A stretch of DNA of 64,000 nt from a bacterium (GTDB taxonomy: Bacteria > Patescibacteriota > Patescibacteriia > 2-01-FULL-39-33). Location: contig JBAXTU010000001.1 of assembly GCA_037130015.1 (NCBI GenBank), positions 5,153 through 69,152 on the forward strand, written 5' to 3'. This document shows, in pieces, positions 1 to 64,000 of the stretch (its first letter is position 1; the number at the start of each line of letters is the position of its first letter). A model generated the notes under the pieces. That model ran no database searches, was not told the origin of the DNA, and saw nothing but the letters and a program-made list of their open reading frames with translations. The translations under genes and the position numbers were made by a program.

Positions 1-766
1 GCCGGTTGTTAATAATAAAAATAAAAAAGAAATTATTGATTTTTTATTTTCTGAAATTAAAAAAATAGCCAAACAAGAAAACGCTATTTTTTTACGTTTG
101 GAACCGGCTTGGCAGGAGAGTGAAGAAAATATCAGCTGGCTGAAAAATAATAATTTTAAATCCATTGGCCAAATTCAGCCAAAATCAACTTTAGTTTTGG
201 ATTTATTAAAAAGCGAAGAAGATCTTTTGCAAGCTATGAAGCCAAAGACTAGGTATAATATCAGGGTAGCTCAAAAGCATTGCATCAAGATAGATGAGGG
301 TAAAGAATATTTTGAAGCTTTTTGGAATTTAATGAAAAATACTTCCGAGCGTGATCAATTTGTGTCGCATCAAAAAGAATATTATCAAAAAATGTTGGAA
401 GTTTTGAGTGAGACTAAAAATTTAAAACTCCTCGTGGCCAAAGACGGTGACAAAGTAATTGCCACCAATCTGGTGGTTTATAGCGGTGATTGGTGTGTAT
501 ATTTGCATGGCGCTTCTGATTATTCGGCTCATGAAAAAATGGCGCCTTATCTATTGCAATGGGAAACTATACTGCAAGCCAAGGCGCATGAATGTTTGTA
601 TTATGATTTTTGGGGCGTGGACGAAATTAAATGGCCGGGTGTGAGTCGATTTAAAATCGGTTTTGCTCCGAACACTCAACTTACCAAATATGTCGGTGCC
701 TATGATTTGTCTTATGAAAAATTTTGGCATCAGGCTTATGTTGGTTTGCGAAAATTTAAAAAATAA
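1..766 (+). CDS. FemAB-family peptidoglycan interpeptide-bridge peptidyltransferase (5' partial)
   Basis: The reading frame is open from base 2 with no stop, so the N-terminus lies outside the window. FemABX-like segment: IFLRLEP...YLHGASDY...MAPYLLQWETILQAKAHECLYYDFWGV. The first in-window start is TTG at 98. Confidence 0.6.
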   Translation, partial: PVVNNKNKKEIIDFLFSEIKKIAKQENAIFLRLEPAWQESEENISWLKNNNFKSIGQIQPKSTLVLDLLKSEEDLLQAMKPKTRYNIRVAQKHCIKIDEGKEYFEAFWNLMKNTSERDQFVSHQKEYYQKMLEVLSETKNLKLLVAKDGDKVIATNLVVYSGDWCVYLHGASDYSAHEKMAPYLLQWETILQAKAHECLYYDFWGVDEIKWPGVSRFKIGFAPNTQLTKYVGAYDLSYEKFWHQAYVGLRKFKK

Positions 767-777
767 AATTATACCCA

Positions 778-1971
778 ATGAGTTTTGAAGTCAAAGACAT
801 GATCTTATCTTGTTTTCCTAGGCGTTTAAGTCGTCAAGTCAGGGAGCTATATTTTTCTTCGTTAATTTTGGTTTTTGCTGAATCGCTGATTGCAATTTTT
901 GAGCCGGTTTTTTTGTTTTTGTTTTTTTCTGGCAGAGGAGCTAGTTTGCCAATAGCATTAATGCAAGTGATTATTTTTTATTTGGCTATTTATGTTCTTT
1001 ATTTTTTTACCATTCCACTGGGCGCCAAATTTGCCAAGCATTTCGGCTATGAATATTCCATGTCATTAAGTTCTGTTTTTGTAGTTTTAATTTATTTGGG
1101 ATTTATTTTAATGAAAACTTGGTTTTGGCCAGCTATTATTTTATCAATTGTTTCTTATACTTTGGCCAAACTTTTTTATTGGCCGGCTTATCATGCTAAC
1201 TTTGCCCGTTTTTCAGATTGCAGTGAACGCGGTCGGGAAATTAGCAATCTGGGTGTTTTGCAATCAATCGGCGGTATTATTGCGCCAGTCATTGGCGGTT
1301 TTATTTTAAAATTTTATAGTTTTCCTGTATTGTTTGTTTTGGCCGCGGTTTTAATTTTGCTTTCTAATATTCCCATGCTTAGAACCAAAGAAAAATTTGA
1401 ACCAACAAAATTTTCTTATTTTGGCGCTTATAAATTTTTATTTTCAAAAGCCAAAAGACGCAAATTTTTCTCTCTTTGGGGATATGGCGAAGAATTTATC
1501 GCCATAGTAATTTGGCCGATTTTTATTTATGTGGTGGTCAAAGATTTTCTTGATCTGGGCGCTTTAACAGCCGTTTCTTTATTTGCCACCACCTTGATTT
1601 TTTTGTTTATCGGTCGTCTGACAGACAGCCAAGACGGGCGATCTATTTTGCGACTAGGGACTTGGTTTTATTTTTTCAGCTGGCTGGTAAGGCTTTTTAC
1701 CCGCACCGTGCCTGGCATTTTTACTGTTGATGTTTATTCTCGTCTGGGCAAGCAAGCGCTTAGCGTGCCTATTACAGCTATGACTTATAGCAAAGCTATG
1801 GAAAAAGATTCATCCACCATGGGTACTATTTTATTTTTTGAAATGTCGCTAGTAGCCGGCAAAATTATAGCCATGATTGCTTGTTTATTACTGTTGCAAT
1901 TTTTCGCTTTCAGTTGGAATCCGCTTTTTGTTTTGGCCGGACTCATGAGTTTGCTTTATTTATTGTTTTAA
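778..1971 (+). CDS. MFS-type transporter (polytopic membrane protein)
   Basis: About 12 hydrophobic segments. MFS motif-A-like loop GRLTDSQDGRSILRLG between helices. Confidence 0.5.
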   Translation: MSFEVKDMILSCFPRRLSRQVRELYFSSLILVFAESLIAIFEPVFLFLFFSGRGASLPIALMQVIIFYLAIYVLYFFTIPLGAKFAKHFGYEYSMSLSSVFVVLIYLGFILMKTWFWPAIILSIVSYTLAKLFYWPAYHANFARFSDCSERGREISNLGVLQSIGGIIAPVIGGFILKFYSFPVLFVLAAVLILLSNIPMLRTKEKFEPTKFSYFGAYKFLFSKAKRRKFFSLWGYGEEFIAIVIWPIFIYVVVKDFLDLGALTAVSLFATTLIFLFIGRLTDSQDGRSILRLGTWFYFFSWLVRLFTRTVPGIFTVDVYSRLGKQALSVPITAMTYSKAMEKDSSTMGTILFFEMSLVAGKIIAMIACLLLLQFFAFSWNPLFVLAGLMSLLYLLF

Positions 1972-1974
1972 TTT

Positions 1975-3006
1975 ATGGCGAGTCGCTGGAAATTTATTGA
2001 TGTGCTCAGGGGATTGGCCATAGTGCTAATGGTTTTTAATCATACGGCCAGGTACCTATTGGACATTTCTGTTTTTGGCTATGAACAATTTGTTTATGGC
2101 ACCATGATTATGGCTGGGCCTGTTTTTTTGTTTTTGGTGGGTTTTTCACTGGCCTTGTCATTTGAGGCGACCAAAAAAAATATCAAGTCAAACAGAAAAA
2201 TAATCAGCAAATATGTTTTTAGAGGGTTAATAATTACAGCCGTTGGTTTTTTTCTTAGCTTTTGCGTTTTTTTGGACGAACAGTCATTGACTAGCAATGT
2301 TTTACACACCATTGGGGAAGGAATTATTTTAGCCATTCCTTTTTTATACTTCAGTCAAAAGTCCATTGGCCGTTTATTGACTTTATTTTTGGCCATAATT
2401 GTTATAATTTCTTTTTATTGGCTTTATCTTTTTTTTGTATTTTTTTCATTGTCGCATCAGATTATCGCGCAAATGTTTTTGTCTGGTTTTCAGTTGGTGC
2501 CATGGTTTGGTGTTATATTGCTAGGCATAGTCTCTGGCAATTTTTTTATTTTATCTGTACAAAAAAATCAGGCTAGTTTGTTTTTTAAAAAAATATTAGG
2601 TCTAGGTATTTGTAGTTTTTTGGTTTTTATATGTGTACAAATGATAAATCCGCAGACGCTTTGGCTGTTTAGCGGGGATTATGACCTGAACGGTTTTTGG
2701 TTGCCATCAGGAGCAATGATGATTTTTATCTTGTCAGGAATTATGGTTTGCTTGTCTGCTGTGTATTATTTGGTTGAAATTAAAAAAATAAATTTGCAAT
2801 TTTTGATTGATTTTGGTCGGGCTTCGCTTGTGTTGTATGTTTGGCATTTATTTTTAGTGGTTGTGGTTTTTGAGATTATTCTAGGTTTAAATTTTTTCAA
2901 TTGGTTTTTGTTTTTTGTTTTTGATTTGTTGTTGTTTGTATTTTTGTGGCAGTCAGCTAAAATATGGATAGAGATTAAAAAATATTTAAAAAAATATGTA
3001 TACTAA
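1975..3006 (+). CDS. DUF1624 / acyltransferase-3-like integral membrane protein
   Basis: N-terminus WKFIDVLRGLAIVLMVFNHT is typical of the HGSNAT/DUF1624 family. Polytopic. 11-nt overlap with the downstream rsmA. Confidence 0.4.
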   Translation: MASRWKFIDVLRGLAIVLMVFNHTARYLLDISVFGYEQFVYGTMIMAGPVFLFLVGFSLALSFEATKKNIKSNRKIISKYVFRGLIITAVGFFLSFCVFLDEQSLTSNVLHTIGEGIILAIPFLYFSQKSIGRLLTLFLAIIVIISFYWLYLFFVFFSLSHQIIAQMFLSGFQLVPWFGVILLGIVSGNFFILSVQKNQASLFFKKILGLGICSFLVFICVQMINPQTLWLFSGDYDLNGFWLPSGAMMIFILSGIMVCLSAVYYLVEIKKINLQFLIDFGRASLVLYVWHLFLVVVVFEIILGLNFFNWFLFFVFDLLLFVFLWQSAKIWIEIKKYLKKYVY

Positions 3007-3820
3007 AGACCAAATCAAAACACTTTGCGCCAAATACGACCTGATGCCATCAAAAAGCAAAGGGCAGAATTTTTTGACTGACTTTAAAGTGATTGAAAAA
3101 ATAATTGAAGTGGCAAAAATAAGCAAACAGGAAACGATTTTAGAAATAGGTCCTGGTTTGGGCGTGTTGACAGGGGAGTTGATAAAATCAGCCAAAAAAG
3201 TAATAGCCGTGGAATTGGACAAAAAATTGTTTGATTTTTTACAAGTTGAGTTTGTAGGAATTGAAAATTTAGAATTGATTAATTCCGACATTTTGAAATT
3301 GAATTTAGCAAAATTGAATTTAAAAGATTTTGAATATCGTCTGATTGCTAATTTGCCATATAATATTACTTCCGTGGCTATTAGAAATTTTTTGACTAAT
3401 TCGCCCAAGCCCAGTGAAATGATTCTTATGGTACAAAAAGAAGTGGCCCAAAGGATTTGTGCGCCTATTGGTGAAATGAGTATTTTGGGTATTTCAGCCC
3501 AGTTCTATGGCCTGCCAGAGGTCTTATTTGAGGTCAGGCGAGGTTGTTTTTGGCCAGAGCCGAAAGTTGACTCAGCTGTAATTAAAATAAAGTTAAAAGA
3601 AAATTTACCTGAAATTAGCGAAAAAAAGTTTTTTCAAATAGTGAAGATGGGTTTTTCTTCCCGTCGCAAGCAATTACATAATAATTTGGCTTCGGGATTG
3701 AACTTAAAAAGTGAAGATTTAAAAAAAATTATTATGGATTTGGGTTTTGATGAAAAAATCAGAGCGCAAGATTTGGGAGTGGCTGATTGGATTAAAATTC
3801 AGCAGATGATTTCTAAATAA
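2996..3820 (+). CDS. rsmA: 16S rRNA (adenine1518/1519-N6)-dimethyltransferase RsmA/KsgA
   Basis: GQNFLTD, SAM-binding ILEIGPGLGVLTGEL, catalytic NLPYNITS, full length about 270 aa. Confidence 0.9.
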   Translation: MYTKDQIKTLCAKYDLMPSKSKGQNFLTDFKVIEKIIEVAKISKQETILEIGPGLGVLTGELIKSAKKVIAVELDKKLFDFLQVEFVGIENLELINSDILKLNLAKLNLKDFEYRLIANLPYNITSVAIRNFLTNSPKPSEMILMVQKEVAQRICAPIGEMSILGISAQFYGLPEVLFEVRRGCFWPEPKVDSAVIKIKLKENLPEISEKKFFQIVKMGFSSRRKQLHNNLASGLNLKSEDLKKIIMDLGFDEKIRAQDLGVADWIKIQQMISK

Positions 3821-3872
3821 TATTTATTTGGGAATGATTTAATTTTTATGGTTTAATATATTTGTTTTTTAT

Positions 3873-3902
3873 TTGTTAGTTTTATATTAAATGTGGTATA
3901 AT
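3873..3902 (+). promoter_or_regulatory. sigma70-like promoter: TTGTTA, 18-nt spacer, extended -10 TGgTATAAT
   Basis: -35 at 3873-3878 and -10 TATAAT at 3897-3902, preceded by TG at 3894-3895. About 30 nt upstream of the 3932 ORF and the giant-gene operon. Confidence 0.45.
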
Positions 3903-3931
3903 TTAGTTATAAAATAATTATCCACACTTCA

Positions 3932-4888
3932 ATGGAAGGTGAAGAAAGAAACAGGCCTGATTCTTTGCAAGTTGATCCGTCAAATTGGGAAGAATATCAA
4001 GAAACAGTTGATGAAAATACTGTTTTTTCAGACGAAAAAAGGCCACGAAAAGAAAAAGCCGTTGCCGGAGCTATTTTAATTGTGGCTTTGGTGGCTGTTT
4101 TTTTTGTTTATTATCAGTTGTCATTGGCTGTTACCAGTCCTTTTAATTCTTTTATGCAAGCTACCAGTATAGCGTCAAGTTCTTTTGTTGCGACAGATAA
4201 TAATGGCAGTAATTCCGCAATTAAAGATCAATTTTTGTCCATGGCAGAGCTTAAAAGCAAAGACACGGATGGTGATGGTCTGTCTGATTATGATGAATTA
4301 TACAAATATCACACCAGTCAATTTTTAGAAGACACGGATGGTGATGGTATTTTTGATGGACAGGAAATAAAAGACGGTACCGATCCTCGTTGCCCCACCG
4401 GACAAATGTGTGATCATAGTTTAGAGGTGGCTTTGGCTCCGCCAACTTTTGATACCTCTGTTATGTCTTTGCCTGATCAAACAGCTGTACCCGATGCTAG
4501 TACCACCTTGAATATTATTAAGCAGTTATTATTAGATAATGGTGTTCCTCCTGATCAAATATATCAATTCAGTGATGCTGATTTGTTAGTTATGTATCAG
4601 CAGGTTGGCTCAGAACAAACCAGCTTGAGTAGTGTACAGCAGGTTACATCGGGGAATAGTGGTGTTAGTCAAATTCAATATAGCAATAACGTTGATTTTA
4701 AAACTTTAGGCATTAATTCACTAGAAGATTTTAAAAAAATGTCAGGATCTCAATTGCGTCAACTTATGATTTATCAGGGCGTAGCAACTGATACTTTAAA
4801 TCAAATTACCGATGATGAAATAAAAACTATCTTTTTAGAGCAATTACAATCAGTAACTAGTAGTACTGCCACTTCAACCTTAAAATAA
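3932..4888 (+). CDS. membrane-anchored protein with thrombospondin-type-3-like Ca-binding repeats
   Basis: One TM helix (AVAGAILIVALVAVFFVYY). Repeats DTDGDGLSDYDE and DTDGDGIFDGQE. Ser/Thr-rich C-terminus. 12 nt upstream of the giant gene. Confidence 0.45.
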   Translation: MEGEERNRPDSLQVDPSNWEEYQETVDENTVFSDEKRPRKEKAVAGAILIVALVAVFFVYYQLSLAVTSPFNSFMQATSIASSSFVATDNNGSNSAIKDQFLSMAELKSKDTDGDGLSDYDELYKYHTSQFLEDTDGDGIFDGQEIKDGTDPRCPTGQMCDHSLEVALAPPTFDTSVMSLPDQTAVPDASTTLNIIKQLLLDNGVPPDQIYQFSDADLLVMYQQVGSEQTSLSSVQQVTSGNSGVSQIQYSNNVDFKTLGINSLEDFKKMSGSQLRQLMIYQGVATDTLNQITDDEIKTIFLEQLQSVTSSTATSTLK

Positions 4889-4899
4889 TTTTATTTTTA

Positions 4900-7800
4900 A
4901 TGTTAAATAAATTGTTTTCATTTATAAAAAATCAGAGCTTCAAACAGTTGATTGCTGGTTTTTTATTGTTTTTAGTTATGTTTTTTGTGCCGATGATGCC
5001 AGTTTTGGCGCAAAGTGCTGTGGCAATAACAGCAACTCAGAGAGCCTATGATGCAGCTTTATTAGATACTGCTGTTAAATATGGCCTGGTTACAATGGGA
5101 CTTAATGCTGCTTATAAAATTTGTATGAATAATGATAAGGGAGCAAAACCAGATCAGCCAGGTCCTGTAAAACCAGAAAGTAATACTTCTGGTGAAGATG
5201 GGTCAGGTTTTAATTATGATGATCCGTATGCATCGGCTATTCCACTAGAGCCAACACCAGCCATGAATACTGATATTCAAAATTTGACTAATTGTATGGC
5301 TGAATCTTTGAAGGGCAATGCTGTTTTTACTAGAGCCCAGATTGAGGCGGATATTAAAATACGTCAGAGTCAAACCAATGAGAGTGGAATGGATAAAATA
5401 TTTAAAGATGTTTTTGCTGCAGCCTGGAAAAACATGTGGAGTCAATTTTCCAAAAGAATAGCTTATGACACTGCCAGTTGGCTGGCTTCTGGTGGCAAAG
5501 GGCAACAGCCATTATTTGTGACTCAAGGTTTTGGCCCTTATATGCTTGGCGTGGCCGACGAATCGGTGGGTGCTTTTATTGATACTATAGACAAACAATA
5601 TGGCGTCAATTTGTGCGCGCCAAATTTACAAATTCAATTATTGTTTAAGCTGGGACTAAATCCGAATGTTCCTCCAGTTCAATGCCGTTTCAGTAAAATG
5701 ATCACCAATTGGGGTTCGGCTATCAATGATGCCAGCTTTACTGTCAATTATAACGCCTATTTATCGCCTTCAGAAAATGATTTTGGTGTTTTTCTTAAAT
5801 TGCAAACCGGAGTTATTGATGAAAAAAATTGGGCTTTGTTTCAGGCGGCTCTAAAATTAAATACCGATAATGGTTGGCAAGATGTGCAAAATTTTGCCAA
5901 AAAAATCTTGACTCCTGGCAGTATGGTTAAAGAGTTAGCCATGAATTCAGGTGGAGCAGATATTAACAAATTCATGGAAGAACAAAAAGTTTTTACTGGT
6001 ACGGTGGTTGATTTTATTAATACTTTTGCTCAGACTTTGGTTTTTAAATTATTTAGTAATTTGCAAAATGGTTATTTTTCTAATAATAGTGATAGTAGTA
6101 GTGGCAATAGTTTAGCTGGCTTAAACTTAACTGATTTGTCTGGTTTGTTTAATTCTCAATCCCAACCATTTATTGAAGGTAAGGCTGGTGCGGCCGGAAG
6201 ACTGACAGGAATATTTCAGGCTCAAGATTCTGCTGCCAATCCAGGTCCGTATGATATTATTAATAAATTAATTTTTTGTTCAGATACTGCCAGAAAAAAT
6301 CCCGGACCAACCGATTGTGTAATAGACGAATCTTTTGCTTCTGGCATCCGTAATAGGGTTTTTGTCAAGGACTTGCCAGATAGTATTAAAAAACGTCGTT
6401 TTGCTCCTTCTGCTAATGATGTCACCAATCCTCAACTGGCTTTTACTTGGCGTAATATTGAAATACTTAGAAAATATCGCATTGTGCCAGACGGTTGGGA
6501 TGTGGCGGCTCAGTATTTGGCAAAAGCCACTGGCACTTATGTCACCCTAAATGATTTAATATCATGTTTTGATCCAAATGATAATTATACTGACTATTTT
6601 GCCCCATGGTGTGAAGGAATGATTGATCCTTTTTGGATTTTGAAGGCTTCAGAGCTTTTTTGCCGACGGCAAGGATATGGCGCCACCAATTTATTTTTTG
6701 ATGCTCAAGATGGTACAATTCAAAGAAATAAATATTGTTCTGATGAACAACAGTGTATAAAAGAAGATTATCAAGGAAATTGTTTGGCTTATGGCTATTG
6801 CACTGAAGAAAGACGCAATTGGGATTTTAATGCCACGCCTTGCGAACCAAAATATAATACTTGCCAAACAGTCACTAGTCGTCTTGGTGGGACTAATTCT
6901 TATTTAAAAAATACGCTTGATTTCCGTTATTGCAATGCGCAAAACGCTGGTTGCCGTTGGTATAGTGCCACTTTGAATCCAGTTTCCAATGATTGGATGC
7001 ATGAGACATCTTATTATCCTTCATCAGATGCTTCTTCTACTTTAGCCCTGACAAAATGTGGAGAATATGGAGGCTGTGATGTTAAAGGCACAGGAGAACA
7101 AGTAGGCGCTTGGCGTAGTATTAGTCCAGATTACAAAGTTATTTTGGGAAGTCCTTGTCTGGACACTAATAATTGTAAATTTACCGCTGATGATAAATGC
7201 ACAATTCCTTATGGTGGAATTAAATGTCTGACCGGATCTTCCACTTGGCTCACTTTGGGAACATCAACTATGCCTGGAGCCGAGACCATTTATTTTAATC
7301 GTCAGGTTCAGGCTTGCGATGGTTCAGAAAGTGGTTGTAGTCAGTTTATACGTGCCGTGCCTGGAGTTGGCAGTAATCTAATACCAAATAGTGGTTTTAA
7401 TATTGATGAAAATAATAACAACAAGCCAGATGGCTGGGAAAAAGGAGCACATGCATCACATATGACTTCTACTAATGGGCAGGTTTTGGTAGATTATGAT
7501 GCTGAGACCATATACGCAACAGTGATAAGCGTCAAACCAAATACAAGGTATGTTCTTTCTGTTTATGCGGCTCAAACTTCAACCGTTTCCACTAGTGAAG
7601 CTAGAATAGAAACCCAATTATTTGAGTCAAATGATGCCAATATTTCACACAATAATGTTACAGGGTATGGTTTAAAAAGCATTGCTACTAATTGTACAGT
7701 GTCAGCCGGAGGTAATAATTATTTTGGAGCAGAAGCTAAAACTACGGAATTAATTTTTAAACCAGCAGGTACGGATCCGGAAAGAAGTTCTTGTTGGTTT

Positions 7801-10800
7801 GAAACGCCAGCCACAGCTGGGCAAATTGGTATAAAGATGTTTGCGAATGATTTGCTTGTTCCGACTGGTAAGCAAATACTTATAAGTGATATTCAATTAG
7901 AAGAAGTTGCTTATGGTGTTGAGTATCCTTCGTCTTATACGGATTATGCACCATCTCAAAGACCGAGCAATCAATTGGGTTATGTGAAAAAAGCACCTGA
8001 TTATTATCGTTGCTATACCACTTCAACTTTTTCAGCTTGGCCATTAAATCGCAATCAATTGGAAAAAGTTTTACAGCAAAGAAGGCCAGAATGTTCTGCT
8101 TATGCTGGTGTTTGTATTCCAGAAGAAGTTGGTTGTGAGGCTTTTACACCAGTTAATAAAGATCCTATGGTGCCAGGCGTGGCCACCAAAGCTGATTTAT
8201 GTCCGGCCGAGTGTCTAAATTACCAAACCTATCGCCAATCAGAAACAAGTTTCTTGTCACCTGATGAGCGTCAGTTTATTGCTAATAGCAATTTAAAAAC
8301 TTGTTCGGCATCTGTGGCTGGTTGTGATGAATTTACAAATATTGATGAAGCGACCAGAGGTGGAGAGAGTAGGGAATATTATTCCAAATTGAAATTTTGT
8401 CAAAAGCCAGCCAGTGATGACAGTGATTATTTCACTTGGGAAGGTAGCGACACCACTGGTTATCAATTGAAATCATATCGTCTGAAACATAGCCAAACTA
8501 GCAGTGTTGATCCTACGGCACCTTGCACTGTTTTGACTTATCCAACAGGTAGTGGTGGAGCTAATGCTTGTAAAGATCTTATTACTGATGGTGATGCTAG
8601 AATTGCTTTACCTAGTCCTTTGGCTGGTCCGGTTGTTAAAGCTGGAAGGTTAAAAGATTATTTAACTCATTTAAATAATGATGTCATTACCACCAGCACA
8701 GACTTGAATCCACTGATTACAACAGAATTACACAAATATGGTTTGTGCGCCAAGCAAGAAGTGAAAGGTTATTATTATTTTTCAGATAATGGCACGCCAG
8801 CCACTACCACTGATGATAGTTTGGTGTATACGCCAATTAACCCGGATTGCCGTGAGTTTTATGATGATATGGGTAATGTTAGTTATCGTTTGCTGTATCA
8901 GACTATTATGTCCACCAATAATTGTTATGCTTATCGTCGCACTCAGACACAATATTCGTTTCTTGATGCTCAAAATGATTGTGATAATTATCAGGGTTAT
9001 TGGGATACTACTAATAATGTTTGTATTTACATGGCGGTGCCAAAAGGTGGTCGTGTTTGTTCGGCTACGGCCGTTGGTTGTCGTGAATATATAGGCAATC
9101 GTGGTAATAATGTGCAAAATGTATTAAACACTGATTTTGAAAGCGGAGCCGACTCCTGGCAATATGGCACACTCAGTGCCGCAGCCACTTATCCTGGCGG
9201 TTCTTCTTTTTCTAATAAAGCGGCTAGTGGCCAAAACTTTGGACAAGTGATCAGAAATATTTATTTAAGCAATAATCGTTCATATACTTTGAGTTTTTGG
9301 GTACGAGGCGGAGATATTGACGGAGATTTTTCTCTGGACTCTGTGCGTTTGTTGGCCACATCTTCTATGAGTGGAACTAATGATTATCATAGTTTTTTTG
9401 CGGTATCTTCAACTCAGGCTAGTGAAGCTGGCCTTTCCTCTCAGGGTGTTTCTAGTACCTTGGCCGTGGTAGAAGTTAATGATCAATGGCGCCGTTATGA
9501 GCTGGGACCGGTGTATGTTGATTGGGGTGGCAATCAAGAATATTTTTCAAATACTCTAGAATTAAATATACCAACTGGTAAAACAATTTTTATTGATAAT
9601 GTAATTCTAAAAGAAGTCAATCAAAATATTTATGCCATAGACAACTCTTGGGTGACTCCATTTTCTTGCGACAACAAAATTGAAACGCCTTATGGCAGTA
9701 GCAGTACTAATCCGAGTTTTGTTTATGATAGTTACAATGCGGTGCGTGATTATCCTGGGGAAATGGTGGGTTGTAGCGCTTATCGTGACAGAAAAAATGT
9801 TGTTTGGAATCTAAAATCGTTTGAGCGTTTGTGCCGTCCAGATGCTATTGGTTGTGAGGCTTTGATTGATACTTATAATTCTGATTCGCCTTTTGGAATA
9901 ACATATAATGTTGGCGATCAAAAAGGCGCTGAGGTGAAAGTACCTGCTGATTCGCAAATTTATATGGTCAATGACAAGCCGTTTGAATGTAAGGCAGAAA
10001 ATATGGGTTGCGGAGCATATGGTTTGCCTAATATGACCAGATATGATGAAACAGTTGGCTATAATACTATATTTTTGAAAAATCAACCTGATCGCTATAA
10101 TTCTGATTTGTGCAAATCCAATGAATTATGGTGCGAGCAATTCCAAGAACAATCCAAGTCTGTTAATAGTTCTTTTGTGTATTTCAAGGATCCTAGAGGA
10201 AAATTGTGCCAATATTCAATAGCTGGTACAAGTATTGATGGTTTGTCTAATTTGGGTCAGTGGTATGAGGTTAATGCTTCTACTACTTGTGCAGTGGATT
10301 ATTATCAAACTATTGGCGTGGGCAATAGGGAAGAGAAAAAACAACCAGTTGGTTGGTGGGAAAATGATCCCGCAAACTCTAATTTTGGAGGAGAAAGCAC
10401 ACGGTATGCAACTGGTTGGGCAGGATTATGTCCACCAACTCAAAGCAGTTGCACAGAATATATTGATCCTTTGGGACAATTTTATGGCAACATGATTGAT
10501 ACTAGATTAGTATCTGTAGAGCATAAAATGTCAATAGCTTTGGATGCTGATGTTTTGTATGTGGTTTCGGCTAAGACAGTTGAATATAGTGCGGGGACAA
10601 CAACACCTAATATTAGTGTTTATTGTCCTGGTTCAAAAATCTTATCACCAGATTTGAGTATGCAATCACCAACTGGTGTAGGTGAAAGTATTAGCTTGGA
10701 TAGAAATCAATTTACAACTAAAGAGCAGGTAAGTGGAAGATTTTATTTAATAAGTACAAATAATTACACTAGTTTTAATTGTACTGTTTCGTATAGTCCA

Positions 10801-13800
10801 GGCATTGACGAGAAGACTCTTCAAATAGCTCCGGCTGGTGTTTATTATTATTTGGCTGATGAAGTTGAAAAAGCCAATGAAGGCAATGCTTGTAATGGTT
10901 CGGTTGATTTTGATAATGGTTGTATTTTAGTGAATAATCGCTCTAATATTAATTATTCTAGCTATTCAACTTCTACTAGATTCAAAGATTATTTGATTTA
11001 TGACACTGATAAAACCTATTTTAGCCAAATGCTAAATCCATCGCATCAAGCTCTGAGTCCGCAAATGGCTGATGACAGTGCTCAAAATAATTCTGACAGT
11101 ATTGTTAAGGTATCAAAAAATCGCCAATGTTCAAATTGGCTATATTGCAATACTTATCAAAAAAGCAATAACAGCGACATTAATCCAAGTTTTGGTAATA
11201 ATGACCACTGTCTGAGTATTGGCGCTTGTTCCTCGCTTGGTAGTAATGGTTCATGTAATCGGTCTGCTACTTTGGATAATTCAAGTTATTTTAGGGTTGG
11301 TAGAGATTCTAATAAGACTGGATATTCAATTTTAGGATTAGATGCCTCATCATCTTTTGGCTATATTGCTTTGTCAAAACTAAAACAGCAAGGAGCATCT
11401 ACTTTTGTTACAAACGGTGATTTTGAGCAATTGGCCAGTGAAATGACAACAGAGCCCATGGGTTGGTATCCATCAAATGGAAATTTGAAATGGGGAAGTG
11501 CACAATTTAGTATTGAAAGCGACCCCATGTATTTGCGCCAAGGCAATGGCTATCTTCGCTTGAATGGCATGTATATAGTAGATTCAGATGTTATTGATGT
11601 TCTTCCTGGTACAGAATATTATGTATCTGGCCTTATTAACACTCTTAATTTAAAGGGGAATGCCAATGTTGTTATTAAATACTTCAGTTATGATAAGGGA
11701 GGAGTGCAAGTGGTTAATGATAATAATTTAATTTCAATGAGTCCTGGTCAAGACTGGACAAAGTTTATAAAAAAAATAAACACAGTATCTGCTGTTTCTA
11801 TTGTTTTAAGAATACAGAATTTTGGTAGTAGTGTTGGTGGTTATTCCATGATTGATGCTATTGATATGAAGCCGGTTTTAGCTGATCCTGACGAAACCAA
11901 TGATTCAAATAAGCTTGTCAGAACTTGCCGTATTTATCCGAATGAAAATTCTCCGTCTTGCCAATATGTTGAAGGAAGTGTTTTTTATTATGGTCAATAT
12001 GGTTATTGTTTGGTGCCTGATCCTCTCAATCCAAGTGGTTGTCTGCAGTGGTGGCCAGTAGATGATATTAGAGGCGATGTGGCTGATGAAATTGGCTATA
12101 ATGAAGTAAGACCATTATATTATTGTGTAGAACGCAAAGTGTCAGACAAAGTGGCTTTTGGGGCTGGTGGAATTGTTAATGTTGATACCAAAAATTTACC
12201 AGAGAAAGGCAAGCAGTTTGCTCAGGTGATAGGAGTAAATAGCGCTGGCCAACAATTCAATACAGTAGATTTTTCTTCAATGGTTAGTAGTTATTTAAGG
12301 CCTCTTTTGCGTTATCCGTTTCTTCAGTCTGTCAGTTTTGCTGGTCTTTTTGGCGCTGTGGGAATGGACAAAAATTTATATCCTTTTCCTTTGCAAGCTG
12401 ATATGTATCCAGGCAAGGCCTGTCTTAATCCTGGTGGAATTTTTGGTCAAGCATTTTGTTTAGGAAGTGAGGAAGGAGGTCATTATACTTCTCTTACTAC
12501 CGGATCTTCTGGTGGAGGAACTTATTGTTCTATAATGTTTCCACATTGTAAAAGATGTTATATTGCTCCAACAGAGACTATTTTAACCGAGGACCCAACT
12601 TGTACTCCAGTATCAGAGACATCAGGCGAATGTGCAAATTGTGATTTGTCCAATCATCTCTCTTATAATTCAGCCGCCATTTGTGAAGAAACAGATAAAT
12701 ATAAAGAATGTGCGGCAAGTACAACAGCAATAATTGTACCTCCAACTCCTGATACTGATTGGTTGACTCTAATAAGTAATAGTTTAGGCAATATTATTAA
12801 TGGTATTGTTGATGTAGTTAACTTTAAGACTGGTATAGGAAAAGGTTCTGATGAATGGGGTGGTTGGGGAGTATTTGGTACGGCTTTTGGTGGTAATTCT
12901 GGAAAAGTACCCATTGGTGTTCCCATGAATTTTCATGCGGCCGCCGGTTTTAGTGTGACCGGAATGAATATAGCTGCTGGTGTGGCAAAGGCGGCTGGAA
13001 AAGTTGAAGTGTTTGGTTTTAAGCTTGGAGAGATTACAGATATGTTTCAGGGGTTCCATATGTTTGGTATGAAAGTGGTGACAGATGAAGATGCTGATTA
13101 TGCTAGTAAATTTACTGATCCTATACCTGGCATAAAAGGTGATGTTTTGGGTATAGTGTGGTTTTTGACCCAATCAGATGTGTATGGATCAGGAGTGGTT
13201 GGTTCTTTTACTTTGAATATGAAGGTGCCATATTGTTCAAAAATTGTGCGAGTGGTGACGGCTGGTGGCAAAAATAAAGCTTGGTTTAGTAGAGTACAAA
13301 AAGGGTCATCATATGTATCAACTGATAAAGATTGTTATAATCCTGCCACCAATAGGTATGAGATTGTATGTCTTAATCAACTTTTGAATCACCCAACAGA
13401 TTTGCCAGTAGGTCAATCTGATATTAAGTATGAATCTGATGCTCAAATTTTTGGAGCAGTTGTGCCATCTGGCATTTCTCAAAACCCACGATGGTGGAGT
13501 AGTCAAGGAGGATTTCCTTTATTTTATCAATTGCAGGACACTACTTTATCTTTTCCATATCAGCCACGTATGGGGCAACTACACACTGCTAGTGATCCAG
13601 AAAAAGGATTACAACAGTTATTTGCTAGAAGCTATGGTACATGGAAGTGGTTTTGGAATAAAAATGATTGTAATACTACTAATAAGCCTGATAACTCATG
13701 CTTTGATGCGGGCGGTTATTATATAGCTGATAATACTTCAGGCGCTGTCAATTGGAATTTGCCTACTAATCTTTGTGGTAGTGACGAACGGCCCACAGTA

Positions 13801-14211
13801 GGAACAACTTTTTGCTTGGTTAAGCCAAAAATTGATAATGTTAAAATAAATGATGATGATAGTGATATGCCACTTACGATTCATGGTCGCGGTTCAGTAA
13901 AATTATCTTTTAATGTTTTGGTGGAAAAAGATCAACTGCCGCTAAGTTCTTATGTTATTAATTGGGGAGATGAGGGAGGTGGAGAAAGCGGAATAGAGAT
14001 TTCCGGCGCCTCTTTGCGCAGTCGTAATGCCACCAGTTCCGAGGCTAATAATCAATTTGTTTTTTATCATAATTATGATTTTTGGCAAATGCAACAGCTT
14101 GGTGCTAGTTGCAGTGCTTTAAGTTGTTCTGCTGAAATAACAATTAATGCGACTGATAATTGGGGAGCTGTTGGTACTGGTAAGCCTATGAGAATTAATG
14201 TTTTACCTTAA
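4900..14211 (+). CDS. giant (3103 aa) Cys-rich secreted/surface protein with three CBM4_9-like beta-sandwich modules
   Basis: Single uninterrupted 9.3-kb ORF with an N-terminal signal-like hydrophobic segment and Cys density throughout. Three modules with the carbohydrate-binding NGDFE...W signature start near nt 7387 (NSGFNIDE...DGWEKG), 9130 (NTDFESGADSWQYG) and 11410 (NGDFEQL...MGWY). Gly-rich C-terminal region. Confidence 0.6.
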   Translation: MLNKLFSFIKNQSFKQLIAGFLLFLVMFFVPMMPVLAQSAVAITATQRAYDAALLDTAVKYGLVTMGLNAAYKICMNNDKGAKPDQPGPVKPESNTSGEDGSGFNYDDPYASAIPLEPTPAMNTDIQNLTNCMAESLKGNAVFTRAQIEADIKIRQSQTNESGMDKIFKDVFAAAWKNMWSQFSKRIAYDTASWLASGGKGQQPLFVTQGFGPYMLGVADESVGAFIDTIDKQYGVNLCAPNLQIQLLFKLGLNPNVPPVQCRFSKMITNWGSAINDASFTVNYNAYLSPSENDFGVFLKLQTGVIDEKNWALFQAALKLNTDNGWQDVQNFAKKILTPGSMVKELAMNSGGADINKFMEEQKVFTGTVVDFINTFAQTLVFKLFSNLQNGYFSNNSDSSSGNSLAGLNLTDLSGLFNSQSQPFIEGKAGAAGRLTGIFQAQDSAANPGPYDIINKLIFCSDTARKNPGPTDCVIDESFASGIRNRVFVKDLPDSIKKRRFAPSANDVTNPQLAFTWRNIEILRKYRIVPDGWDVAAQYLAKATGTYVTLNDLISCFDPNDNYTDYFAPWCEGMIDPFWILKASELFCRRQGYGATNLFFDAQDGTIQRNKYCSDEQQCIKEDYQGNCLAYGYCTEERRNWDFNATPCEPKYNTCQTVTSRLGGTNSYLKNTLDFRYCNAQNAGCRWYSATLNPVSNDWMHETSYYPSSDASSTLALTKCGEYGGCDVKGTGEQVGAWRSISPDYKVILGSPCLDTNNCKFTADDKCTIPYGGIKCLTGSSTWLTLGTSTMPGAETIYFNRQVQACDGSESGCSQFIRAVPGVGSNLIPNSGFNIDENNNNKPDGWEKGAHASHMTSTNGQVLVDYDAETIYATVISVKPNTRYVLSVYAAQTSTVSTSEARIETQLFESNDANISHNNVTGYGLKSIATNCTVSAGGNNYFGAEAKTTELIFKPAGTDPERSSCWFETPATAGQIGIKMFANDLLVPTGKQILISDIQLEEVAYGVEYPSSYTDYAPSQRPSNQLGYVKKAPDYYRCYTTSTFSAWPLNRNQLEKVLQQRRPECSAYAGVCIPEEVGCEAFTPVNKDPMVPGVATKADLCPAECLNYQTYRQSETSFLSPDERQFIANSNLKTCSASVAGCDEFTNIDEATRGGESREYYSKLKFCQKPASDDSDYFTWEGSDTTGYQLKSYRLKHSQTSSVDPTAPCTVLTYPTGSGGANACKDLITDGDARIALPSPLAGPVVKAGRLKDYLTHLNNDVITTSTDLNPLITTELHKYGLCAKQEVKGYYYFSDNGTPATTTDDSLVYTPINPDCREFYDDMGNVSYRLLYQTIMSTNNCYAYRRTQTQYSFLDAQNDCDNYQGYWDTTNNVCIYMAVPKGGRVCSATAVGCREYIGNRGNNVQNVLNTDFESGADSWQYGTLSAAATYPGGSSFSNKAASGQNFGQVIRNIYLSNNRSYTLSFWVRGGDIDGDFSLDSVRLLATSSMSGTNDYHSFFAVSSTQASEAGLSSQGVSSTLAVVEVNDQWRRYELGPVYVDWGGNQEYFSNTLELNIPTGKTIFIDNVILKEVNQNIYAIDNSWVTPFSCDNKIETPYGSSSTNPSFVYDSYNAVRDYPGEMVGCSAYRDRKNVVWNLKSFERLCRPDAIGCEALIDTYNSDSPFGITYNVGDQKGAEVKVPADSQIYMVNDKPFECKAENMGCGAYGLPNMTRYDETVGYNTIFLKNQPDRYNSDLCKSNELWCEQFQEQSKSVNSSFVYFKDPRGKLCQYSIAGTSIDGLSNLGQWYEVNASTTCAVDYYQTIGVGNREEKKQPVGWWENDPANSNFGGESTRYATGWAGLCPPTQSSCTEYIDPLGQFYGNMIDTRLVSVEHKMSIALDADVLYVVSAKTVEYSAGTTTPNISVYCPGSKILSPDLSMQSPTGVGESISLDRNQFTTKEQVSGRFYLISTNNYTSFNCTVSYSPGIDEKTLQIAPAGVYYYLADEVEKANEGNACNGSVDFDNGCILVNNRSNINYSSYSTSTRFKDYLIYDTDKTYFSQMLNPSHQALSPQMADDSAQNNSDSIVKVSKNRQCSNWLYCNTYQKSNNSDINPSFGNNDHCLSIGACSSLGSNGSCNRSATLDNSSYFRVGRDSNKTGYSILGLDASSSFGYIALSKLKQQGASTFVTNGDFEQLASEMTTEPMGWYPSNGNLKWGSAQFSIESDPMYLRQGNGYLRLNGMYIVDSDVIDVLPGTEYYVSGLINTLNLKGNANVVIKYFSYDKGGVQVVNDNNLISMSPGQDWTKFIKKINTVSAVSIVLRIQNFGSSVGGYSMIDAIDMKPVLADPDETNDSNKLVRTCRIYPNENSPSCQYVEGSVFYYGQYGYCLVPDPLNPSGCLQWWPVDDIRGDVADEIGYNEVRPLYYCVERKVSDKVAFGAGGIVNVDTKNLPEKGKQFAQVIGVNSAGQQFNTVDFSSMVSSYLRPLLRYPFLQSVSFAGLFGAVGMDKNLYPFPLQADMYPGKACLNPGGIFGQAFCLGSEEGGHYTSLTTGSSGGGTYCSIMFPHCKRCYIAPTETILTEDPTCTPVSETSGECANCDLSNHLSYNSAAICEETDKYKECAASTTAIIVPPTPDTDWLTLISNSLGNIINGIVDVVNFKTGIGKGSDEWGGWGVFGTAFGGNSGKVPIGVPMNFHAAAGFSVTGMNIAAGVAKAAGKVEVFGFKLGEITDMFQGFHMFGMKVVTDEDADYASKFTDPIPGIKGDVLGIVWFLTQSDVYGSGVVGSFTLNMKVPYCSKIVRVVTAGGKNKAWFSRVQKGSSYVSTDKDCYNPATNRYEIVCLNQLLNHPTDLPVGQSDIKYESDAQIFGAVVPSGISQNPRWWSSQGGFPLFYQLQDTTLSFPYQPRMGQLHTASDPEKGLQQLFARSYGTWKWFWNKNDCNTTNKPDNSCFDAGGYYIADNTSGAVNWNLPTNLCGSDERPTVGTTFCLVKPKIDNVKINDDDSDMPLTIHGRGSVKLSFNVLVEKDQLPLSSYVINWGDEGGGESGIEISGASLRSRNATSSEANNQFVFYHNYDFWQMQQLGASCSALSCSAEITINATDNWGAVGTGKPMRINVLP

Positions 14212-14276
14212 TAATTTTTAGTTGGCGTAGAGTGTCAAAAAATGTTAAAATATAAGAGTCAAAAAAACAATAATCC

Positions 14277-17087
14277 ATGCTTACACTCCGAAAAAAAATA
14301 TTTTTTTCGCTTAGCCTGTCACTGATTGTGATGGGTGGTGTTTTGGCGCCCATAAAGCCCAATGTTAATGTTTTTGACGGGCAGGTTGGTTTTTTGAAGA
14401 GTAATGTGGTGGTGGCGGATGGTGTTAATGATAACAAACCAGATTCAGGTGGAGTCGTCTCTAATTTTATTGGTTGGGTCTTATATTATGTGGCCACTTG
14501 TTTTGCTAAGCTGGCTGGGCTACTTATTCAAGTTATGGTAAATGTAGCGCAAAAAAATGATTTTTTGACCCAACCGATTGTGCTTAATGGCTGGCGTATT
14601 GTGCGTGATATTTGCAATAATTTTTTTATCATTATTTTGCTAGCCATTGCTATTGGCACAATTTTTCGCGTTTCAGCTTATCATTACAAACAGCTTTTGC
14701 CAAAATTACTGATTATGGCGGTCTTGATTAATTTTTCCAAAATGATTGCCGGCATTATGATTGATTTTTCACAAATGATCATGATGTTTTTTGTGTCTCC
14801 TTTTGCTGGTGATACTGGCCCTAGCATTATTTTGGGCAGTGTTGGTTTACATAAATTATATCAACTTGAACAAGCAGGACAAGCAAGCAGCGCAGACATA
14901 GGTAATTTAAGTTGGCAAATTATTTTTGGTTTGTTTTTTGCTATTATTTTAGCAGTAATTGCTTGCGTAGTGGTGGCTTGTATTACTATTATTCTTGTTT
15001 ATCGTATTGTTATGCTGTGGTTTTTGGTTATTTTGTCGCCAGCGCCATATTTGTTGGCCACTTTTCCCAAAGGCGAAAGCTATGCCAGTATGTGGTGGAG
15101 TGAGATTACCAAATATTTAGTGGTTGGTCCTGTCATGATGTTTTTTTTGTATCTATCTTTTTTTAGTGGTTATAGAGATGCGTCAGGCATTGATGATCAC
15201 ACAGCGTCAGCGTTAGTGGGCAGCACCCCAAGCGCTGTAGGAACATCTTTCGGCACTACCAATACAGCAGACACAGCAGTAAAGTCATCAATGATGCAAC
15301 CAGCAAATATATTTGATTTTATGATTATTATCGGATTAATGATTGGTAGTTTGGTGGCTGGACAAAAAACTGGCGTGGCTGGCGCTTCTTGGGCTGGCAA
15401 GGGAATTGGGTTGATACGTAGTACAGCCAATAAAGGAGCTAGTAAAGCCTTTGGCGGTTTGGTTTATAAAAAAGATAAAAATGGAAATAGAAGCGGTTTG
15501 GCTTTTAGAGCAGCCAGAAGCACGGTTGGCGCGGCCGGGGCCGGATTGGCTGTTCTTAGTAGTAAGGCAGGAAAAGCCAGTGGCATGGTAGATACCGGAG
15601 TTAAAGGCGCTGGCGTGGTTGGTGCTGCAGCCACAGCCGGAGCGCTTGGCTTAGGTGCGGTGGGTGCAGCACCACTCGCTATGGCCGCTGCAGTTGGTTA
15701 TGGTGGGTATAGAGGTATTAAAGCTTTAGCGCAAAGAATGACTAAAACTGGTCGTGAAAGCAGAAAAATGCGTCAGGATCTTATTAATGGAAGCTATGAA
15801 ACTGAGGATTATGTGCAGGCCAAAGATGAAGCCGGCAATCTTATTCCTGATAAATATGAAAAACAGAAAAGAAAGTTTAAAAAACATGAAAGTGGCATCT
15901 TTATGGAGATCAATGATAAAGGTGAGTTTATAGATAAAAAAGGAGAATTAATTGAATATAAAGAAAATTCTCAAGGCGAAAAAGAATGGGTGGATAAAAT
16001 AGGAAGCCCGGTGGATATATCGCATTTGGGCAATGCTCAAAAACATGATGCCAGTGGCAATGAAATTGGAGATTTAAAACCATCAAACAGAGTTTATTCG
16101 GCAGTCACCAAAGACGGTAAAATCAGTGAAAATTGGGAAACTTATATGGGTACATATTATGGCTCAGGAGCTGGCAAGGCCGCAGCAGCTAGAGATTCAG
16201 CCGAAGCTGATAAGATTTCAAAATTGGCCAATGATTATGGACACCTCAATGAAAGTATTTTACAAAAATTATTGACTACGGAAATAGATCAAGGCAAGAA
16301 AATGGCTATTGCTATGACTTTGGCTATCAAGGATGGATTTAAAGGTATGAATCTTAAAAATGGCCAAGATAAAGTAAAAGAAGCTAAAGCAGTTCTTGGC
16401 AGTAATGATGTTTTAATTAAAAAATTTAATGATGAAGTGGACAAAAAATTTGCTCATTTTAATTATAATCTAAACACGGCTAGTGGCCGAGCCACTTTTG
16501 GCAAACGCCGTGATGCTGGCAAAATTAATGATGTTATGGATTCGTCGGCTTACAAAGATCCTGGAGTATTAAAATCTTTGCAGGAAAATATGACCAGTGA
16601 AGAATATATTACACATATGAAGAAAGTTAAGAATTCTTCCAAAAATCATGAAAAATCTTTATTAACAGGCTTAGATGAAATGATAAAACAAGATGGCAGT
16701 ATTGTTGATACTAAAGATAAGGATAAAATGTCTGTTTCTCGTCGTGCTATGGCAATGATCTCTGGAGATTTAGCTAAAGCTATGCAGGGAGTTGATTTGG
16801 GTAATACGTCTCAGCTTGCTGAATCTAAAACAGCTATGAATGATTTCTTTAGTCGAGCTTCCAATAGGGAAATTGCTAATATTGATAATGATATATTTAC
16901 AGAATCAGAGGTTCAGAAAAAAATGGGTACAGGAACTACTACCCCCACTCATGCACATACCTTTATTAATAATGTTTTGCATGTAGCTGTTAATGATAAT
17001 ATGAATCAAAATGATGTTGAAAATGTTAGACGACAAGGAGGTTCTAATATCTTGGCTAGAAATTTAGCTATTCATGCAAAACCATAA
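14277..17087 (+). CDS. VirB6/TrbL-like polytopic T4SS channel protein with a long hydrophilic C-terminal extension
   Basis: Signal peptide, a periplasmic segment, then 5-6 TM helices (IIILLAIAIGTIF..., LLIMAVLINF..., IIFGLFFAIILAVIACVVVACITIILV..., WFLVILSPAPYLL...). Gly/Ala-rich linker and a roughly 550-aa charged tail. Same-strand neighbourhood with VirB3/VirB4-like genes. Confidence 0.45.
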   Translation: MLTLRKKIFFSLSLSLIVMGGVLAPIKPNVNVFDGQVGFLKSNVVVADGVNDNKPDSGGVVSNFIGWVLYYVATCFAKLAGLLIQVMVNVAQKNDFLTQPIVLNGWRIVRDICNNFFIIILLAIAIGTIFRVSAYHYKQLLPKLLIMAVLINFSKMIAGIMIDFSQMIMMFFVSPFAGDTGPSIILGSVGLHKLYQLEQAGQASSADIGNLSWQIIFGLFFAIILAVIACVVVACITIILVYRIVMLWFLVILSPAPYLLATFPKGESYASMWWSEITKYLVVGPVMMFFLYLSFFSGYRDASGIDDHTASALVGSTPSAVGTSFGTTNTADTAVKSSMMQPANIFDFMIIIGLMIGSLVAGQKTGVAGASWAGKGIGLIRSTANKGASKAFGGLVYKKDKNGNRSGLAFRAARSTVGAAGAGLAVLSSKAGKASGMVDTGVKGAGVVGAAATAGALGLGAVGAAPLAMAAAVGYGGYRGIKALAQRMTKTGRESRKMRQDLINGSYETEDYVQAKDEAGNLIPDKYEKQKRKFKKHESGIFMEINDKGEFIDKKGELIEYKENSQGEKEWVDKIGSPVDISHLGNAQKHDASGNEIGDLKPSNRVYSAVTKDGKISENWETYMGTYYGSGAGKAAAARDSAEADKISKLANDYGHLNESILQKLLTTEIDQGKKMAIAMTLAIKDGFKGMNLKNGQDKVKEAKAVLGSNDVLIKKFNDEVDKKFAHFNYNLNTASGRATFGKRRDAGKINDVMDSSAYKDPGVLKSLQENMTSEEYITHMKKVKNSSKNHEKSLLTGLDEMIKQDGSIVDTKDKDKMSVSRRAMAMISGDLAKAMQGVDLGNTSQLAESKTAMNDFFSRASNREIANIDNDIFTESEVQKKMGTGTTTPTHAHTFINNVLHVAVNDNMNQNDVENVRRQGGSNILARNLAIHAKP

Positions 17088-17102
17088 TAAATAGAAATTA
17101 AA

Positions 17103-18191
17103 ATGATTCAAAATTTTAAACAAAAATTCAATCAGTTGCCAAAAAATATTCAGGCTTTGTTGTCCCTTGATTATGGACGCAAGCTTAATATTTATTTGAT
17201 TGACAAATATAAGCTAAAAACAATTGATGACAAGGAGTCGTTGCACAATGTAGTGGATATGGTTTTTTTAGGCGAGATTAAAATTATTGATTTGCCAAAG
17301 TTTTTAGCTGATAATTTTAGTCTTAATTTGGAATTGGCCAAAAAATTAGCCGTTGATATTGTGGGACTAAGATGTTTGTCTGCCGGTGATTTTTTTGCCG
17401 GACAAGCCAAAAAGTTTATTTTGGATAATGGCGGACACCTAGAAGATTATGATAGATATATTTCTGACACTCAAAAAGCTTTAAAAATTGAAGCGACTGG
17501 CGGGGAAGTTGATTTGCCAGAAACACCAAGAAAAATTATTCCCGAGACTATTGAATTCCAAGATTTGCCACCAGCTCATGAAAAGAAAGGCATGTTGGAA
17601 GTATTTAAAAAAGGCGTAGTTGATTTTTTTGAAGTTGATTCGCCAGAAGTGTTGGAAATGATGGAAGATCTGAATAGGGAATTGGCCTTGATGCTTTTGG
17701 AAGATCAAGTTTTTAAACGCGAGCTGGAAGAAGCGCTTTATCTCAATGCTGATATTTTGACTACTAGCAGTTTATATTTGGAAGGCAAGCCGGTTCCGGG
17801 CACAGCCAGTAATTGGCTCAAGGATTTTTTGAAAAAAAGTGGTACGAGTTTTTTTGATAATGTGGTGCTGTCTGGCTATGTGGCCAATTCGGAAAATGCC
17901 AAAAAATTAGCAGATCATGACAAAAATAAATTAGCAAAACTGCTCACCTTGTATCGTAATATCAAATTTTTTCCAGGTTCCATGGGTAATGTGCCACCGG
18001 ACAATTGGCAAGTAATTCCGCTGGGTCGTCCGCGAGCAGAAGAAAAAAATGTTAGTGCTATGCCGTCAAAAAAAATTGCCAGCAATCCTTTGAAAAATTA
18101 TGATTTAAAAAATATGACACCGCTAGAAATCAGCGCTTTGCAAGAACAGTATGATATTTCAGATGAAGAAATTGAAAAGATGAAAAAATAA
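17103..18191 (+). CDS. hypothetical acidic protein (paralogue of the next ORF at the N-terminus)
   Basis: Shares an N-terminal motif (QKFNQLP..I...LS) with 18197-19666. No recognisable catalytic motif. Confidence 0.5.
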   Translation: MIQNFKQKFNQLPKNIQALLSLDYGRKLNIYLIDKYKLKTIDDKESLHNVVDMVFLGEIKIIDLPKFLADNFSLNLELAKKLAVDIVGLRCLSAGDFFAGQAKKFILDNGGHLEDYDRYISDTQKALKIEATGGEVDLPETPRKIIPETIEFQDLPPAHEKKGMLEVFKKGVVDFFEVDSPEVLEMMEDLNRELALMLLEDQVFKRELEEALYLNADILTTSSLYLEGKPVPGTASNWLKDFLKKSGTSFFDNVVLSGYVANSENAKKLADHDKNKLAKLLTLYRNIKFFPGSMGNVPPDNWQVIPLGRPRAEEKNVSAMPSKKIASNPLKNYDLKNMTPLEISALQEQYDISDEEIEKMKK

Positions 18192-18196
18192 TATTT

Positions 18197-19666
18197 ATGC
18201 CAGAACAAAGTTTGCAAAAATTTAATCAATTGCCGGCGGAAATACGGAATAAACTATCTTCTCCGTCTATGTTGGCTGTGGTCAAGCAATTGGAAGTGCA
18301 ATATGGCGTCAAATTAAATTTGGCTTTTTTGAAGTTGGCAGTTGGCGATTTGCGTCCCGGAGAATTCAATGATTATTTGCGTGAAAAATTTAATTTGAAT
18401 AAAGATGTATCTGATATAATACGAGAACGACTTTCTAGGTTGTTGGTTGGAGTTGGTTTGACGCCGGTAGTAGCTGGAGTCAGTGGGGAGACTTCAAAAA
18501 ATCGTAGCGGTGAAGCTGGTTTTTCTTTTTCCATAGAAGATGACGCCGATGTCAGCCGTTTTAAGGATTTGGAATCAACAGAAATTAAAATTAAAAATTA
18601 TGAAGCATTGGCTGAAAATGTTATTGCCGAATTTGGTTATAAAAATAAAGATGAATCTTTACGTACTAGATTAAAAAATTTGATCATGTCCAGGCTCAAA
18701 GATGTGCGTGATGAATTTGAACTCATAGAACATTTGAAAAAAAATAAAGAAGTGGGTGGCATGGAATTGGGCGAAGAAGAAATAGATAAATTATTAAAAT
18801 TAATTCGCCAAAGTCCTGACAAAAAAATTTCTGATCAAGTGATTTTACCAACGACTGAAACCAAAGTTGAAACAAAAATAGAATTTCCGGTCAAGAAAGT
18901 TGAACCGATTAAGACGCCAGCTATTACTTTGCAGGCAAAAAAACAAACAGAAACCCAACAGTATCAGTCGCCTAAAAATTTATCAGCAAAACCAGTTGAA
19001 ATAAAATCAACTCAGGAAAATACTCCCAGCATAGAAATGGAAGATGGTTTGCCAGTGCTCAAAATGCCGGAAGAATTGATGATTCCTCCACATGAATTGG
19101 ATTTGAAAAAAAGCCAGTCTCTAAGTGAAGATAAACCGATTGAAAAAAAACCTGATTATCAAAAAAAACCAGAGCCGACACTGCACGCCAAGCAATTGCC
19201 AGTGATTAATAATAACGCCAAACAACCACCGGTTATGATGGCGCAACCGGTGCCATATTTGGCAAAAAAATCAATGCCACCGAAATTATCAAAAATTAGT
19301 AGTAGTCGTCCGTCGCTTGATGATGTGAAATTTACTCCCAAGCTACAAGGCCCAATTGAAGAACTGAACAATATGACGCTAATTGATTGGCGACGATTGG
19401 GAGAAAAAACTGAAAGCCGAATAGCCAAGATAAAAGAAAAATTAAATTTATTGGAAAAAGATTCTTATGGCCGACGTTTGCAGGGAATAGAAGCTTGGAA
19501 TAAAAATGAAATTAATAAATTTTATCGTTTGCTTGGCCAGGAAAGTTTGGTGAGCGGTCAAGAAGTGGAAAGTATTATTAAGGAGCGTTTAGAAAAAGGT
19601 TTGCCCACGCTTACTCTAGAAGAATTTCATTCGGTAATGGAGCTTAATCGTGATTTAAGATATTAG
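18197..19666 (+). CDS. hypothetical protein with Pro/Lys-rich central region
   Basis: N-terminus LQKFNQLPAEIRNKLSS is paralogous to 17103-18191. Low-complexity PK-rich middle. Confidence 0.5.
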   Translation: MPEQSLQKFNQLPAEIRNKLSSPSMLAVVKQLEVQYGVKLNLAFLKLAVGDLRPGEFNDYLREKFNLNKDVSDIIRERLSRLLVGVGLTPVVAGVSGETSKNRSGEAGFSFSIEDDADVSRFKDLESTEIKIKNYEALAENVIAEFGYKNKDESLRTRLKNLIMSRLKDVRDEFELIEHLKKNKEVGGMELGEEEIDKLLKLIRQSPDKKISDQVILPTTETKVETKIEFPVKKVEPIKTPAITLQAKKQTETQQYQSPKNLSAKPVEIKSTQENTPSIEMEDGLPVLKMPEELMIPPHELDLKKSQSLSEDKPIEKKPDYQKKPEPTLHAKQLPVINNNAKQPPVMMAQPVPYLAKKSMPPKLSKISSSRPSLDDVKFTPKLQGPIEELNNMTLIDWRRLGEKTESRIAKIKEKLNLLEKDSYGRRLQGIEAWNKNEINKFYRLLGQESLVSGQEVESIIKERLEKGLPTLTLEEFHSVMELNRDLRY

Positions 19667-19689
19667 TTTATAAATATTAAATAGAAAAA

Positions 19690-20121
19690 ATGTATCAAGT
19701 TGTAGTGCCACAATTTTTGGATGTTGAAGATAAGGTTTTTGGGCCTATTACTATCAGGCAGTTTATTGAAATGCTGATGGGCGCTTTGTTGATTTTTATT
19801 TTTAATAAAATTTTTGATTTTTCTTTGTTTGTTTTGTCTGCTTTTGTCGTGGGAATAATTACCGGCGTGTTGGCTTTTGTAAAAATTAACGGTCAGCCTT
19901 TTCATGAATTTTTATTAAATTTTTTGGGCACTATAAAAAATCCCAAGTTGAAAGTTTGGAAAAAAATGTTTACTAAAGAAGAAATAAAAAATGCCTTGCG
20001 TCCTGCTGATTTTAAGGCAGCTATGCCTAATTATGTGATGCGTCAGCCTGTCACTTCTTCAAAATTATCAGAATTGTCTTTGATAGTTGATACGGGAGGA
20101 GTTTATCATGGAGAAAGCTAG
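19690..20121 (+). CDS. PrgI/VirB3-like small two-TM T4SS membrane protein
   Basis: 143 aa with N-terminal FGPITIRQFIEMLMGALLIFIF followed by a second helix, a PrgI/VirB3-like arrangement. Sits immediately upstream of VirB4, which is the conserved VirB3-VirB4 synteny. Confidence 0.4.
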   Translation: MYQVVVPQFLDVEDKVFGPITIRQFIEMLMGALLIFIFNKIFDFSLFVLSAFVVGIITGVLAFVKINGQPFHEFLLNFLGTIKNPKLKVWKKMFTKEEIKNALRPADFKAAMPNYVMRQPVTSSKLSELSLIVDTGGVYHGES

Positions 20122-20156
20122 GCTTAATTATTTAATTTTTAAAATTATTAAAAAAT

Positions 20157-20828
20157 ATGGCTGATAGAAAAGCGACAAAAAAAACTCCATCTGTACAAAT
20201 GTATTTGAATATTGCTGAAATCAGGGATAATGCTATAATTTTAAAAGAGGGCTCGCTCAGAGCGGTGCTTTTGGTGTCTAGTATTAATTTTGCTCTCAAA
20301 GCCGAAGACGAACAAAATGCCATTATTTCAGGTTATATAAGTTTTTTGAATTCTCTTGATACTCCGTTGCAAATTTTGGTTCAATCTCGTGTTTTGGATT
20401 TGGATACTTATTTGGATAGTATTAAATCGGCTGAAGAAAAACAAACCAATGAACTATTAAAATTACAAACAGCAGAATATCGGCGTTATATAAGTGATTT
20501 AGTGTCGTTGGGAGATATTATGACTAAACGTTTTTATGTGGTGGTGCCTTATAATATTCTTTCCAATAAAAAAAGAAGCTTTACTAAGCGTATTGGTGAT
20601 ATTATTTCTCCAACTAGTGTTATTAATCTAAGTCAAAAACAATTTGCCAAAGAACACAAAGAACTTTTTATGATTGTTGATAAGGTTTTGTCGGGCTTGT
20701 CCAGCATGGGACTTCGCGCTTCTATTCTTGATACTCAGGCTTTGATTGAATTGTTTTATAATACTTATAACCCCACGGTTTCCCGCCGTGAAAAATTAAG
20801 CGATTTGTCAAAATTAAATTTAGAATAA
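20157..20828 (+). CDS. VirB4/TrbE/CagE N-terminal domain encoded as a separate ORF
   Basis: YLNIAEIRDNAIILKEGSLRAVLLVSSINFALKAEDEQNAIISGYISFLNSLDTPLQILVQSRV matches the VirB4 N-terminal (CagE_TrbE_VirB) domain pattern. Ends 7 nt before the ATPase ORF, which is in a different frame. Confidence 0.5.
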   Translation: MADRKATKKTPSVQMYLNIAEIRDNAIILKEGSLRAVLLVSSINFALKAEDEQNAIISGYISFLNSLDTPLQILVQSRVLDLDTYLDSIKSAEEKQTNELLKLQTAEYRRYISDLVSLGDIMTKRFYVVVPYNILSNKKRSFTKRIGDIISPTSVINLSQKQFAKEHKELFMIVDKVLSGLSSMGLRASILDTQALIELFYNTYNPTVSRREKLSDLSKLNLE

Positions 20829-20835
20829 TTATTTT

Positions 20836-22848
20836 ATGTTTGATCCTAATGAAATAAATAACACATCACCTGGCGCTCAGCCGTATATTCGTCCGGAGGA
20901 TCAGGTCAAAGTCACTTTGGAACAAAAGAAGCAATTAGAGCGCAATGAATCGTCTAATACCAAAGAAGTTTTAGAGGAAGAATTAATTTATCGCCGAGGT
21001 ATTGTTTCGGTGCGTGATTTGATTTCTCCGTCTTCTTTGGAAATCACTAGTTCTTATATTCATTTGGATGATAAATATGTGCGTACACTTTTTATAGTGG
21101 AATATCCGCGTTATATTTCGGTTGGTTGGTTTGCGCCAATTATTAATATGGATATTACAGCTGACATGTCTTTTTTCTTTTATCCCGTCAAGGCTCCGGT
21201 GATTTTGAAACAATTAAAAAAGAAAGTCGGCAATGTAGAAGCTGATCTTATTAGTCGTGCCGAAAAAGGAGCGCCTAGAGATCCTTTGCTTGAAACCGCA
21301 CTTCGTGATATGGAAAAATTGCGTGATGATTTGACCCAGGGTATTGAACATTTTTTTCAGACAGGACTTTATATTACTGTTTATGCCAAATCAATAGAGG
21401 ATTTGGATAGAAATTGTGATCGTGTAGAGAATTTTTTCGGTTCAACTTTGATATATTCCAAACGTGTTTTTTATCAAGCTGAACAAGGTTTCAATTCAAC
21501 TTTGCCTTTGGCTTTTGATGAGTTACAAATATTAATAAATGTGAATACTTCGCCGGCGGCCAGCTCGTTTCCGTTTGTTTCATCTGATTTGACATCTGAC
21601 CGTGGTATTTTGTATGGTATTAATCGCCATAATAATTCCTTGATTTTGTTTGATAGGTTTTCTATGCAAAACGCTAATATGGTGGTGTTTGCCACTTCCG
21701 GTGCTGGCAAATCTTATATTATTAAATTAGAAGTTTTGCGCAGTTTAATGTTAGGAGTAGATGTTATTATTATTGATCCTGAGCGTGAATATAAACATTT
21801 GTGCGATGCTGTGGGTGGTACTTATATTGATATTTCTCTTAATTCAGAAAGCAAGATTAATCCTTTTGATTTGCCTCGCGCCATGGGTGAAGATGCCAAG
21901 CCTGCCGATATTATCCGTAGTGCTGTTATTACTGTAAAAGGACTTATCCGTCTGATGATCGGCAATGTCACTTATGAAGAAGATTCTATTATTGATAGAG
22001 CGCTTTTGGAAACTTATGCCAAAAAAGATATTACGCCTGATGTTGATTTGACCAAAATTGAACCGCCAATTTTGTCTGATTTTCAAACTATTTTGGAAGG
22101 TATGGAAGGCGCGGAAAATATAGCACTTCGTCTAAAAAAATACACTGAAGGTACTTTTGCCGGGCTTATTAATAGTCCGACCAATGTGGAGATGGCTAAT
22201 CAGTTGGTTATTTTTAGTGTTCGTGATTTAGAAGATGAGCTTAAGCCGATTGCTATTTATACTATTGTTAATTACATTTGGAATGTGGTGCGCAGTGAAA
22301 TGAAAAAAAGAATTATGATTATTGATGAAGCTTGGTGGTTGATGCAAAGAGAAGATAGTGCTAAATTTATTTTTGCTCTTGTTAAAAGATGCAGAAAATA
22401 TTTTTTGGGAGTGACAACCATCACTCAAGATGTGAACGATTTTTTGACTTCACCTTATGGCCAGGCTATTGTTAATAATTCAGCTATGCAAGTGCTCTTA
22501 AAGCAAACGCCGGCAGCTGTGGGTTTGGTGCAAAAAACTTTCATGCTTACCGAAGGTGAAAAATATTTGTTATTAGAATCGTCTGTCGGAGAAGGCATCT
22601 TTTTTGCTGGTTCCAAGCATGCGGCCATTAAAGTAGTAGCGTCATATTCCGAAGACCAACTGATTACTTCTGATCCACGGCAACTTTTGGAAATTGAACA
22701 AGCCAAAAAAGAATTTGCTGAATCCATGAAAAATGAAGCAGAAGAACAGCCCGAAGAGGAGGCAGAAAAAAGTGAAGAAGAAAAGACTGATGAAACAAAA
22801 ACCGAAACACCAGCTGAGGCGGAAAAACAAACCGTCGCAAAAACATAA
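20836..22848 (+). CDS. virB4: VirB4-family T4SS ATPase (C-terminal ATPase portion)
   Basis: Walker A FATSGAGKSY and Walker B RIMIIDEAWWLM (the DEAW motif typical of VirB4/TraC). Length and order are right for the VirB4 C-terminal domain. Acidic C-terminal tail. Confidence 0.8.
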   Translation: MFDPNEINNTSPGAQPYIRPEDQVKVTLEQKKQLERNESSNTKEVLEEELIYRRGIVSVRDLISPSSLEITSSYIHLDDKYVRTLFIVEYPRYISVGWFAPIINMDITADMSFFFYPVKAPVILKQLKKKVGNVEADLISRAEKGAPRDPLLETALRDMEKLRDDLTQGIEHFFQTGLYITVYAKSIEDLDRNCDRVENFFGSTLIYSKRVFYQAEQGFNSTLPLAFDELQILINVNTSPAASSFPFVSSDLTSDRGILYGINRHNNSLILFDRFSMQNANMVVFATSGAGKSYIIKLEVLRSLMLGVDVIIIDPEREYKHLCDAVGGTYIDISLNSESKINPFDLPRAMGEDAKPADIIRSAVITVKGLIRLMIGNVTYEEDSIIDRALLETYAKKDITPDVDLTKIEPPILSDFQTILEGMEGAENIALRLKKYTEGTFAGLINSPTNVEMANQLVIFSVRDLEDELKPIAIYTIVNYIWNVVRSEMKKRIMIIDEAWWLMQREDSAKFIFALVKRCRKYFLGVTTITQDVNDFLTSPYGQAIVNNSAMQVLLKQTPAAVGLVQKTFMLTEGEKYLLLESSVGEGIFFAGSKHAAIKVVASYSEDQLITSDPRQLLEIEQAKKEFAESMKNEAEEQPEEEAEKSEEEKTDETKTETPAEAEKQTVAKT

Positions 22849-22868
22849 ATTAAATTAATTTATTTCTT

Positions 22869-23441
22869 ATGGACAATAGAAGAAGAAACATTATTATTGC
22901 TTTGGTGGTCGTATTTATTATTCTGATAGCCTTGATTTTATGGTTAATGTTGCGTAAGCCAGCTCCAGCGCCAGTGGTTTTACCTCCTGTTGTTGGTAGT
23001 ATTGATCTTGGTGCTGAATTAAATAATCAATTAAGCAATTTGCCATCTTCTTCGCCACAACGTTTGGCTCAGGAAAAGAATTATCCGCTTGGTTTGAAAC
23101 AATTGGCTTTTTCGTTTGCTGAACGACTAGGCACTTATTCCAGTGATGCTGGGCTTAACAATTTTATTGAACTTAGAAAAGATATGACGTCCAAGATGCA
23201 ATCCACGGCCAATCAAATGGCCGGAGCTGTGAAATTTTCTCCGAACACTTTTGAAAGTTTTGATACTAAAGCACTCAGTGCTAATTTGTTGCTTGTTGAT
23301 GCGGTGAGCGCTAAAGTGACAGTGAGTGTACAACAAAAACATACTATTGGCACCAGCACTTCAATGATTTATCCAAATTTGTCGCTTAGTTTTTTAAAGT
23401 CTGGTGATAAATGGCTAGTTGATACAGCGAAGTGGCAATAA
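22869..23441 (+). CDS. bitopic membrane protein (possible VirB8-like T4SS component)
   Basis: N-terminal TM (IIIALVVVFIILIALILWLML) with a roughly 150-aa extracytoplasmic domain. Lies between VirB4 and comFC and overlaps comFC by 10 nt. The VirB8 assignment rests on topology and position only. Confidence 0.3.
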   Translation: MDNRRRNIIIALVVVFIILIALILWLMLRKPAPAPVVLPPVVGSIDLGAELNNQLSNLPSSSPQRLAQEKNYPLGLKQLAFSFAERLGTYSSDAGLNNFIELRKDMTSKMQSTANQMAGAVKFSPNTFESFDTKALSANLLLVDAVSAKVTVSVQQKHTIGTSTSMIYPNLSLSFLKSGDKWLVDTAKWQ

Positions 23442-24136
23442 AAGAGTACAAAAGAATATTTTTAGATTTGTTATTTCCTATTTATTGTCTTGGTTGTAAA
23501 AAGGAAGAAAATTATTTATGTGATAATTGTCGTCAAACCCTAAAAATAAATGAAATATATTTTTGTCCTTTATGTGGTATTGAACAGTCTAACGCACGAG
23601 CATGTCTGACTTGCGAACAAAAATCATTTTTGGACGGTTTGTTGGTAGCGACTGATTTTAAACAGCCAATTGTTAATCAGGCCATTCATTTATTAAAATA
23701 TAATTTTGTCACTGAGTTGGTAGAAATTTTTGAAGAACCTTTGAAAAAATATTTGCAAAAAAATAAAGATTGGAATAGTGATTTTTTATTGTTGCCCGTA
23801 CCGCTTCATCCCAAGCGTCTGCGAGAAAGGGGATTTAATCAAGCTGAATTAATTTGTACTTTAATTAAAAAAATCAGTGGTAATGAATTAGCTCAGCCGT
23901 TGTTGCAAAAAATTCAATATACCAAACCGCAAGCCAAGGTGAGTCAGGCTCAAAATCGTTGGGCCAATATAAGTGGTAGTTTTGCTTATAATAATTTGGA
24001 ATTAACTATTGAAAAAATAAATATTATATTGGTTGATGATGTTTGCACTACTGGCGCCACCTTGCAAGAATGCGCCAAAATCTTAAAAAATAACGGTTGG
24101 AAAAACGTTTGGGGACTGACGCTGGCTAGGGGTTGA
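23432..24136 (+). CDS. comFC: ComF/ComFC-family competence protein (zinc-finger plus phosphoribosyltransferase domain)
   Basis: N-terminal Cys clusters CLGCKK..CDNCRQ and CPLCG..CLTCEQ. PRTase motif IILVDDVCTTGATL. About 230 aa. Confidence 0.8.
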   Translation: MAIKEYKRIFLDLLFPIYCLGCKKEENYLCDNCRQTLKINEIYFCPLCGIEQSNARACLTCEQKSFLDGLLVATDFKQPIVNQAIHLLKYNFVTELVEIFEEPLKKYLQKNKDWNSDFLLLPVPLHPKRLRERGFNQAELICTLIKKISGNELAQPLLQKIQYTKPQAKVSQAQNRWANISGSFAYNNLELTIEKINIILVDDVCTTGATLQECAKILKNNGWKNVWGLTLARG

Positions 24137-24178
24137 AAAAATGTTGGAAAGATGATAATATGTGGTAGAGGTTTACCT

Positions 24179-24268
24179 GGAGAGGTGGCTGAGTGGCTGA
24201 AAGCGACGGTTTGCTAAACCGTTGAGCGTCTTTTTGGCGCTCCGGGGGTTCGAATCCCCCCTTCTCCG
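24179..24268 (+). tRNA. tRNA-Ser (anticodon GCT)
   Basis: Cloverleaf folded by hand. Acceptor GGAGAGG/CTTCTCC, anticodon arm ACGGT-ttGCTaa-ACCGT, long variable arm GAGCG..CGCTC, T-arm GGGGG-TTCGAAT-CCCCC. No encoded CCA. Confidence 0.8.
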
Positions 24269-24282
24269 AAGATTTAAAATAG

Positions 24283-24369
24283 GGAGAGGTGGCAGAGCGG
24301 TTGAATGCGTCAGTCTTGAAAACTGAAGTCCCCTTAAAAGGACCGCGAGTTCGAATCTCGCCCTCTCCG
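24283..24369 (+). tRNA. tRNA-Ser (anticodon TGA)
   Basis: Acceptor GGAGAGG/CCTCTCC, anticodon arm TCAGT-ctTGAaa-ACTGA, long variable arm, T-arm GCGAG-TTCGAAT-CTCGC. Confidence 0.8.
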
Positions 24370-24415
24370 ATTGTAGATTATTTTAAATTAAAATTAAAAA
24401 GATATTTTTAAACCT

Positions 24416-24916
24416 ATGGAAGGTGACAAAAATCAAAACATGCAATTTGCCGAAGCTATTTTTGCTTGGCAATTTCCCGAGTACGAAAAATACCAAAAAA
24501 GTTTTTGGTGGTATGTAATCACATTGGTGGTTTTAATTTTTGCCGTTTGGTGGCTAATTTTGGATCAAAATTATGTTTTTGCCATTTTCTTGGTTTTATT
24601 TTATTTGTTAGTAATTTTTTATGATGTCAGACAGCAGGAGATAGTTGATTTTATTATCACGCCTGATGGTTTTATGTTCGGCAAGAGGTTTTATGAGTAT
24701 AGGGAAATTTCTGATTTTTTTATTATTTATCAGAATAATGGCATAAAAAATTTGTATTTTGATTTTAAAAATCCACTCAAGGGCAGATTGATTGTGCCAA
24801 TAGATGGACAAAACGCCGTGGCCGTACGTGAATATCTACTCAAGTATATGCATGAAAATTTGGAACGTGAAGCCGAACCATTATCCGAGATTTTTCGCAG
24901 ACTCTTGAAATTTTAA
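24416..24916 (+). CDS. hypothetical small membrane protein
   Basis: 166 aa with two hydrophobic helices. Sits between tRNA genes. No recognisable motif. Confidence 0.4.
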   Translation: MEGDKNQNMQFAEAIFAWQFPEYEKYQKSFWWYVITLVVLIFAVWWLILDQNYVFAIFLVLFYLLVIFYDVRQQEIVDFIITPDGFMFGKRFYEYREISDFFIIYQNNGIKNLYFDFKNPLKGRLIVPIDGQNAVAVREYLLKYMHENLEREAEPLSEIFRRLLKF

Positions 24917-24953
24917 TTGTTTTGTGTTATATTTTTGTTGTTTAGTATTGTCT

Positions 24954-25027
24954 GTCCTCGTAGCTTAGCTGGATAAAGCGTCAGCTTGCGGAGCTGAAGA
25001 TCGCAGGTTCAAATCCTGCCGGGGACA
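24954..25027 (+). tRNA. tRNA-Arg (anticodon reads GCG)
   Basis: 74 nt. Acceptor GTCCTCG/CGGGGAC, D-arm GCTT-AGCTGGATA-AAGC, anticodon arm TCAGC-ttGCGga-GCTGA, T-arm GCAGG-TTCAAAT-CCTGC. Confidence 0.7.
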
Positions 25028-25072
25028 CAAGAAAAAGTTAAAAGTAGAAAGTTTATAAAGTTCATAAAGTCC

Positions 25073-27136
25073 ATGTTGTCTTTGCAATCAAAAATTTCTG
25101 AAATCAACGGCATCGGCAAATCCAAGGCTAACAAATTTAAAAAACTTGAAATTGAGACCGTTCGCGATCTCATTTTTTATTATCCTTTTCGTTATGATGA
25201 TTTTAGTCAGCTAAAAAAAATTAGCGAGCTTAGTGTGGGGGATGTGGCTACAATTCGCGCCAAAGTGGAACTTATCGCGGCCAAGCGTAGTCCGCGTCAG
25301 CGAAAAATAATTACCGAAGCGCTCATTAGCGACGAGACTGATCAAATAAAAATAATTTGGTTTAATCAGCCATGGATTGCCAAGTCTATTCGTCCAGGAG
25401 ATGAATTATTTATTTCCGGCAAAGTGGCTGGTGATCTTTTTAATTTGTATTTTTCTTCGCCCAGCTATGAAAAAGTTTCGGCCCATAGTTTGCATACAGC
25501 TAGACTGGTGCCGATTTATTCGCTCACCCAAGGTCTCACTTCTAAGCAATTGCGATATATAATCGGATCGGCACTTGATTCGGTGGAGAAAGTAGAAGAT
25601 TGGTTGCCAACCGAGATAAAAAAAGAAAACAAATTGGCAGATTTAAAATTTGCTGTGCGTGCTGTTCATTTTCCGGAGAGCGCTGATGAGCTAGTTGTCG
25701 CTAGACGACGACTGGCTTGGGATGAATTATTTTTGGTGCAATTGTGGGCCCAGTTGATGCGTCGTGATTTAAAAAATAAACAGAGCAGAGTTATAAATTT
25801 TTTTGAAAATGAAACCAAAGATTTTGTAAAAAATTTAAAATTCACGCTCACTGTTGATCAAAAAAAAGTGGCTTGGGAAATTTTGAAAGACATTGGCAAG
25901 GCCGAACCAATGAATCGTTTGTTGGAAGGTGATGTGGGTAGTGGCAAGACCGTGGTAGCGACCATGTGTATGTATAATGCGGTTTTGAATAATTTTCAGT
26001 CAGCTCTTATGGCGCCAACGGAAATTTTGGCAACCCAGCATTTTAATAATTTATCAAAGCTATTTGATAATACTAATATTCGCCTGGGACTTGCCACTTC
26101 CAGCCAAAAAATTATTGGCCAAGAAAATTTATCAAAAAAAGATTTTTATAAAAAATGCGAGAACGGAGAAGTTGATATTATTATTGGCACTCATGCGCTT
26201 ATTCAAAAAGAAGTAAATTTTAAGGATTTGGCACTGGTTATTATTGATGAACAGCATCGTTTTGGCGTGGAGCAAAGGGAAGTTTTGAAAAGCAAAGGAG
26301 CGAAAAAAAATGTGCCTCATTTTTTGTCACTCACGGCCACGCCAATTCCACGATCACTAGCGCTCACTCTTTATGGGGATTTGGATTTGTCCATAATAAA
26401 ACAAATGCCCATGGGGCGAAAGCAAATTATTACGAGATTAATTCCACCAGATAAAAGAAGTTTGGCCTATGGTTTTATTCGTCAAGAAATAGCCAAAGGC
26501 AGGCAAGTTTTTGTGATTTGTCCACGCATTGATGCTGGTGATAAATTTGGTTCGGCTTCGGTCAAAGTTGAATTTGAAAAATTAAGCCAGGATATTTTTT
26601 CTGATTTATCAGTAGGACTGCTTCATGGTAAAATGAAATCAGTTGAAAAAGAAAAAGTGATGGCTGATTTTGCGCAAAATAAAATTTCTATTTTAGTGGC
26701 CACTTCTGTGGTAGAGGTTGGTGTGGATATTCCTAATGCCACCGTGATGATGATTGAAGGATCAGAAAGATTCGGCCTTTCTCAGTTGCACCAATTCCGC
26801 GGTCGGGTTGGCCGAGGCGAGGAACAAGCGTATTGTTTTTTGTTCAGTGAGTCAAATGATTTGCAAACATTGTCCCGTTTGTCAGCGCTGGTAAAATGCC
26901 ATGATGGTTTTGAATTGTCTCAGCTGGATTTGAAAAATCGCGGTAGTGGTCAGCTTTATGGTTATGACCAGTCTGGTTTTATGAATTTTAAAATTGCTGA
27001 TTTAAATGATTTAGAACTTATAAAACAAACTAAGCTATCAGCCGAAAAACTGGTCAGGCAGAATTCTGATTTGTCTGCTTGGCCGGCTTTAAATGAAAAA
27101 TTATTATCTTTGGAATTATCTACTCATGGCGAATAA
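25073..27136 (+). CDS. recG: ATP-dependent DNA helicase RecG
   Basis: Wedge/OB N-terminus. Helicase motifs GDVGSGKT, DEQHRFGV, TATPIPRSLA, QLHQFRGRVGRG. 687 aa. Confidence 0.9.
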   Translation: MLSLQSKISEINGIGKSKANKFKKLEIETVRDLIFYYPFRYDDFSQLKKISELSVGDVATIRAKVELIAAKRSPRQRKIITEALISDETDQIKIIWFNQPWIAKSIRPGDELFISGKVAGDLFNLYFSSPSYEKVSAHSLHTARLVPIYSLTQGLTSKQLRYIIGSALDSVEKVEDWLPTEIKKENKLADLKFAVRAVHFPESADELVVARRRLAWDELFLVQLWAQLMRRDLKNKQSRVINFFENETKDFVKNLKFTLTVDQKKVAWEILKDIGKAEPMNRLLEGDVGSGKTVVATMCMYNAVLNNFQSALMAPTEILATQHFNNLSKLFDNTNIRLGLATSSQKIIGQENLSKKDFYKKCENGEVDIIIGTHALIQKEVNFKDLALVIIDEQHRFGVEQREVLKSKGAKKNVPHFLSLTATPIPRSLALTLYGDLDLSIIKQMPMGRKQIITRLIPPDKRSLAYGFIRQEIAKGRQVFVICPRIDAGDKFGSASVKVEFEKLSQDIFSDLSVGLLHGKMKSVEKEKVMADFAQNKISILVATSVVEVGVDIPNATVMMIEGSERFGLSQLHQFRGRVGRGEEQAYCFLFSESNDLQTLSRLSALVKCHDGFELSQLDLKNRGSGQLYGYDQSGFMNFKIADLNDLELIKQTKLSAEKLVRQNSDLSAWPALNEKLLSLELSTHGE

Positions 27137-27143
27137 TTTTTTG

Positions 27144-27171
27144 TTGACTTTTTATTTTTTAGTGCTATAAT
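27144..27171 (+). promoter_or_regulatory. sigma70-like promoter: TTGACT, 16-nt spacer, TGcTATAAT
   Basis: -35 at 27144-27149. Extended -10 at 27163-27171. Upstream of the DksA/TraR-like ORF. Confidence 0.5.
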
Positions 27172-27285
27172 ATATTATTATCAAGTTCTTTAGGCCCTTT
27201 TTACGGCTTTGGCTGAGAAAGGAGGAGTATGACTGGATTATTTTGATGAGATGGAAATAAACCAATAGACAAAGGATGAAAGAAT

Positions 27286-27501
27286 ATGGTAGCCACTAAG
27301 ACAAGGCCAGAAACAACAAGAGTCAGACGCAGTAAAACGGAAGTGGTTTTTTGTGAGACGTGCGACAATCCAATTGATCCGCGACGGGTTGATTTTTTGC
27401 AAAAATCGCAAATATCAGTTGTTAACTGTGTCACTTGCCAACAGCAAGAAGAAATGGCTGGTGCCACCACCAGAAGGCATATTAGACGCTCTTTTGAATA
27501 A
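27286..27501 (+). CDS. DksA/TraR-family C4 zinc-finger protein
   Basis: CETCDNPI...VNCVTCQQQ is a four-Cys zinc ribbon in a 71-aa basic protein. AAGGA Shine-Dalgarno 12 nt upstream. Confidence 0.55.
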   Translation: MVATKTRPETTRVRRSKTEVVFCETCDNPIDPRRVDFLQKSQISVVNCVTCQQQEEMAGATTRRHIRRSFE

Positions 27502-27526
27502 AAAGCGTTAACATCTCAAAAAAAAC

Positions 27527-27562
27527 GAGCAGTGAACCAAGTGTCACTGCTCTTATTTTTTT
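27527..27562 (+). terminator. rho-independent terminator
   Basis: Stem GAGCAGTGA/TCACTGCTC followed by TTATTTTTTT. Confidence 0.65.
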
Positions 27563-27571
27563 GTTTAAGAC

Positions 27572-27599
27572 TTGACAAATAAAAAAAATAAGTTATAAT
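27572..27599 (+). promoter_or_regulatory. consensus sigma70 promoter: TTGACA, 16-nt spacer, TATAAT
   Basis: Perfect -35 (27572-27577) and -10 (27594-27599) hexamers with 16-nt spacing. Confidence 0.55.
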
Positions 27600-27675
27600 A
27601 GAGACAGTTAAACAAGAATAGTTCTTTAATCAGAGTCAATTTGACCGCAAAAATAAAAAAAGAAAGGAGGCGGTC

Positions 27676-27873
27676 ATGGAATTTTTTGACAGCTTTAACA
27701 ATGATCGCCAAGCCGTAGATGTCATTGAGGACATCGTGGACAAAGCCAAGGAGGGAGTGATTACTCCCAGAGAAGCCAGCAGATTAATTCTGCAAAAAGG
27801 TTATCTTGCCGAACCACCAAGGCTGGCATTAATTTTATCCTACAATAGGATAACAGACTTTTGTCCAAATTAA
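27676..27873 (+). CDS. hypothetical small acidic protein (65 aa)
   Basis: Strong Shine-Dalgarno AAAGGAGG 7 nt upstream. Consensus promoter upstream and terminator downstream. Confidence 0.5.
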   Translation: MEFFDSFNNDRQAVDVIEDIVDKAKEGVITPREASRLILQKGYLAEPPRLALILSYNRITDFCPN

Positions 27874-27890
27874 CTTGGTGTAACAACCCG

Positions 27891-27929
27891 CCCGTCATTC
27901 ACTATTGTGAAATGACGGGTTATTTTTTT
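27891..27929. terminator. bidirectional rho-independent terminator between convergent genes
   Basis: Imperfect 12-bp stem CCCGTCATTCAC/GTGAAATGACGGG with a T-run on the + strand and an A-run on the other side. Sits between the 27676 ORF (+) and radA (-). Confidence 0.6.
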
Positions 27930-29256
27930 ACTTCAAAGCACTAATCGCTTCGCCGATATTTTTAACTGCTAAAATTTTTAGACCAGTGATATTTATTTTA
28001 TTGGTGGCCGGAATTACTGCTGAAACAAAACCCAAACGTTTGGCTTCTTTGAGTCTTCTTTCCAGTTGAGGCACACTACGAATTTCGCCTGACAAACCAA
28101 CCTCGCCAAGCAAGAGTGTTTTTTCTGGTAAAGTTTTTTCGGCGTAGGCTGAGGCTACAGCCAAACACACGGCCAAGTCAGCTGATGTTTCTTTTATTTT
28201 TAAACCGCCGGCGATATTTAAATAAATATCGTGATTGCCAGTATTTATTTTGCTATGCTTGGCCAGCACAGCGAGTAGCATTTGTAATCTGTTTAAATCA
28301 AAACCAGCCGAGCGTCTTTGCGGATAACCAAAAGAAGTTTTGCTAGCTAAGGCTTGCACTTCAATTAGAAAAGGCCGACTGCCTTCTAAAATCATGGTGG
28401 CGGAAATGCCAGGATTGGTCAGTGATAAATTTTGATCATAAAAAATTCCAGTCGGATCGGAAATTTCTTTTAGTCCACTGGCTGTCATTTCAAAAATTCC
28501 AATTTCACCAGTGGAGCCAAAACGGTTTTTGACGGTGCGTAATATTTTATAAAAATTTTGCGCGTCGTTTTCCAGATAAATTACCGTATCCACCAGATGT
28601 TCCAAAGTTTTTGGGCCGGCGACTAGGCCGTCTTTGGTGACATGGCCAATGGCGAGCACGGCAATATTTTTGGTTTTGGCTAGCGCCATAAGTTTGGCGG
28701 CTGAGGCCGTGATTTGCGAAACACTGCCGGCTGAGCCAGGGGAGTCTGCAGAATAAATTGTTTGAATGGAATCAATAATCAATAAGTCAGGTTTTTCCGC
28801 TTCGGCTGTGGCAATTATTTTTTCAACATTGGTTTCTGGTAAAAATAATAAGCGACTCAAATCACTGGTGAGTCGCACGGCGCGCATCTTGACTTGTTCG
28901 GCTGATTCTTCGCCTGAGGCGTATAAACATTTTTTTAGTTGGCCTGATAATTGCAAAGCCAAAGTTGATTTGCCAATGCCCGGATCACCACCAAGCAGTA
29001 AAAAAGAACCAACGACAATTCCACCACCAAGTACTCGGTCTAATTCATCAATATTAGTTGTCAATCTTTTTTCATTTTTTTTATCCAGGCGCGACAAATC
29101 AATGGCTTGAAGTGGACTGACAGCTGGAGATTTTTCTTTTTTTTCAATATTTTTTTCCTCAATAATGGTGCTCCATTTGCCACATTCAGTACAACGGCCT
29201 TGCCATTTGGGATATTGAGCTCCGCAGTTGGAGCAGGTGAAGATGGTGGTTATCAT
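27928..29256 (-). CDS. radA: DNA repair protein RadA/Sms
   Basis: N-terminal zinc finger CSNCGAQYPKWQGRCTECGKW. RecA-like Walker A GGDPGIGKSTL. KNRFG motif. Lon-like C-terminal domain. Confidence 0.9.
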   Translation of the reverse strand: MITTIFTCSNCGAQYPKWQGRCTECGKWSTIIEEKNIEKKEKSPAVSPLQAIDLSRLDKKNEKRLTTNIDELDRVLGGGIVVGSFLLLGGDPGIGKSTLALQLSGQLKKCLYASGEESAEQVKMRAVRLTSDLSRLLFLPETNVEKIIATAEAEKPDLLIIDSIQTIYSADSPGSAGSVSQITASAAKLMALAKTKNIAVLAIGHVTKDGLVAGPKTLEHLVDTVIYLENDAQNFYKILRTVKNRFGSTGEIGIFEMTASGLKEISDPTGIFYDQNLSLTNPGISATMILEGSRPFLIEVQALASKTSFGYPQRRSAGFDLNRLQMLLAVLAKHSKINTGNHDIYLNIAGGLKIKETSADLAVCLAVASAYAEKTLPEKTLLLGEVGLSGEIRSVPQLERRLKEAKRLGFVSAVIPATNKINITGLKILAVKNIGEAISALK

Positions 29257-29258
29257 TT

Positions 29259-30197
29259 CTAGTAGTAATTAGCTTGAGCGTGCCAGTGGCGCGTGTTTTC
29301 TTGGTAATAAATTGTATCTCCTATACGATAGCAAGGCATACTGCCACAAGGATAATTTCGTGACCCGCCATCATATACTCTGGTGCCATTAGTTTGTATA
29401 TTTTGATCTAATTTATCATAGCCTGCCTCGCCAGGTTTTCTTTGAATATCATAACAATTGTCATTACAGCCATAATGATGACCAGTTTCAGTACCGCCTG
29501 TCACATCAACCACACAATTAGTGCATTGCTGTTTTAGTCTAATGGCGCTATTTACGGCTGTTGATGCTAGGCCACCAACACAAGTGCAAGAGCCATTATT
29601 GCAATCTTGGCAATTACCTGATGAAGTAATATTGACACCAGCATTATTTAAAGCTGATCTATTGGCTGTTTCGTTAGTTGGTGTATTATTTGGAGATGGT
29701 TGACCAGTTCCGGTTCCAGTAGTTGATGGTTGAGTATCTTTATTACTATTATTGCTGATATTATTATTTAATGAACTTCCTCCACTACCTGGACTGGCAG
29801 CTGAGTCCACACCTGGTCCTAATTCAGGCATGGAAATAATTGTGAGCCTGGGATTAACAAGACTTAAAACAGTATAAGATAAAAAAAATAAAATTAGTCC
29901 GGCAATGGCCGAGATGATAATATCTTTGGCTTCGTTGATGGTGCCACTGTTGCCACGAGAGGTGAGCCATTTCATACCGCCCCACATCAGCATGACTGTC
30001 ACGAGCACGCCCACAACTCCGGCAAAAAATTGATACCACAAAGAAATATATTCATCAAAACTACTGACCGTAGTTTTTGAGCCTAGGGGTACATTGAGTT
30101 TGAATTCAGTAGAGGTGGCTGAAGCGATCAAAGGAAAAATAAACCAAACAGCAATAGCTATGGAAATAAATATTTTTAAATAGGTATTTTTTTTCAT
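29259..30197 (-). CDS. secreted/membrane protein with one VirB2/TrbC-like two-helix hairpin module and a Cys-rich C-terminal domain
   Basis: Signal peptide. Module WYQFFAGVVGVLVTVMLMWGGMKWLTSRGNSGTINEAKDIIISAIAGLILFFLSYTVLSLVNP is near-identical at DNA level to two modules in the next gene. Pro/Thr/Gly linker, then a C-terminal domain with more than 12 Cys. Confidence 0.5.
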   Translation of the reverse strand: MKKNTYLKIFISIAIAVWFIFPLIASATSTEFKLNVPLGSKTTVSSFDEYISLWYQFFAGVVGVLVTVMLMWGGMKWLTSRGNSGTINEAKDIIISAIAGLILFFLSYTVLSLVNPRLTIISMPELGPGVDSAASPGSGGSSLNNNISNNSNKDTQPSTTGTGTGQPSPNNTPTNETANRSALNNAGVNITSSGNCQDCNNGSCTCVGGLASTAVNSAIRLKQQCTNCVVDVTGGTETGHHYGCNDNCYDIQRKPGEAGYDKLDQNIQTNGTRVYDGGSRNYPCGSMPCYRIGDTIYYQENTRHWHAQANYY

Positions 30198-31455
30198 TTT
30201 AATTTATTTAGTAGCCGTTTTCTTTGTAATAATTATAATAACCGCCAGCAACACTCTCATAATTTTTGGTTTCAGCATAATCATTACCATGACAGCAATT
30301 ATATCTCATGCCATCTTGACAATCAACACTTGGAGCTACTGCATTTGGGCCACCATTGTAATAAGCAAATTTATCAGGCAAATTTAGGGGTTTGTTCGTG
30401 ATTGGGTTTTTAATATCGTTTGCTTGACTGAAATAGGCAGCACCAATTGCTATATTTTTCTCAGGATTAGCCATTAGCCAGTTACCGTCTATTGATGAAG
30501 CGTTTATACTTGAAAAATCTGCTCCATATTTTGGGTCTTTAACAACACCTTGGGCCGTGCCTGGTAAAAGTTGTGTTAATCCAAAAGCATTAGAGCCACT
30601 AGGAGGAACATTAGTATTGCCTCCACTTTCAATAGCTACTAAAGCGCGAAGCGCATTAGCATCAACATTATATTTATCAGAATAAGTGTTTATCCATCCA
30701 TTTATTTCAGGAGACATAGCGGGTGGTTTTAGTGGAGGCATGTTAGATAAACTTGGGTCATAAGATACGACACCAGCAGTAGCATTACTGCAATCAGCAG
30801 TGGACCTATCATTGAGTTTGCCACCGCCAGTATTACCTCCTCCACTACCACCAGCGCCACTTCCTCCACTTGCCGAACTAACTCCCGATCCTGGACTAGC
30901 AGGTGAGGCCACGCCCGGTCCTAATTCAGGCATGGAAATTTTAACCAATTCCGGATTGACCATATATAAAATAGTATAAGACCCGAACATTATAATCAAT
31001 CCGACGATAGCAGAAAAAATTGTGTCCTTGGCTTCATTGATAGTGCCACTATTGCCACGAGAGGTGAGCCATTTCATACCGCCCCACATGATCATGACCG
31101 TGGCCAAAACACCAATAACACCAACTAAAAGTTGATACCAAAAACCGATATACTCAGGAAAGCTGGCGACTGTTTTGTTATTGCCTAGTGGTACATTGAG
31201 GCAAAATTCACCAGCTTTGGCTGTACAGGCTTGAACGCTAGTAGAGGCAGACTTGTCTGGCATGGTCATGGTAAGTAGTCGCGGATTTACATATTGTAAA
31301 ATAGTATAAGACAGCATGACGAGCACCAAACCAATAATGCCGGAGAAAATAGTTTCTTTGGCTTCATTGATTGTGCCACTGTTACCACGAGAGGTGAGCC
31401 ATTTCATACCGCCCCACATGATCATGACTGTGGCGATGATTCCCACTATGCCCAC
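29840..31455. repeat. three near-identical roughly 200-bp modules encoding the two-helix hairpin (about 29840-30040, 30925-31140, 31240-31455)
   Basis: Shared string gccacgagaggtgagccatttcataccgccccacat recurs at about 29950, 31050 and 31390, with flanking similarity. Confidence 0.8.
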
Positions 31456-32004
31456 TATAAAATTGTACCAAACATTTACATAATCAGCGAAAGTGCTGTT
31501 GGTGAAATCTTGAGCCACTCCGGCTGTGAATTTGCCGATAGTGACATTGGGAGTGAATTGTATTGGGGCGGCTGGAGTAGTTGGGGTTGGGGCGGCTGGA
31601 GTAGTTGGGGTAGTCATGCCATTTGTTCCAATTACACCGTTATTGAGCAGGTTAGATCCTGTATTATAATCTTTGCCATTAAGTTGTTTGGCAATATAAA
31701 CAAAGTCTTTTGATAAGTTTAAACTATCCAGATTGGAAACATTATGCCACGGGCCATATATAGTATCCCCAGTGTAGCTGTGATAATACCATTTGCCACT
31801 ATCGTAATCAAAAGCAAAAAGTTCCCGTGCGTTAGCCTCCTTGCTATCAACAGTTATTATCGGTGACAGTTTTAAAGCTAAAGCATTATTTATTGGTAAT
31901 AAAACAAAAAAAAGATTGCACGCCAAAAACAAACCCAAGGTAAAGGCGAAGATTTTTTTGCTTGTCTGCCGGTAGGCAGGGTTTTTCTTATGTTGCTTTT
32001 TCAT
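30208..32004 (-). CDS. VirB1-like lytic transglycosylase (SLT domain) fused to two VirB2/TrbC-like hairpin modules
   Basis: Two copies of ...IVGI.G..ATVMIMWGGMKWLTSRGNSGTINEAK.TIFS.I.GL......SYTIL..VNP. SLT motifs ALVAIESGG and AFGLTQLLPGTAQ, then AYYNGG near the C-terminus. Confidence 0.6.
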   Translation of the reverse strand: MKKQHKKNPAYRQTSKKIFAFTLGLFLACNLFFVLLPINNALALKLSPIITVDSKEANARELFAFDYDSGKWYYHSYTGDTIYGPWHNVSNLDSLNLSKDFVYIAKQLNGKDYNTGSNLLNNGVIGTNGMTTPTTPAAPTPTTPAAPIQFTPNVTIGKFTAGVAQDFTNSTFADYVNVWYNFIVGIVGIIATVMIMWGGMKWLTSRGNSGTINEAKETIFSGIIGLVLVMLSYTILQYVNPRLLTMTMPDKSASTSVQACTAKAGEFCLNVPLGNNKTVASFPEYIGFWYQLLVGVIGVLATVMIMWGGMKWLTSRGNSGTINEAKDTIFSAIVGLIIMFGSYTILYMVNPELVKISMPELGPGVASPASPGSGVSSASGGSGAGGSGGGNTGGGKLNDRSTADCSNATAGVVSYDPSLSNMPPLKPPAMSPEINGWINTYSDKYNVDANALRALVAIESGGNTNVPPSGSNAFGLTQLLPGTAQGVVKDPKYGADFSSINASSIDGNWLMANPEKNIAIGAAYFSQANDIKNPITNKPLNLPDKFAYYNGGPNAVAPSVDCQDGMRYNCCHGNDYAETKNYESVAGGYYNYYKENGY

Positions 32005-32198
32005 TATTTTTGTTGCACTGTGCTGATGGTGCCGGGAATTATTATTGTTGTGGGCTCAGTTGAAACAGGTGAAGCTATTTTTAGTGGTGCTTTATAAAAA
32101 ACAGAAATAGCGGCCGGTATACTTATTAATAAAAAAATAAATATTAAAATAAAAATTATGATTTTTAAATAATCTGTTGGTTTTTTGTCTTTGGTCAT
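32004..32198 (-). CDS. small single-TM protein (64 aa)
   Basis: Hydrophobic core IIIFILIFIFLLISIPAAISVF. Its end is overlap-coupled (ATGA) to the start of the SLT gene. Confidence 0.35.
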   Translation of the reverse strand: MTKDKKPTDYLKIIIFILIFIFLLISIPAAISVFYKAPLKIASPVSTEPTTIIIPGTISTVQQK

Positions 32199-32203
32199 AT
32201 AGT

Positions 32204-33448
32204 TTATGGCAAGGTCACTTTATAAACACGATTGTCAGTGGTATTGGTATAAAAAATAGTTTTACCATCAGGTGAGACACTCATTTGGCCGATGGTGGTA
32301 TTGGGATTGGCTACCATATTTTCAGCGCCGGTTTTTAGATTAATTTGATAAATACTTTCTGGCAGGCCGTCTGCAATATTTGGTTGAAGTCCTGCGCCAT
32401 AGGGCAGATTTTGTGGCACGGAACAATAGACATGATCAGCGTCGCCAAAAGTGCATTTGTTGCCCCAAGTATTGATGCCGAGTGCTTGGCGATTATTGCC
32501 GATAGAATCAGTGCTGGCATCGGCCACCCAAAGAGTGGGTTGAAAATTATTGCTGGGATCATAGACGCTGTACAAAACTTTACTGCCATCAGGTGACCAT
32601 TGGCCACGGAAGTCACGACCTTCAACAATCATGAGTTTGAAATTTTCATGATTTTGTCCGACAAAATAAACATTTGATCGGCCTGCATCACGGCCTTCAG
32701 AAAAGGTGGCAATCACTTGATTATTGGGTGACCAAGCTGATTGGAATTTGTCTTCTACTCCGCCAATGTCCTCTATGCTTTTGGCTTGAGTGCCGTCATA
32801 ATTGGCAATGGCTAAAAAACGATTTTCTTTGTCCAAGGCAATACTTTTAAAAACAATTTGGTCGTCTCTGAGAGAAAAAGAAAAGTCAGTCCAATGGCTG
32901 GGCAAGGTGATTTGTTTGTCAGTGGTGAAGTCATACATAATTGTAGAGCCATCAGGATAAGTTAGGACGGCACGGTTTTTGGTGTTGCCCCAAGTGACGC
33001 TTTGTACATTATGAAAAATTTTGTCACTAAAGGCTGTTAATTTTCCGTCAGTGCCCAGAATATTAAATTTACCAGTGTCAGGATTATAATAAATAACTTC
33101 ACCTTTACTGTTGGTGGTGGTAAAAAATGAGGTTTCTTTGGTAATGGCTTGAGATTCTCCGGGTGCAGTTGATGTGACTATGGTGATTGGTGGAGTGGTG
33201 GTTGGAGTAGTTGGAATGTTTTCGGCAGGTATGAGCTGGCCGTTGACATTAACAAAAATTCGGCCATTAACATTGATATTGCCGGTCGGTGGCAAACCAT
33301 TAATGTTGGCGTTGTTGACTACTGGCTGATTAATCATGGGAGCAAACAAAGTGCGCCAGAAAAAATAATAAATCATCAGTCCCATTAAAATGGCCGAGAT
33401 AATAATCATAGCAATGATGCCGATTTTTTTCCAATCAAGTTTATTCAT
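32204..33448 (-). CDS. TolB-like PD40 beta-propeller protein, membrane-anchored
   Basis: N-terminal TM. Repeated PD40-type motifs WSPDGSKVLYSV, VSPDGKTIFYT, WSPNNQVIATF. Confidence 0.55.
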   Translation of the reverse strand: MNKLDWKKIGIIAMIIISAILMGLMIYYFFWRTLFAPMINQPVVNNANINGLPPTGNINVNGRIFVNVNGQLIPAENIPTTPTTTPPITIVTSTAPGESQAITKETSFFTTTNSKGEVIYYNPDTGKFNILGTDGKLTAFSDKIFHNVQSVTWGNTKNRAVLTYPDGSTIMYDFTTDKQITLPSHWTDFSFSLRDDQIVFKSIALDKENRFLAIANYDGTQAKSIEDIGGVEDKFQSAWSPNNQVIATFSEGRDAGRSNVYFVGQNHENFKLMIVEGRDFRGQWSPDGSKVLYSVYDPSNNFQPTLWVADASTDSIGNNRQALGINTWGNKCTFGDADHVYCSVPQNLPYGAGLQPNIADGLPESIYQINLKTGAENMVANPNTTIGQMSVSPDGKTIFYTNTTDNRVYKVTLP

Positions 33449-33478
33449 AAAATATTTATATTTATTTGTTTATAAAGT

Positions 33479-34729
33479 TTATTGCCCGGTAGCTTTTTTT
33501 ATAACTTCCGTTGCTACTCCTGCCTTAACTCCTTCTCCGGAAATAATTCCTTTGGTTCCTCCTTTGACTACATCCCAATAAGTCCAATTACCATTAACAA
33601 ATTGATAACCTCCATAAATGATGGCCGCGAAAATACTAGCCACAATCACATCCAAAAGTGCCAACAAAATAATTTCAATCCATTTGGCCAGTTCTTTGGG
33701 CATCCATTTGCCTATCAAATAATCATCGCCGAAATCACACACCCAGTTGGGAAAAACATTAGCCACCACCAAGTGACCATTAAGATAGAGTAGTGAAAGA
33801 AAAGTCCAATCCAGCCAAACTGAGCCCCAAAAAGTGGTGAGTGAAACCGCGCTGGCTTGTTTGACACCAGCACTGGTTAATTTTTTGGCTGGGTCTTCTT
33901 TGTCTTCTTTTGATTTTTCAGATTCGCTATTTTCTTTTGATTTTTTATTTCTAGCTTCATTAATTTTTGAATTTGGATCGTTGTTGGCTGTGTCTTCCTG
34001 GTCATTTTTTGCCGGGTTTTTCTTTTTGTCTTCATTTTCTTCATTAGTAGGAATAGGTTTAGCTTCAGGAGTTTTGCCTCCTTCGTCTGCTTCTTTACCA
34101 CCGCCTTTTAAGTCTTGCTGGGGATCGCCTTTTTTTTCTTCGTTATTATTTTCTGATTTGTCTTTTGGCGCCAAACCTTCTTCTTTCATCAATTCTTGAG
34201 CTGCCGGGCTGGCATTATCAAATTGTCTTTGTTTTTGTTCATCGTCTAATGGAGCTTCTCGGCCAGTAATATTGGCCGCATCATCAACCATTTTTTTGTT
34301 GGGACCACTGACGCCACCGCCTAGTTTTGAAGTGTCTATATTTCCTTGTCCAGATTGGGAATTTTTTTCCTGTTCCAGTCTTTTGGCATTTCTAAGTCTG
34401 TCTAATTCATGTTCTTGATTGTCTGGTTGATAAAGAGATTGTTGCTGGTCGCCATAAGCTGACAGGGGAGTATTGGGAGTGTAGTTTCTTGGAGATTGCC
34501 GGCTTTGAGCAGATTGATTAGTATTATCTGACGCTTCTTGTTCGTCATTTTCTTCATCGCCTTCCGATTCTTCATCTTCTTCTTCATCTTCGTTGTCTTC
34601 ATCATCATCTTTATTGTTTTGGCCGGGAAATTTCAGGATATTATCAGGTTTTTTACGGCCAGAATTAAAATTTTCGTCAGCGGACGGATTTTGTAATTGA
34701 TGGGCTAGATTGTCAGATGAAGAGGCCAA
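33479..34729 (-). CDS. acidic intrinsically disordered protein with C-terminal two-TM domain
   Basis: Roughly 290 aa of D/E/K/N-rich low complexity (DDDEDNEDEEEDEESEGDEENDEQE), then hydrophobic helices (WLDWTFLSLLYL..., IEIILLALLDVIVASIFAAIIYG). Confidence 0.5.
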   Translation of the reverse strand: MASSSDNLAHQLQNPSADENFNSGRKKPDNILKFPGQNNKDDDEDNEDEEEDEESEGDEENDEQEASDNTNQSAQSRQSPRNYTPNTPLSAYGDQQQSLYQPDNQEHELDRLRNAKRLEQEKNSQSGQGNIDTSKLGGGVSGPNKKMVDDAANITGREAPLDDEQKQRQFDNASPAAQELMKEEGLAPKDKSENNNEEKKGDPQQDLKGGGKEADEGGKTPEAKPIPTNEENEDKKKNPAKNDQEDTANNDPNSKINEARNKKSKENSESEKSKEDKEDPAKKLTSAGVKQASAVSLTTFWGSVWLDWTFLSLLYLNGHLVVANVFPNWVCDFGDDYLIGKWMPKELAKWIEIILLALLDVIVASIFAAIIYGGYQFVNGNWTYWDVVKGGTKGIISGEGVKAGVATEVIKKATGQ

Positions 34730-34758
34730 ATTTTTTGATATAAAAAATAAAGACAGAA

Positions 34759-37218
34759 TTATTTTTCTGCCTTTATTATACCATTTTTTGCTGTGACAAG
34801 TATAGTGTCACCTGGGGAGATCTCATCACGCAATATTTTTTCTGATAATAGTGTTTCAATCAGCTCTTGAATTGTTTTTTTAATACCGCGCGCGCCTTGT
34901 TCTCGGTCGCGACTATTTTGATTTATCAGTTTAATGGCCGAATTATTAAAGTTAAGAGTAATATTTTTTTTGAGTAATCGCTGGGAAATTTCCATCAGTT
35001 CTAATTTGACGATTTTTTCCATTGACGCATCATCAAGATTTTGAAAATAAATTATTTTATCCAAACGGTTTAGAAATTCAATTTTGAAATGATTTTTGGC
35101 TTGTGAGTATATTTTTTCTTTAAAATCAGTGGAGTCAAAATTGGCAATTTCGCCAAAACCAATGTCGCCTTTGCCCCCAAAAAGCTCTGAACCAAGATTT
35201 GAGGTGAGTATTATAATCGTATTTCTAAAATTTATTTTGGTGCCACTGGCATCGGTGAGGTAGCCATCGTCCAAAACTTGCAAGAGCAAATCAAAAACAT
35301 GGGAATCGGCTTTTTCAATTTCGTCATATAAAACCAATGAATATGGCCGGCGTTTCACTTTTTCTGTGAGATGCCCGCTTTCTTTGTAGCCAACATAGCC
35401 GGCTGGAGCGCCTATAAGTTTGGAAATATTGAATCTTTCGCTATATTCTGAGGCATCAACCCTGATGAGCGCTTGTTCGTCGCCAAATAAGGCTTTGGCC
35501 AGCGTTTTGGCAGTGTGTGTTTTGCCAACGCCTGACGGGCCTACCAAAAGAAAAGAGGCGAGTGGTTTGTTTTCCGGGGTAAGTCCGGCTTTGGCTCGTC
35601 TGATAAATTCGGCGATGCTATTTACCGCTTGATCTTGGCCGATAATTTTTTCGCCTAAATGTTTGTTTATATTTAAGATTTTCTTTTTTTCTGACAAAAG
35701 CAAATCATGAAGAGGCATGCCCGTGACCCGAGAAATAACTTTGGCAATATCTGTGGCTGTTATTTGGCCAGTGGTTTTTTCTTTTTTATTATCAATTTTA
35801 TTTTTTAATTGTTCCAGTCTGGCAACAATTTTTTGTAGCTGTTCTTTTTGAATAATAGCACTGGCAAAGTCTTCTTGTTCTATGGCTGTTTCTTTGGCAG
35901 ATTTTACAACTGCTAATTGTTTTTGCAAATTTTTGAGTTCTTTTTCGGTTGTGGATAATTTTTTGGCCACTTTTATGCCAGCCATGGCTTCGTCTATCAG
36001 ATCAATGGCTTTGTCCGGCAAGAATTTTTCCGGCAAATATCTGTGGCTTAGTTCCACGGCCGTGTAAATGGCTTCATCAGAAATGGCCACGCCATGAAAA
36101 TTTTCAAAATTTTCTTTCAGTCCATGCAGGATTTTTTTGGTCGCCTCAATGCTTGGTTCGTCAATTTTGATAGTTTGAAAACGGCGTTCCAGGGCTGGAT
36201 CATTTTCAATTGATTTGTGATAGTCGGCAAAAGTGGTGGCACCGATGCAACGAATTTCACCTCGCGCCAAAGCTGGTTTCAGGATATTGGCCGCATCCAT
36301 AGAACCACTGGCCGAGCCAGCACCCACCAAATTGTGGATTTCATCAATAAATAAAATTATTTCTGGCCGTCTTTTGGCTTCTTCTATGACTTGTTTGAGT
36401 CGTTGTTCAAATTCACCGCGATAAATCGTGCCAGCCACGGCCGAGGTGAGATCAAGCGTATAAATTTTTTTGTCCAACAAAATTTCCGGCACTTGGCCCA
36501 GACTGATTTTTTTGGCCAATCCTTCCACAATAGCGGTTTTGCCAACGCCAGGTTCGCCCAGTATGAGGGGATTATTTTTGAATCTGCGGGATAAAATTTG
36601 AATAATGCGTTCAATTTCAGCTTCACGGCCAATGACCGGATCAATGTTTTCTTGGAATTTTTTATTGGTCAGATTGCGTCCTAAAACATCCAAAATACTA
36701 GTTTGGTTTTGTTTTTTATTTTTTTTGCGATCACTGACACGAAAGGCCGCGGTCACTTCCGGCAGTTTGGAAGCGCTTTTTAGTAGTAGAGTTGTTTGCT
36801 CAACAATATCAGTTTCATTTATTTTTAAAAGTTTAAAAAGACTTTTAATATTTTGATTTTCAATTTGAATAATAGAGGCCAGTAAATGTTCTGTGCCTAT
36901 ATATTGATGGCCATTGGTATAGGCGATTTGTACGGCTTTTTGGATTAAAGTTTTGGCGGTCGCCGAAAAAGCTGGATAAATATCGTCGCTGTTGGCGGTT
37001 TCTGTTTGGCTAATTTTGGCAATTTGATTTTTTACTTCTTCAACTTTTATTTCCATGGCCGTGAATAATTCCGCGGCCACACTGCCACGCTGACTGATTA
37101 GACCATACAAAATATGCAAGGGTTCAATTTGCGGTTGTTTTAATTCCAACGCCAAATCAGCTCCTTTTTTTAGGGAGTGTTTGAAATTATTAGAAAATTT
37201 ATTCAGGGTTTCTTTCAT
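34759..37218 (-). CDS. Clp/Hsp100 AAA+ chaperone, ClpC-like ATP-binding subunit
   Basis: Clp_N repeats. AAA1 Walker A GEPGVGKT and Walker B DEIHNL. AAA2 GPSGVGKT. Short middle domain. 819 aa. Confidence 0.85.
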   Translation of the reverse strand: MKETLNKFSNNFKHSLKKGADLALELKQPQIEPLHILYGLISQRGSVAAELFTAMEIKVEEVKNQIAKISQTETANSDDIYPAFSATAKTLIQKAVQIAYTNGHQYIGTEHLLASIIQIENQNIKSLFKLLKINETDIVEQTTLLLKSASKLPEVTAAFRVSDRKKNKKQNQTSILDVLGRNLTNKKFQENIDPVIGREAEIERIIQILSRRFKNNPLILGEPGVGKTAIVEGLAKKISLGQVPEILLDKKIYTLDLTSAVAGTIYRGEFEQRLKQVIEEAKRRPEIILFIDEIHNLVGAGSASGSMDAANILKPALARGEIRCIGATTFADYHKSIENDPALERRFQTIKIDEPSIEATKKILHGLKENFENFHGVAISDEAIYTAVELSHRYLPEKFLPDKAIDLIDEAMAGIKVAKKLSTTEKELKNLQKQLAVVKSAKETAIEQEDFASAIIQKEQLQKIVARLEQLKNKIDNKKEKTTGQITATDIAKVISRVTGMPLHDLLLSEKKKILNINKHLGEKIIGQDQAVNSIAEFIRRAKAGLTPENKPLASFLLVGPSGVGKTHTAKTLAKALFGDEQALIRVDASEYSERFNISKLIGAPAGYVGYKESGHLTEKVKRRPYSLVLYDEIEKADSHVFDLLLQVLDDGYLTDASGTKINFRNTIIILTSNLGSELFGGKGDIGFGEIANFDSTDFKEKIYSQAKNHFKIEFLNRLDKIIYFQNLDDASMEKIVKLELMEISQRLLKKNITLNFNNSAIKLINQNSRDREQGARGIKKTIQELIETLLSEKILRDEISPGDTILVTAKNGIIKAEK

Positions 37219-37222
37219 TTTT

Positions 37223-38107
37223 TTACGCCATTTCCCTTAATTTTTTAATTCTGTCATCAATGGGCGGGTGAGTGGAAAAGGCATTGCTCATAAAGCCGGC
37301 TTTTTTGAAAGGATTGGCAATATACAAATGAGCTGTGGCGTTATTGGCATGAGACATTTGAGTGCTATCGTTTTTTATTTTTTCCAAGGCATTGGCTAAT
37401 CCGGCTGGGTAGCGGGTGAGAAGCGCGCCAGAAGCGTCGGCTAGATATTCTCGTTTTCTGGAAATAGCCAATTTGATGAGTTCGGCGATAATTGGAGATA
37501 AAATAATAAGTATAATGCCGACAATGGCCAAAATTGCACCTAAATTGCCTTTGTTGTCATTATCACTTCTGCTACCGCCAAAAAATCTTGAACGCCAAAA
37601 GAAATCAGCGATAAGTGTGGTGACTCCCACCAGAATAATGACAATCATCATAAGTCTGATGTCATAATTTTTGACATGTGATAATTCATGGGCAATGACG
37701 CCTTCTAATTCCTCGTTTTCTAAACGTGCAATAGCGCCGGTGGTGATGGCGATTGAGGCATGTTTTGGATCACGACCGGTGGCAAAAGCATTAATGGCTT
37801 GATCATCAATTAAATAAATTTTGGGCATTTGCAATCCTGCTGTGATGCAAAGATTTTCTACCAAATGATAAACTTCTTGGTTGTCTGATTCTTTAATTTG
37901 TTTGGCGCCGGCCGTGGCTAGGGCCACCTTATCACCGGCAAAATAGCCAAACAAGCTCATAAAAATAGAAATAATAATGGCAGAAACAAAAATGCCAGCG
38001 TCATTAAATGAATAACTCAAAAACCAACCCAACCCAGAAATAAGCAAGGTAAAAATAATTATCAAAAGCCAGGTTTTTCTTTTGTTGGAATCTATTTGAT
38101 TATACAT
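37223..38107 (-). CDS. htpX: M48 zinc metalloprotease HtpX
   Basis: HELSHV zinc-binding motif, NAFATG, four TM helices, about 290 aa. Confidence 0.85.
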   Translation of the reverse strand: MYNQIDSNKRKTWLLIIIFTLLISGLGWFLSYSFNDAGIFVSAIIISIFMSLFGYFAGDKVALATAGAKQIKESDNQEVYHLVENLCITAGLQMPKIYLIDDQAINAFATGRDPKHASIAITTGAIARLENEELEGVIAHELSHVKNYDIRLMMIVIILVGVTTLIADFFWRSRFFGGSRSDNDNKGNLGAILAIVGIILIILSPIIAELIKLAISRKREYLADASGALLTRYPAGLANALEKIKNDSTQMSHANNATAHLYIANPFKKAGFMSNAFSTHPPIDDRIKKLREMA

Positions 38108-38110
38108 TGT

Positions 38111-38668
38111 TTAAAACTTAACTTCTATATTTTTCTTTTCAGCTTCGTCAGCTTGAAAAAAGTCATATTTTTTAAATTTTAAAGAGGATGCAATGAGATT
38201 GGTAGGGAAGACCTCCATTTGAATATTGAAATCCCTGGCATTACCATTATAAAAGCGACGGGAAGCTTGGATTTTGTTTTCTGTGTCTGATAGCTCGTCT
38301 TGCAATTTCATGAAATTTTGGTTGGCTTTTAGATCCGGATAACTTTCAGACAAAGCAAAAATTGATTTAAGGGTTGAGGATAGCTCGTTTTCAGCTTTGG
38401 CCTTGGCTTCGGTGCCAGTGCTAGCCATGGCTGTATTTCTGGCATTAATTACTTTTTCCAAAGTTCCTTGTTCGTGAGTGGCATAACCTTTGACTGTTTC
38501 CACTAAATTGGGGATAAGGTCATAGCGACGTTTTAATTGGACATCAATGTCAGACCAGGCTTCGTCTGTGCGATTTCTCAGCTTGATCAAGCCGTTATAG
38601 ACAGTAATGAGCCAAACGATGGCTATTACTGCAATGGCGACAATGATCCAAATGATTGTGTTGGTCAT
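38111..38668 (-). CDS. lemA: LemA-family membrane protein
   Basis: N-terminal TM, coiled region, C-terminal FYNGNARDFNIQMEVFPTNLIA typical of LemA. Confidence 0.75.
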   Translation of the reverse strand: MTNTIIWIIVAIAVIAIVWLITVYNGLIKLRNRTDEAWSDIDVQLKRRYDLIPNLVETVKGYATHEQGTLEKVINARNTAMASTGTEAKAKAENELSSTLKSIFALSESYPDLKANQNFMKLQDELSDTENKIQASRRFYNGNARDFNIQMEVFPTNLIASSLKFKKYDFFQADEAEKKNIEVKF

Positions 38669-38867
38669 AGTTTTTAGAGTTAGTTATTTCCGCCAGTTGG
38701 CGGGTTATTTAAATTTTAATTAAACTTTGGATTAGACTAAAAATTTGATTTTATGTTATAATAAAATTGATCTTTGAATATTTCTTTCTTTTAAATTTGC
38801 AAAATTTATTGTATAATTATTTTATAACATCAACTGTTGATAAGTCAATCTTTTTAATATTTCATAA

Positions 38868-40319
38868 ATGCCGACGGAAGACGGCAAGTACATGAAAATC
38901 AAAAAAAATAAACTAAAATTACTCTCAATTCCAACCGGCTTTTATATTGTCGGCCTGTCTTTGGTTGCGGTATTGGCCGGTTTTGGCGTGGCACTAGCTT
39001 GGGATGAACCGCTTTCTTCTCCACCACAAGGCAATATTTCTGGACCAGTAAATATTGGAGGTGGTAATCAGACTAAAACCGGAGGTTTAAGAGTAGAACA
39101 GGGCGTCACCACTACCCAGGTTTGTTTTATTGGTGATAATTCTTGTATTTCCTCGGCACTAAATAATGGTTGGTGGGCGCAAAATGGCGCTAATGATATT
39201 TATAATATTAACACTCATTTTGTAGGCATTGGCACCAATAATCCTTCGGCTCCATTGACGGTTTCTTTGGGTGCAGGTATTACATCTAAATTATTAATTG
39301 GTGAAGCAGATCTTAATGAAAATCCTGAATTGCAACTTGGTTATGTTGGTGGTCATTGGGGAATGTTTGTTAATAATGGTCCAAATAGTGAAGCCTCTGG
39401 TTTTGCTGGCAATTTGAATTTTTGGAATAGTAGTAATCGTTTTTCAATAACTTCAGGTGGTTATGTTGGTGTGGGTACGGTAAAGCCAGCCACAAATTTT
39501 GAAGTGGCTGGCACTAACGATGCTGTGGGTACTAAACTTAGAGTGACCAATACGGCTGGTAATCCTGAGTTGCAATTGCAATATGGGTTAGCAACTGGCG
39601 TTGATCATTGGGGAATTTATGCCAATCATGCTGACCAAAGTTTAAGATTTTGGAATAGTAGTGATCGTTTGGTTATTTTGCCTAATGGTGATATGGGTAT
39701 TAAAATTGGTATTAATACAGTCACTCCGACAGCAGTTTTGGAAATGGCTTTACCCAATCAAACCAAGGGCTTGGTTATTCATGTGGCAGGTTCATTGCCA
39801 GACAATCCGTTGGAAATTCAAAATGATAGTGGCAACCCTATTTTTCAAGTTGATTCAACTGGTGTAGCCACGGCTACTGATTTTTGTACTGCTAGTGGCA
39901 AATGCCTGAACAATACGACCAGTGTTATAAATGTTAGTGGTGGGGGTATTTTTGTTGGTTATACGTCTTCAACATATAAGGGTGACAATAGTTCAGGACC
40001 AACCAAGGGATATATTGGAGCTAGTAATCTTTGTACAGCAAATGTGGTTAGTAGTACTCATTGGTGCACTTCTGAAGAAATATTAGGCAGTATTAACGTG
40101 GGTATATCTTTGCCAGCTATTATTATGTGGATTGCCAATGGTCCTCCTGGATATTTAGCACAAAATAATGATTGTTCTGGTCGCACTGCAGGTGTTATTG
40201 GTCCAATAAATAATCGTAATTTTGGTAATGTTTGGGTTTTTCCTTCAGCTAATTATCCGCAAGGCTATGGCTCCATAGTCACCTGTGACAGCACTTATTC
40301 ATTGGCTTGTTGCAAATAG
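38868..40319 (+). CDS. surface protein 1: tail-fibre-like GIGTxxP beta repeats plus shared Cys-containing C-terminal (C-type-lectin-like) domain
   Basis: Signal anchor. Repeats VGIGTNNPSAPLTVS, VGVGTVKPATNFEVAG, IGINTVTPTAVLEMA. C-terminal module ...HWCTSEEILGSIN...IMWIANGPPGY...NDCSGRT...VTCDSTYSLACCK. Confidence 0.6.
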   Translation: MPTEDGKYMKIKKNKLKLLSIPTGFYIVGLSLVAVLAGFGVALAWDEPLSSPPQGNISGPVNIGGGNQTKTGGLRVEQGVTTTQVCFIGDNSCISSALNNGWWAQNGANDIYNINTHFVGIGTNNPSAPLTVSLGAGITSKLLIGEADLNENPELQLGYVGGHWGMFVNNGPNSEASGFAGNLNFWNSSNRFSITSGGYVGVGTVKPATNFEVAGTNDAVGTKLRVTNTAGNPELQLQYGLATGVDHWGIYANHADQSLRFWNSSDRLVILPNGDMGIKIGINTVTPTAVLEMALPNQTKGLVIHVAGSLPDNPLEIQNDSGNPIFQVDSTGVATATDFCTASGKCLNNTTSVINVSGGGIFVGYTSSTYKGDNSSGPTKGYIGASNLCTANVVSSTHWCTSEEILGSINVGISLPAIIMWIANGPPGYLAQNNDCSGRTAGVIGPINNRNFGNVWVFPSANYPQGYGSIVTCDSTYSLACCK

Positions 40320-40331
40320 ATTTAATAAAAT

Positions 40332-42674
40332 ATGAATATAAGCAAAGCAAAAAAAATCATTCTCTCAGCATCTTTTGCAATTTTTGCTTTGTTTTTAGTT
40401 GGAATAAATTTTGCTCAAGCTTCTTTGATTTGTGAGACCAATTTTACCAAGAATGGTTGGATTTGCGATGGCAGTCAAGGAAAATCTTGGTGCGGTAATA
40501 ATACTCTTGATTGCAATAATGAGCCTACTCCAGGAACAAATGAGACTATTGATTGCAATACTTGTAGTGCGGTTTGTGTTAGTGGTTTTCAAAATTGTGG
40601 TAGTGGTTGTACTAATATTCCTCATGCCCAAATAATAGCTCCTAATTGTTCAACTTATGATTTTTGTACTGGTCTTTGCAATAGTTGTAGCGTTGATTGG
40701 AATTCTTGCAGTGGTGGCACTTGTAATATTCAGACTGGAACAATCTGTACAGTTAATAGCAAAGAAGGAACATACAATGGGTGTAATTGTATTTGTAGTA
40801 GTAGTGGATTAGCGTGTACTGCTGGTGATGGCCGAGAAGGAAGATATGATAATAGCTGTGTTTGTAATGTTGATACTCCGCCAGCTTTATTAAATTATAG
40901 CAATAATATTTATGATTTGATTTTAAATAAAAATCTTACGGTTTTTGGCGTTAGTAATTTTAATGGAAACATTACAACCGCTTCTACTAGTGTGACTAAT
41001 TTTTGGGGTGATGTTATTTTTAATGGCAAGTTTTGTTTGGGCGCCACTTGTTTTAGCTCGGCAAATATTTCTCAGTGGAACAATGATATTGGATATCTAA
41101 CCACTTCAACCATTAGTTCTACAACTTTAAATTTTTCCACTACCACTATTAATAACTTAATAACAAATCTTAGCTCAAGTACTCTTAATTTTTCAACCAC
41201 CACTGTTAATAATTTAATAACCAATATTTATTCCACCACTAGCGGTGTATGGATTTTGGAAAATAACAATCTTTATACCAGCTCAACTGTTCTTAAGGTT
41301 GGTATTGGCACTACATCTCCAGCTGGTAATTTGCACGTATCAAAAAACCAAAATGACTTGACAACACTTATTGTTGATAATCAAAACTCTGGAACAGTTG
41401 CTGGTTCAAGATTTGAATTAAGAAATGGTGCAACAGAAGCTGACGCAACTAAATTATTAACAATGGGGACTGGATTTACGACCAATGGAGCCTATAAACA
41501 AGACGGTAGTTTATTAGAGTCTGGGGCTAATCTTTCTGGTGGTTTAAGTTTATTGGCAAGAGGGGCATCTGCTGATATGAGATTTTATACTGGTGGTTAT
41601 CTTGATGCTAATCAACGGATGACAATATTAAGTAGTGGCTTTGTCGGTATTGGAACGACAACTCCAGATAGTCTATTAACTGTTGTTGGTAGCTCTTGGC
41701 CTTCTGCGACAGTTAGACTATCTAATGGAACTAATACTGCTTCTATTTTAAAGGTAGAAAACGATAATGGAGCTTTTGCTGAGCTAGATACTGCAGGGTC
41801 AGGTTCAAATATTTATGGTTTGGCTCCTGGAGATAGTATTTTATGGGCAAAGAATAATTTACAATTTGGAGCAGGTGGGGCACGTGATGCAAGGTTATCT
41901 ATAAGTTCTAATGGTAATGTCGGTATCGGAACAACAACTCCAGCAAATAAATTGACTGTGCAAGGTAGTATGTCTGTGGAGGGGACAAATGCCAACGATA
42001 GAATATACACAGCCAATGGTGTTAGAAGTTTAGTTTTAACTGGTATGCCTGGTAGTAATCTATTTAATCAAGGCACTTTATCCATAAATGCTTGGAATGC
42101 TGGTGCTTCAGGTAGAACATTGCTTGGCTTAGGAGTAGCTGATACTCAAGTGTTTAGAGTTGATGTTTCAGGAAATACCGAAATAGCCGGTAAAGTCGGT
42201 ATTGGGACAACTACACCTTCAACTGCTTTATATGTGGTTGGTACGACCACGGCTACTGATTTTTGTACAATTGGAGGTAAATGCCTAGGCTCTATGAGTA
42301 GCGGAATTTCTGGCGTGCAGGTAGTAGCTTTAACTGCTAGTTCATATACTGGTTTAACAGCTAGTAATACTGGTTATAAAGGTGTTGATACTTTATGTAA
42401 TACGGCTTCAACTGGCAGTCATGTTTGTACAACTGAAGAAATAATGAATTATGTTAGATATGCTTCGGCTATCCCTGCTTTTTTGGTAGGAAAATATGGC
42501 TGGATTGTCAGTGGTCCTCCTGGTTTTACGGTAGAGGCGAATGATTGCAAAGGTTGGAGTAGTAATTCAAGCAATGCTTTTGGGCGTCTTTGGAATTTTG
42601 GCGCTGGCGGTCCGCAAGGTGAGGGTGAGATGGCGCTTTGTTTCCAATCGTATCAGTTTATTTGTTGTAAATAA
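40332..42674 (+). CDS. surface protein 2: Cys-rich N-terminal domain, GIGTTTP repeats, mosaic cassettes, lectin-like C-terminus
   Basis: Sec signal (AQA/S). N-terminal roughly 150 aa with more than 25 Cys. Carries cassettes identical to genes 3 and 4. C-terminus ...HVCTTEEIMNYV...WIVSGPPGF...NDCKGWS...ALCFQSYQFICCK. Confidence 0.6.
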   Translation: MNISKAKKIILSASFAIFALFLVGINFAQASLICETNFTKNGWICDGSQGKSWCGNNTLDCNNEPTPGTNETIDCNTCSAVCVSGFQNCGSGCTNIPHAQIIAPNCSTYDFCTGLCNSCSVDWNSCSGGTCNIQTGTICTVNSKEGTYNGCNCICSSSGLACTAGDGREGRYDNSCVCNVDTPPALLNYSNNIYDLILNKNLTVFGVSNFNGNITTASTSVTNFWGDVIFNGKFCLGATCFSSANISQWNNDIGYLTTSTISSTTLNFSTTTINNLITNLSSSTLNFSTTTVNNLITNIYSTTSGVWILENNNLYTSSTVLKVGIGTTSPAGNLHVSKNQNDLTTLIVDNQNSGTVAGSRFELRNGATEADATKLLTMGTGFTTNGAYKQDGSLLESGANLSGGLSLLARGASADMRFYTGGYLDANQRMTILSSGFVGIGTTTPDSLLTVVGSSWPSATVRLSNGTNTASILKVENDNGAFAELDTAGSGSNIYGLAPGDSILWAKNNLQFGAGGARDARLSISSNGNVGIGTTTPANKLTVQGSMSVEGTNANDRIYTANGVRSLVLTGMPGSNLFNQGTLSINAWNAGASGRTLLGLGVADTQVFRVDVSGNTEIAGKVGIGTTTPSTALYVVGTTTATDFCTIGGKCLGSMSSGISGVQVVALTASSYTGLTASNTGYKGVDTLCNTASTGSHVCTTEEIMNYVRYASAIPAFLVGKYGWIVSGPPGFTVEANDCKGWSSNSSNAFGRLWNFGAGGPQGEGEMALCFQSYQFICCK
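41298..41634. repeat. 337-bp coding cassette, near-identical copy at 43464-43800
   Basis: Direct comparison shows two mismatches (cttgat vs gctgat). Encodes GIGTTSPAGNLHVSKNQNDLTTLIVDNQNSGTVAGSRFELRNGATEADATKLL...RFYTGGY in surface proteins 2 and 3. Confidence 0.9.
41635..41941. repeat. 307-bp coding cassette, identical copy at 45586-45892
   Basis: Encodes GFVGIGTTTPDSLLTVVGSSWPSATVRLSNGTNTASILKVENDNGAFAELD...NGNVGIGTTTP in surface proteins 2 and 4. Directly abuts the first cassette. Confidence 0.9.
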
Positions 42675-42689
42675 TTTTTTTAAATAATT

Positions 42690-44567
42690 ATGAATTTTAA
42701 ACAAGCAAATTTGGCAGGTAAAATTATAATGGTTTCAGCCATGTTGGTTTTTGGTTTGTTTTTTTCGCATACTGTTAATGCTGTTTGTACGGAATTTATT
42801 AATGGCACTCACTGGTGCACGCCAGGCCAAACTCTTTGCGGTACGGCTGTGGCCGGTGGCTTAAATTCTTCTTATTTTTGTTTTGCGACTCAGCCGACTT
42901 GTGGATCTAATCAAGTAGAAAGTTGTGCTTCAACAAATCCTAGTTGTTGTGCTTGTTCCCCTGGCTATACAATGTGCAGTGGAACTTGTAAATCAAATAC
43001 TCCTGTTGGTTGTAAGGCTGGTGAAAGCTGGGATGCCTGTTCCCAGACTTGTACTTGTAGTAGTGGCAATGTTTGTAGCACTAATGGTGCTTGTAATGCA
43101 TCTTGCAGTATAACAGAATCTTATGATGCGATATCTTGTATGTGTGTGAGCAGATTTTATTGGAATTTAATAAATAGCAATACTTTGTCGCCGTATAATG
43201 CTAGTTTTAATGTCGGTATTGGTACAACAGGTACTTCGGCTTCAAATAAATTAACTGTCACTGGATCTGCGTTTATTCCTAATACTAATGTTTCTAGTAC
43301 GGTTATGGTTTCTGGTGCTTATGGTGGTGGTATTTTAATGCAAGATACAAAATATGGTGGAATTTGGATGAATGATCTTGGTGCCACTTTGAATTTCAGT
43401 TCTAATGGAACATCAGCTGGTTTTGGCAGTAATTATGGCCAAATGGTTTTAAAAAATGGTTATGTTGGTATTGGCACTACATCTCCAGCTGGTAATTTGC
43501 ACGTATCAAAAAACCAAAATGACTTGACAACACTTATTGTTGATAATCAAAACTCTGGAACAGTTGCTGGTTCAAGATTTGAATTAAGAAATGGTGCAAC
43601 AGAAGCTGACGCAACTAAATTATTAACAATGGGGACTGGATTTACGACCAATGGAGCCTATAAACAAGACGGTAGTTTATTAGAGTCTGGGGCTAATCTT
43701 TCTGGTGGTTTAAGTTTATTGGCAAGAGGGGCATCTGCTGATATGAGATTTTATACTGGTGGTTATGCTGATGCTAATCAACGGATGACAATATTAAGTA
43801 CTGGCAATGTTGGTATTGGGACAACTACGCCGGGAGTAAAATTAGATGTCTATGGTGGAAGTATTAGGCAAGATGGCGGAACATATAATTTGACCGTAAG
43901 TAATGGCTCAACCGTTACTGGCAGTAATCATCTTATTGTTACTGCTTCTAGTAGCTATATGCAGTTAAATGCTCCTAATAATAGTATAATATTGAATGCT
44001 GGTAATAAGCCTAGTGATTATATCTCATTTAATAGTGGAGATGGAGCAGTGGAATATATGAAGGTGGCTTATGGTGGTGCTGTCAGTATTCCAGGAGCCT
44101 TAGCGGTTGGTAGTTTTAATCTTGCTACAGGCGCTTCAGCTGGTAAAGTCCTAACTTCTGATGTTTCTGGTAATGCCACATGGGCGTCTTTGCCTGCCAG
44201 TGGAGTTGCTGTTTTTGTCACAACCACAGTTGCTGTTTTGGGTGATAATAGTTCCACTTCTGTTTCTCCTGGTTATAAAGCAGTCAATGCTTTGTGTAGT
44301 CAAAAAGTTTCTGGCAGTCATTTATGTTCTGTTTCAGAAATTTTTAACAGTATAAATGCTAATGTGACCATGCCGACGGTTGCAGTTTGGATTTCTAATG
44401 GTCCTCCTGGTTATACAGCCCAAAGCTTTGATTGTAATGGTAGAACCAATAAGACACCAGCTCATTTGGGAGCTATTTGGTTGCCGGCTGGTACGGAAGG
44501 CGCTCCCGAAGGGCATGGAGCCTTGGTAGCCTGTGATAATAGTTGGTCTTTAGCTTGTTGCAAATAA
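42690..44567 (+). CDS. surface protein 3: Cys-rich N-terminal domain, GIGTTTP repeats, lectin-like C-terminus
   Basis: Signal peptide (VNA/V). Cys-rich N-terminal domain. C-terminus ...HLCSVSEIFNSIN...WISNGPPGY...FDCNGRT...ALVACDNSWSLACCK. Confidence 0.6.
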   Translation: MNFKQANLAGKIIMVSAMLVFGLFFSHTVNAVCTEFINGTHWCTPGQTLCGTAVAGGLNSSYFCFATQPTCGSNQVESCASTNPSCCACSPGYTMCSGTCKSNTPVGCKAGESWDACSQTCTCSSGNVCSTNGACNASCSITESYDAISCMCVSRFYWNLINSNTLSPYNASFNVGIGTTGTSASNKLTVTGSAFIPNTNVSSTVMVSGAYGGGILMQDTKYGGIWMNDLGATLNFSSNGTSAGFGSNYGQMVLKNGYVGIGTTSPAGNLHVSKNQNDLTTLIVDNQNSGTVAGSRFELRNGATEADATKLLTMGTGFTTNGAYKQDGSLLESGANLSGGLSLLARGASADMRFYTGGYADANQRMTILSTGNVGIGTTTPGVKLDVYGGSIRQDGGTYNLTVSNGSTVTGSNHLIVTASSSYMQLNAPNNSIILNAGNKPSDYISFNSGDGAVEYMKVAYGGAVSIPGALAVGSFNLATGASAGKVLTSDVSGNATWASLPASGVAVFVTTTVAVLGDNSSTSVSPGYKAVNALCSQKVSGSHLCSVSEIFNSINANVTMPTVAVWISNGPPGYTAQSFDCNGRTNKTPAHLGAIWLPAGTEGAPEGHGALVACDNSWSLACCK

Positions 44568-44594
44568 ACTTATTTAAAATTTTTATTTAAAAAT

Positions 44595-47500
44595 ATGATG
44601 AACAAAAAATTATTAACTTTTTTAGGAATTGCTTTAATTGTTTTAGGATTTTTATTATCGTCTCATTCAGCTCTAGCTTTGGTCTGTACAACAAATACTA
44701 CAAAAAGTGGATTTTATTGTTCTAGTCTTCAAAATAAATCCTGGTGTGGTAACGGTACTTTGAATTGTGATTATGAGCCAGTTTGCAGTGGCGCTAATCA
44801 AACTTTTACATCAAGTGATTGTAATAGTTGCACCTGTTCTTGTACTAGTGGTTATACTATGTGTGCTGGTGATTGTAAGATTAGTACTGGTGATTGTCTA
44901 CCTGGTCAACAGTGGAGCCCATGTATGGGTAAGTGTGTTTGTGATTCTAATCATTGTAGTAATAATGGTACTTGCAATATAGTAATTGGATCAAGTTGTA
45001 CGGTGGCATTTAAACCGGGACATTATAATAGTAGTTGTTCTTGTGTTTTTGAAACCCCTCCTGCTTTATTGAATATTAATGATGCCAATATTTATGATTT
45101 GATATTAAATCAAGGTTTGACTGTTTTAGCTACTACTACTCTCGCAGGTACCAACACTTTTGCTACCACCACGGTAAGCAACTTAACTGTAAATAATTTA
45201 TGTTTGAATAATGGTTGTAACTCTGACTGGCCAATAAGTGGTGGTAGTAATGTTTGGGTTTCATCAGGTAATATTATTTATCCAACCTCAACAGTTAGTA
45301 GTGTTAATATTGGGACGACTACATCTTTTGTAAATTCACGGTTTAATGTTTTGGGAAATATAAGTGCTATAAGTAACAATTATATTGCAAATAGTGGTGT
45401 TGGTTTATATTTAGGAACATTTATAGAAAATAATGGTTATGTTTATGGTGGTTCAATAATTAAAAACATTAATACCACTAACGGTGATGGTAATGGATTT
45501 ACTTTACCAAGACTAGGTTTTTTTACTTCAGGTGTAGTTAATGGTAGTCCAGCGCAGATAGCTGAAAGAATGTCAATATTATCAGGTGGCTTTGTCGGTA
45601 TTGGAACGACAACTCCAGATAGTCTATTAACTGTTGTTGGTAGCTCTTGGCCTTCTGCGACAGTTAGACTATCTAATGGAACTAATACTGCTTCTATTTT
45701 AAAGGTAGAAAACGATAATGGAGCTTTTGCTGAGCTAGATACTGCAGGGTCAGGTTCAAATATTTATGGTTTGGCTCCTGGAGATAGTATTTTATGGGCA
45801 AAGAATAATTTACAATTTGGAGCAGGTGGGGCACGTGATGCAAGGTTATCTATAAGTTCTAATGGTAATGTCGGTATCGGAACAACAACTCCTATAGCAA
45901 AATTAGTTGTTCAGACAACAGCACCTAGCGATGGGATTGCGTTAAGTGATGGGAGTAAATACAGGGCATTTTTAGCTAATAATAATAGTAATGGAGCTAT
46001 ATTTGGATTAAATGAGAATACTACCCTGGTAGTTAGGCTTGAGAGTAATAATACTTCTTATATTAATAATGGTTATAATTTTGGTATTGGCACTACCGAT
46101 CCTAAAACAAAATTAGATGTTCAGGGTGGTATTGTTAGTGCAAATGGATATAATTTAAGCGACTCAGCCACTGATAATCTTTTGGTTAATGGTGATTTTG
46201 AAATGAATAATATGTCAGGTTGGTCGGGAAATGGAGTAGTGACTTCTACTGCTGGCAGTTATTCTGGAAAATATGCCATGCAGATAACAGGTAGTCAGCA
46301 AATTTTAAGTGATGATTATATTCCTGTTGACCCAACCAGAGATATTTTTCAATTAGATGCTTGGGTTAAAAAAACAGTAATAGGAGGAGGTTTATATTTT
46401 GGTTATATTGCTTATAACGCTGATAAGGTAGAAATTACAACTCCTCCTTGTGGCACTTATTGTTATTCGGCAGCAGCTGCTTATGTTGTCCCTGTTGATA
46501 GTAGTTGGCATAAATTTTCATCAACAATGGTCGGAGAAGGCACTGTTTTTCCAAATTTCCCTGTCGGGACAAAATATATCAGGGTTTTGGGTTTAATGAA
46601 TTATGGTGGTACTGGTGGTCCTATAACTTTACTTGATCATGTCACTTTAAAGCGATTGGTTAAAGGCCCATTGATTGCTGGTAATAATTTTTCTTCTACC
46701 GGTTTAGTTGATCAAAATCAATATTCAACCTTATACACAACCGCCTCAAATAACTTGATTATTGGTTCTCCTGGCAATGTTGGTATTGGGACAACTACAC
46801 CAGAATCTAAACTACATGTGGCTGGACAAATTTCAACCGCACCATCTTTGTCAGGTTTAGCTGGAGCTGGGTTAGGATTGCAATTTTCTAATTCTTTAAA
46901 AATAGGAATAGGTAGTGACCCAGTAAGTCCGTATGGTGGTTGGTTTCAAGTCAGTAATGGTATTGGGAGTTCTTTCCCACTGCTTCTTAATCCTCTTGGT
47001 GGAAATGTTGGTATTGGGACTACGACCCCAGCAAATAAATTGACTGTGCAAGGTGGTGTACAAATTGTAGATGGTTCGCAGGCTAATGGTAAAGTTCTAA
47101 CTTCTGATGCCAATGGCTTGGCGAGTTGGCAACCTGCCGGAGGTATAATTAATGATGTTTATTTATATAATGGCGCCAGGATAATAACTGTTTCTACCAC
47201 AAAAAATAATTACTTTTTTGGTGGAGCTGGTAATACTGCTATGACTGGAGTTAATAATATGGCTAATGGTAATGGTGCTCTTTTATTTAATGTTAGTGGC
47301 AGGGATAATCTTGCCAATGGTTTTGGCGCTCTTACTAATAATGTTAGTGGTAGCAATAACGTAGCCAATGGTAGTGGCGCTCTTTATAATAATATTATTG
47401 GTTCGGGAAATTCTGCTTTTGGTTATAACTCTCTTTATAATAGTTTGGGTGGTACTAATATTGCTATTGGAAATTATTCTGGAGCAGGTTTGCAAAATGG

Positions 47501-49112
47501 CTCAAGCAATATATTTTTAGGTTCCAGTGCTCAGGTGTTTAATAATCCTGGTGATCCTAATACTATTATTATTCCCACAAATTCAATTGCTATTGGTACT
47601 AATGCTACAATTGGTGTCACCACTACCGCGGGTATAACCAATGCCATTGCTATTGGTGCTAATACTGTGGCCATGGCCTCTAATACTATGGTATTAGGAA
47701 ATGGAGTTAGTGTTGGTATTGGGACAAATAATCCATCTGCTAAACTGGATGTAAGAGGTGGAACTCTTGTTTTTGGTAATATCTATTCAATTGCTAATTT
47801 TAATGACGGGTCACAGCTAGCAGGTAATGGTAAGGGTCTTGTGGTTGGCTATGATTCATCAAAACAATCAACTGTTTTTTGGGCGAATTCAGTCGGTCCA
47901 TCTTCAAATTTTGCTTTTTGGACTTATGATAGTGATAGTACTACGTGGGCTGAAAGAATGACTATTTCGGGTAGTGGTGCTGTCAGTATTCCAGGAGCCT
48001 TAGCGGTTGATAGTTTTAAGCTTGCTACAGGCGCTTCAGTTGGCAATGTCATGACTTCCGATGTTAGTGGCAATGCCTCATGGTTGCCACCTAGCGGTGG
48101 TATAGTTAATGATGTTTATTCATATAATAGTAAAAACATCATGGTAGTTTCTACTACACGAGATAGTTATTTTTTTGGCGGAGCTGGTAACACTACTATG
48201 ACTGGTAACGGTAATACAGGTAGTGGTATGTATTCTCTTAGTTATGATACTACTGGAGGCTTTAATACGGCTTATGGTTATGGTGCTCTTTATCAAAATA
48301 CCACTGGTGGAAATAATGTTGCTGTTGGTGCTACTGCTCTTAGTAATAATACTAGTGGTAGTGGTAATGTAGGTATTGGTTTTAAAGCACTTATGCTTTT
48401 TAATTCTACTAGTGGTGGTAATGTAGGTATTGGTAATAATGCTGGTATGGGTATGGTGAAAGGCGCAAGTAATATTTTTTTAGGTGAGAATGCTCAAGTA
48501 TATAACGAGGCCATTGGCAATACTAATATTAATCCCACAAATTCAATTGCTATTGGTTCTTTGGCACAGATTGGTAATGCACTTACTACAAATATAGACA
48601 ATGCAACCGCTATTGGCTATGGCGCATTGGCAGTCGCATCTAATACTATGGTATTAGGAAATGGAGCTATTAGTGTTGGTATTGGAACAAGCACACCACA
48701 AAATGCATTGCATGTTTATAGTGCTACTGGCCAATCTTACATTTCAGCTGATGCTCCAGCTAATAGAGTGGCTGGTTTTAATATCAGAGAAAACGGAGTT
48801 GTTAAATGGTATATATCTAAATCAAACACCACCACTCCAGCAATTCAGAATGGTGCTTTAAATTTTGCCACTTCTTCAGGGAATGTAATGACATTAGCAC
48901 AAAATGGCAATGTTGGTATTGGCACTTCCACTCCAGCCTCAACGCTTGATGTTAAAGGGACTGTTCGTATAGAAAATAGAAATGTCGTGCCTGCTGTAGG
49001 AATGGGATGGGTTGTTTGTTATGTAAGGGGCACTAATGAATTAGGTCATTGCACTGGCACTGTTTCTGGTGGGGGACAATGTGCTTGTGTTTCTAATACT
49101 CCAGCGAAGTAA
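44595..49112 (+). CDS. surface protein 4 (1505 aa): Cys-rich N-terminus, GIGTTTP repeats, CBM4_9-like module, duplicated YadA-head-like repeat modules
   Basis: Signal peptide (ALA/L). LLVNGDFEMNNMSGWSGNG CBM-like module. Two internal roughly 225-aa modules with NxxAxGxxAL-type repeats (MANGNGALLFNVSG..., NSIAIGTNATIG...). Different C-terminus from genes 1-3. Confidence 0.6.
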   Translation: MMNKKLLTFLGIALIVLGFLLSSHSALALVCTTNTTKSGFYCSSLQNKSWCGNGTLNCDYEPVCSGANQTFTSSDCNSCTCSCTSGYTMCAGDCKISTGDCLPGQQWSPCMGKCVCDSNHCSNNGTCNIVIGSSCTVAFKPGHYNSSCSCVFETPPALLNINDANIYDLILNQGLTVLATTTLAGTNTFATTTVSNLTVNNLCLNNGCNSDWPISGGSNVWVSSGNIIYPTSTVSSVNIGTTTSFVNSRFNVLGNISAISNNYIANSGVGLYLGTFIENNGYVYGGSIIKNINTTNGDGNGFTLPRLGFFTSGVVNGSPAQIAERMSILSGGFVGIGTTTPDSLLTVVGSSWPSATVRLSNGTNTASILKVENDNGAFAELDTAGSGSNIYGLAPGDSILWAKNNLQFGAGGARDARLSISSNGNVGIGTTTPIAKLVVQTTAPSDGIALSDGSKYRAFLANNNSNGAIFGLNENTTLVVRLESNNTSYINNGYNFGIGTTDPKTKLDVQGGIVSANGYNLSDSATDNLLVNGDFEMNNMSGWSGNGVVTSTAGSYSGKYAMQITGSQQILSDDYIPVDPTRDIFQLDAWVKKTVIGGGLYFGYIAYNADKVEITTPPCGTYCYSAAAAYVVPVDSSWHKFSSTMVGEGTVFPNFPVGTKYIRVLGLMNYGGTGGPITLLDHVTLKRLVKGPLIAGNNFSSTGLVDQNQYSTLYTTASNNLIIGSPGNVGIGTTTPESKLHVAGQISTAPSLSGLAGAGLGLQFSNSLKIGIGSDPVSPYGGWFQVSNGIGSSFPLLLNPLGGNVGIGTTTPANKLTVQGGVQIVDGSQANGKVLTSDANGLASWQPAGGIINDVYLYNGARIITVSTTKNNYFFGGAGNTAMTGVNNMANGNGALLFNVSGRDNLANGFGALTNNVSGSNNVANGSGALYNNIIGSGNSAFGYNSLYNSLGGTNIAIGNYSGAGLQNGSSNIFLGSSAQVFNNPGDPNTIIIPTNSIAIGTNATIGVTTTAGITNAIAIGANTVAMASNTMVLGNGVSVGIGTNNPSAKLDVRGGTLVFGNIYSIANFNDGSQLAGNGKGLVVGYDSSKQSTVFWANSVGPSSNFAFWTYDSDSTTWAERMTISGSGAVSIPGALAVDSFKLATGASVGNVMTSDVSGNASWLPPSGGIVNDVYSYNSKNIMVVSTTRDSYFFGGAGNTTMTGNGNTGSGMYSLSYDTTGGFNTAYGYGALYQNTTGGNNVAVGATALSNNTSGSGNVGIGFKALMLFNSTSGGNVGIGNNAGMGMVKGASNIFLGENAQVYNEAIGNTNINPTNSIAIGSLAQIGNALTTNIDNATAIGYGALAVASNTMVLGNGAISVGIGTSTPQNALHVYSATGQSYISADAPANRVAGFNIRENGVVKWYISKSNTTTPAIQNGALNFATSSGNVMTLAQNGNVGIGTSTPASTLDVKGTVRIENRNVVPAVGMGWVVCYVRGTNELGHCTGTVSGGGQCACVSNTPAK

Positions 49113-49126
49113 ATAATTATCTTTAA

Positions 49127-50950
49127 ATGTGGCAAAAAAAACCAAAGCACAAAATAAAATATTTTTTACTGATAATTTTTTCAGCACTTTTTATAATTTC
49201 CGGTTTGTTGTTTTGGCATTTTCAGACGTCCCAAGCTGATCAAAGTGTTCCTTTTTATGGTTGGGTTTGGTCGGAAAATTATGGTTGGATTTCTCTGAAT
49301 TCCGACAATTGTGCTCAGATGTGTTTGGCTGATCCTGTTAATTGTGGTTGCACTAATGTTGGGCAATCCTATGGCATCAAAAAAAATCCAGATAAGACTA
49401 TTAATGGCTATGGTTGGTCAGAGTATATTGGTTGGGTTTGTTTTGGTGATACTTGTTCTGCAAATCCGCCATTTGATAGCACTTCCACTATGAGTATTGA
49501 TACTAATGGCAATATTTCAGGCTGGGCGCAAGTTTTGTCTATGGGTGAAGATGGTTGGATGAAGTTTGGCGGTTATAAAGGTTCTGTGCCGAATGGTCAG
49601 AACTATTCAGGAGAGGCTTGTTATGACTGTACAAAAAAATGTGGTGAGTGGACCACTACTTATTATGCAGATGGCACTACTAGTACCAGCTCGCCTTGTG
49701 TAGTTTATGTGCCTAATGAGTTTAGTAAATGTAATACTTGTTTTACAGCCACGAAATTTAATAATACTCCCTATGCTTCGGCTAATTTACCAGGTCAAAA
49801 GGACAGTGCAGTGGTTGGCGGAAGTGGCTATATGTGTAGTAGTTGTAATAATTGCCAAGTTGAAGGAAATACTGCCAGTGATCACTACCGAGTTAAATGC
49901 AGTGATTGCCAATCTGGTAATTGCTATATGTATGGCGTAGGCAGTGACACATCAAATAGTAACCAATTGGTTGGCTGGGGTTGGAGTGGCGGTAGTAATG
50001 GAGTTGGTTGGGTGCATTTTAATGGTGAAGTTGGTATAGTCAATCCTTGGCTAGAAACCAAATATGGTTCTATTTACAGTTCCAGTACAGTGGGACAAAA
50101 AGCCTCAAATCTTTCTTATAACGCCACTTATTGTATTTTTGCCAATAATTTACAGAATATTAATGTTATCAATGTGGCCAATTGTACAGAAGGCAATGTA
50201 GCTGATAGTAATCTGGGGTTTCCATCTTCGCCTGTCAGTACTGGTCAATATCAGAATGTTTTGGGTAAAATTGATGTTAAAGGCTTAATGACAACAGTAA
50301 AAGGAAGTTATAATAAATATGGTCAAGAGGTGGTGATGCTTGAAGATCCGAATGCTTTGCCGGACGTTTTGGATAATAAAATTTATGTAGTGAGTAGTAC
50401 TGGCCATGATCTTTCTTTATCAAATCCTAAAACTTTTAAAAATGGAACAGAGACTGAAAGAGGAAATGGACTGGTTATTGTTAAAGGGAATTTATTTATT
50501 GGTAATGATATTAGTTATGAATCAAACAGTCCCAGTGATTTAAAGCAATTAGCGTCTGTTGGCTGGTTGGTTTTGGGTGATGTGGTGGTGAGTCCGACAG
50601 TGAAAAATATTGTAGGCGCTTTTGTACTTTTGGGTGGTAAAAAAACAGATGGCAATCAAATTGATTGTAATAAAGACATTAAATTTGCAGATAATTTTCC
50701 GAAATATAAACAAAATGGTTGTGGCGCTTTCTTTTCATTTAATCCAGAGTATAAAGATACTACCAACTTTCCACTTAATGTTTACGGTTTGATTGTGTCC
50801 CATGCTTTTGATTTGCGTCGTACCTATACCAGTTTGTCACAAGGTTCGGAAAGTATTATTTACGATGGCCGTCTTTCGGTCAATCCGCCACCAGGCATGA
50901 CAGGTTTTGTTGAGGCCTTGCCGGTTATTAGAGATTTTGAATATAAATAA
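49127..50950 (+). CDS. secreted Cys-rich protein with GW-containing repeats
   Basis: Signal anchor. Repeated motifs YGWVWSENYGWISL, YGWSEYIGWVCF, GWGWSGGSNGVGWVHF. More than 25 Cys. Unrelated to genes 1-4 outside general composition. Confidence 0.5.
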   Translation: MWQKKPKHKIKYFLLIIFSALFIISGLLFWHFQTSQADQSVPFYGWVWSENYGWISLNSDNCAQMCLADPVNCGCTNVGQSYGIKKNPDKTINGYGWSEYIGWVCFGDTCSANPPFDSTSTMSIDTNGNISGWAQVLSMGEDGWMKFGGYKGSVPNGQNYSGEACYDCTKKCGEWTTTYYADGTTSTSSPCVVYVPNEFSKCNTCFTATKFNNTPYASANLPGQKDSAVVGGSGYMCSSCNNCQVEGNTASDHYRVKCSDCQSGNCYMYGVGSDTSNSNQLVGWGWSGGSNGVGWVHFNGEVGIVNPWLETKYGSIYSSSTVGQKASNLSYNATYCIFANNLQNINVINVANCTEGNVADSNLGFPSSPVSTGQYQNVLGKIDVKGLMTTVKGSYNKYGQEVVMLEDPNALPDVLDNKIYVVSSTGHDLSLSNPKTFKNGTETERGNGLVIVKGNLFIGNDISYESNSPSDLKQLASVGWLVLGDVVVSPTVKNIVGAFVLLGGKKTDGNQIDCNKDIKFADNFPKYKQNGCGAFFSFNPEYKDTTNFPLNVYGLIVSHAFDLRRTYTSLSQGSESIIYDGRLSVNPPPGMTGFVEALPVIRDFEYK

Positions 50951-51011
50951 TTTTGGTTATTTATAAAAAATGTGTTAAAATATAATTAAGAAGTTATTAA
51001 CAGTTAAAAAA

Positions 51012-52142
51012 ATGGGATTATTTTCTTCAAACAAAACTAGTTATCTCGGAGTTGATTTGGGTTCGTCTTCAATCAAGGTGGTTGAATTGGCCAATAGCAA
51101 TGGGCGACCGCGACTGGTCACTTATGGTTTTACCGAAAAAAAATTGACTGACAATAATTTTATCAGCAGTAGTGATTTTTTGAATGCCGAAGACGAAATT
51201 GCCAAAACACTCATGGAAGTGTGCAATAAATCGCGTACTTTTTCCAAAAAAGCCGTAGCTGCTTTGCCTAGCTTTGCTGTATTTACTTCTATTTTGAATT
51301 TGCCTGAAATGTCCAAAAAAGAATTGGCTTCAGCTATTACTTGGGAAGCAAAAAAAATAATTCCTATGCCTTTGGAAGAAGTTATTTTGGATTGGAAAAT
51401 TATTTCTCAAGAAGAATATAAAAATGAAGACACTAAAGATCCGGCCGGAGAAGGGGATAACCAACAATTAAATCCTGTTAGTAAAATATTTTCTCATCCT
51501 ACTAAGGGTTTGAAAATTCTGCTCACTGGCGCCAGTAAAAGCTTGGTGCGCAAATATGTGAATATTTTTAATACGGCTGGCGTCTCTTTGCTGAGCTTAG
51601 AAACTGAAAATTTTGCCTTGGTGCGTTCGCTTATTGGCAATGATCAGGCAGTTATTATGATTGTTGATCTTGGAGCCAATTCTTCAAGTATTATGGTGGC
51701 TGAAAAAGGCATACCGGTTATGGCTAGAAGCGTGGAAATGGGAGGAACTCTTATTACTAAGGCTATTTCTAGCAGTCTTAATGTCAATTTGGACAGAGCC
51801 GAACAATTCAAACAGGACATGATGTTAGAAACAAATTCGGCCAGTAATTCTTTGCCACAAACAGTGGAAAAAGCTTTTGCTACAATTCTTAATGAAATTA
51901 AATATACGGTTGGTTTGTATCAAGAACAGCACAATCAAAAAATAGAAAAAATAATTTTGACCGGTGGTAGTGCAAATTTGGGAAATTTGACCGGTTATTT
52001 ATCAAAAGTTTTAAACATCAACGCTTATGTTGGCGATCCTTGGGCTAGAGTTATTTATCCTGTTGAATTAAAGCCGATTTTGGATCGTTTGGGTTCGCGT
52101 TTTTCTGTGGCCATAGGTTTGGCCATGCGCAACATTGAATAA
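51012..52142 (+). CDS. pilM: type IV pilus assembly protein PilM (actin-like ATPase fold)
   Basis: N-terminus YLGVDLGSSSIKVVEL. About 375 aa. Immediately upstream of a PilN-like gene. Confidence 0.75.
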   Translation: MGLFSSNKTSYLGVDLGSSSIKVVELANSNGRPRLVTYGFTEKKLTDNNFISSSDFLNAEDEIAKTLMEVCNKSRTFSKKAVAALPSFAVFTSILNLPEMSKKELASAITWEAKKIIPMPLEEVILDWKIISQEEYKNEDTKDPAGEGDNQQLNPVSKIFSHPTKGLKILLTGASKSLVRKYVNIFNTAGVSLLSLETENFALVRSLIGNDQAVIMIVDLGANSSSIMVAEKGIPVMARSVEMGGTLITKAISSSLNVNLDRAEQFKQDMMLETNSASNSLPQTVEKAFATILNEIKYTVGLYQEQHNQKIEKIILTGGSANLGNLTGYLSKVLNINAYVGDPWARVIYPVELKPILDRLGSRFSVAIGLAMRNIE

Positions 52143-52147
52143 TTTTT

Positions 52148-54118
52148 ATGGCCAGAATAAATCTTCTACCAGAAAATTTACGTGAGCAAGAGCAAAAAGA
52201 AATGGAGAAGACTGCCAGTCGTTCCAAAACTTTTAATGTGGAAATGACCAATCCTGAAATTCAAAAATCAAGATTAAATAAGAGCGACAAACCCAAGGAA
52301 TCATTTTTTAAAAAAATATCCAATGTTTTGGGTCCGGCTAAAACAGTTAAGCCAACAGACGACAGTCTAAGTTATCCGACTTTGCCACCATCTAGATTAT
52401 CATCAGCTGATATTGATTTATTAGCTTTGGCAAAAAAAGATCGTTTTTTACGTCAGCCAGTGCAGGTTTCTGGTCATAATTTTAATCGTGGAATAAAAAT
52501 AAAGTCAGCCGAAGACAAAACTTCATGGAAAGAAGATTTGGGAGTTCCAGAAGTATCAATGAGACAGATGTCCTCGGCTAATAATGCGTCTAATACCAGG
52601 CAAGAGCTTGTTGGTAAAAATTTTAATCCAAAAGTTGTTTTGAGAATGGACAAAGCCAGAAGATGGAATTTTCTTGATTGGCTTTTTGGAGGAAATATAG
52701 ATCAGCCGGCCAAGCCAACTATTCAATCTTTTGGAGAGATGAATGAAAAAAATTCTTCAAAAAATCATTTGATAAAAGCTAAGCCATCTGTTGTCAGAGA
52801 GTTTACAAAAGAACATTATTGGTGGAAAAATTTGTTTTCAGTTTTCGCAAAAACAGAAAAAAAACCGCATTTGCCTATTAAAATGCCAATCATGCCAAAA
52901 TTTCAGCCCCATCAGGCGCCAGTTAAGACAACTGTTGTGCCGTTAACCACAAATGCTGTTTCCAAGGCACCAGTTTTTCCTAAAATAACCAAATCAACAC
53001 AGCCAAAAGGCCAGAGTTGGTGGAGTGTTTTTATGTCTATGTTTGCGTCTAAGCCGAAAAAACCAAAATTACCAATCCATAATATGCAGTCATTGCCAAA
53101 ATTTCAGCCAAAAATGACGCCTATTAAGCCTGTGGTTGTGCCACACCCTGTTCATGTTGCGTCACTAAAACCAATTTTGCCAAAAAACATTAAGCCAAAA
53201 GGACCGAGTTGGTGGAGTAAATTAATGGCAAAATTTAAGGCCAAACCAAAAAAACCACAAATAATTCAAGAAAAAATAAAACCAATTTCTCATGATCTGC
53301 ATCATTATAATTCGGAAATAAAAGATTTAAAACCTCAATATAAATTTGAGACGCCAGCTAGTCATCATGAGCCAATCAAACACGAACAGGCAATTTTAGA
53401 TAAGCCGATTAATCATGACTTGCATCATTATAAACCAGAAGTAAAAGATTTAAATGTTCCGCCACCTTCGCCACTACATCAAGATAAGAAAAAAGTAGAA
53501 GCGCCTCATGTAGAAGCGCCTCACAAAAAAGAATTACCAGAAAAATTAAAAAAGTCACTGGTGGATATTAATTTTATTCCCGAGGATTTGTTGGCGATTA
53601 GTTATTACACTCCGATTTGGAAAACTTTAATTATTCTTTTGGCGGTTATTGTTCCGGCCTCAGCCGTGGTCGGCGCTTATTTTTGGATTGATAAAGAAAG
53701 TCAAAAAGTAAAAAGTGATTTGTTAGTTTCTGAAAAAGTATTAAATGATTTGAATTTTAGTTTATCTGATTATCAAAAGAAAACTAATCAATTAAAAAAC
53801 AGATTAACTACTCTTCAAGGTTTATTAAATTCGCACATCCGTTGGACTAAGTTTTTTACCGCTCTGGAAAAATATACTCTTGACGGTGTTTATTATGGCA
53901 ATTTTTCAGCTGACACTTCTGGACAAGTTGTTTTGCCAGCCACAGCCAAAGATTATGGCACTTTAGCCAGTCAAATTGTCGCTTTAAAAAATGCTACTGA
54001 TTTTGTCAGTGAAGTTAAAGTTGATAATATAAGTATGAAGTCAGACAATAGAGCTGGTATTATCGGAGTTAGTTTTCAGTTAAAAATGGTTTTAGCTGAT
54101 AAATTTTTTACCAAATAA
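52148..54118 (+). CDS. pilN: PilN-like protein with about 470-aa repetitive Pro/Lys-rich cytoplasmic linker
   Basis: N-terminal PilM-binding motif RINLLPENL. Internal imperfect repeats (KPHLPIKMPIMPKFQP / KPKLPIHNMQSLPKFQP; HDLHHYNSEIKDLKP / HDLHHYKPEVKDLNV). Second INFIPEDLL motif just before the single TM. Periplasmic PilN-like C-terminal domain. Confidence 0.55.
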   Translation: MARINLLPENLREQEQKEMEKTASRSKTFNVEMTNPEIQKSRLNKSDKPKESFFKKISNVLGPAKTVKPTDDSLSYPTLPPSRLSSADIDLLALAKKDRFLRQPVQVSGHNFNRGIKIKSAEDKTSWKEDLGVPEVSMRQMSSANNASNTRQELVGKNFNPKVVLRMDKARRWNFLDWLFGGNIDQPAKPTIQSFGEMNEKNSSKNHLIKAKPSVVREFTKEHYWWKNLFSVFAKTEKKPHLPIKMPIMPKFQPHQAPVKTTVVPLTTNAVSKAPVFPKITKSTQPKGQSWWSVFMSMFASKPKKPKLPIHNMQSLPKFQPKMTPIKPVVVPHPVHVASLKPILPKNIKPKGPSWWSKLMAKFKAKPKKPQIIQEKIKPISHDLHHYNSEIKDLKPQYKFETPASHHEPIKHEQAILDKPINHDLHHYKPEVKDLNVPPPSPLHQDKKKVEAPHVEAPHKKELPEKLKKSLVDINFIPEDLLAISYYTPIWKTLIILLAVIVPASAVVGAYFWIDKESQKVKSDLLVSEKVLNDLNFSLSDYQKKTNQLKNRLTTLQGLLNSHIRWTKFFTALEKYTLDGVYYGNFSADTSGQVVLPATAKDYGTLASQIVALKNATDFVSEVKVDNISMKSDNRAGIIGVSFQLKMVLADKFFTK

Positions 54119-54121
54119 TTT

Positions 54122-54757
54122 TTGTTTATGTTAACTAATACAGACGAACAGAACCCAAAAGACAAGGCCAAGAGTGGACGCAAAAAAAAGCGCCTAGGTA
54201 TGATTATTAATAAATATTTTATTTTTATTGCTTTTGGTTTATTTCTTGTAGTTTTAATAGTCGGATATTTTTTGATGCTTAAAGACAATTATGCCAGCTT
54301 GAATCAGGCTCAAGATAAATTATCCCAAGCTAAAAGCGCGGTTATGTTTTTGTCAAAAGAACATCAAGCCATGATAGATAGCCAAGCGCAATCTCCACTG
54401 CTTTCGCCAACAGAAGATCGTTTATTCTCTTTAGCTTTACCAAAAAGTTTTGATTTGCCATCGGCTATTATCCAATTGACCGAGCTTTGTAAGGCCACTG
54501 GTTTTATGGTGACAAAAGTAGATGTGATTGAAAATAATTTAGTTGCAACTAGTGCTTCAGGGCAAAAAGTCGGCAAAGCCAATTTGTCACTCAGCGTGGT
54601 TGGTGGTGACTATGATGCTTGGAAAAGATTGCTTTTGGCCTTGGAACAAAGCGTGATGATTGTTGATGTTAGTAGTATTGATTTTAATTCGCAAAGCGCT
54701 AATTATAAATTAAATTTGACCGCTTACTATTATCCGGATACTGATACTAAACAATAA
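54122..54757 (+). CDS. pilO: PilO-like bitopic protein
   Basis: One N-terminal TM, a predicted coiled coil, then an alpha/beta domain. Position is right after pilN. Confidence 0.4.
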   Translation: MFMLTNTDEQNPKDKAKSGRKKKRLGMIINKYFIFIAFGLFLVVLIVGYFLMLKDNYASLNQAQDKLSQAKSAVMFLSKEHQAMIDSQAQSPLLSPTEDRLFSLALPKSFDLPSAIIQLTELCKATGFMVTKVDVIENNLVATSASGQKVGKANLSLSVVGGDYDAWKRLLLALEQSVMIVDVSSIDFNSQSANYKLNLTAYYYPDTDTKQ

Positions 54758-54761
54758 TTTT

Positions 54762-55058
54762 ATGAAAAAAATCAGAAGCATAATTATTTTTTTAGGATTG
54801 ATAGCCATTGTTATTTTGGCTAGTATTTTGGTGTGGTTAAATTGGTCTGAGGTTGTTAATTTTTTAGCCAGTCCGCAAAATCAGGTTGTACCAATTAAAC
54901 AAAAAACAAATCAAGATGCTGTTTTACGAGAAATGAAAAATACGACTATGCCAAAAATAGAAGGATTTAGGCAATATGGTGAGTGGCCACTTTCACAAGT
55001 GCCACTAAGTGAAGGTAGGGGTAATCCTTTTTTGGAAAAAACAGCGACCACAAGATAA
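54762..55058 (+). CDS. small single-TM protein (possible PilP-like)
   Basis: 98 aa with an N-terminal TM. Position in the pilMNO operon. Confidence 0.3.
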   Translation: MKKIRSIIIFLGLIAIVILASILVWLNWSEVVNFLASPQNQVVPIKQKTNQDAVLREMKNTTMPKIEGFRQYGEWPLSQVPLSEGRGNPFLEKTATTR

Positions 55059-55078
55059 TAAAATAATTTTGGAGGCAA

Positions 55079-56857
55079 TTGTATAAATTGCCTCTGTGTG
55101 AATATATAATGGTGTTTAATAGCTCTGAAAAAAAAATTAAGGACTTCCTGTTGCAAAAAAAATTGGTTAGCGTTTCAAAAATGGCCGAAATTGAAGATAA
55201 GGTCAGAAGGAATGATAAAACATTGGAAGATACCTTGGTTCAAGAAAAAGTGTTTACCTCTAAGGATTTTAATAATCTGAAAGGGGAAGTTTTTGGTTTA
55301 CCAGTCGTTGATTTATCGGAATTAACCATTGAATCTGCTGTGCTTAATATACTCACCCAAAAAGTGGCTCAAAATTATCAAATGGTGATTTTTGCCAAAC
55401 GCAAAATGGAAGTGAGTGTGGGCATGGTACGGCCGGATGATTTTCAGGCGCATGAAGCGGTGGAATTTTTGTGCAATAGCCAAGGATTTAGGCCAAAATA
55501 TTTTGTTATTTCAGCTCAGGATTGCCGTACGATTTTGAATCAATATAGTGGTTTCAAAAAAGAAATCGGTTCGGCTGTGGCCGCGGCTGAAGAAAAATTC
55601 GCCAAAAAAGAAAAATTAGTTTCTCAACGCGGAGATTCTAATGAAAATATGGGCGAAGTTATTAAAAGCGCGCCCGTGGCTAAAATTGTTTCGGTGATTT
55701 TCAAGCATGCTCTTGAGGGTGGTGCCAGTGATATTCATATTGAACCAGGCTTTAATGAAGGTAGAGTGCGTTATCGTGTTGATGGTATGCTTCGTACTTC
55801 TCTGACTTTACCAAACTATTTATACCCGGCGGTTATTTCTCGTATCAAGGTATTGGCGAATTTAAAACTTGATGAAATGCGTTTGCCTCAAGACGGACGT
55901 ATTCGCACCAAAGTAGATGATCAGGATGTTGATTTGCGTGTTTCAGTTTTACCAACTATTGATCAGGAAAAGGTGGTGATTCGTGTTTTTGACAGCTCAA
56001 CTGGCGTGCCGACTTTGGCTGAACTAGGCTTTAATGAAAATCATATCAGTATTATTGAACGCAATATCAAAAAGCCGTATGGTTTATTTTTACTCACTGG
56101 CCCGACAGGCAGTGGCAAAACAACTACTTTATATTCTGTTTTGAATATGATCAATGCCGAGACCACTAATATTGTCACACTGGAAGATCCGGTTGAATAT
56201 TATATTGATGGCATTAGCCAGTCGCAGATTAATGCTGATATTGGTTTTACTTTTGTCAGCGGACTGCGCGCTGTTTTGCGTCAAGATCCCAATATTATCA
56301 TGGTTGGAGAAATCAGGGATAATGACACAGTGGAACTAGTCATTCATGCTGGACTGACCGGGCATTTGGTTTTTTCCACTCTGCACACTAATAACGCTTG
56401 GGGTGCTATTCCGCGATTAGTAGATATGAAAGCCGAGCCGTTTTTATTGTCTTCTACTCTCAATTTAGTGATGGCTCAACGCTTGGTTCGCAAGATTTGT
56501 CCTGATTGTAAAGAAGAAATAAAATTAACACCAAATATTTTGGCAAAAATTCAGGATAAAATTGATACTATTCCACCGGTTTATTTGGAAGGAATAAAAA
56601 AGACCACTTTTTATAAGGGCAAGGGCTGTCAAAGTTGCAGTAATAGCGGTTATTCAGGGCGTATGGTAGTGGGAGAAATTCTAGAAATGGACAGTGCTAT
56701 GAAAGATTTGATTTCCACCAACTATAATAGCAGTGCCAATTTGGAAGAAGCTCTGAAACATCAAAATTTTATTTCTTTGACACAAGACGCAGTACTCAAA
56801 GCCCTGCAAGGATTTACCACAGTGGAAGAGGTGATTAGGGTTTCGCAAGAACAATAG
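55079..56857 (+). CDS. pilB: type IV pilus assembly ATPase PilB/GspE family
   Basis: Intact Walker A LLTGPTGSGKTTT, Asp box TLEDPVEY, Walker B IIMVGEIRD, His box TGHLVFSTLHTN, tetracysteine CPDC...CQSC. Confidence 0.9.
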   Translation: MYKLPLCEYIMVFNSSEKKIKDFLLQKKLVSVSKMAEIEDKVRRNDKTLEDTLVQEKVFTSKDFNNLKGEVFGLPVVDLSELTIESAVLNILTQKVAQNYQMVIFAKRKMEVSVGMVRPDDFQAHEAVEFLCNSQGFRPKYFVISAQDCRTILNQYSGFKKEIGSAVAAAEEKFAKKEKLVSQRGDSNENMGEVIKSAPVAKIVSVIFKHALEGGASDIHIEPGFNEGRVRYRVDGMLRTSLTLPNYLYPAVISRIKVLANLKLDEMRLPQDGRIRTKVDDQDVDLRVSVLPTIDQEKVVIRVFDSSTGVPTLAELGFNENHISIIERNIKKPYGLFLLTGPTGSGKTTTLYSVLNMINAETTNIVTLEDPVEYYIDGISQSQINADIGFTFVSGLRAVLRQDPNIIMVGEIRDNDTVELVIHAGLTGHLVFSTLHTNNAWGAIPRLVDMKAEPFLLSSTLNLVMAQRLVRKICPDCKEEIKLTPNILAKIQDKIDTIPPVYLEGIKKTTFYKGKGCQSCSNSGYSGRMVVGEILEMDSAMKDLISTNYNSSANLEEALKHQNFISLTQDAVLKALQGFTTVEEVIRVSQEQ

Positions 56858-56875
56858 TATATAATAATTAATTAT

Positions 56876-57271
56876 TTGAATAATTCTATGCCTAAAGCGG
56901 TAAAAGCAAACACTATACTCATCGTGGAGGACGATGTCTTTTTGGCTGATTTATATCGGACCAAATTTGAATTGGAGGGATTCAAAGTCTATGTAGCCTA
57001 TGACGGAGAAAAAGGCTGGGAAAGCGTCAAAAAAAATCTGCCACAGGTGGCGTTATTGGATTTGGTTTTGCCGAAAATGAACGGTTTTCAGGTATTAGAA
57101 AATATGAAAGCTGAGGCCTCAACCAAAAATATTCCAGTTATTATTTTGACCAACTTAAGTCAGAAAGCTGATATAGAAAAAGGACTAAAAATGGGCGCCA
57201 ATGATTATCTAATTAAAGCGCATTTTATGCCGTCGGAAGTGGTTGCTAAAATTCAGAAATTAATTAAATAG
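56876..57271 (+). CDS. single-domain response regulator (CheY/PilH-like receiver)
   Basis: ILIVEDD, phospho-acceptor context LLDLVLPKMNG, and ILTNLSQKAD. 131 aa with no output domain. Confidence 0.8.
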   Translation: MNNSMPKAVKANTILIVEDDVFLADLYRTKFELEGFKVYVAYDGEKGWESVKKNLPQVALLDLVLPKMNGFQVLENMKAEASTKNIPVIILTNLSQKADIEKGLKMGANDYLIKAHFMPSEVVAKIQKLIK

Positions 57272-57274
57272 TTT

Positions 57275-58354
57275 ATGGAAACATCTAGATTTTTATTGGT
57301 TAAAACTATTCTGGCTGAAGCGGTCAAGCGGGGAGCGCAGGATTTGCATTTTTCGGTTGGTGGTAATCCCTGTTTGCGTATCAATGGAGAATTACTTTCT
57401 ATGGAAGATAAGGAGATAATTACGCAGGATTTCATGGAAAAATTTATCAATCTAATTTTGACCGAAGATCAAAAAGCCAAATTAAATTCCGATAGGGAAA
57501 TTATTATTACTTATGATTTTGAAAATAATCTTCGTTTTAAAATAAATATTTTTTATCAAAAGAATTTTCTATCTGCCACTTTGCGTTATATTCCGACAGA
57601 TATTCCCACAGTCGCTTCGCTGGGACTTAATCCTGTAATCAAAGATTTTATCAAATTCAAAAAAGGCTTGGTAATTGTGGCTGGGCCATTTGGTTCTGGA
57701 CGCTCCACCACTGTGGCTGCCTTGCTTGATGCTATTAATCAAGAAAGAAAAGAATATATTATCACCATTGAAAATCCGATTGAATATGTTTTTACCAACA
57801 ATCAAAGTGTAATTGAACAAAGGGAAATAGGCCGTGATACCAAATCATTTGCCGATGCCTTGGCTTATTTTCAGGAAGAAGACGGTGATATTTTGTTTGT
57901 GGAAGAATTAGAAGACCCTCAGATTATTCCTGCGGTTTTGGAAATAGCTCGTGGCAGTTCATTGGTTTTTACGGCTCTTACGGCCTCATCTGTTTCTAAT
58001 GCTGTTAGTCGTATTTTGGATAGTTTTACTAGTTTTGACCAAGAAAGAGTGCGTGATCAATTATCCACAGCGCTTAAAGGGATTGTTTGTCAAAAAATCT
58101 TGCCAAAAATCGGTGGAGGAGTGATAGTTGTTAATGAAATTATGATAGCCAATGAAGCCATTGTTTCAATAATTGCCAATGGTAATGTGTCGCAAATAGA
58201 CAATATTATCCAAACTTCACGTAGAGATGGTATGATTTCTTTTGACCAGGCTTTGGCTGAATTGGTGCATCAGCATAAGATTTCCAATGAAGACGCTATG
58301 GACAATGCCATCAACAAAAAAACTTTGGAAAAAATGATTTCTTCAAAAGAATAA
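57275..58354 (+). CDS. PilT-like retraction-ATPase paralogue with degenerate catalytic motifs
   Basis: Collinear with the PilT consensus, but Walker A is GPFGSGRSTT (Arg CGC replaces the P-loop Lys), Asp box is ENPIE, Walker B region is DILFVEELED, and the His box reads RGSSLVFTALTA with both His lost. The C-terminal IGGG..NEIMI region is conserved. Confidence 0.7.
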   Translation: METSRFLLVKTILAEAVKRGAQDLHFSVGGNPCLRINGELLSMEDKEIITQDFMEKFINLILTEDQKAKLNSDREIIITYDFENNLRFKINIFYQKNFLSATLRYIPTDIPTVASLGLNPVIKDFIKFKKGLVIVAGPFGSGRSTTVAALLDAINQERKEYIITIENPIEYVFTNNQSVIEQREIGRDTKSFADALAYFQEEDGDILFVEELEDPQIIPAVLEIARGSSLVFTALTASSVSNAVSRILDSFTSFDQERVRDQLSTALKGIVCQKILPKIGGGVIVVNEIMIANEAIVSIIANGNVSQIDNIIQTSRRDGMISFDQALAELVHQHKISNEDAMDNAINKKTLEKMISSKE

Positions 58355-58363
58355 TTAATAAAT

Positions 58364-59572
58364 ATGTCAGTTTATTCTTATAAAGCTAAAAATAAAAGAG
58401 GCCAATTAATTGAAGGTATAGTTGATGCCTCTAGTGAAGATGCTGTTTCCAATATGCTTCATGAGAAGGAATTGGCTATTATTAATATTGGCAAAAGGGA
58501 ACAGGCTAATGCCGAGGAATACAAATTTAATTTTTTGCGTCGGGTAAAAAACAAGGAATTAGTGGTTTTTTTTAGACAAATGGCTGTCATGATTAATGCT
58601 AATTTACCGATTGTCAAAATTTTGCGTATTTTGGTGCGTCAAACATCTGATAAAAATTTAAAAAGCATAATTGCTCATGTGGCCGATGAAGTTGATGGCG
58701 GTGCCAAATTATCAGAGGCCATGGGTGAATTTCATGACACTTTTTCTGATTTTTATGTAAATATGATCCGTTCTGGTGAGACATCAGGACGACTTAGTGA
58801 AGTCATGGATTATTTGGCCAGTCAGCAAGAGAGTGATTACGAACTTCAATCCAAAGTTCGTGGCGCCATGATTTATCCGATTTTTATTTTAGCTGGTTTG
58901 GCACTGGTAGGCGGAATTGTGATGGTTTTTGTCATTCCTCAAATCACCAGTGTGCTCAAAGAGTCTGGCGTGGTTTTGCCTTGGTCAACTCAGGCGCTTA
59001 TCTGGACGGCTGAATTTTTGAAAAATTTTTGGTGGGCTATAATTTTATCGTTGGCTTTATTATCGGTTATAATTAATTTTTATGTGCATACACCTTCTGG
59101 TCGTTATGCGTTTGATGTGTTCAAGCTAAAAATTCCGATTTTTGGCAAGATTTTTAAAAATATTTATATTGTAAGACTTATGCGGAGTTTTTCTACTTTG
59201 CTTAAGGGTGGTGTGCCAGTAAGTCGGGCCCTAGAAGTGGTACGTGATGTTGTTGGTAGTCGGGTGTATGAAGATATTTTGACCAGAACAATTGCCAATG
59301 TGGACGAAGGCAATCCCATTGCCGAAAGTTTGTCTGATAGTAAACATATTCCAGTGCTGGTGTCGCAAATGATCAGTGTGGGTGAGGAAAGTGGCAAATT
59401 GGAAGAGGTAGTAGAAAAAATTACGGATTTTTATGATCGGGAGATTGATAATAGTGTACGAAATTTGTCAGTGCTTATTGAGCCCATAGTCATGATTTTC
59501 TTGGGTTTGGCGGTTGGTTTTTTTGTGGCGGCCGTGATTTTGCCCATGTGGCAATTATCAGCTGCTATGTAA
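58364..59572 (+). CDS. pilC: type IV pilus inner-membrane platform protein PilC/GspF family
   Basis: Two GspF repeats, three TM helices, 402 aa. Lies between the PilT-like gene and the pilin. Confidence 0.8.
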   Translation: MSVYSYKAKNKRGQLIEGIVDASSEDAVSNMLHEKELAIINIGKREQANAEEYKFNFLRRVKNKELVVFFRQMAVMINANLPIVKILRILVRQTSDKNLKSIIAHVADEVDGGAKLSEAMGEFHDTFSDFYVNMIRSGETSGRLSEVMDYLASQQESDYELQSKVRGAMIYPIFILAGLALVGGIVMVFVIPQITSVLKESGVVLPWSTQALIWTAEFLKNFWWAIILSLALLSVIINFYVHTPSGRYAFDVFKLKIPIFGKIFKNIYIVRLMRSFSTLLKGGVPVSRALEVVRDVVGSRVYEDILTRTIANVDEGNPIAESLSDSKHIPVLVSQMISVGEESGKLEEVVEKITDFYDREIDNSVRNLSVLIEPIVMIFLGLAVGFFVAAVILPMWQLSAAM

Positions 59573-59591
59573 GTTTTCCACTGTTGCGTTT

Positions 59592-59610
59592 TTGAATTTT
59601 TTGCTATAAT
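59592..59610 (+). promoter_or_regulatory. extended -10 promoter element TGcTATAAT upstream of major pilin
   Basis: TTGAAT at 59592-59597. TGCTATAAT at 59602-59610. The -35 spacing is non-canonical. Confidence 0.35.
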
Positions 59611-59769
59611 TAAACCAAGTAAATAAAAAAGGTCGATAAATTTATTTGCCAAAATAGAAATATTTTGTCTACTCGAGTAAACAAAAAACAAAAAAAACAA
59701 AGCCAGGCCCCCGATCAGGACTTGGCAGACAAAATTTAAATTTTAATTAACAAATAATCTTCAATAATT

Positions 59770-60159
59770 ATGAAAAAACAGCAAGGTTTTACCTTAATTG
59801 AACTTTTGATCGTTATTGCTATCATTGGTTTATTGTCTTCTTTGGCTGTGGTCTCTTTGTCCGGCGCCAGAAACAAAGCCTATGATGCTCAAATCAAAAG
59901 CGATCTCGCTCAAGTCAGAACCAGTTTGGAAATGTCAGCTTCTGATAATGGCGGTAGTTATGCTGCATGGACTATGCCAGCCAATATTAACGCCCCGGCT
60001 TGTTCTGGTACTAAATATGTGGCTAGTACTACTGCTATTGGATTTAGAGTTTATGGTCAGTTGTGTGCTAATACGGCTCAATATTTTTGTATTGATGGCA
60101 ATGGCAATGTCACTACCACGTCAGCTGTTCCGACTGCTGGTGCAGAAACTTGTTTATAA
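59770..60159 (+). CDS. type IV major pilin (class III signal peptide)
   Basis: MKKQQG/FTLIELLIVIAIIGLL prepilin leader with E at +5. C-terminal Cys pairs. 129 aa. Confidence 0.85.
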   Translation: MKKQQGFTLIELLIVIAIIGLLSSLAVVSLSGARNKAYDAQIKSDLAQVRTSLEMSASDNGGSYAAWTMPANINAPACSGTKYVASTTAIGFRVYGQLCANTAQYFCIDGNGNVTTTSAVPTAGAETCL

Positions 60160-60173
60160 ATTTAAGTTGTTTC

Positions 60174-60210
60174 AAAATCCCCTCGGCCTTGGTTGAGGGG
60201 ATTTTTGTTT
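60174..60210 (+). terminator. rho-independent terminator after pilin gene
   Basis: Stem AAAATCCCCTC/GAGGGGATTTT with loop GGCCTTGGTT, followed by TTGTTT. Confidence 0.7.
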
Positions 60211-60232
60211 ATAAGTATTTTTGTGCTATAAT
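60205..60232 (+). promoter_or_regulatory. promoter: TTGTTT, 16-nt spacer, TGcTATAAT
   Basis: -35-like element at 60205-60210. Extended -10 at 60224-60232. Upstream of the 60259 ORF and the pilD operon. Confidence 0.4.
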
Positions 60233-60258
60233 ATAGTCATAAAAATAATAATTTTTGT

Positions 60259-60672
60259 TTGTTTATGACCATGAGGACGCGTTTCAAAATCAGCGTTTAT
60301 TTTCTATTGTTTGTCATGGCTAGCACCGGATTGGGTTTTTTGATGTGGTATAATAGTGTACAAATTCGTGATTATAAGCGCTTGTCTGACATGACTGATA
60401 TTCAATCTCGTCTAAATATTTATTTTTTGCACTACAGCAGTTATCAGGTTGATGGCTGTTCCAGTGGTTTGATAGTCAGTGATTGCAAAGGCAGTGCTGA
60501 CAGGCCTTCATTTTTAGGCGGAATTACTGATCAACTTGGTGGTAATTACGCTTATGTTTTTTCGGCTTTGAGTCAAAATGACTATAAAGTAAGTTTTGTT
60601 TTAGAAACCAAAGTTGGTGGTTTTGCGCCTGGCCGTTATTTTTTGACTCCCAGTGGAATTAGTGATAAATAA
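60259..60672 (+). CDS. hypothetical membrane-anchored protein
   Basis: N-terminal TM (ISVYFLLFVMASTGLGFLMW). 137 aa. No prepilin cleavage motif. Confidence 0.45.
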   Translation: MFMTMRTRFKISVYFLLFVMASTGLGFLMWYNSVQIRDYKRLSDMTDIQSRLNIYFLHYSSYQVDGCSSGLIVSDCKGSADRPSFLGGITDQLGGNYAYVFSALSQNDYKVSFVLETKVGGFAPGRYFLTPSGISDK

Positions 60673-61455
60673 ATGCTGTTTTATTTTTTTATTTTTATTT
60701 TCGGGCTGATTATTGGCAGTTTTTTGAATGTGGTGATTTTGAGATTAAATAACGGCGAGAAAATTTCCGGGTCTCGTTCGCATTGCCCGCATTGTCAAAA
60801 AGTTTTGAGTCCGCATGAATTGTGGCCGGTTATTAGTTTTATTTTACAAAAAGGCAAGTGTAAAAATTGTAAAGCAAAAATTTCCTGGCAATATCCGTTG
60901 GTTGAACTTTCTACTGCTTTATTGTTTATTTTGGTGTCATACGTGTATTGGGGCAATATTGGCATTGATTTTTTGAGTGATTCTTGGCAGTCATATTTGC
61001 CATGGCTGAGAAATTTATTTTTTGTGTGTGTGCTGGTAGTTATTTTTGTTTATGATTTGCGATGGCAATTAATTTTGGATAAAGTGACTTTGCCGGCCAT
61101 GGCTATAGCTTTGATTGTTAATTTGTGGCTTGGTTATGGCTTTAAAAATTTATTGCTGGGTATGTTGGTGGCCGGAGGATTTTTTTTGGCACAATTTTTA
61201 ATTTCTGGCGGTCGCTGGATTGGCGGGGGAGATATTCGCATGGGAGCACTCATAGGTCTGATGCTTGGTTGGCCAAACACATTAGTGGCCTTGTTTCTGT
61301 CGTATGTTATTGGCGCGTTTTTTGGCGTATGTCTGATGATTTTGGCTCACAAAGATGGCCAGACCAAAGTGGCTTTTGGATCGTTTCTGGCTGTTGGCAC
61401 GATTATTGCTCTTTTGTGGGGCACACAAATTATGAACAAATTTTGGGCGATATAA
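60673..61455 (+). CDS. pilD: prepilin peptidase (A24 family, PilD)
   Basis: N-terminal Zn-binding CPHC...CKNC. Polytopic. Catalytic-region motif GGGDIRMGALIG. Confidence 0.8.
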   Translation: MLFYFFIFIFGLIIGSFLNVVILRLNNGEKISGSRSHCPHCQKVLSPHELWPVISFILQKGKCKNCKAKISWQYPLVELSTALLFILVSYVYWGNIGIDFLSDSWQSYLPWLRNLFFVCVLVVIFVYDLRWQLILDKVTLPAMAIALIVNLWLGYGFKNLLLGMLVAGGFFLAQFLISGGRWIGGGDIRMGALIGLMLGWPNTLVALFLSYVIGAFFGVCLMILAHKDGQTKVAFGSFLAVGTIIALLWGTQIMNKFWAI

Positions 61456-61459
61456 TTTT

Positions 61460-61984
61460 ATGAAAAAAATAAAAAATAATTTTGGTTTTACTTTGGCGGA
61501 AATGATGGTGGTAATAGCTATTACCGGTATTTTATCCAGTATGGCGTTGATAAATTTTCGCACCAACGAAAAACAACGTCAGTTGCGAGATTCAGCACTG
61601 CTAGTCACCGACGGTTTTAAACGTTTGCAAAGTATGGCTTTGTCCGGTGATATGGTGGGTGGTGCTATGCCTATTAGTTATAATTTTTATCTTAACCCTG
61701 CTGATTGCAGTCAATACATTTTACGCGCCAAGCTTGATGAAGCAAATTATATTGCAATCGGTCAAACTGTAAAATTAATAAATTCCAATATTAAAGATTG
61801 TTCTAATATTGGAGAAGTAGAAATTTATCCTCCACGAGCCAATATGGAATTTTTAAATTTTCCATCGTATGATGAAATTTCTTTAGTTGTTGAATATAAT
61901 GGTGATGGCTCATCTGCTCGTACGGTTAAGATAAACAAAGTTTCTGGTAGAGTTGATTTGGGCGCGCAAATGGCTAATCCTTAA
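61460..61984 (+). CDS. minor pilin / pseudopilin
   Basis: Leader MKKIKNNFG/FTLAEMMVVIAITGIL. Confidence 0.7.
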   Translation: MKKIKNNFGFTLAEMMVVIAITGILSSMALINFRTNEKQRQLRDSALLVTDGFKRLQSMALSGDMVGGAMPISYNFYLNPADCSQYILRAKLDEANYIAIGQTVKLINSNIKDCSNIGEVEIYPPRANMEFLNFPSYDEISLVVEYNGDGSSARTVKINKVSGRVDLGAQMANP

Positions 61985-61989
61985 AAAAT

Positions 61990-62685
61990 ATGAGATCCCT
62001 GGTCGAGCCAGGGATGACAAAAAACATGAAAAATATTTTAAAAGACAATTCAGGTCAAACATTAATAGAGCTACTCACGGCTATTGGTATTATTAGTATT
62101 GGTCTTTTTAGTGTTTGGAATTTATTTTTGTCCAATTTTTCTGGTGAGCAATCGGCTCGTGATCGTGTGGTTGGTTCAAATTTGGCGCGCGAAGGCATGG
62201 AAGTGGTCAGAAATATACGAGACACTAATTGGCTAAAAGTGGATGTTAATGATAGCGCTTGCGGTCTTGCCAGTGATGAATTGTGTCAGTGGGATGATGG
62301 TTTGACTGGTGGAAATACAGCTGTGATTGGTAATATTGTAGTTAAGAGTGATTTAAATTTGATTTATAAAAACGGCGAAGCTTTGATAGCTTCCATTGAC
62401 GATCCTATGGCCAAGATTTATTTGAATGCTGATGGTTTTTTTAATAATGATGCTACCGGTTCAAGCACACCTTTTAGTAGAATAATAAAATTACAAAATA
62501 TTTGTTGTCTTGATGCGACCGCTGATTTAAAATGTGATAATACTAATTTTGTCACTTCAACTGTTAGTGGCTGTCCAGTAGATTGGCTGAAAATCGGTAT
62601 GGATGTGGAATGCATAGTCGCTTGGAATATTTCGGGACGAACAGAAAGTATCAAAGCTCAAGATCAACTTTTTAATTGGCGTTAA
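61990..62685 (+). CDS. minor pilin (PilV-like)
   Basis: ...NSGQTLIELLTAIGIISIGLF prepilin-like N-terminus. The true start is probably the internal ATG at 62027. Confidence 0.6.
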   Translation: MRSLVEPGMTKNMKNILKDNSGQTLIELLTAIGIISIGLFSVWNLFLSNFSGEQSARDRVVGSNLAREGMEVVRNIRDTNWLKVDVNDSACGLASDELCQWDDGLTGGNTAVIGNIVVKSDLNLIYKNGEALIASIDDPMAKIYLNADGFFNNDATGSSTPFSRIIKLQNICCLDATADLKCDNTNFVTSTVSGCPVDWLKIGMDVECIVAWNISGRTESIKAQDQLFNWR

Positions 62686-62688
62686 TTT

Positions 62689-63294
62689 ATGTTAAAAATA
62701 TTTAAAAAAGCCTGCCTGACTGGTAGGCAGGTAAAAAAACAAAACGGCTTTACTTTGGCGGAGATGATGGTGACAATGAGTGTTTTTGCCATCACTTCCG
62801 TGATGTTATCCGGCATTTTTGTTAATATTAGCCATATACAAAAAAATACGGAAAATTTTCAACGTTTACAAAACGATGGCCGTTATATGATTGAAAAATT
62901 GGCGCGTGAAATTCGCGGACGTGAATTGCGTTATCCCGCTAATATGACGAATTATTTATTTTTTGAAAAAGATGAAAACGGACAAATAGTTTTGGTTTGT
63001 TTTGATTCTACTAATAAGCTTTTGAAATATTATGTCACTGGTCAGGATAATGAGGCCACAGTTGAAAATTGCAAAAGTTATGGTGCTGATCTTAATGCTG
63101 GTGATGTTGAAATTGATGATGTTAAATTTTTAGTTTATCCGCAAATCGCTGACAAGTGGGGTACAGCGCCGACAGTTAATGCCCAACCGCGTGTCACCGT
63201 GATGCTTAATTTAAAAAACAAAACAGACAACCCTGTTTTTCAAAGGCAATTATCCATTCAAACGACAATTTCAGGTAAGGTTTATAAGCGTTAA
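62689..63294 (+). CDS. minor pilin (PilW-like)
   Basis: ...KQNG/FTLAEMMVTMSVFAITSVML. Long 20-aa leader. Confidence 0.65.
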   Translation: MLKIFKKACLTGRQVKKQNGFTLAEMMVTMSVFAITSVMLSGIFVNISHIQKNTENFQRLQNDGRYMIEKLAREIRGRELRYPANMTNYLFFEKDENGQIVLVCFDSTNKLLKYYVTGQDNEATVENCKSYGADLNAGDVEIDDVKFLVYPQIADKWGTAPTVNAQPRVTVMLNLKNKTDNPVFQRQLSIQTTISGKVYKR

Positions 63295-63300
63295 AAAGCC

Positions 63301-64000
63301 ATGATTAAAAAAATAAAACAATTTAAAAAAAATCAGGACGGTGTGGTGCTTATAATCACCATGGTAATGATGGCAGTACTACTAGCTACGGCTATTAGTT
63401 TTGCTGTTTTTATTATTTCCGATATTAGGCAGGCGCGAAGTGTGGACAATGCTGTGGTCGCTTATTATGCAGCTGATGCCGGTTTGGAACGCAGTTTGTA
63501 TTTGCTTAGAAAAAAAGAAGTCGGCATTGATGATCTTAAAAATTTATCAGGTTCAACTTTTTCAGCTGGCAGTACATGGACTTTGGCGTCTTCTACGAGT
63601 TATGAGCCGACTTTTTTTCGTCAGCGGTTGCAAAATGGCCAAAGCGTAAAATTATTTTTTTCTGATCGTGAGACCAGTAAAGCTAAAAGCTTGCAACTCA
63701 GCTGGTCGACTCCGAATCTTTCCAATGCCAGGTTACAAGTGTCTTTTACTCAGCTTACACCAAGTGAAAATAATGGTGTTTATGTTTATTATAATGATAT
63801 AAATAATATTTTGCTTTCAGACACTTCTCATGATGGTCCGATTTGTTATAATTTTAAAAATAGTGACAGTCAAAATGTTCCTTGGCAAAAAAAGGTTGAT
63901 TATTTAGTGGAAATTAAAGTTATTGGCAGTGGCAATGGAGATGAAGTTGATAATTTAATAGTCAAAGCCTATAACAAGGATTGCCACGCTTCAGATTATG
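63301..64000 (+). CDS. PilX-like minor pilin (3' partial, runs off window)
   Basis: Frame-1 ORF from ATG 63301 is open to the window end. N-terminus MIKKIKQFKKNQDGVVLIITMVMMAVLLATAISFAVFII is PilX-like. The ORF track lists only a spurious alternate-frame ORF here. Confidence 0.6.
   Translation, partial: MIKKIKQFKKNQDGVVLIITMVMMAVLLATAISFAVFIISDIRQARSVDNAVVAYYAADAGLERSLYLLRKKEVGIDDLKNLSGSTFSAGSTWTLASSTSYEPTFFRQRLQNGQSVKLFFSDRETSKAKSLQLSWSTPNLSNARLQVSFTQLTPSENNGVYVYYNDINNILLSDTSHDGPICYNFKNSDSQNVPWQKKVDYLVEIKVIGSGNGDEVDNLIVKAYNKDCHASDY

What the first reader, a model, noticed from the sequence alone, without database searches (positions are those of the whole stretch)
38868..49112. Tandem family of tail-fibre-like surface proteins exchanging nucleotide-identical cassettes
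Four consecutive secreted proteins share Cys-rich N-terminal domains and GIGTTTP...L.V beta repeats. Gene 2 contains two abutting cassettes. One is 337 bp (41298-41634) and is near-identical to gene 3 (43464-43800). The other is 307 bp (41635-41941) and is identical to gene 4 (45586-45892). Shorter identical stretches link genes 3 and 4 (44076-44110 vs 47976-48010). Perfect DNA identity inside otherwise diverged paralogues implies recent gene conversion or cassette shuffling, of the kind used for adhesin, receptor-binding or antigenic variation. The location immediately upstream of the type IV pilus operon suggests host-attachment or tip adhesins of an episymbiont.
Basis: seen in the sequence. 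Interest (0 to 1): 0.8.

Follow-up and report, generated by a model that had tools for sequence, protein, structure and literature searches.

The report
Recombining fibre-adhesin gene array beside pilus operon
A probable ultrasmall (Patescibacteria/CPR) bacterium carries a row of tail-fibre-like surface protein genes, related to the prey-recognition fibres of Bdellovibrio, next to its pilus genes, and these genes have very recently swapped whole repeat units, which public assemblies of the same population show in different versions.

Summary
Gene 2 holds two abutting tracts: 41298-41634 matches gene 3 at 335/337 nt, and 41635-41941 matches gene 4 at 307/307 nt. Elsewhere the paralogues share 25-38% amino-acid identity and synonymous sites are near saturation. 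No shuffle gave an identical run above 30 nt.

Similar arrays occur in other Patescibacteria. Pilus genes lie within reach in three of the 13 loci fetched.

Other assemblies of the same near-clonal population break at these repeats. They also show an alternative 36-nt, 16-substitution patch in gene 4's cassette, a fifth copy about 51 kb upstream, and chimeric joins.

Best reading: ordinary homologous recombination and gene conversion in a tandem adhesin family, as in S. aureus lpl or H. pylori bab. It is not a programmed cassette system, a DGR or a prophage. Which N-terminal half pairs with which tip needs read-level confirmation.

The parts
38669..38867 (+). Divergent intergenic region with the best promoter-like sites upstream of g1
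   Evidence: Sites at 38733-38762 (extended -10) and 38790-38817. There is no intergenic terminator between g1 and the pilus genes, and the gaps between genes are 12-27 nt. Operon status is inferred.
38868..40319 (+). g1: signal/anchor, two GIGT-type fibre repeats, C-type-lectin-like tip (483 aa)
   Evidence: The identical protein occurs in 7 contigs from other assemblies.
40332..42674 (+). g2: signal peptide, Cys-rich N-domain, four fibre repeats (two of them are cassettes R1 and R2), lectin-like tip (780 aa)
   Evidence: Its repeats match MAT fibres 8OND at E 1.9e-8 and 8OL4 at 1e-7.
41298..41634 (+). Cassette R1, g2 copy (one 115-aa fibre repeat unit)
   Evidence: 335/337 identical to 43464-43800. 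L001 independently assembles X2 into R1 up to 41600.
43464..43800 (+). Cassette R1, g3 copy
   Evidence: L012 carries a 2-nt variant at 43599-43600 (Thr to Val).
41635..41941 (+). Cassette R2, g2 copy (one 92-aa fibre repeat unit)
   Evidence: 307/307 identical to 45586-45892.
45586..45892 (+). Cassette R2, g4 copy
   Evidence: A third R2-type copy sits in a fifth gene upstream of the window.
45644..45679 (+). Polymorphic patch inside R2 of g4: 16 substitutions in 36 nt in contigs L012 and L013, with flanks otherwise 100% identical
   Evidence: No donor is found in the window, the other loci or the viral contigs.
42690..44567 (+). g3: signal peptide, Cys-rich N-domain, three fibre repeats, lectin-like tip (625 aa) = MEI6287992.1 / WCP18_00190
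44595..49112 (+). g4: signal peptide, Cys-rich N-domain, eight GIGT fibre-repeat motifs plus one degenerate GIGF motif, CBM-like insert, internally duplicated YadA-head-like repeat block, short Cys tail (1505 aa)
44074..44183 (+). Third shared tract, g3 copy (89% to 47974-48083; 36 nt exact)
   Evidence: The Logan contigs L008 and L011 start at 47980, inside the partner copy.
47974..48083 (+). Third shared tract, g4 copy
39870..40316 (+). C-type-lectin-like tip domain of g1 (homologous tips: g2 42249-42671, g3 44172-44564)
46176..46430 (+). CBM_4_9 / NTTRR-F1-like carbohydrate-binding-type insert in g4 (weak, below curated cut-offs)
   Evidence: Pfam E 5.9e-5 at 23.9 bits against a cut-off of 25.9. 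NCBIfam E 3.4e-6. PDB 8XMZ E 0.006.
49002..49109 (+). Short Cys-containing C-terminal tail of g4, homologous to the 'T tail' of the fifth gene
   Evidence: Compare g4 '...VVCYVRGTNELGHC...CACVSN' with P0001/P0003 '...VVCYMATGILGHC...CTCVAN'.
49127..52142 (+). Context: p607 (secreted GW-repeat protein) and PilM, the start of the type IV pilus gene set
   Evidence: The same order is found in L016.

Best explanation
Window 38.9-49.1 kb encodes a tandem family of modular, secreted fibre proteins. A fifth member lies about 51 kb upstream on the same contig.

Each protein has a Sec-type signal, a Cys-rich N-terminal module (g2-g4), a shaft and a terminal module. The shaft has 2-9 repeats of about 75-115 aa, each marked by '..RM.I...G.VGIGTT.P..L.V.G'. 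These repeats are homologous to the trimeric beta-helix/prism shafts of Bdellovibrio MAT fibres, and more distantly to phage tail fibres. The terminal module is a C-type-lectin-like tip in g1-g3. In g4 and the fifth gene it is a short Cys-containing tail.

The conserved repeat-boundary coding block supplies homology for ordinary homologous recombination between paralogues. Whole repeat units have recently been copied between genes: R1 between g2 and g3, and R2 between g2, g4 and the fifth gene. In the natural population the R2 copies exist in several marker combinations.

Shown: the identity tracts, their borders at the motif, the homology to MAT fibres, the lectin-like tip fold, conserved synteny with pilus genes in some other Patescibacteria, and allelic or chimeric variants in independent assemblies.

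Inferred: the fibres are trimeric and surface-displayed. They bind host-cell surface glycans. They are co-transcribed with the type IV pilus genes. The identical shaft cassettes act as crossover points that re-assort N-terminal halves with tips and change gene number.
For: Identity tracts against saturated flanks. All four tract ends fall in or beside the RM.I..G.VGIGTTTP coding block.

The only PDB sequence matches to the repeats are MAT fibres: Bd2133 8OND at E 1.9e-8, Bd2439 8OL4/8ONF at 1e-7, and Bd1334 8OML. The alignments run through the same motif (PDB identities from PMC10769870). PHROG tail-fibre families match at E 2e-11. Phage tail fibres match at 28-33% identity.

Family distribution: 13 loci in reference genomes, 10 of them titled Patescibacteria or a CPR lineage. 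They form same-strand arrays. Pilus genes are adjacent in L015, L016 and L018.

L016 has identical flanks (ClpB-M48-LemA on one side, p607-PilM on the other) but only two, very diverged fibre genes.

Population evidence:
- Flanks are clonal, with 0-2 SNPs per contig.
- Contigs from 4 or more assemblies break at 41600, 45752/45775, 47980 and inside the fifth gene's R2.
- g4's R2 carries an alternative 36-nt patch with 16 substitutions.
- The window-type patch is linked to the T-type 3' end in L028, and the alternative patch is linked to T in L013 (a k141 assembly; the markers are 116 nt apart).
- So either all four patch x 3'-marker combinations exist, or X4-R2'-T is a real chimeric gene. Both alternatives require recombination between R2 copies.

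Inter-paralogue shared tracts also occur in other arrays: L021 at 85-90% over 200-270 nt, and L025 with 125 nt identical.
Against: No read-level data were available. The window contig itself traverses four exact repeats of about 300 nt, whereas every other assembly breaks there. Its pairing of 5' halves with 3' halves (X2-R1-R2-Y2 and X4-R2-Y4) is therefore unverified.

L012 (X4-R2'-Y2) is a closed 3,951-bp cycle equal to the R2-R2 spacing. A graph loop would also produce that.

The 5' part of the fifth gene was never seen.

The cassettes lie in the shaft, not the tip, so an adaptive effect on binding is not demonstrated. Neutral concerted evolution would give the same tracts.

The single-sequence fold of g3 failed (pLDDT 31.6), so the shaft fold rests on sequence homology only. 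Trimerisation, surface display, host binding and co-transcription with the pili are all untested.

The source MAG is labelled only '[bacterium]'. Its Patescibacteria assignment is inferred from gene content and from syntenic relatives.
Confidence: 0.72

Rival explanations
1. The exchange is neutral concerted evolution. Tandem repeat-containing paralogues inevitably undergo gene conversion. On this view the identical tracts and variants are by-products with no role in diversifying host recognition.
For: The cassettes are shaft units, not tips. Tract borders sit at the most conserved DNA motif, as expected for passive homology-driven events. Most other arrays show no fresh tracts.
Against: The array is far more variable than its flanks between relatives: flank proteins score E 1e-86 to 0, fibre genes E 1e-8 to 1e-28, and there are 2 genes versus 4. 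Within a clonal population, variation is concentrated in the cassettes. Chimeras that re-pair N-terminal halves with different tips are seen as complete ORFs.
Confidence: 0.3
2. The result is an assembly artefact. The identical segments, or their placement in g2, result from collapse or mis-joining of repeats in a short-read metagenome assembly.
For: All other assemblies break at these repeats. Different assemblies give conflicting 3' partners for the same 5' half. L012 is a graph-like cycle.
Against: Each repeat copy is independently assembled from its unique flank in other samples. X2 runs into R1 for 303 nt (L001). X3 runs into R1 for 222 nt (L012). R1 runs into Y3 (L012, L013). X4 runs into R2 (L012, L013). 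R2 runs into Y4 (L007, L009). The R1-R2 abutment after X2 is reproduced in the JGI protein P0001. Breaks at repeats are what real repeats produce. Mis-joins could change which halves are paired, but not the existence of near-identical cassettes in three or more genes.
Confidence: 0.07
3. This is a programmed variation system. It would be either a cassette or expression-site mechanism (pilE/pilS or vlsE type) or a diversity-generating retroelement acting on the lectin-like tips.
For: CTLD folds are the classic DGR target, and DGRs are common in CPR (background from papers listed). Conversion tracts between surface-protein genes resemble antigenic-variation cassettes.
Against: No reverse transcriptase, integrase or invertase is present among the window's ORFs (pilus genes). 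All four genes are full-length with their own start and signal peptide, so there are no silent cassettes. The mismatches are not adenine-specific: TT/GC at 41601-41602 and mixed changes in the patch. The tracts lie in the shaft, not in the tip.
Confidence: 0.04
4. These are prophage or tailocin tail-fibre genes rather than cellular adhesins.
For: PHROG tail-fibre and tail-spike hits. Distant tblastn matches to cyanophage and pelagiphage tail fibres.
Against: The neighbours are ClpB, an M48 peptidase and LemA on one side and the type IV pilus genes on the other. The same flanks occur in a relative. There are no capsid, terminase, baseplate or sheath genes. No close relative exists in 2.9 million viral contigs. 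The proteins carry Sec signal peptides.
Confidence: 0.03

Closest known systems
Bdellovibrio bacteriovorus MAT (mosaic adhesive trimer) fibre superfamily, non-S74 subgroup (Caulton et al. 2024, PMC10769870)
   Different: The organism is different (probably monoderm Patescibacteria rather than a diderm predator). [quoted passage not shown] There is no S74 chaperone. The tip belongs to a large, mainly Patescibacteria-associated family with no Pfam model. The genes are in one tight tandem array beside the pilus genes. Nucleotide-identical cassette exchange has not been reported for MATs in the paper read.
Staphylococcus aureus lpl tandem lipoprotein-like paralogue cluster (Tsuru and Kobayashi 2008, PMC2568036)
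   Same: Both are same-strand tandem paralogues of host-interaction proteins. A conserved sequence inside each ORF serves as the homologous recombination site. [quoted passage not shown] Here these are segments Y2-IG-X3 and Y3-IG-X4, which are 100% conserved across contigs while their partners change.
   Different: The protein family is unrelated. Here the recombination sites are repeated structural units of a fibre, and several occur per gene. The evidence here comes from metagenome assemblies, not finished genomes.
Helicobacter pylori babA/babB/babC adhesin gene conversion and chimeras (e.g. PMC4552749)
   Same: Full-length paralogous adhesin genes exchange segments by intragenomic homologous recombination. 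This gives chimeric genes that segregate among strains.
   Different: The bab loci are dispersed, the proteins are outer-membrane beta-barrels, and conversion is coupled to phase-variable CT repeats. No phase-variable repeat was seen to vary here.
Phage tail-fibre mosaicism (S74-chaperone tail fibres and endosialidases)
   Same: The shaft repeats are distantly homologous. Conserved shaft segments flank variable tips.
   Different: The setting is cellular and chromosomal, with Sec signals, no S74 domain and no phage module.

Membership tests
MAT (mosaic adhesive trimer) fibre superfamily | Fibre shaft of beta-helix/prism repeats with the conserved capping-loop motif, homologous to solved MAT shafts | tested here: met
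   phmmer against the PDB gave 8OND (Bd2133) at E 1.9e-8, 8OL4/8ONF (Bd2439) at 1e-7 and 8OML (Bd1334) at 1.8e-3. The alignments run through the motif, and no other PDB family matched the g2 repeat region. g4 matched 8OND and 8OML, plus one weak hit (8XMZ, E 0.006) to its CBM-like insert outside the repeats.
MAT (mosaic adhesive trimer) fibre superfamily | N-terminal signal peptide | tested here: met
   Read from the sequences: a Lys-rich n-region, a hydrophobic core, and AQA/S, VNA/V and ALA/L sites in g2-g4. g1 has a longer signal or anchor. No predictor was run.
MAT (mosaic adhesive trimer) fibre superfamily | Conserved beta-rich N-terminal domain of about 130 aa after the signal peptide (PMC10769870) | not testable with these tools
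   No MAT N-domain sequence or structure was available here. Our g2-g4 N-modules have 20-22 Cys and match no Pfam or NCBIfam model.
MAT (mosaic adhesive trimer) fibre superfamily | Variable adhesive C-terminal tip, with or without an S74 chaperone | tested here: met
MAT (mosaic adhesive trimer) fibre superfamily | Homotrimeric fibre displayed on the cell surface that binds prey or host surface molecules | not testable with these tools
   No multimer prediction or experiment was possible. The single-sequence monomer model of g3 was unusable.
Phage or tailocin tail fibre | Encoded within a phage, prophage or tailocin structural gene module | tested here: not met
   The neighbours are housekeeping, T4SS and type IV pilus genes. 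There is no close relative in the viral contigs.
Diversity-generating retroelement target | Nearby reverse transcriptase and a template/variable repeat pair differing at adenines | tested here: not met
   No RT is present in the window. The differences between repeats are not A-specific.
Expression-site / silent-cassette antigenic variation (pilE/pilS, vlsE type) | One expressed gene plus promoterless or truncated donor cassettes | tested here: not met
   All four genes are complete ORFs with start codons and signal peptides, separated by 12-27 nt.
Trimeric autotransporter adhesin | C-terminal YadA-type beta-barrel membrane anchor | tested here: not met
   No Pfam hit at E<=0.1 in any of the four proteins apart from the weak CBM_4_9 match. 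g4's head-like repeats matched only PHROG tail-spike and virion families.
Tandem paralogue cluster diversified by recombination at an intragenic conserved region (lpl type) | Conserved intragenic recombination site, with 3'ORF-intergenic-5'ORF units kept intact while partners change | tested here: inconclusive
   The site and the intact units are seen. Partner changes (P0122, P0003, P0001) come from short-read contigs that cross repeats, and one is a cyclic contig. At least one recombination event is logically required.

The most novel reading that the evidence does not exclude
Patescibacteria episymbionts carry a host-recognition fibre repertoire homologous to the Bdellovibrio MAT prey-recognition fibres. 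It is encoded as a fast-evolving, copy-number-variable array co-transcribed with the type IV pilus machinery. In-array recombination at shaft repeat units re-assorts anchors and lectin-like tips on ecological timescales. If so, it is a shared 'bacterium-that-lives-on-bacteria' recognition toolkit that sets host range.
Probability: 0.3. Interest if true: 0.75.

Novelty: new variant of a known kind. Interest (0 to 1): 0.55.

Why it matters
How ultrasmall CPR/Patescibacteria recognise and attach to their host cells is largely unknown beyond a requirement for type IV pili (background in PMC12206443 and PMC10633639, listed).

This locus gives concrete candidates. The proteins are MAT-like fibres with lectin-like tips, sit in a conserved position beside the pilus genes, and belong to a tip-domain family with more than 1,000 sequence clusters and no Pfam model.

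The near-clonal population sampled in several public metagenomes, with variation concentrated in the cassettes, makes the recombination hypothesis directly testable by read mapping.

The recombination mechanism itself is ordinary. The same process is seen in bab, lpl and phage tail fibres.

Tried and rejected
- Pfam and NCBIfam scans of g1-g4 gave no family, only a sub-threshold CBM_4_9 / NTTRR-F1 match in g4.
- Single-sequence AlphaFold of g3 gave pLDDT 31.6 and was unusable.
- Exact look-ups of g2, P0001 and P0002 contigs were not on record. P0001's 10.6-kb JGI contig could never be retrieved, so X2-R1-R2-T is known only at protein level.
- The metagenome scan with g2 returned only the L012 contig again.
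- An exact T-tail pattern found nothing in the GTDB representative genomes.
- The 33-sequence tip alignment was too diverse to seed a genome scan. The 3-sequence alignment worked.
- A donor for the R2' patch was sought in the window (up to 3 mismatches), the fetched loci and the viral contigs. None was found.
- The tip profile found no match among PDB sequences.
- I first read L012 and L013 as a strain diverged by about 1%. I rejected this after the per-site analysis showed 0 mismatches over 2,018 nt of flank, with all differences in one patch.
- DGR, prophage, TAA and silent-cassette readings were considered and rejected, as set out in the membership tests.
- A 51-kb circular-element reading of the X4-R2'-T join was considered. 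I rejected it as implausible because the interval carries LeuRS, KsgA, RecG, RadA and ClpB.

Full report
**1. The observation**

The four + strand ORFs are present as described: g1 38868-40319, g2 40332-42674, g3 42690-44567 and g4 44595-49112. Gaps between them are 12-27 nt.

R1 (41298-41634) matches 43464-43800 at 335 of 337 positions. The only mismatches are at 41601-41602, so 303 nt are exact. R2 (41635-41941) matches 45586-45892 at 307 of 307. The two tracts abut in g2.

The third link is a 110-nt tract of 89% identity (44074-44183 vs 47974-48083) with 36 nt exact. These are the only inter-gene repeats of this quality in the 64-kb window.

Outside the tracts the paralogues share 25-38% amino-acid identity. 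In codon alignments, third-position identity is 1.0 inside the tracts and about 0.3-0.65 outside. None of 2,000 shuffles gave an identical run above 30 nt. Selection on the protein cannot explain synonymous identity, so the tracts were copied recently.

Two minor corrections apply. g1 lacks the Cys-rich N-domain. g4 lacks the C-terminal domain shared by g1-g3.

**2. Anatomy of the cassettes**

The GIGT coding motif occurs 16 times on the + strand, all within 39225-48925. About 0.7 matches are expected by chance. Each cassette runs from one motif to the next: R1 is a 115-aa unit and R2 a 92-aa unit. All four tract ends lie in or directly beside the conserved block that encodes RM.I..(S/T)G.VGIGTTTP. 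That block is the longest stretch of DNA homology shared by all repeats. It is where homology-driven exchange would be expected to start and end.

**3. What the proteins are**

Pfam and NCBIfam recognise nothing in g1-g4 except a sub-threshold carbohydrate-binding-type segment in g4. PHROGs gives tail-fibre families at E 2e-11.

Against all PDB sequences, the g2 repeat region matches only the Bdellovibrio bacteriovorus MAT fibre structures: 8OND Bd2133 at E 1.9e-8, 8OL4/8ONF Bd2439 at 1e-7, and 8OML Bd1334. The alignments run through the same motif (PDB identities from PMC10769870). g4 matches 8OND and 8OML as well.

That paper describes MATs as signal-peptide-bearing trimeric beta-helix/prism fibres with capping-loop motifs, variable adhesive tips, and S74 and non-S74 subgroups. 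The paralogues Bd1334 and Bd2133 are 75% identical in the shaft and then diverge at the tip.

The C-terminal roughly 135 aa of g1-g3 form a family of their own. It has 1,068 cluster representatives at E<=1e-3 and 692 at E<=1e-10. In the 150 best hits listed it is always C-terminal, in proteins of 118-2,196 aa. None of the 40 members checked has a Pfam domain covering this region, and there is no PDB sequence match.

g4 instead ends in a short Cys-containing tail. It carries a CBM-like insert and an internally duplicated head-like repeat block.

**4. Context and distribution**

The window is chromosomal. It carries KsgA, RecG, RadA, ClpB, a VirB4/PrgI/T4SS-pilin cluster, and then the type IV pilus genes PilM, PilB, PilT, PilC, a pilin and the prepilin peptidase directly downstream. 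No reverse transcriptase, integrase or phage structural gene was found.

The best promoter-like sites lie in the 200-nt gap before g1, and there is no intergenic terminator. Co-transcription with the pilus genes is plausible but inferred.

The source is an NCBI MAG labelled only '[bacterium]' (MEI6287990-94, WCP18_00180-00200, a 74,222-nt contig).

The tip domain found 13 loci in GTDB representative genomes. Ten are titled Patescibacteria or a CPR lineage (Falkowbacteria, Parcubacteria, Staskawiczbacteria, Magasanikbacteria). The other three are titled Elusimicrobiales or 'uncultured Gammaproteobacteria'.

These loci show same-strand arrays of 2-5 or more genes with GIGT motifs and lectin-like tips. 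Pilus genes are within reach in L015, L016 and L018.

L016 has the same flanks as the window: p414, p416, ClpB, M48 and LemA on one side, p607 and PilM on the other, at E 1e-38 to 0. Between them are only two fibre genes, which are very diverged (E 1e-28 and 1e-8). The array is therefore a fast-evolving slot of variable gene number.

Shared tracts between paralogues also occur in L021 (85-90% over 200-270 nt across three genes) and L025 (125 nt identical). Most arrays have none.

No close relative exists in the viral contigs. Phage tail fibres match only at 28-33% identity.

**5. Population evidence**

Proteins identical to g1 and p607 occur on contigs from other assemblies (NCBI GCA_964512275.1, ENA MEGAHIT k141, JGI, Logan). 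These contigs are 99.98-100% identical to the window, with 0-2 SNPs each.

They end or start exactly at the repeats:
- L001 ends at 41600, the last base of the 303-nt exact part of R1.
- L002 ends at 41575.
- L003 (Logan) ends at 41327.
- L007 and L009 start at 45752 and 45775, inside R2.
- L008 and L011 (Logan) start at 47980, inside the third tract.

This shows that the repeats are real in several samples. It also shows that each copy is joined to its unique flank. But the window contig's own pairing of 5' and 3' halves across the repeats has no independent check.

Three variant proteins exist:
- P0001 (JGI) reads X2-R1-R2 and then a short 'T' tail.
- P0003 (ENA) reads X4-R2' and then the same T tail.
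- P0122 (JGI) reads X4-R2' and then the g2 C-terminal half with its lectin-like tip.

Their contigs L012 and L013 are not from a diverged strain. Over 43626-45643 they have 0 mismatches to the window. All differences sit in one patch (45644-45679, 16 substitutions in 36 nt), plus the switch into a different 3' end. L012 also carries a 2-nt change inside R1 of g3. Dense multi-base patches in a clonal background indicate templated replacement, not point mutation. No donor lies in the window.

The T tail belongs to a fifth gene. Its downstream neighbour p528 is WCP18_00010, the second gene of the same 74-kb contig. L028 shows the order T, p528, a Phd/YefM-type pair, LeuRS, FemAB and then the window, with window position 1 at L028 position 5249. 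T therefore lies about 51 kb upstream of g4's R2.

Every assembly starts inside this gene's R2-type unit, so its 5' part is unknown.

L028 (k141) links the window-type patch to the T-type 3' markers. L013 (k141) links the R2' patch to T. The markers are 116 nt apart, which is shorter than k. X4 is linked to R2' across only 58 nt in two assemblies.

Two possibilities follow. R2' may occur both in g4 and in the fifth gene. In that case all four patch x 3'-marker combinations exist, which is a four-gamete result. Otherwise X4-R2'-T is a genuine chimeric gene. Both require recombination between R2 copies in this population.

By contrast, L012's X4-R2'-Y2 join crosses a 213-nt exact repeat. L012 is also a closed cycle whose unit (3,951 nt) equals the R2-R2 spacing. 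A tandem duplication, an excised circle or a plain graph loop would all give this, so I do not count it as proof.

**6. Mechanism and rivals**

The best-supported reading is ordinary homologous recombination and gene conversion between tandem paralogous fibre genes. It is seeded by the conserved repeat-boundary motif, copies whole shaft units, and creates long identical tracts that then serve as crossover points.

This matches the S. aureus lpl cluster, where a conserved intragenic region is the recombination site and the 3'ORF-intergenic-5'ORF unit is what stays intact (PMC2568036). Here those units are Y2-IG-X3 and Y3-IG-X4. It also matches the H. pylori bab chimeras (PMC4552749).

Whether the exchange is adaptive or neutral concerted evolution is open, because the cassettes are shaft units and not tips.

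A pure assembly artefact is unlikely given the independent flank-to-repeat joins, but mis-pairing of halves remains possible. The DGR, silent-cassette, prophage and TAA readings each fail a defining feature (see the membership tests).

**7. Novelty**

No paper in the searchable library links Patescibacteria to MAT fibres. The mechanism is known, and the fibre class is known from Bdellovibrio and phages.

What appears new is this architecture: a Cys-rich N-module, MAT-type shaft repeats, and a lectin-like tip family found mainly in Patescibacteria. Also new are its conserved position beside type IV pilus genes in Patescibacteria and a caught-in-the-act case of cassette exchange visible across public metagenomes.

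I rate it a new variant of a known kind, of moderate interest.

Noticed in passing
window 49127-50950; L013 2390-3976 / L028 371-1957 (upstream of the window on the same contig): Both g4 and the fifth fibre gene are followed by paralogous secreted proteins, p607 and p528 (25% identity over their N-terminal ~200 aa, BLASTP E 1e-10), with repeated 'GW' motifs. g4 and the fifth gene also end in homologous short Cys tails. This looks like an old two-gene module duplication. A p607 homologue also sits between the fibre genes and PilM in L016.
   Followed up: partly
L012 (JGI Ga0194043_1012803), whole contig: The contig's first and last 34 nt are identical. It is therefore a closed cycle of 3,951 nt, exactly the spacing between the two R2 copies. 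This is compatible with a tandem duplication, an excised circle or an assembly-graph loop.
   Followed up: partly
window 4900-14211: A 3,103-aa ORF with only a weak CBM_4_9 match follows a TSP3-repeat protein (3932-4888). It is another giant putative surface protein.
   Followed up: no
window 19690-22848 and 29259-32004: A T4SS-like cluster is present: a PrgI-family protein, a VirB4/TraG-type ATPase, and two T4SS-pilin proteins, one fused to an SLT transglycosylase. The two pilin genes share internal repeats of 73-78% identity (about 29788-30121 vs 30890-31223, and others).
   Followed up: no
window 38901, 40349, 49134: The only A8 homopolymers in 38.6-49.2 kb lie 7-33 nt into the ORFs of g1, g2 and p607, in the Lys-rich signal-peptide n-regions. 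Their length does not vary among the assemblies compared, so there is no sign of phase variation.
   Followed up: partly
window 36066 (ClpB) and 35327: An A/G difference at 36066 is shared by contigs L001-L005 relative to the window. It is almost the only SNP in more than 12 kb of flank, which shows how clonal the sampled population is.
   Followed up: yes
L013 4098-4562 / L028 2079-2543: A small two-gene pair (73 aa with a weak, sub-threshold Phd/YefM antitoxin match at E 1.3e-4, plus 79 aa) sits between p528 and leucyl-tRNA synthetase, just upstream of the window.
   Followed up: no
window 47129-47727 vs 48086-48690: g4 contains an internal duplication of about 600 nt at 69% identity with a 960-nt period. 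It covers the YadA-head-like NxxAxG repeat blocks, which match PHROG tail-spike and virion structural families.
   Followed up: no
L015 and L017 (JBMOHE010000001.1, overlapping ranges): One Patescibacteria genome carries an array of at least seven consecutive fibre genes, up to 2,123 aa with 15 GIGT motifs. At least four have the lectin-like tip, and the array lies downstream of PilC.
   Followed up: partly

Follow-up and report, generated by a model that had tools for sequence, protein, structure and literature searches.

A locus of tail-fibre-like genes

Within the window (the whole stretch of DNA analysed, 64 kb of a 74-kb contig) lie four neighbouring paralogous genes, here called G1 to G4, whose products are fibre-like proteins with an N-terminal signal or anchor, a stalk and a C-terminal tip (Table 1). 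The G3 protein is identical to P0001 / MEI6287992, and the N-terminal region of G2 has 22 cysteines within its first 200 residues. The stalks had been described as tail-fibre-like in an earlier note made from the DNA letters alone, and matches to phage tail-fibre families bear this out: phrog_9942 (tail fiber) matches residues 119-346 of G1 (E 2.2e-7) and residues 427-642 of G2 (E 2e-11, with phrog_18345 in the same segment at E 2.2e-9), and G4 matches tail fibre and tail spike PHROGs. These matches fall in the stalk regions; the C-terminal modules themselves have none.

Table 1. Genes, C-terminal modules and shared stalk segment of the fibre locus (window coordinates).
Feature	Position	Strand	Description	Basis
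G1, 483 aa	38868-40319	+	N-terminal hydrophobic anchor or signal, tail-fibre-like stalk, C-x5-C neck, module; database entry NCBI MEI6287990, labelled 'hypothetical protein'	ORF list
G2, 780 aa	40332-42674	+	Signal peptide, Cys-rich N-terminal region, GIGTTTP-repeat stalk, neck, module	
G3, 625 aa	42690-44567	+	Signal peptide, Cys-rich N-terminal region, stalk, module	
G4, 1505 aa	44595-49112	+	Paralogous fibre; Cys-rich N-terminus as in G2 and G3, shared stalk cassettes, other tip	
G1 C-terminal module, 126 aa	39939-40316	+	Predicted CTLD fold; ends ...CDSTYSLACCK	Paralogue alignment; member of the family-retrieving profile
G2 C-terminal module, 121 aa	42309-42671	+	Ends ...CFQSYQFICCK	AF2 model mc4fbddc05387
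G3 C-terminal module, 122 aa	44199-44564	+	Ends ...CDNSWSLACCK; numbering reference	
G2 stalk segment	41298-41947	+	Two cassettes shared with G3 and G4	Repeat search (families D2, D3), blastn

The cassettes in the stalk of G2 are nearly identical to their counterparts at the DNA level, with 97.3% identity to positions 43464-43831 in G3 (including 300 nt at 100%) and 97.6% to positions 45570-45901 in G4. By blastp and blastn among the paralogues, G4 has its base and stalk cassettes in common with G2 and G3 but differs in its tip, which reads ...CACVSNTPAK at the C-terminus and lacks the module; to judge from these alignments, the pattern fits a conserved base with an exchangeable head.

Sequence of the C-terminal module

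The G1, G2 and G3 reading frames all terminate in ...CCK*, and a six-frame scan of the window finds exactly three copies of the module, one in each. That these three proteins end in a common module, as the earlier note had proposed, holds (pairwise identity is 37-40%, with 30 invariant columns in the alignment, six of them cysteines), its length being about 120 residues, not about 130. In the numbering of the G3 module, which is used throughout, the invariant cysteines are 33, 43, 79, 112, 120 and 121. All the motifs that had been listed are present: C..H(W/V/L)C(T/S)xxEI occurs as CTANVVSSTHWCTSEEI, CNTASTGSHVCTTEEI and CSQKVSGSHLCSVSEI; WIxxGPPG(Y/F) occurs in all three modules, its second residue always I and never the V that had been allowed for; (N/F)DCxG follows; and the modules close with C-x6-(A/I)-CCK, which in G2 reads ALCFQSYQFICCK. 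Identical columns are only slightly in excess in predicted secondary-structure elements (17/60, compared with 13/62 in loops). With 5-6 K+R and 5-7 D+E, the window modules are not notably basic, and charge-based binding of the GAG type is therefore not suggested.

Across 205 aligned family modules, C33, C43, C79, C112, G68, D78 and W94 are invariant, and Y26, H41, W64 (in 202/205), P69 and P70 are nearly so. The conservation of cysteines across homologues that the earlier note had asked about is thus found for C33, C43, C79 and C112; for C120 and C121 it is uninformative, because both were demanded in selecting the set. An optional extra pair of cysteines (near positions 1 and 54) co-occurs strongly (18 modules with both, 11 with a single one, 176 with neither; Fisher p 1e-16), a pattern of sequence covariation that supports the probable use of disulfides in general. 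Indels and variation are concentrated in loops.

Predicted fold

AF2 predicts the G3 and G2 modules with confidence (pLDDT 89.8 and 90.3, pTM 0.85 and 0.86, respectively), and the two models agree in the order of their elements: beta, alpha1, alpha2, beta2, short helix, beta3, beta4, beta5. This is the topology of the C-type-lectin-like domain, or CTLD (beta1-alpha1-alpha2-beta2-loop-beta3-beta4-beta5, with the N- and C-terminal strands paired). Foldseek returns snaclecs, BDCA2 and endostatin as its top matches, and the best structural matches comprise Link modules, the collagen-XV endostatin domain, the Bdellovibrio Bd2740 fibre tip, Legionella Lcl-CTD and invasin/intimin; Mtd and FGE, which the earlier note had named for comparison, are not among the top ones. 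The models of two paralogues and their structural neighbours support the assignment to a CTLD-like fold that had been read from the order of motifs, in a compact variant without Ca2+/sugar motifs; the assignment thereby withstands the refutation that the earlier note had set for it, a confident prediction of some other fold.

The placement of the motifs departs from that first reading in two respects. The H-x-C-(T/S)-x-x-E-I motif, which had been assigned to alpha1, lies on a short strand and on helix alpha2 (residues 41-53), alpha1 being formed by a segment that had not been listed, GY..A..LC (residues 26-36); and NDC, which had been likened to EDC, is placed 11 residues ahead of beta3 and not at the start of that strand. 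The WIGL-type motif sits on beta2 as proposed, with W64 and I/V65 on the strand 63-66 and the sequence reading W-I-x-x-G-P-P-G-Y. The invariant cysteines stand where a CTLD would have them: alpha1 holds C33 and the last strand C120/121, while C79 precedes beta3 and C112 directly follows beta4; C43 is on the short strand. Canonical CTLDs are bridged from C1 in alpha1 to C4 in beta5 and from C2 to C3, and C112 and C120/121 occupy the C3 and C4 sites. Only about 24 residues separate beta2 from beta3, where canonical domains have their long Ca2+-binding loop region, and the most conserved stretch of the module, GPPGYTAxxNDC (68-79), sits at the position of the variable long loop of canonical CTLDs. 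Conservation at this site could reflect a conserved function other than diversified recognition.

A large family in CPR bacteria and DPANN archaea

The resemblance among the modules lies far outside chance. An exhaustive HMM search of 1.84 billion proteins, with a profile built from the window modules, yields 1,086 representatives of clusters at 50% identity with E<=1e-3, of which 688 reach E<=1e-10; a word-indexed homologue search with a single module as query gave no match. In nearly all of the best 150 matches the profile match reaches the C-terminus of the protein. The family occurs in Patescibacteria (CPR) and on verified contigs of DPANN archaea, with 30-48% identity across the two. Its proteins have signal peptides at their N-termini or, in several homologues, an N-terminal hydrophobic anchor; one member carries collagen repeats, and short members of 110-220 residues consist of little beyond signal peptide and module.

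Pfam has no match for the full proteins, for the three modules (even at E<=10) or for the family consensus, NCBIfam none for G1-G3, and sequence searches of the PDB with profiles built from 3 and from 57 sequences return nothing significant. The module is a new sequence family, large and unannotated in databases, whose predicted fold and proposed role are of kinds already known.

Genomic context

Descent from a phage or prophage is rejected: the neighbouring genes are cellular (LemA, HtpX, ClpC, type IV pilus genes) and viral matches are lacking, the module having no match in GenBank phage, only a non-significant best match in BFVD (E 0.07) and, in IMG/VR, a match to one doubtful contig that holds only fibre genes. 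The nearest named homologues of the ClpC encoded in the window all belong to Patescibacteria.

Type IV pilus genes lie downstream of the module genes in the window. Of 28 other loci, gathered with a tight 8-sequence alignment, 27 show no such gene closer than 6 kb to the module, and the sole matches to downstream genes are the two unscanned ORFs at 61990-63294, in one locus (L002). The N-termini resemble ordinary signal peptides or an anchor, with no class III prepilin motif of the G/FTLIE type. The features of a type IV pilus-associated adhesin or minor pilin are thus not seen, a link with the adjoining pilus operon is rejected as a trait of the family, and, since the pilus neighbours are not conserved beside the module elsewhere, genomic context lends no support to a function. 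The lectin-like minor pilins of Saccharibacteria are of the L-type and PLL-type, not CTLDs.

Proposed role and alternatives

The module is, in our judgement, probably the compact CTLD-fold head, of about 120 residues, of secreted tail-fibre-like surface proteins of this ultra-small Patescibacteria (CPR) bacterium, presumably an episymbiont. Its six cysteines would form three disulfides, C33 and C43 each with one of C120 and C121, and C79 with C112, an arrangement that would fasten the C-terminal strand onto the core. The scaffold would be kept by the conserved residues of that core (Y26, H41, E47, W64, GPPGY, N77-D78), and the variable, indel-rich loops (54-62, 84-89, 95-104, 113-117) would form the ligand-contacting surface. 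The fibre would hold the head at a distance from the cell, so that it could bind a surface glycan or protein of a partner or host cell or of the matrix, and the tandem paralogues, with tips about 40% identical and freshly exchanged stalk cassettes, would make up a small repertoire of fibres. We infer by analogy that the heads may have a binding function in these proteins, and that the G1-G3 fibres may act as adhesins.

It is possible, though unlikely, that the module is mainly a C-terminal trimerisation or folding-nucleation cap that sets the register of the stalk, comparable to collagen NC1, the T4 fibritin foldon or the role proposed for Lcl-CTD, and not a ligand binder. Such a cap would agree with the constant position of the module as the very last domain on many different stalks, one of them with collagen repeats, with the presence of the collagen XV NC1 endostatin domain and of Lcl-CTD (for which a role in collagen folding has been suggested) among its structural neighbours, and with the action of the Bd2740 CTLD as a trimer; the strong conservation between CPR and DPANN, with an invariant GPPGY...NDC, also exceeds what is expected of a diversifying receptor-binding tip. 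However, the short members are essentially signal peptide and module, which leaves many copies with hardly any stalk whose folding they could nucleate, and most of the variation falls in the loops, as expected of a binding surface. The two roles are in any case compatible, as Bd2740 and Lcl-CTD both trimerise and bind.

The opposite orientation, in which the module would anchor the fibre to the cell wall or S-layer of its own producer and the Cys-rich N-terminal region would be the distal functional end, is improbable. The signal peptides of G2-G4 do look cleavable, with no other anchor evident, and a C-terminal domain conserved lineage-wide is typical of anchoring modules; but the hydrophobic N-terminal anchor of G1 and several homologues puts the C-terminus distal, the module is found in bacteria and archaea whose envelopes differ, and the absence of the module from G4, despite the same N-terminus and stalk, is more in keeping with an exchangeable head than with an obligatory anchor.

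A canonical Ca2+-dependent carbohydrate-recognition domain of the C-type lectins is very improbable: Pfam Lectin_C (PF00059) matches neither the three modules at E<=10 nor any of 57 and 72 family members, the Ca2+/sugar motifs are practically missing from the 205 family modules (EPN 0, QPD 1, WND 1), the segment between beta2 and beta3 has only about 24 residues in place of the long loop region, and the best structural matches belong to compact, Ca-independent branches of the fold.

The target domains of diversity-generating retroelements (DGRs) are CTLD folds at the C-terminus of their proteins, and the earlier note had drawn the analogy to Mtd and to CPR variable proteins. Although DGRs are reported from Patescibacteria (PMC11661182), the reading of the module as the variable CTLD of a DGR target protein has hardly any likelihood and is rejected, the analogy failing mechanistically: Pfam finds no reverse transcriptase among the 38 window ORFs of at least 150 aa, and none turned up in 28 related loci; blastn finds no template repeat for any module in its own locus (window and the same 28 loci), all matches there being to paralogous modules, 68-95% identical, whose mismatches involve all four bases and are not adenine-specific; the C-terminal 40 or so residues, where the variable region would be expected, hold the invariant G105/G107 and C112 and the terminal CC; and Pfam FGE-sulfatase and DUF1566 (PF07603) match neither the window modules nor family members.

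For the preferred reading of the module as a binding head, a further step would make it a conserved host-recognition head common to CPR and DPANN episymbionts and laterally transferred between them, each genome keeping tandem paralogues in which stalk cassettes recombine and loop-variable heads set the host cell surfaces to which the symbiont can attach. We regard this as conceivable and rather unlikely; if true, the head would be one of the major determinants of host range in CPR and DPANN, so far uncharacterised, alongside type IV pili, on which work on host recognition in these groups has so far centred. The family offers candidate surface proteins for binding assays and, if present in the few genetically tractable Patescibacteria, for deletion. 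It gives a predicted fold and a testable role to surface proteins labelled 'hypothetical', which make up no fewer than 1,086 clusters (50% identity), and the module profile could annotate thousands of proteins.

Comparison with known systems

No new mechanism is proposed, CTLD heads on bacterial and phage fibres being already known from Bd2740, Lcl, Mtd and invasin/intimin. Mtd of Bordetella phage BPP-1 and other DGR variable proteins (CLec fold) are likewise fibre-like and end in a ligand-binding CTLD-fold head, which in Mtd, as in the module, is devoid of a Ca-binding motif (PMC10769870); for the module, in contrast, neither DGR components nor viral relatives were found, and Mtd falls outside its top structural matches.

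Closer structural parallels are the compact CTLDs of Link modules (TSG-6, LYVE-1, aggrecan G1) and of the C-terminal domains of invasin and intimin, which show no sequence similarity to the module (8-14% identity) and no binding-site residues identified as matching. The Link modules, which belong to eukaryotes, bind hyaluronan and have two disulfides. Endostatin of collagens XV/XVIII (PDB 1dy2, 1dy0) and the DUF1554 domain of leptospiral endostatin-like (Len) proteins, surface proteins described as adhesins for host extracellular matrix or factor H, have a cysteine in alpha1 and a terminal Cys-x30-33-Cys-x7-8-Cys, a layout similar to that of the module; endostatin, however, has four cysteines and about 180 residues with extra insertions, where the module has six and about 120. 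At the sequence level, homology to either is unconfirmed and is kept as a structural resemblance: aligned with three endostatins by hhalign, the family reaches a non-significant E of about 0.08-0.09, and DUF1554 (PF07588), the sole fold-compatible Pfam family that recurs among family members, does so below threshold (3/57 members, best E 0.066; 4/72, best E 0.029), with no match to the window modules or the family consensus at E<=10. Remote homology to DUF1554 is possible.

Lcl-CTD of Legionella pneumophila (DUF1566, PDB 8q4e) forms a CTLD-like trimer carried by a collagen stalk; it binds glycosaminoglycans, a role in starting collagen folding has been suggested for it, and it has no disulfides (PMC11162425), unlike the module with its six invariant cysteines. 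The Bd2740 C-terminal domain (PDB 8oks), from the deltaproteobacterial predator Bdellovibrio bacteriovorus, differs from the module of CPR and DPANN in its carriers, in sequence (12% identity, with no sequence-level match) and in the six invariant cysteines and terminal CC of the latter. It is a Ca-independent trimeric CTLD that caps a surface-displayed prey-recognition fibre (PMC10769870), the mosaic adhesive trimer (MAT). The Bd2740 domain has none of the Ca-binding residues, and the module is without EPN, QPD or WND as conserved motifs. MAT fibres, trimeric and displayed on the surface, run from a base at the N-terminus through a repetitive stalk to an exchangeable tip; in the window genes a modular layout with exchange of the tip can be read from the sequences. 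The Bd2740 fibre belongs to a family of many paralogues that differ in their tips, and its producer lives by attaching to other cells.

The C-terminal module and its sequence family

The neighbouring proteins G1, G2 and G3 each end in a module of about 120 residues (numbered here as in G3); over their last 121-126 residues the three are 37-40% identical and share 30 invariant columns, including six cysteines at positions 33, 43, 79, 112, 120 and 121. A six-frame scan of the window finds exactly these three copies. All the motifs listed in the earlier note are present in the three proteins, the only correction being that the residue after Trp, given there as Ile or Val, is Ile in every copy.

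When a profile built from the three modules was run without word filters over 1.84 billion cluster representatives, it retrieved 1,086 proteins with E<=1e-3, 688 of them with E<=1e-10. The match reaches the last residue in nearly all of the best 150, of which 78 end in ACCK and most others in CC followed by one polar residue. Across 205 aligned modules, C33, C43, C79, C112, G68, D78 and W94 are invariant, Y26, H41, W64, P69 and P70 exceed 97% conservation and E47 reaches 92%; indels and variation cluster at residues 54-62, 84-89, 95-104 and 113-117. The module thus shows a conserved core with variable loops. Invariance of C120/C121 is uninformative in this set, for which these residues were the selection criterion; they are also invariant in alignment A4, whose 72 proteins were retrieved by the profile alone. 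An optional cysteine near position 1 tends to accompany one near position 54 (both in 18 modules, one in 11, neither in 176; Fisher p 1e-16, uncorrected for phylogeny), as would be expected of disulfide partners.

Pfam gives no match for the whole G1-G3 proteins, nor for the modules at E<=10; NCBIfam gives none for G1-G3, and module sequence profiles find nothing significant in the PDB. No precomputed Pfam domain covers the module in 71 word-index relatives, which, where named, are 'hypothetical protein', as are the window proteins themselves in NCBI (MEI6287990-92, from an unclassified MAG). The modules form a new, large sequence family lacking a Pfam or NCBIfam profile, with a distinctive signature, also new: GY..A..LC, GSHxC..E, WI..GPPGY..NDC and a terminal CC-K.

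Predicted fold

AlphaFold2, run with a 72-sequence alignment, models the G3 module with a mean pLDDT of 89.8 and a pTM of 0.85, and that of G2, the most divergent paralogue, with 90.3 and 0.86. Both models have the same elements in the same order: strand 6-9, helix 26-36, short strand 41-44, helix 45-53, strand 63-66, short helix 78-82, and strands 90-95, 106-111 and 115-121. In structural comparison, the module matches the aggrecan G1 Link module (score 7.4 over 80 residues), the collagen XV endostatin domain (7.3 over 93, the longest), LYVE-1 (6.9-7.0 over 82), the C-terminal domain of Bdellovibrio Bd2740 (6.9 over 85), the TSG-6 Link module (6.6 over 80), the C-terminal domain of Legionella Lcl (6.5 over 85), invasin (6.0 over 78) and intimin (5.5 over 85).

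The C-type-lectin-like domain (CTLD) proposed in the earlier note is thereby borne out at the level of the model, with one shift of register: H-x-C-(T/S)-x-x-E-I, which it had placed on helix α1, falls on the short strand and helix α2, and α1 is instead formed by GY..A..LC, which bears the canonical C1. Its WIGL-like element is where expected, W-I-x-x-G-P-P-G beginning on strand β2, and so is the C-terminal cysteine end, with C120/C121 on the last strand in the place of C4; C112 follows β4 in the place of C3, and N-D-C79 lies 11 residues before β3. Canonical lectins carry a long Ca2+-binding loop region; as β2 and β3 are only about 24 residues apart, this region is missing from the module, and the sugar-site motifs are nearly missing as well (205 modules hold EPN in none, QPD in one and WND in one). 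This places the module among the compact, Ca-independent CTLDs and essentially excludes a canonical Ca-dependent lectin.

The cysteine spacing (one on α1, then Cys-x33-Cys-x7-CysCys at the end) resembles the Cys-x29-Cys-x7-Cys of endostatin, and among Pfam families compatible with the fold, only the leptospiral endostatin-like domain DUF1554 turns up repeatedly in members. These matches stay sub-threshold (3/57 and 4/72, best E 0.029), family consensus sequences match nothing in Pfam, and an hhalign comparison with endostatins reaches E of about 0.08-0.09; the module is therefore filed in no existing sequence family.

Architecture of the fibres

The N-termini of G2, G3 and G4 consist of a signal peptide and a Cys-rich region of about 150 residues (20-22 Cys in the first 200), for example CETNFTKNGWICDGSQGKSWCGNNTLDC, which matches no known family; regions of this type also occur in the homologues P0009, P0016, P0019 and P0021 and at the related locus L029. 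G1 starts with a hydrophobic anchor, followed by W-DEP-x4-PP-x-GN-x3-P-x-N-x-GG-x2-Q-x-K-x-GGL; the homologues P0006, P0014, P0029 and P0033 have similar motifs after the signal sequence. In the middle parts, a (V/I)GIGTTxP-type repeat unit occurs 15 times; these parts match the phage tail-fibre families phrog_9942 (G2 E 2e-11, G1 2e-7, G4 8e-9) and phrog_18345, and in every case the tail-fibre matches stop short of the module. About 20 residues before it, G1 and G2 share a neck motif, TATDFC-x5-CL; a C-x3-7-C just upstream of the module is found in only 32 of 181 family members. G4 has a different Cys-containing tip, ...CYVRGTNELGHCTGTVSGGGQCACVSNTPAK; its residues 526-582 weakly match CBM_4_9 / NTTRR-F1, and 1117-1359 match tail-spike / virion-structural PHROGs.

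Features of the fibre genes and their surroundings in the window
Feature	Positions	Strand	Remarks
G1	38868-40319	+	483 aa, ends CCK then stop
G1 hydrophobic segment and W-DEP...GGL motif	38868-39100	+	
G1 module	39939-40316	+	
G2	40332-42674	+	780 aa, ends CCK then stop
G2 module	42309-42671	+	
G3	42690-44567	+	625 aa, ends CCK then stop
G3 module	44199-44564	+	
G4	44595-49112	+	1505 aa; paralogue in N-terminus and stalk, other ending, without module
Cys-rich N-terminal regions	40332-40900 (G2), 42690-43200 (G3), 44595-45100 (G4)	+	common to all three
Neck motif	39868-39907 (G1), 42247-42286 (G2)	+	85% DNA identity over 40 nt
Stalk cassette	41298-41665 (G2), 43464-43831 (G3)	+	97.3% DNA identity, 300 nt identical
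Stalk cassette	41619-41947 (G2), 45570-45901 (G4)	+	97.6% DNA identity
Stalk cassette	44074-44183 (G3), 47974-48083 (G4)	+	110 nt at 89%
Type IV pilus operon	51012-63294	+	complete, directly downstream of the fibre genes
Monoderm-type T4SS genes	20836-22848, 29259-32004		VirB4/TraG-like ATPase among them
Giant secreted protein	4900-14211		3,103 aa, 90 Cys, weak CBM_4_9 match
Three following ORFs	14277-19666		no family match

Outside the stalk cassettes, the paralogues and their heads are only about 35-44% identical at the protein level; near-identical cassettes set against such divergent heads point, at the sequence level, to recent shuffling between the fibre genes by recombination or gene conversion. 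The tips are shown to be exchangeable on a common base and stalk. Carriers elsewhere range from 110 to more than 2,000 residues with very different stalk lengths, one having collagen repeats, and two module genes stand in tandem at 9 of 28 related loci. G1, G2 and G3 are shown in silico to be secreted, tail-fibre-like proteins with a six-Cys C-terminal domain of predicted CTLD fold.

Origin and distribution

The earlier note had named Mtd; a module of that type would be the target of a diversity-generating retroelement. This is essentially excluded: a Pfam scan finds no reverse transcriptase among all 38 window ORFs of at least 150 aa, and blastn of the module against its own locus shows no template-repeat signature in the window or the 28 related loci, hitting only paralogous modules with mismatches spread across all four bases.

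A viral origin was likewise rejected. Nothing significant comes from the BFVD viral structure library (best E 0.07), tblastn finds no match in GenBank phages, and the sole matching IMG/VR contig (L029, IMGVR_UViG_3300001866_000229) carries, at 238-8910, two giant genes for such fibres (1477+ and 1405 aa) but none that is evidently from a phage; it is thus probably cellular CPR DNA, classed as viral owing to its tail-fibre-like repeats. The window itself is cellular: it encodes ClpC, HtpX, LemA, RecG, RadA, KsgA, T4SS genes and an entire type IV pilus operon, and the named ClpC homologues closest to its own (50-62% identity) all come from Patescibacteria (Buchanan-, Kerfeld- and Falkowbacteria).

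The 28 loci, from a scan of one genome per species, reveal a new distribution centred on CPR bacteria and DPANN archaea: most are CPR (Falkow-, Komeili-, Peregrini-, Staskawicz-, Magasanik-, Gracili- and Parcubacteria), some DPANN (Woese-, Pace- and Nanoarchaeota), and a few come from MAGs labelled Elusimicrobia or Gammaproteobacteria. At least two contigs are truly archaeal, one with the module gene beside archaeal uS7 and aEF-2 (L009; 914 bits against a cutoff of 738), the other with an archaeal-type IF-2/aIF5B (L016). The DPANN members (L009 3536-4198, L013 5548-6300, L016 5605-6345) are short, at 220-250 aa, and make up a recognisable subfamily whose ending is ...LMCCG(G..) where others have ...ACCK; the gene after each encodes a very large secreted protein (693+, 1411 and 1608 aa). 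In Peregrinibacteria/Peribacteria, tandems pairing a short module gene (176 aa) with a long one (489-555 aa) recur (L023, L024, L026, L027), which suggests a conserved two-gene unit.

The pilus operon encodes PilM, a PilB-like T2SSE ATPase, a PilT-like ATPase, a PilC-like T2SSF protein and a prepilin peptidase, and its small ORFs may be pilins. As pilus genes near the module are not conserved in the 28 other loci, we treat their adjacency as incidental. Two T4SS proteins have T4SS-pilin/TrbC domains, and one is fused to an SLT transglycosylase; a gene set of this kind has reportedly been described for Patescibacteria. The giant secreted protein and the three ORFs after it are another block of large uncharacterised surface proteins.

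Proposed role and comparison with known systems

By analogy with solved bacterial CTLD heads, which also include invasin, intimin and Mtd, the module would be the distal binding head of the fibre, its ligand a glycan or protein on the surface of a partner cell. By the same analogy, three disulfides, also a new feature, would staple the terminal strand: the adjacent C120 and C121 would face opposite sides, reaching C33 on α1 and C43 on the short strand, and C79 would pair with C112. A pure trimerisation or folding cap is a rival reading, compatible with binding; another is that the module anchors the fibre to the cell's own envelope. The family's carriers are concrete candidates for a role in episymbiont attachment, and the family is of use in annotation. 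The mechanism itself is not new: both the fold and the design of a lectin-fold head on a fibre are known. The Ca-independent Bd2740 caps a surface-displayed prey-recognition fibre, and its deletion slows prey entry (PMC10769870); Lcl's C-terminal domain is carried by a collagen stalk and binds glycosaminoglycans (PMC11162425).

Follow-up and report, generated by a model that had tools for sequence, protein, structure and literature searches.

The 64,000-nucleotide stretch of DNA analyzed here (the window) carries a type IV pilus operon, the genes of which all lie on the + strand. Upstream of pilB are pilM, a pilN-like gene (656 aa), a pilO-like gene and a small ORF of 98 aa (51012..55058), a synteny that is also seen in relatives. 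Tandem Repeats Finder, run on the long pilN-like gene, returned just a trivial repeat. These genes are followed by those for the extension ATPase PilB (55079..56857; T2SSE, 1.1e-122, and MshEN), a single-domain CheY-like response regulator (56876..57271), the ORF under study (57275..58354) and the platform protein PilC (58364..59572; T2SSF, 1.2e-62). The distal part of the operon (59770..63294) encodes a pilin, a 137-aa ORF, PilD (60673..61455) and three minor-pilin-like ORFs, with Pfam matches on the same genes in L028. Among relatives the shared order is pilM-N-O-x-pilB-RR-pilT-pilC-pilin-pilD-minor pilins-ligA-gatCA. No protein of the operon is more conserved than the response regulator, and no histidine kinase partner for it was found among the larger ORFs of the window. 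PilB retains every motif, as had been predicted for it: GPTGSGKTT, LEDPVE, DPNIIMVGEIRD, LTGHLVFSTLHT and a CxxC...CxxC zinc motif.

The ORF at 57275..58354 begins with an ATG 3 nt past the stop codon of the response regulator gene and encodes a 359-aa protein of the PilT/PilU family with degenerate catalytic motifs. The original prediction that it is collinear with PilT holds over nearly its whole length: residues 4-356 align with Aquifex aeolicus PilT (2ewv, E 1.9e-77), Geobacter PilT4 (6ojx, E 7e-70) is likewise collinear, and identity to the solved PilTs is 34-38%. The TIGR01420 profile of the PilT/PilU family gives 330.5 bits, above its cutoff of 319.1 (a canonical PilT of the Patescibacteria, or CPR, scores 427.2), and PF00437 (T2SSE) matches with E 6.8e-22 and 78 bits against a cutoff of 24.9. 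An AlphaFold2 model (pLDDT 93.9, pTM 0.90) has the two-domain PilT fold and superimposes on 6ojx in Foldseek with a TM score of 0.92 and an rmsd of 1.8 A. The protein matches PilT structures better than PilU (264 versus 166 bits). It is a member of a large and old clade of PilT proteins from Patescibacteria, here labeled PilT*, the named members of which come from Falkowbacteria and Buchananbacteria (both class ABY1) and from the "Patescibacteria group".

Residue equivalences are given, by alignment, in the numbering of Pseudomonas aeruginosa PilT (PaPilT). The substitutions that the original prediction had read from the sequence are all present. In Walker A, GPFGSGRST (57683..57709, aa 137-145; ggg cca ttt ggt tct gga cgc tcc acc), Phe takes the place of Thr, and Arg143 (CGC at 57701-57703) that of the invariant Lys of GxxGxGK[ST]; the glycines and the Ser/Thr are kept. 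The Asp box reads IENPIE (57767..57784), in which ENPIE replaces EDPIE through an Asp to Asn change at a position that is Asp in 72% of close relatives, and both glutamates (E166 and E170) remain, including the one expected to coordinate Mg. In the Walker B region, DGDILFVEELED (57881..57916) compared with DPDIILVGEMRD in P. aeruginosa PilT, EELED stands in place of GEMRD: Gly203 is replaced by Glu, the catalytic Glu204 is kept as E211, and Arg206 is replaced by Glu, with the result that DILFVEELED departs from the atypical Walker B pattern Dhhhh-G-E followed by an invariant Arg. Both histidines of the His box are gone from the equivalent stretch, RGSSLVFTALTA (57950..57985; reference sequence, ETGHLVFGTLHT), where His222 has become Ser and His229 Thr, and E219, T220 and G221 are replaced as well.

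The stretch EQREIGRD (57815..57838), which contains PaPilT Q175, R176, E177 and D181, retains the QRE motif and is 86-100% conserved in both the canonical and the degenerate sets. In the arginine-finger region of the N-domain, LRFKINIFYQKNFLSATLRYIP (57530..57595), R80 and R97 are kept, the latter as R104, and R82 is replaced by Lys, leaving one arginine finger retained and one lost; the two finger residues were inferred from the 15-residue spacing of R271 and R286 in GmPilB (PMC5424180). The predicted conservation of the C-terminal stretch is borne out by the KIGGGV loop (58106..58123, with G274 and G275) and the NEIMI stretch that follows it. Beyond that stretch, AIRNLIRE, the mark of PilT proper as opposed to PilU, is degenerate and reads AIVSIIAN (58157..58180). 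Because several residues of the inter-subunit interface are altered (E219, R294, T216 and, in part, R239), and R294E lowers the binding of PaPilT to PilC, ring formation and docking on PilC are not assured for this protein.

Several of the replaced residues have established roles. ATP binding depends on the Walker A Lys, Glu204 is the catalytic residue and the His-box His is in contact with the gamma-phosphate (PMC5424180; PMC6762196), while the Asp-box Glu coordinates Mg in PilB (PMC5424180). Together with two arginine fingers, these residues are completely or highly conserved across PilT-like ATPases (PMC5424180; PMC6762196). H229 coordinates the gamma-phosphate, and twitching is abolished by E204A as well as by H229A (10.1101/672212). 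R206 is normally invariant, and a natural R206S variant impairs Vibrio cholerae PilT (PMC6762196). The claim of the original prediction that all catalytic signatures are degenerate is right for the Walker A Lys, the His-box histidines and the GEMRD Arg, and is overstated in that the catalytic Glu (E211), the Asp-box glutamates (E166 and E170), the Walker A Ser/Thr, the P-loop glycines, QRE and R104 persist. PMC10211241 defines a pseudoenzyme as a homologue of an enzyme family in which conserved catalytic motifs are missing by sequence; PilT* is a pseudoenzyme by this definition, and a loss of ATPase activity is predicted for it from the missing motifs. A literature search for a described degenerate or pseudo-ATPase PilT found none.

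The absence of key catalytic residues would also be expected of a decaying pseudogene, or of a P-loop codon that had been misread or misassembled, and a sequencing error there had been named as a means of overturning the prediction. Over 12,490 bases the sequence is matched exactly by an independent ENA assembly (L025), a change of CGC to AAA or AAG would require three base changes, and Arg occupies this position in 98% of 87 close relatives, which together rule out an error at this codon. The ORF is full length and intact here, as it is in more than 160 relatives of 340-365 aa. In an unsaturated pair (dS 0.25-0.32), dN/dS is 0.05-0.07, equal to or below that of pilB, pilC and the response regulator gene, and in the pair L023/L024, where dS is saturated, dN is 0.053 for PilT*, 0.054 for pilB and 0.079 for pilC. 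Identity between relatives follows that of PilB and PilC. Thus PilT* is under purifying selection and is not a pseudogene, as had been anticipated for a maintained gene; the pseudogene or artefact reading is regarded as already refuted and retains practically no probability.

Three sets were used to examine the pattern across the family: 168 PilT* members, 87 close relatives of the present protein and 240 canonical Patescibacteria PilTs. All five key residues are present in 240/240 canonical proteins, whereas across the 168 PilT* proteins Lys136 is kept in 19%, Glu204 in 51%, His222 in 4%, Arg206 in 4% (6/168) and His229 in 0.6% (1/168), and the combination K136, E204 and H229 occurs in 0/168 compared with 240/240. 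The shared substitutions, which had been proposed as a check on relatives, therefore characterize the family, and the expectation that the chemistry of canonical hydrolysis is not maintained is supported by these counts. Canonical PilTs have 82 invariant columns, of which PilT* keeps 41 and loses 23, and those lost cluster in Walker A, Walker B, the His box and AIRNLIRE. The replacements are themselves conserved in close relatives (Phe132 97%, Arg136 98%, Glu194 97%, Glu/Asp203 94%, Glu216 93%), as are the Asp-box glutamates E159 and E163 (100%); N291, R294 and E295 of AIRNLIRE are missing from these proteins. Across the clade, then, the Walker A Lys, the His-box histidines, the GEMRD Arg and one arginine finger are replaced, as is AIRNLIRE in close relatives, while the fold, the glycine frame and Ser/Thr of the P-loop, the Mg-binding glutamates of the Asp box and the QRE motif are kept.

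A retraction ATPase that works through an unorthodox active site is conceivable, because this protein keeps the catalytic Glu and because close relatives have an acidic residue in place of the Walker B Gly, which restores a classical hhhhD/E-E Walker B. In such an enzyme Arg would stand in for the P-loop Lys, the acidic residue and Glu211 would form the classical Walker B, and the gamma-phosphate would be sensed by other residues. The strong conservation of the P-loop frame, the Walker A Ser/Thr, the Asp-box glutamates, QRE and Arg97, the presence of Glu or Asp at position 203 in 94% of close relatives, and purifying selection as strong as that on PilB are all compatible with this idea. However, Glu204 is found in just 50% of close relatives and is elsewhere often Gln, Lys, Asn or Arg (Arg or Lys in the pair P0007/P0008), Walker A alternates between Arg and Lys within the family, His229 and Arg206 are almost entirely gone, and no alternative catalytic residue is conserved family-wide. 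Substitution of Arg for the Walker A Lys, as in RecA K72R, keeps nucleotide binding and slows hydrolysis by orders of magnitude. Furthermore, the extra conservation that marks catalytic PilTs has been lost. Canonical Paceibacteria-type PilTs are 81-97% identical across many genomes and are far more conserved than PilC, with a mean PilT minus PilC identity of +18 points in canonical lineages compared with -1.2 in PilT* lineages, where PilT* evolves at the rate of PilC. An unorthodox motor is thus considered unlikely.

The original prediction had called the ORF a paralogue of PilT, a description that does not fit its genomic position. The same operon carries PilT* in the window plus L028 and in L001, L003, L023 and L024, and canonical PilT in two loci of Paceibacteria type (L026 and L027). 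Because canonical Paceibacteria PilT (for example P0133, P0405 and P0423) fills the identical slot, beside pilB and pilC, PilT* is the positional orthologue of the operon PilT. In a rough neighbor-joining tree canonical PilT of Paceibacteria-type Patescibacteria is the sister clade of PilT*. Because the response regulator adjoins canonical PilT too, it is not specific to PilT*. A PilU identity was rejected because PilU retains catalytic motifs and PilT* occupies the pilT slot.

The predicted lack of an intact PilT at the locus extends to the window, in which PilB and PilT* are the sole T2SSE-family ORFs. The paralogue model of the original prediction, in which PilT* would be an accessory or adaptor subunit forming mixed or stacked rings with a canonical PilT or PilU encoded elsewhere, would nevertheless be compatible with a view of this genome that spans 64 kb and a further 6 kb or so. 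Both PilU/PilT pairs and PilT adaptors that are catalytically dead have been described (PMC6762196), and databases hold tandem PilT-PilT fusions in which one module is degenerate. Against such a partnership, PilT* sits in the slot of the canonical operon PilT, and about 20 loci each contain one PilT-like ORF, with no second PilT within 10 kb. A weak indication, since each list gives the best 120 hits, is that no contig was common to 120 PilT* hits and 240 canonical CPR hits; the matches compared include many contigs of 0.2-1.1 Mb. Among the matches listed, the named canonical proteins are all of Paceibacteria type and the named PilT* proteins come from other groups, with no overlap of lineages. 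Two closed genomes of class ABY1 (939 and 917 kb) are reported to have one pilT (K02669) hit each (PMC11809585 Table S5), which also argues against paralogy. An adaptor role beside a canonical motor is therefore regarded as distinctly improbable, and PilT* is presumably the sole copy in this genome. On balance, the motifs and the position of the ORF favor its being the type IV pilus operon's own PilT, unable to act as a normal ATP-driven retraction motor.

PilT* resembles canonical PilT (2ewv of A. aeolicus, the PilT4 structure 6ojx of G. metallireducens and 3jvv of P. aeruginosa) in length, two-domain fold, P-loop frame, Asp-box glutamates, QRE, GGG loop and operon neighbors, and differs from it in lacking the Walker A Lys, both His-box histidines, the GEMRD Arg and AIRNLIRE, in having Lys for one arginine finger, and in having Glu at the Walker B Gly position. 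Like PilU, it is a PilT-family protein without AIRNLIRE; in PilU, however, the residues of Walker A, Walker B and the His box are canonical (PMC6762196). Parallels to PilT* are the engineered variants K136A and E204A and the natural R206S PilT of V. cholerae MO10, in which catalysis is crippled and which still fold and have a structural role (PMC6762196). ATPase-inactivated V. cholerae PilT supports PilU-dependent retraction and, alone, gives no retraction (PMC6762196). Those proteins are laboratory or recent strain variants that depend on an active PilU, whereas the state of PilT* is ancient and selected, and the window and the loci examined showed no PilU.

Because the residues that burn ATP are lost and strong selection keeps the gene, PilT* is probably a non-motor part of the pilus machine in this ultra-small bacterium and in a large branch of its relatives. 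Our preferred reading, held with moderate confidence, is that selection maintains PilT* as a pseudo-ATPase, which probably binds nucleotide, takes a place at the base of the pilus and gates PilB. We infer that it may still assemble as a PilT-like ring and bind nucleotide, with hydrolysis very slow or absent, and that it would compete with PilB for docking on the PilC/PilM platform. In that position it would serve as a brake or clutch, halting extension and either permitting passive, unpowered disassembly of the pilus or holding the pilus static, and the CheY-like regulator whose gene lies between pilB and pilT* may control this switch. The brake or clutch role has no direct precedent. The archaellum protein FlaH offers the same general idea, being a nonhydrolyzing, nucleotide-binding, RecA-like partner that modulates a secretion-type motor; it differs from PilT* in belonging to another fold family and in having a gene of its own instead of being a degenerate version of the motor itself.

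A more far-reaching and distinctly tentative proposal is that in much of the Patescibacteria the sole PilT-family protein is a nonhydrolyzing ring, locked in one nucleotide state, that replaces PilB on PilC under the control of the conserved CheY-like regulator and thereby ends powered extension of the pilus in favor of unpowered disassembly or a locked state. If so, evolution would have turned a retraction motor into a clutch gated by nucleotide, and pilus retraction or DNA uptake would proceed in these episymbionts with no motor for retraction.

Type IV pili are regarded as central to host attachment and DNA uptake in Patescibacteria, and genome papers routinely record "PilT, retraction ATPase" as present (PMC11809585; PMC7143001; PMC6744442). 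If a major branch has only a crippled PilT, reconstructions of lifestyle and metabolism that assume powered retraction and twitching would need to be revisited there. Canonical lineages (Paceibacteria and, reportedly, Saccharibacteria) and PilT* lineages would in that case provide a natural experiment on the nonhydrolytic functions of PilT, and a motor of the secretion superfamily would join the enzymes with selected noncatalytic descendants. Automatic annotation by TIGR01420 and K02669 calls PilT* an ATPase despite its departure from the motif definition.

The type IV pilus (T4P) operon in the window is complete, running from pilM (start 51012) through a long pilN-like gene (52148-54118, 656 aa), a pilO-like gene (start 54122), an ORF of 98 aa, pilB (start 55079), a gene for a single-domain CheY-like response regulator of 131 aa (56876-57271), the pilT-like ORF (57275..58354, plus strand, 359 aa), pilC (start 58364), a pilin gene (start 59770) and pilD (start 60673) to the minor pilins, which extend up to 63294. 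As originally predicted, the neighboring PilB possesses every PilB motif and the locus has no intact PilT, in that no further T2SSE-family ORF was found in the 64 kb window; the adjoining ~6 kb also contained no intact PilT. The pilN-like protein exceeds the 416-491 aa of its relatives by a Lys/Pro-rich stretch of diverged repeats (e.g., ...SWWS.FMSMFASKPKKPKLPI...PKFQP...), and Tandem Repeats Finder reported one repeat only, of 15 bases and 1.9 copies (53495-53523). Immediately before pilM, large ORFs of 483, 780, 625, 1505 and 607 aa with no Pfam match occupy the same strand (38868-50950). These may encode pilus-associated surface proteins, because comparable large ORFs precede pilM in loci L001, L003, L023 and L024.

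Alignment to solved PilT structures (end to end with Aquifex 2ewv, E 1.9e-77, and Geobacter 6ojx, E 7e-70), together with codon reading, bore out the sequence observations of the original prediction, including the codons for Walker A. Relative to Pseudomonas aeruginosa PilT (PaPilT), Walker A reads GPFGSGRST instead of GPTGSGKST (Arg codon CGC, 57701-57703), the Asp box IENPIE instead of IEDPIE, the His box RGSSLVFTALTA instead of ETGHLVFGTLHT, and the AIRNLIRE motif AIVSIIAN, while Walker B is DGDILFVEELED where the 2ewv alignment places DPDVIFVGEMRD of A. aeolicus PilT. These losses are real, but the claim that all catalytic signatures are degenerate was too strong, as several catalytic features survive: the catalytic Glu E211 (PaPilT E204), the two glutamates of the Asp box and the Ser/Thr of Walker A. 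One Arg finger and the QRE motif are also retained. Structure prediction gave a PilT fold with high confidence, and the score against the PilT/PilU profile TIGR01420, 330.5 bits, barely exceeds the cutoff of 319.1 (canonical PilT, 427). The protein is a PilT homologue and orthologue that falls outside the motif-based definition of PilT, since it lacks the Walker A Lys, the Gly and Arg of Walker B, the His box and AIRNLIRE.

A search of 5.8 billion proteins returned 393 matches at E<1e-20, and the best 120 of these, all Patescibacteria-type and 247-368 aa in length (mostly ~355 aa), exhibit motif loss of the same kind; the degenerate clade is referred to here as PilT*. Among 87 close relatives (49-65% identity), Phe132 (97%), Arg136 (98%), Glu194 (97%), Glu/Asp203 (94%) and Glu216 (93%) are conserved, and the His-box histidines are absent. 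The same theme with other residues was found in a second group (40-47% identity) and ~48 further representatives of 50%-identity clusters, with Arg or Lys in Walker A and a His box that typically reads 'SGRLV...'. Of 82 columns that do not vary among 240 canonical Patescibacteria PilTs and match PaPilT, the close relatives keep 41 (in at least 80% of sequences) and have lost 23. The kept columns include R80, R97, G130, G133, G135, E159, E163, Q175-E177, D181, D242, G274, G275 and E281, while those lost include K136, R82 (now Lys), R194, G203, R206, T216, E219-H222, H229, T230 and, within AIRNLIRE, N291, L292, R294 and E295. Several lost residues are ring-interface positions in PaPilT: E219 belongs to the closed (C) interface, and R294, whose replacement in R294E reduces PilC binding, to the open (O) interface. 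T216 contacts H229.

The Glu204 retained by the window protein and the classical-looking hhhhE/D-E Walker B of its close relatives would fit an unorthodox but active ATPase. This reading is nevertheless unlikely, because no catalytic set is conserved across the family: in 168 PilT* sequences, Lys136 is retained in 32, Glu204 in 85, His222 and Arg206 in six each, and His229 in one, and Lys136, Glu204 and His229 occur together in none.

Canonical PilTs also exist in Patescibacteria. The protein match P0133 and its relatives carry GPAGHGKTT, IEDPIE, GEMRD and ETGHLVFSTLHT, are unusually conserved, sharing 81-97% mutual identity across many metagenomes. The named canonical matches belong to Paceibacterota, Minisyncoccia, Parcubacteria, Taylorbacteria or Azambacteria; the only exceptions, two MAGs that carry Bacteroidales and Atribacteria labels, are probably mis-binned. 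L026 (a 1.08 Mb contig) and L027 have canonical pilT in this same operon, ordered pilM-pilN-pilO-x-pilB-regulator-pilT-pilC-pilin-pilD-minor pilins-ligA-gatC-gatA. In L019 and L021 the series pilT-pilC-pilin-pilD-minor pilins-ligA-gatCA is intact and the pilB half is located elsewhere; in contrast to L026/L027, the operon of some Paceibacteria (L019-L022) is split, with the pilT-to-gatCA part after mraY and the pilM-pilB-regulator half elsewhere. PilT* occupies the canonical pilT slot in every fetched locus (the window with its continuation L028, L001-L004, L023, L024 and L030), and in 14 genome loci (L005-L018) insofar as they have flanks. Because it fills the same slot of the same operon, PilT* is the operon's own PilT, a positional orthologue of canonical PilT and not an extra copy, and the original term 'paralogue' is the wrong word. 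In a rough NJ tree, all degenerate sequences grouped into a single clade whose sister group was the canonical Patescibacteria PilTs, with a few partly degenerate forms at its base, although this monophyly could be inflated by long-branch attraction.

Indirect evidence bears on whether such genomes encode an intact PilT outside the operon. No second PilT-like ORF was present within 10 kb on either side in the loci examined, each of which has one. Among the matches listed, the named lineages of PilT* and canonical PilT did not overlap and, as weak evidence, no contig was common to the 120 PilT* and 240 canonical matches, many contigs being 0.2-1.1 Mb. The most informative item concerns Patescibacterium danicum, a member of class ABY1 ('Falkowbacteria' in NCBI taxonomy): its description counts one K02669 pilT match, one pilB, one pilC and one pilM for each of two circular genomes (939 and 917 kb), with comEC counted twice (PMC11809585, Table S5). 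From Falkowbacteria- and Buchananbacteria-labelled matches, we infer that this pilT is degenerate. A role of PilT* as adaptor to a canonical PilT or PilU whose gene lies elsewhere is very unlikely, given its positional orthology with canonical PilT and the single pilT match in closed ABY1 genomes.

The pilT* gene is under strong selection, in agreement with the original view that it is maintained and not decaying. In the close pair L030/L031, dN was 0.017 and dS 0.25-0.32 (dN/dS 0.05-0.07), alongside dN/dS values of 0.065-0.105 in pilC, 0.08-0.10 in the pilB fragment and 0.09 in the regulator gene. In L023/L024, where dS was saturated, dN was 0.053 for pilT*, 0.054 for pilB, 0.079 for pilC, 0.128 for pilD and 0.111 for ligA. 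PilT identity exceeds that of PilC by 8 to 23 points (mean 18) in canonical lineages, whereas the difference in PilT* lineages averages -1.2 and falls to -17. Because this edge has disappeared, PilT* is constrained like the other machine parts, without the extra constraint imposed by catalysis.

A pseudogene or artefact, including a sequencing error in the P-loop, is excluded by the low dN/dS, by the conserved relatives, by an independent ENA assembly (L025) that agrees with the window at every one of 12,490 bases, and by the CGC codon, which is three substitutions from a Lys codon. Neighboring genes of the same organism were found in further assemblies.

Walker A Lys-to-Arg changes typically keep binding and cripple hydrolysis. 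PilT* conserves its P-loop frame and Mg ligands as well as some of the arginine network, which suggests that it still binds nucleotide. Loss of the gamma-phosphate sensor, R206 and AIRNLIRE, along with a catalytic Glu that is unconserved family-wide, argues that the ATP-driven open/closed cycle powering retraction is gone. In PilT-like ATPases, Gly replaces the Walker B acidic residue, catalysis falls to the following Glu, Mg is coordinated by the Asp-box Glu, and a His-box His contacts the gamma-phosphate; these residues, like two Arg fingers, show essentially no variation (PMC5424180). Twitching is abolished by PaPilT E204A and H229A (10.1101/672212), and V. cholerae MO10, in which the normally invariant R206 is mutated, has a retraction defect (PMC6762196).

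Our best guess is that PilT* forms a non-motor ring that would still dock on PilC/PilM and compete with PilB, stopping extension, and would then permit unpowered disassembly or lock the pilus. As a precedent, inactive V. cholerae PilT keeps a structural role, but needs PilU (PMC6762196). The CheY-like regulator may provide the input. It is the most conserved operon protein (99% identical in L023/L024; 68-78% between the window and close relatives), and direct reading of its sequence revealed the usual acidic pocket, the phospho-acceptor Asp, and the Thr and Lys positions. It adjoins both canonical and degenerate PilT and is therefore not PilT*-specific; no histidine kinase partner was found among the window ORFs scanned.

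The described PilT paralogues (Geobacter PilT1-4) and PilU (PMC6762196) keep the motifs. ATP-binding and hydrolysis sites have been described for the Saccharibacteria PilT (PMC12206443), Patescibacteria papers give 'PilT, retraction ATPase' without comment, and no account of a degenerate PilT turned up in full-text literature searches. As judged from sequence, PilT* appears to be a pseudo-ATPase version of the pilus retraction motor that is lineage-wide and maintained by selection. This would surprise pilus specialists, and makes the non-hydrolysis role of PilT a testable question.

Outside the window, tandem PilT-PilT fusions of 700-1020 aa carry two full modules per chain (P0121-P0128, P0140, P0145 and P0189). 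Some combine a degenerate with a canonical module, which suggests that mixed active/inactive PilT rings exist elsewhere; the N-module of P0128 has GNRGSGRSC / LEGKLVIATYLG, and P0189 and P0123 are partly degenerate.

Within the window, a VirB4/TraG-like P-loop ATPase and two proteins with type IV secretion pilin (TrbC/VirB2-like) domains, one fused to a lytic transglycosylase domain, are encoded at 20836-22848 (plus strand) and 29259-32004 (minus strand), which suggests a type IV secretion-like system in this part of the genome. Positions 4900-14211 contain a giant ORF of 3103 aa and, after it, one of 936 aa without a Pfam match. Genes for DNA uptake and repair are found close to the pilus locus, at 23432-29256, and include those for RecG, a ComFC-like protein (double zinc ribbon and phosphoribosyltransferase) and, on the minus strand, a RadA/Sms-like protein.
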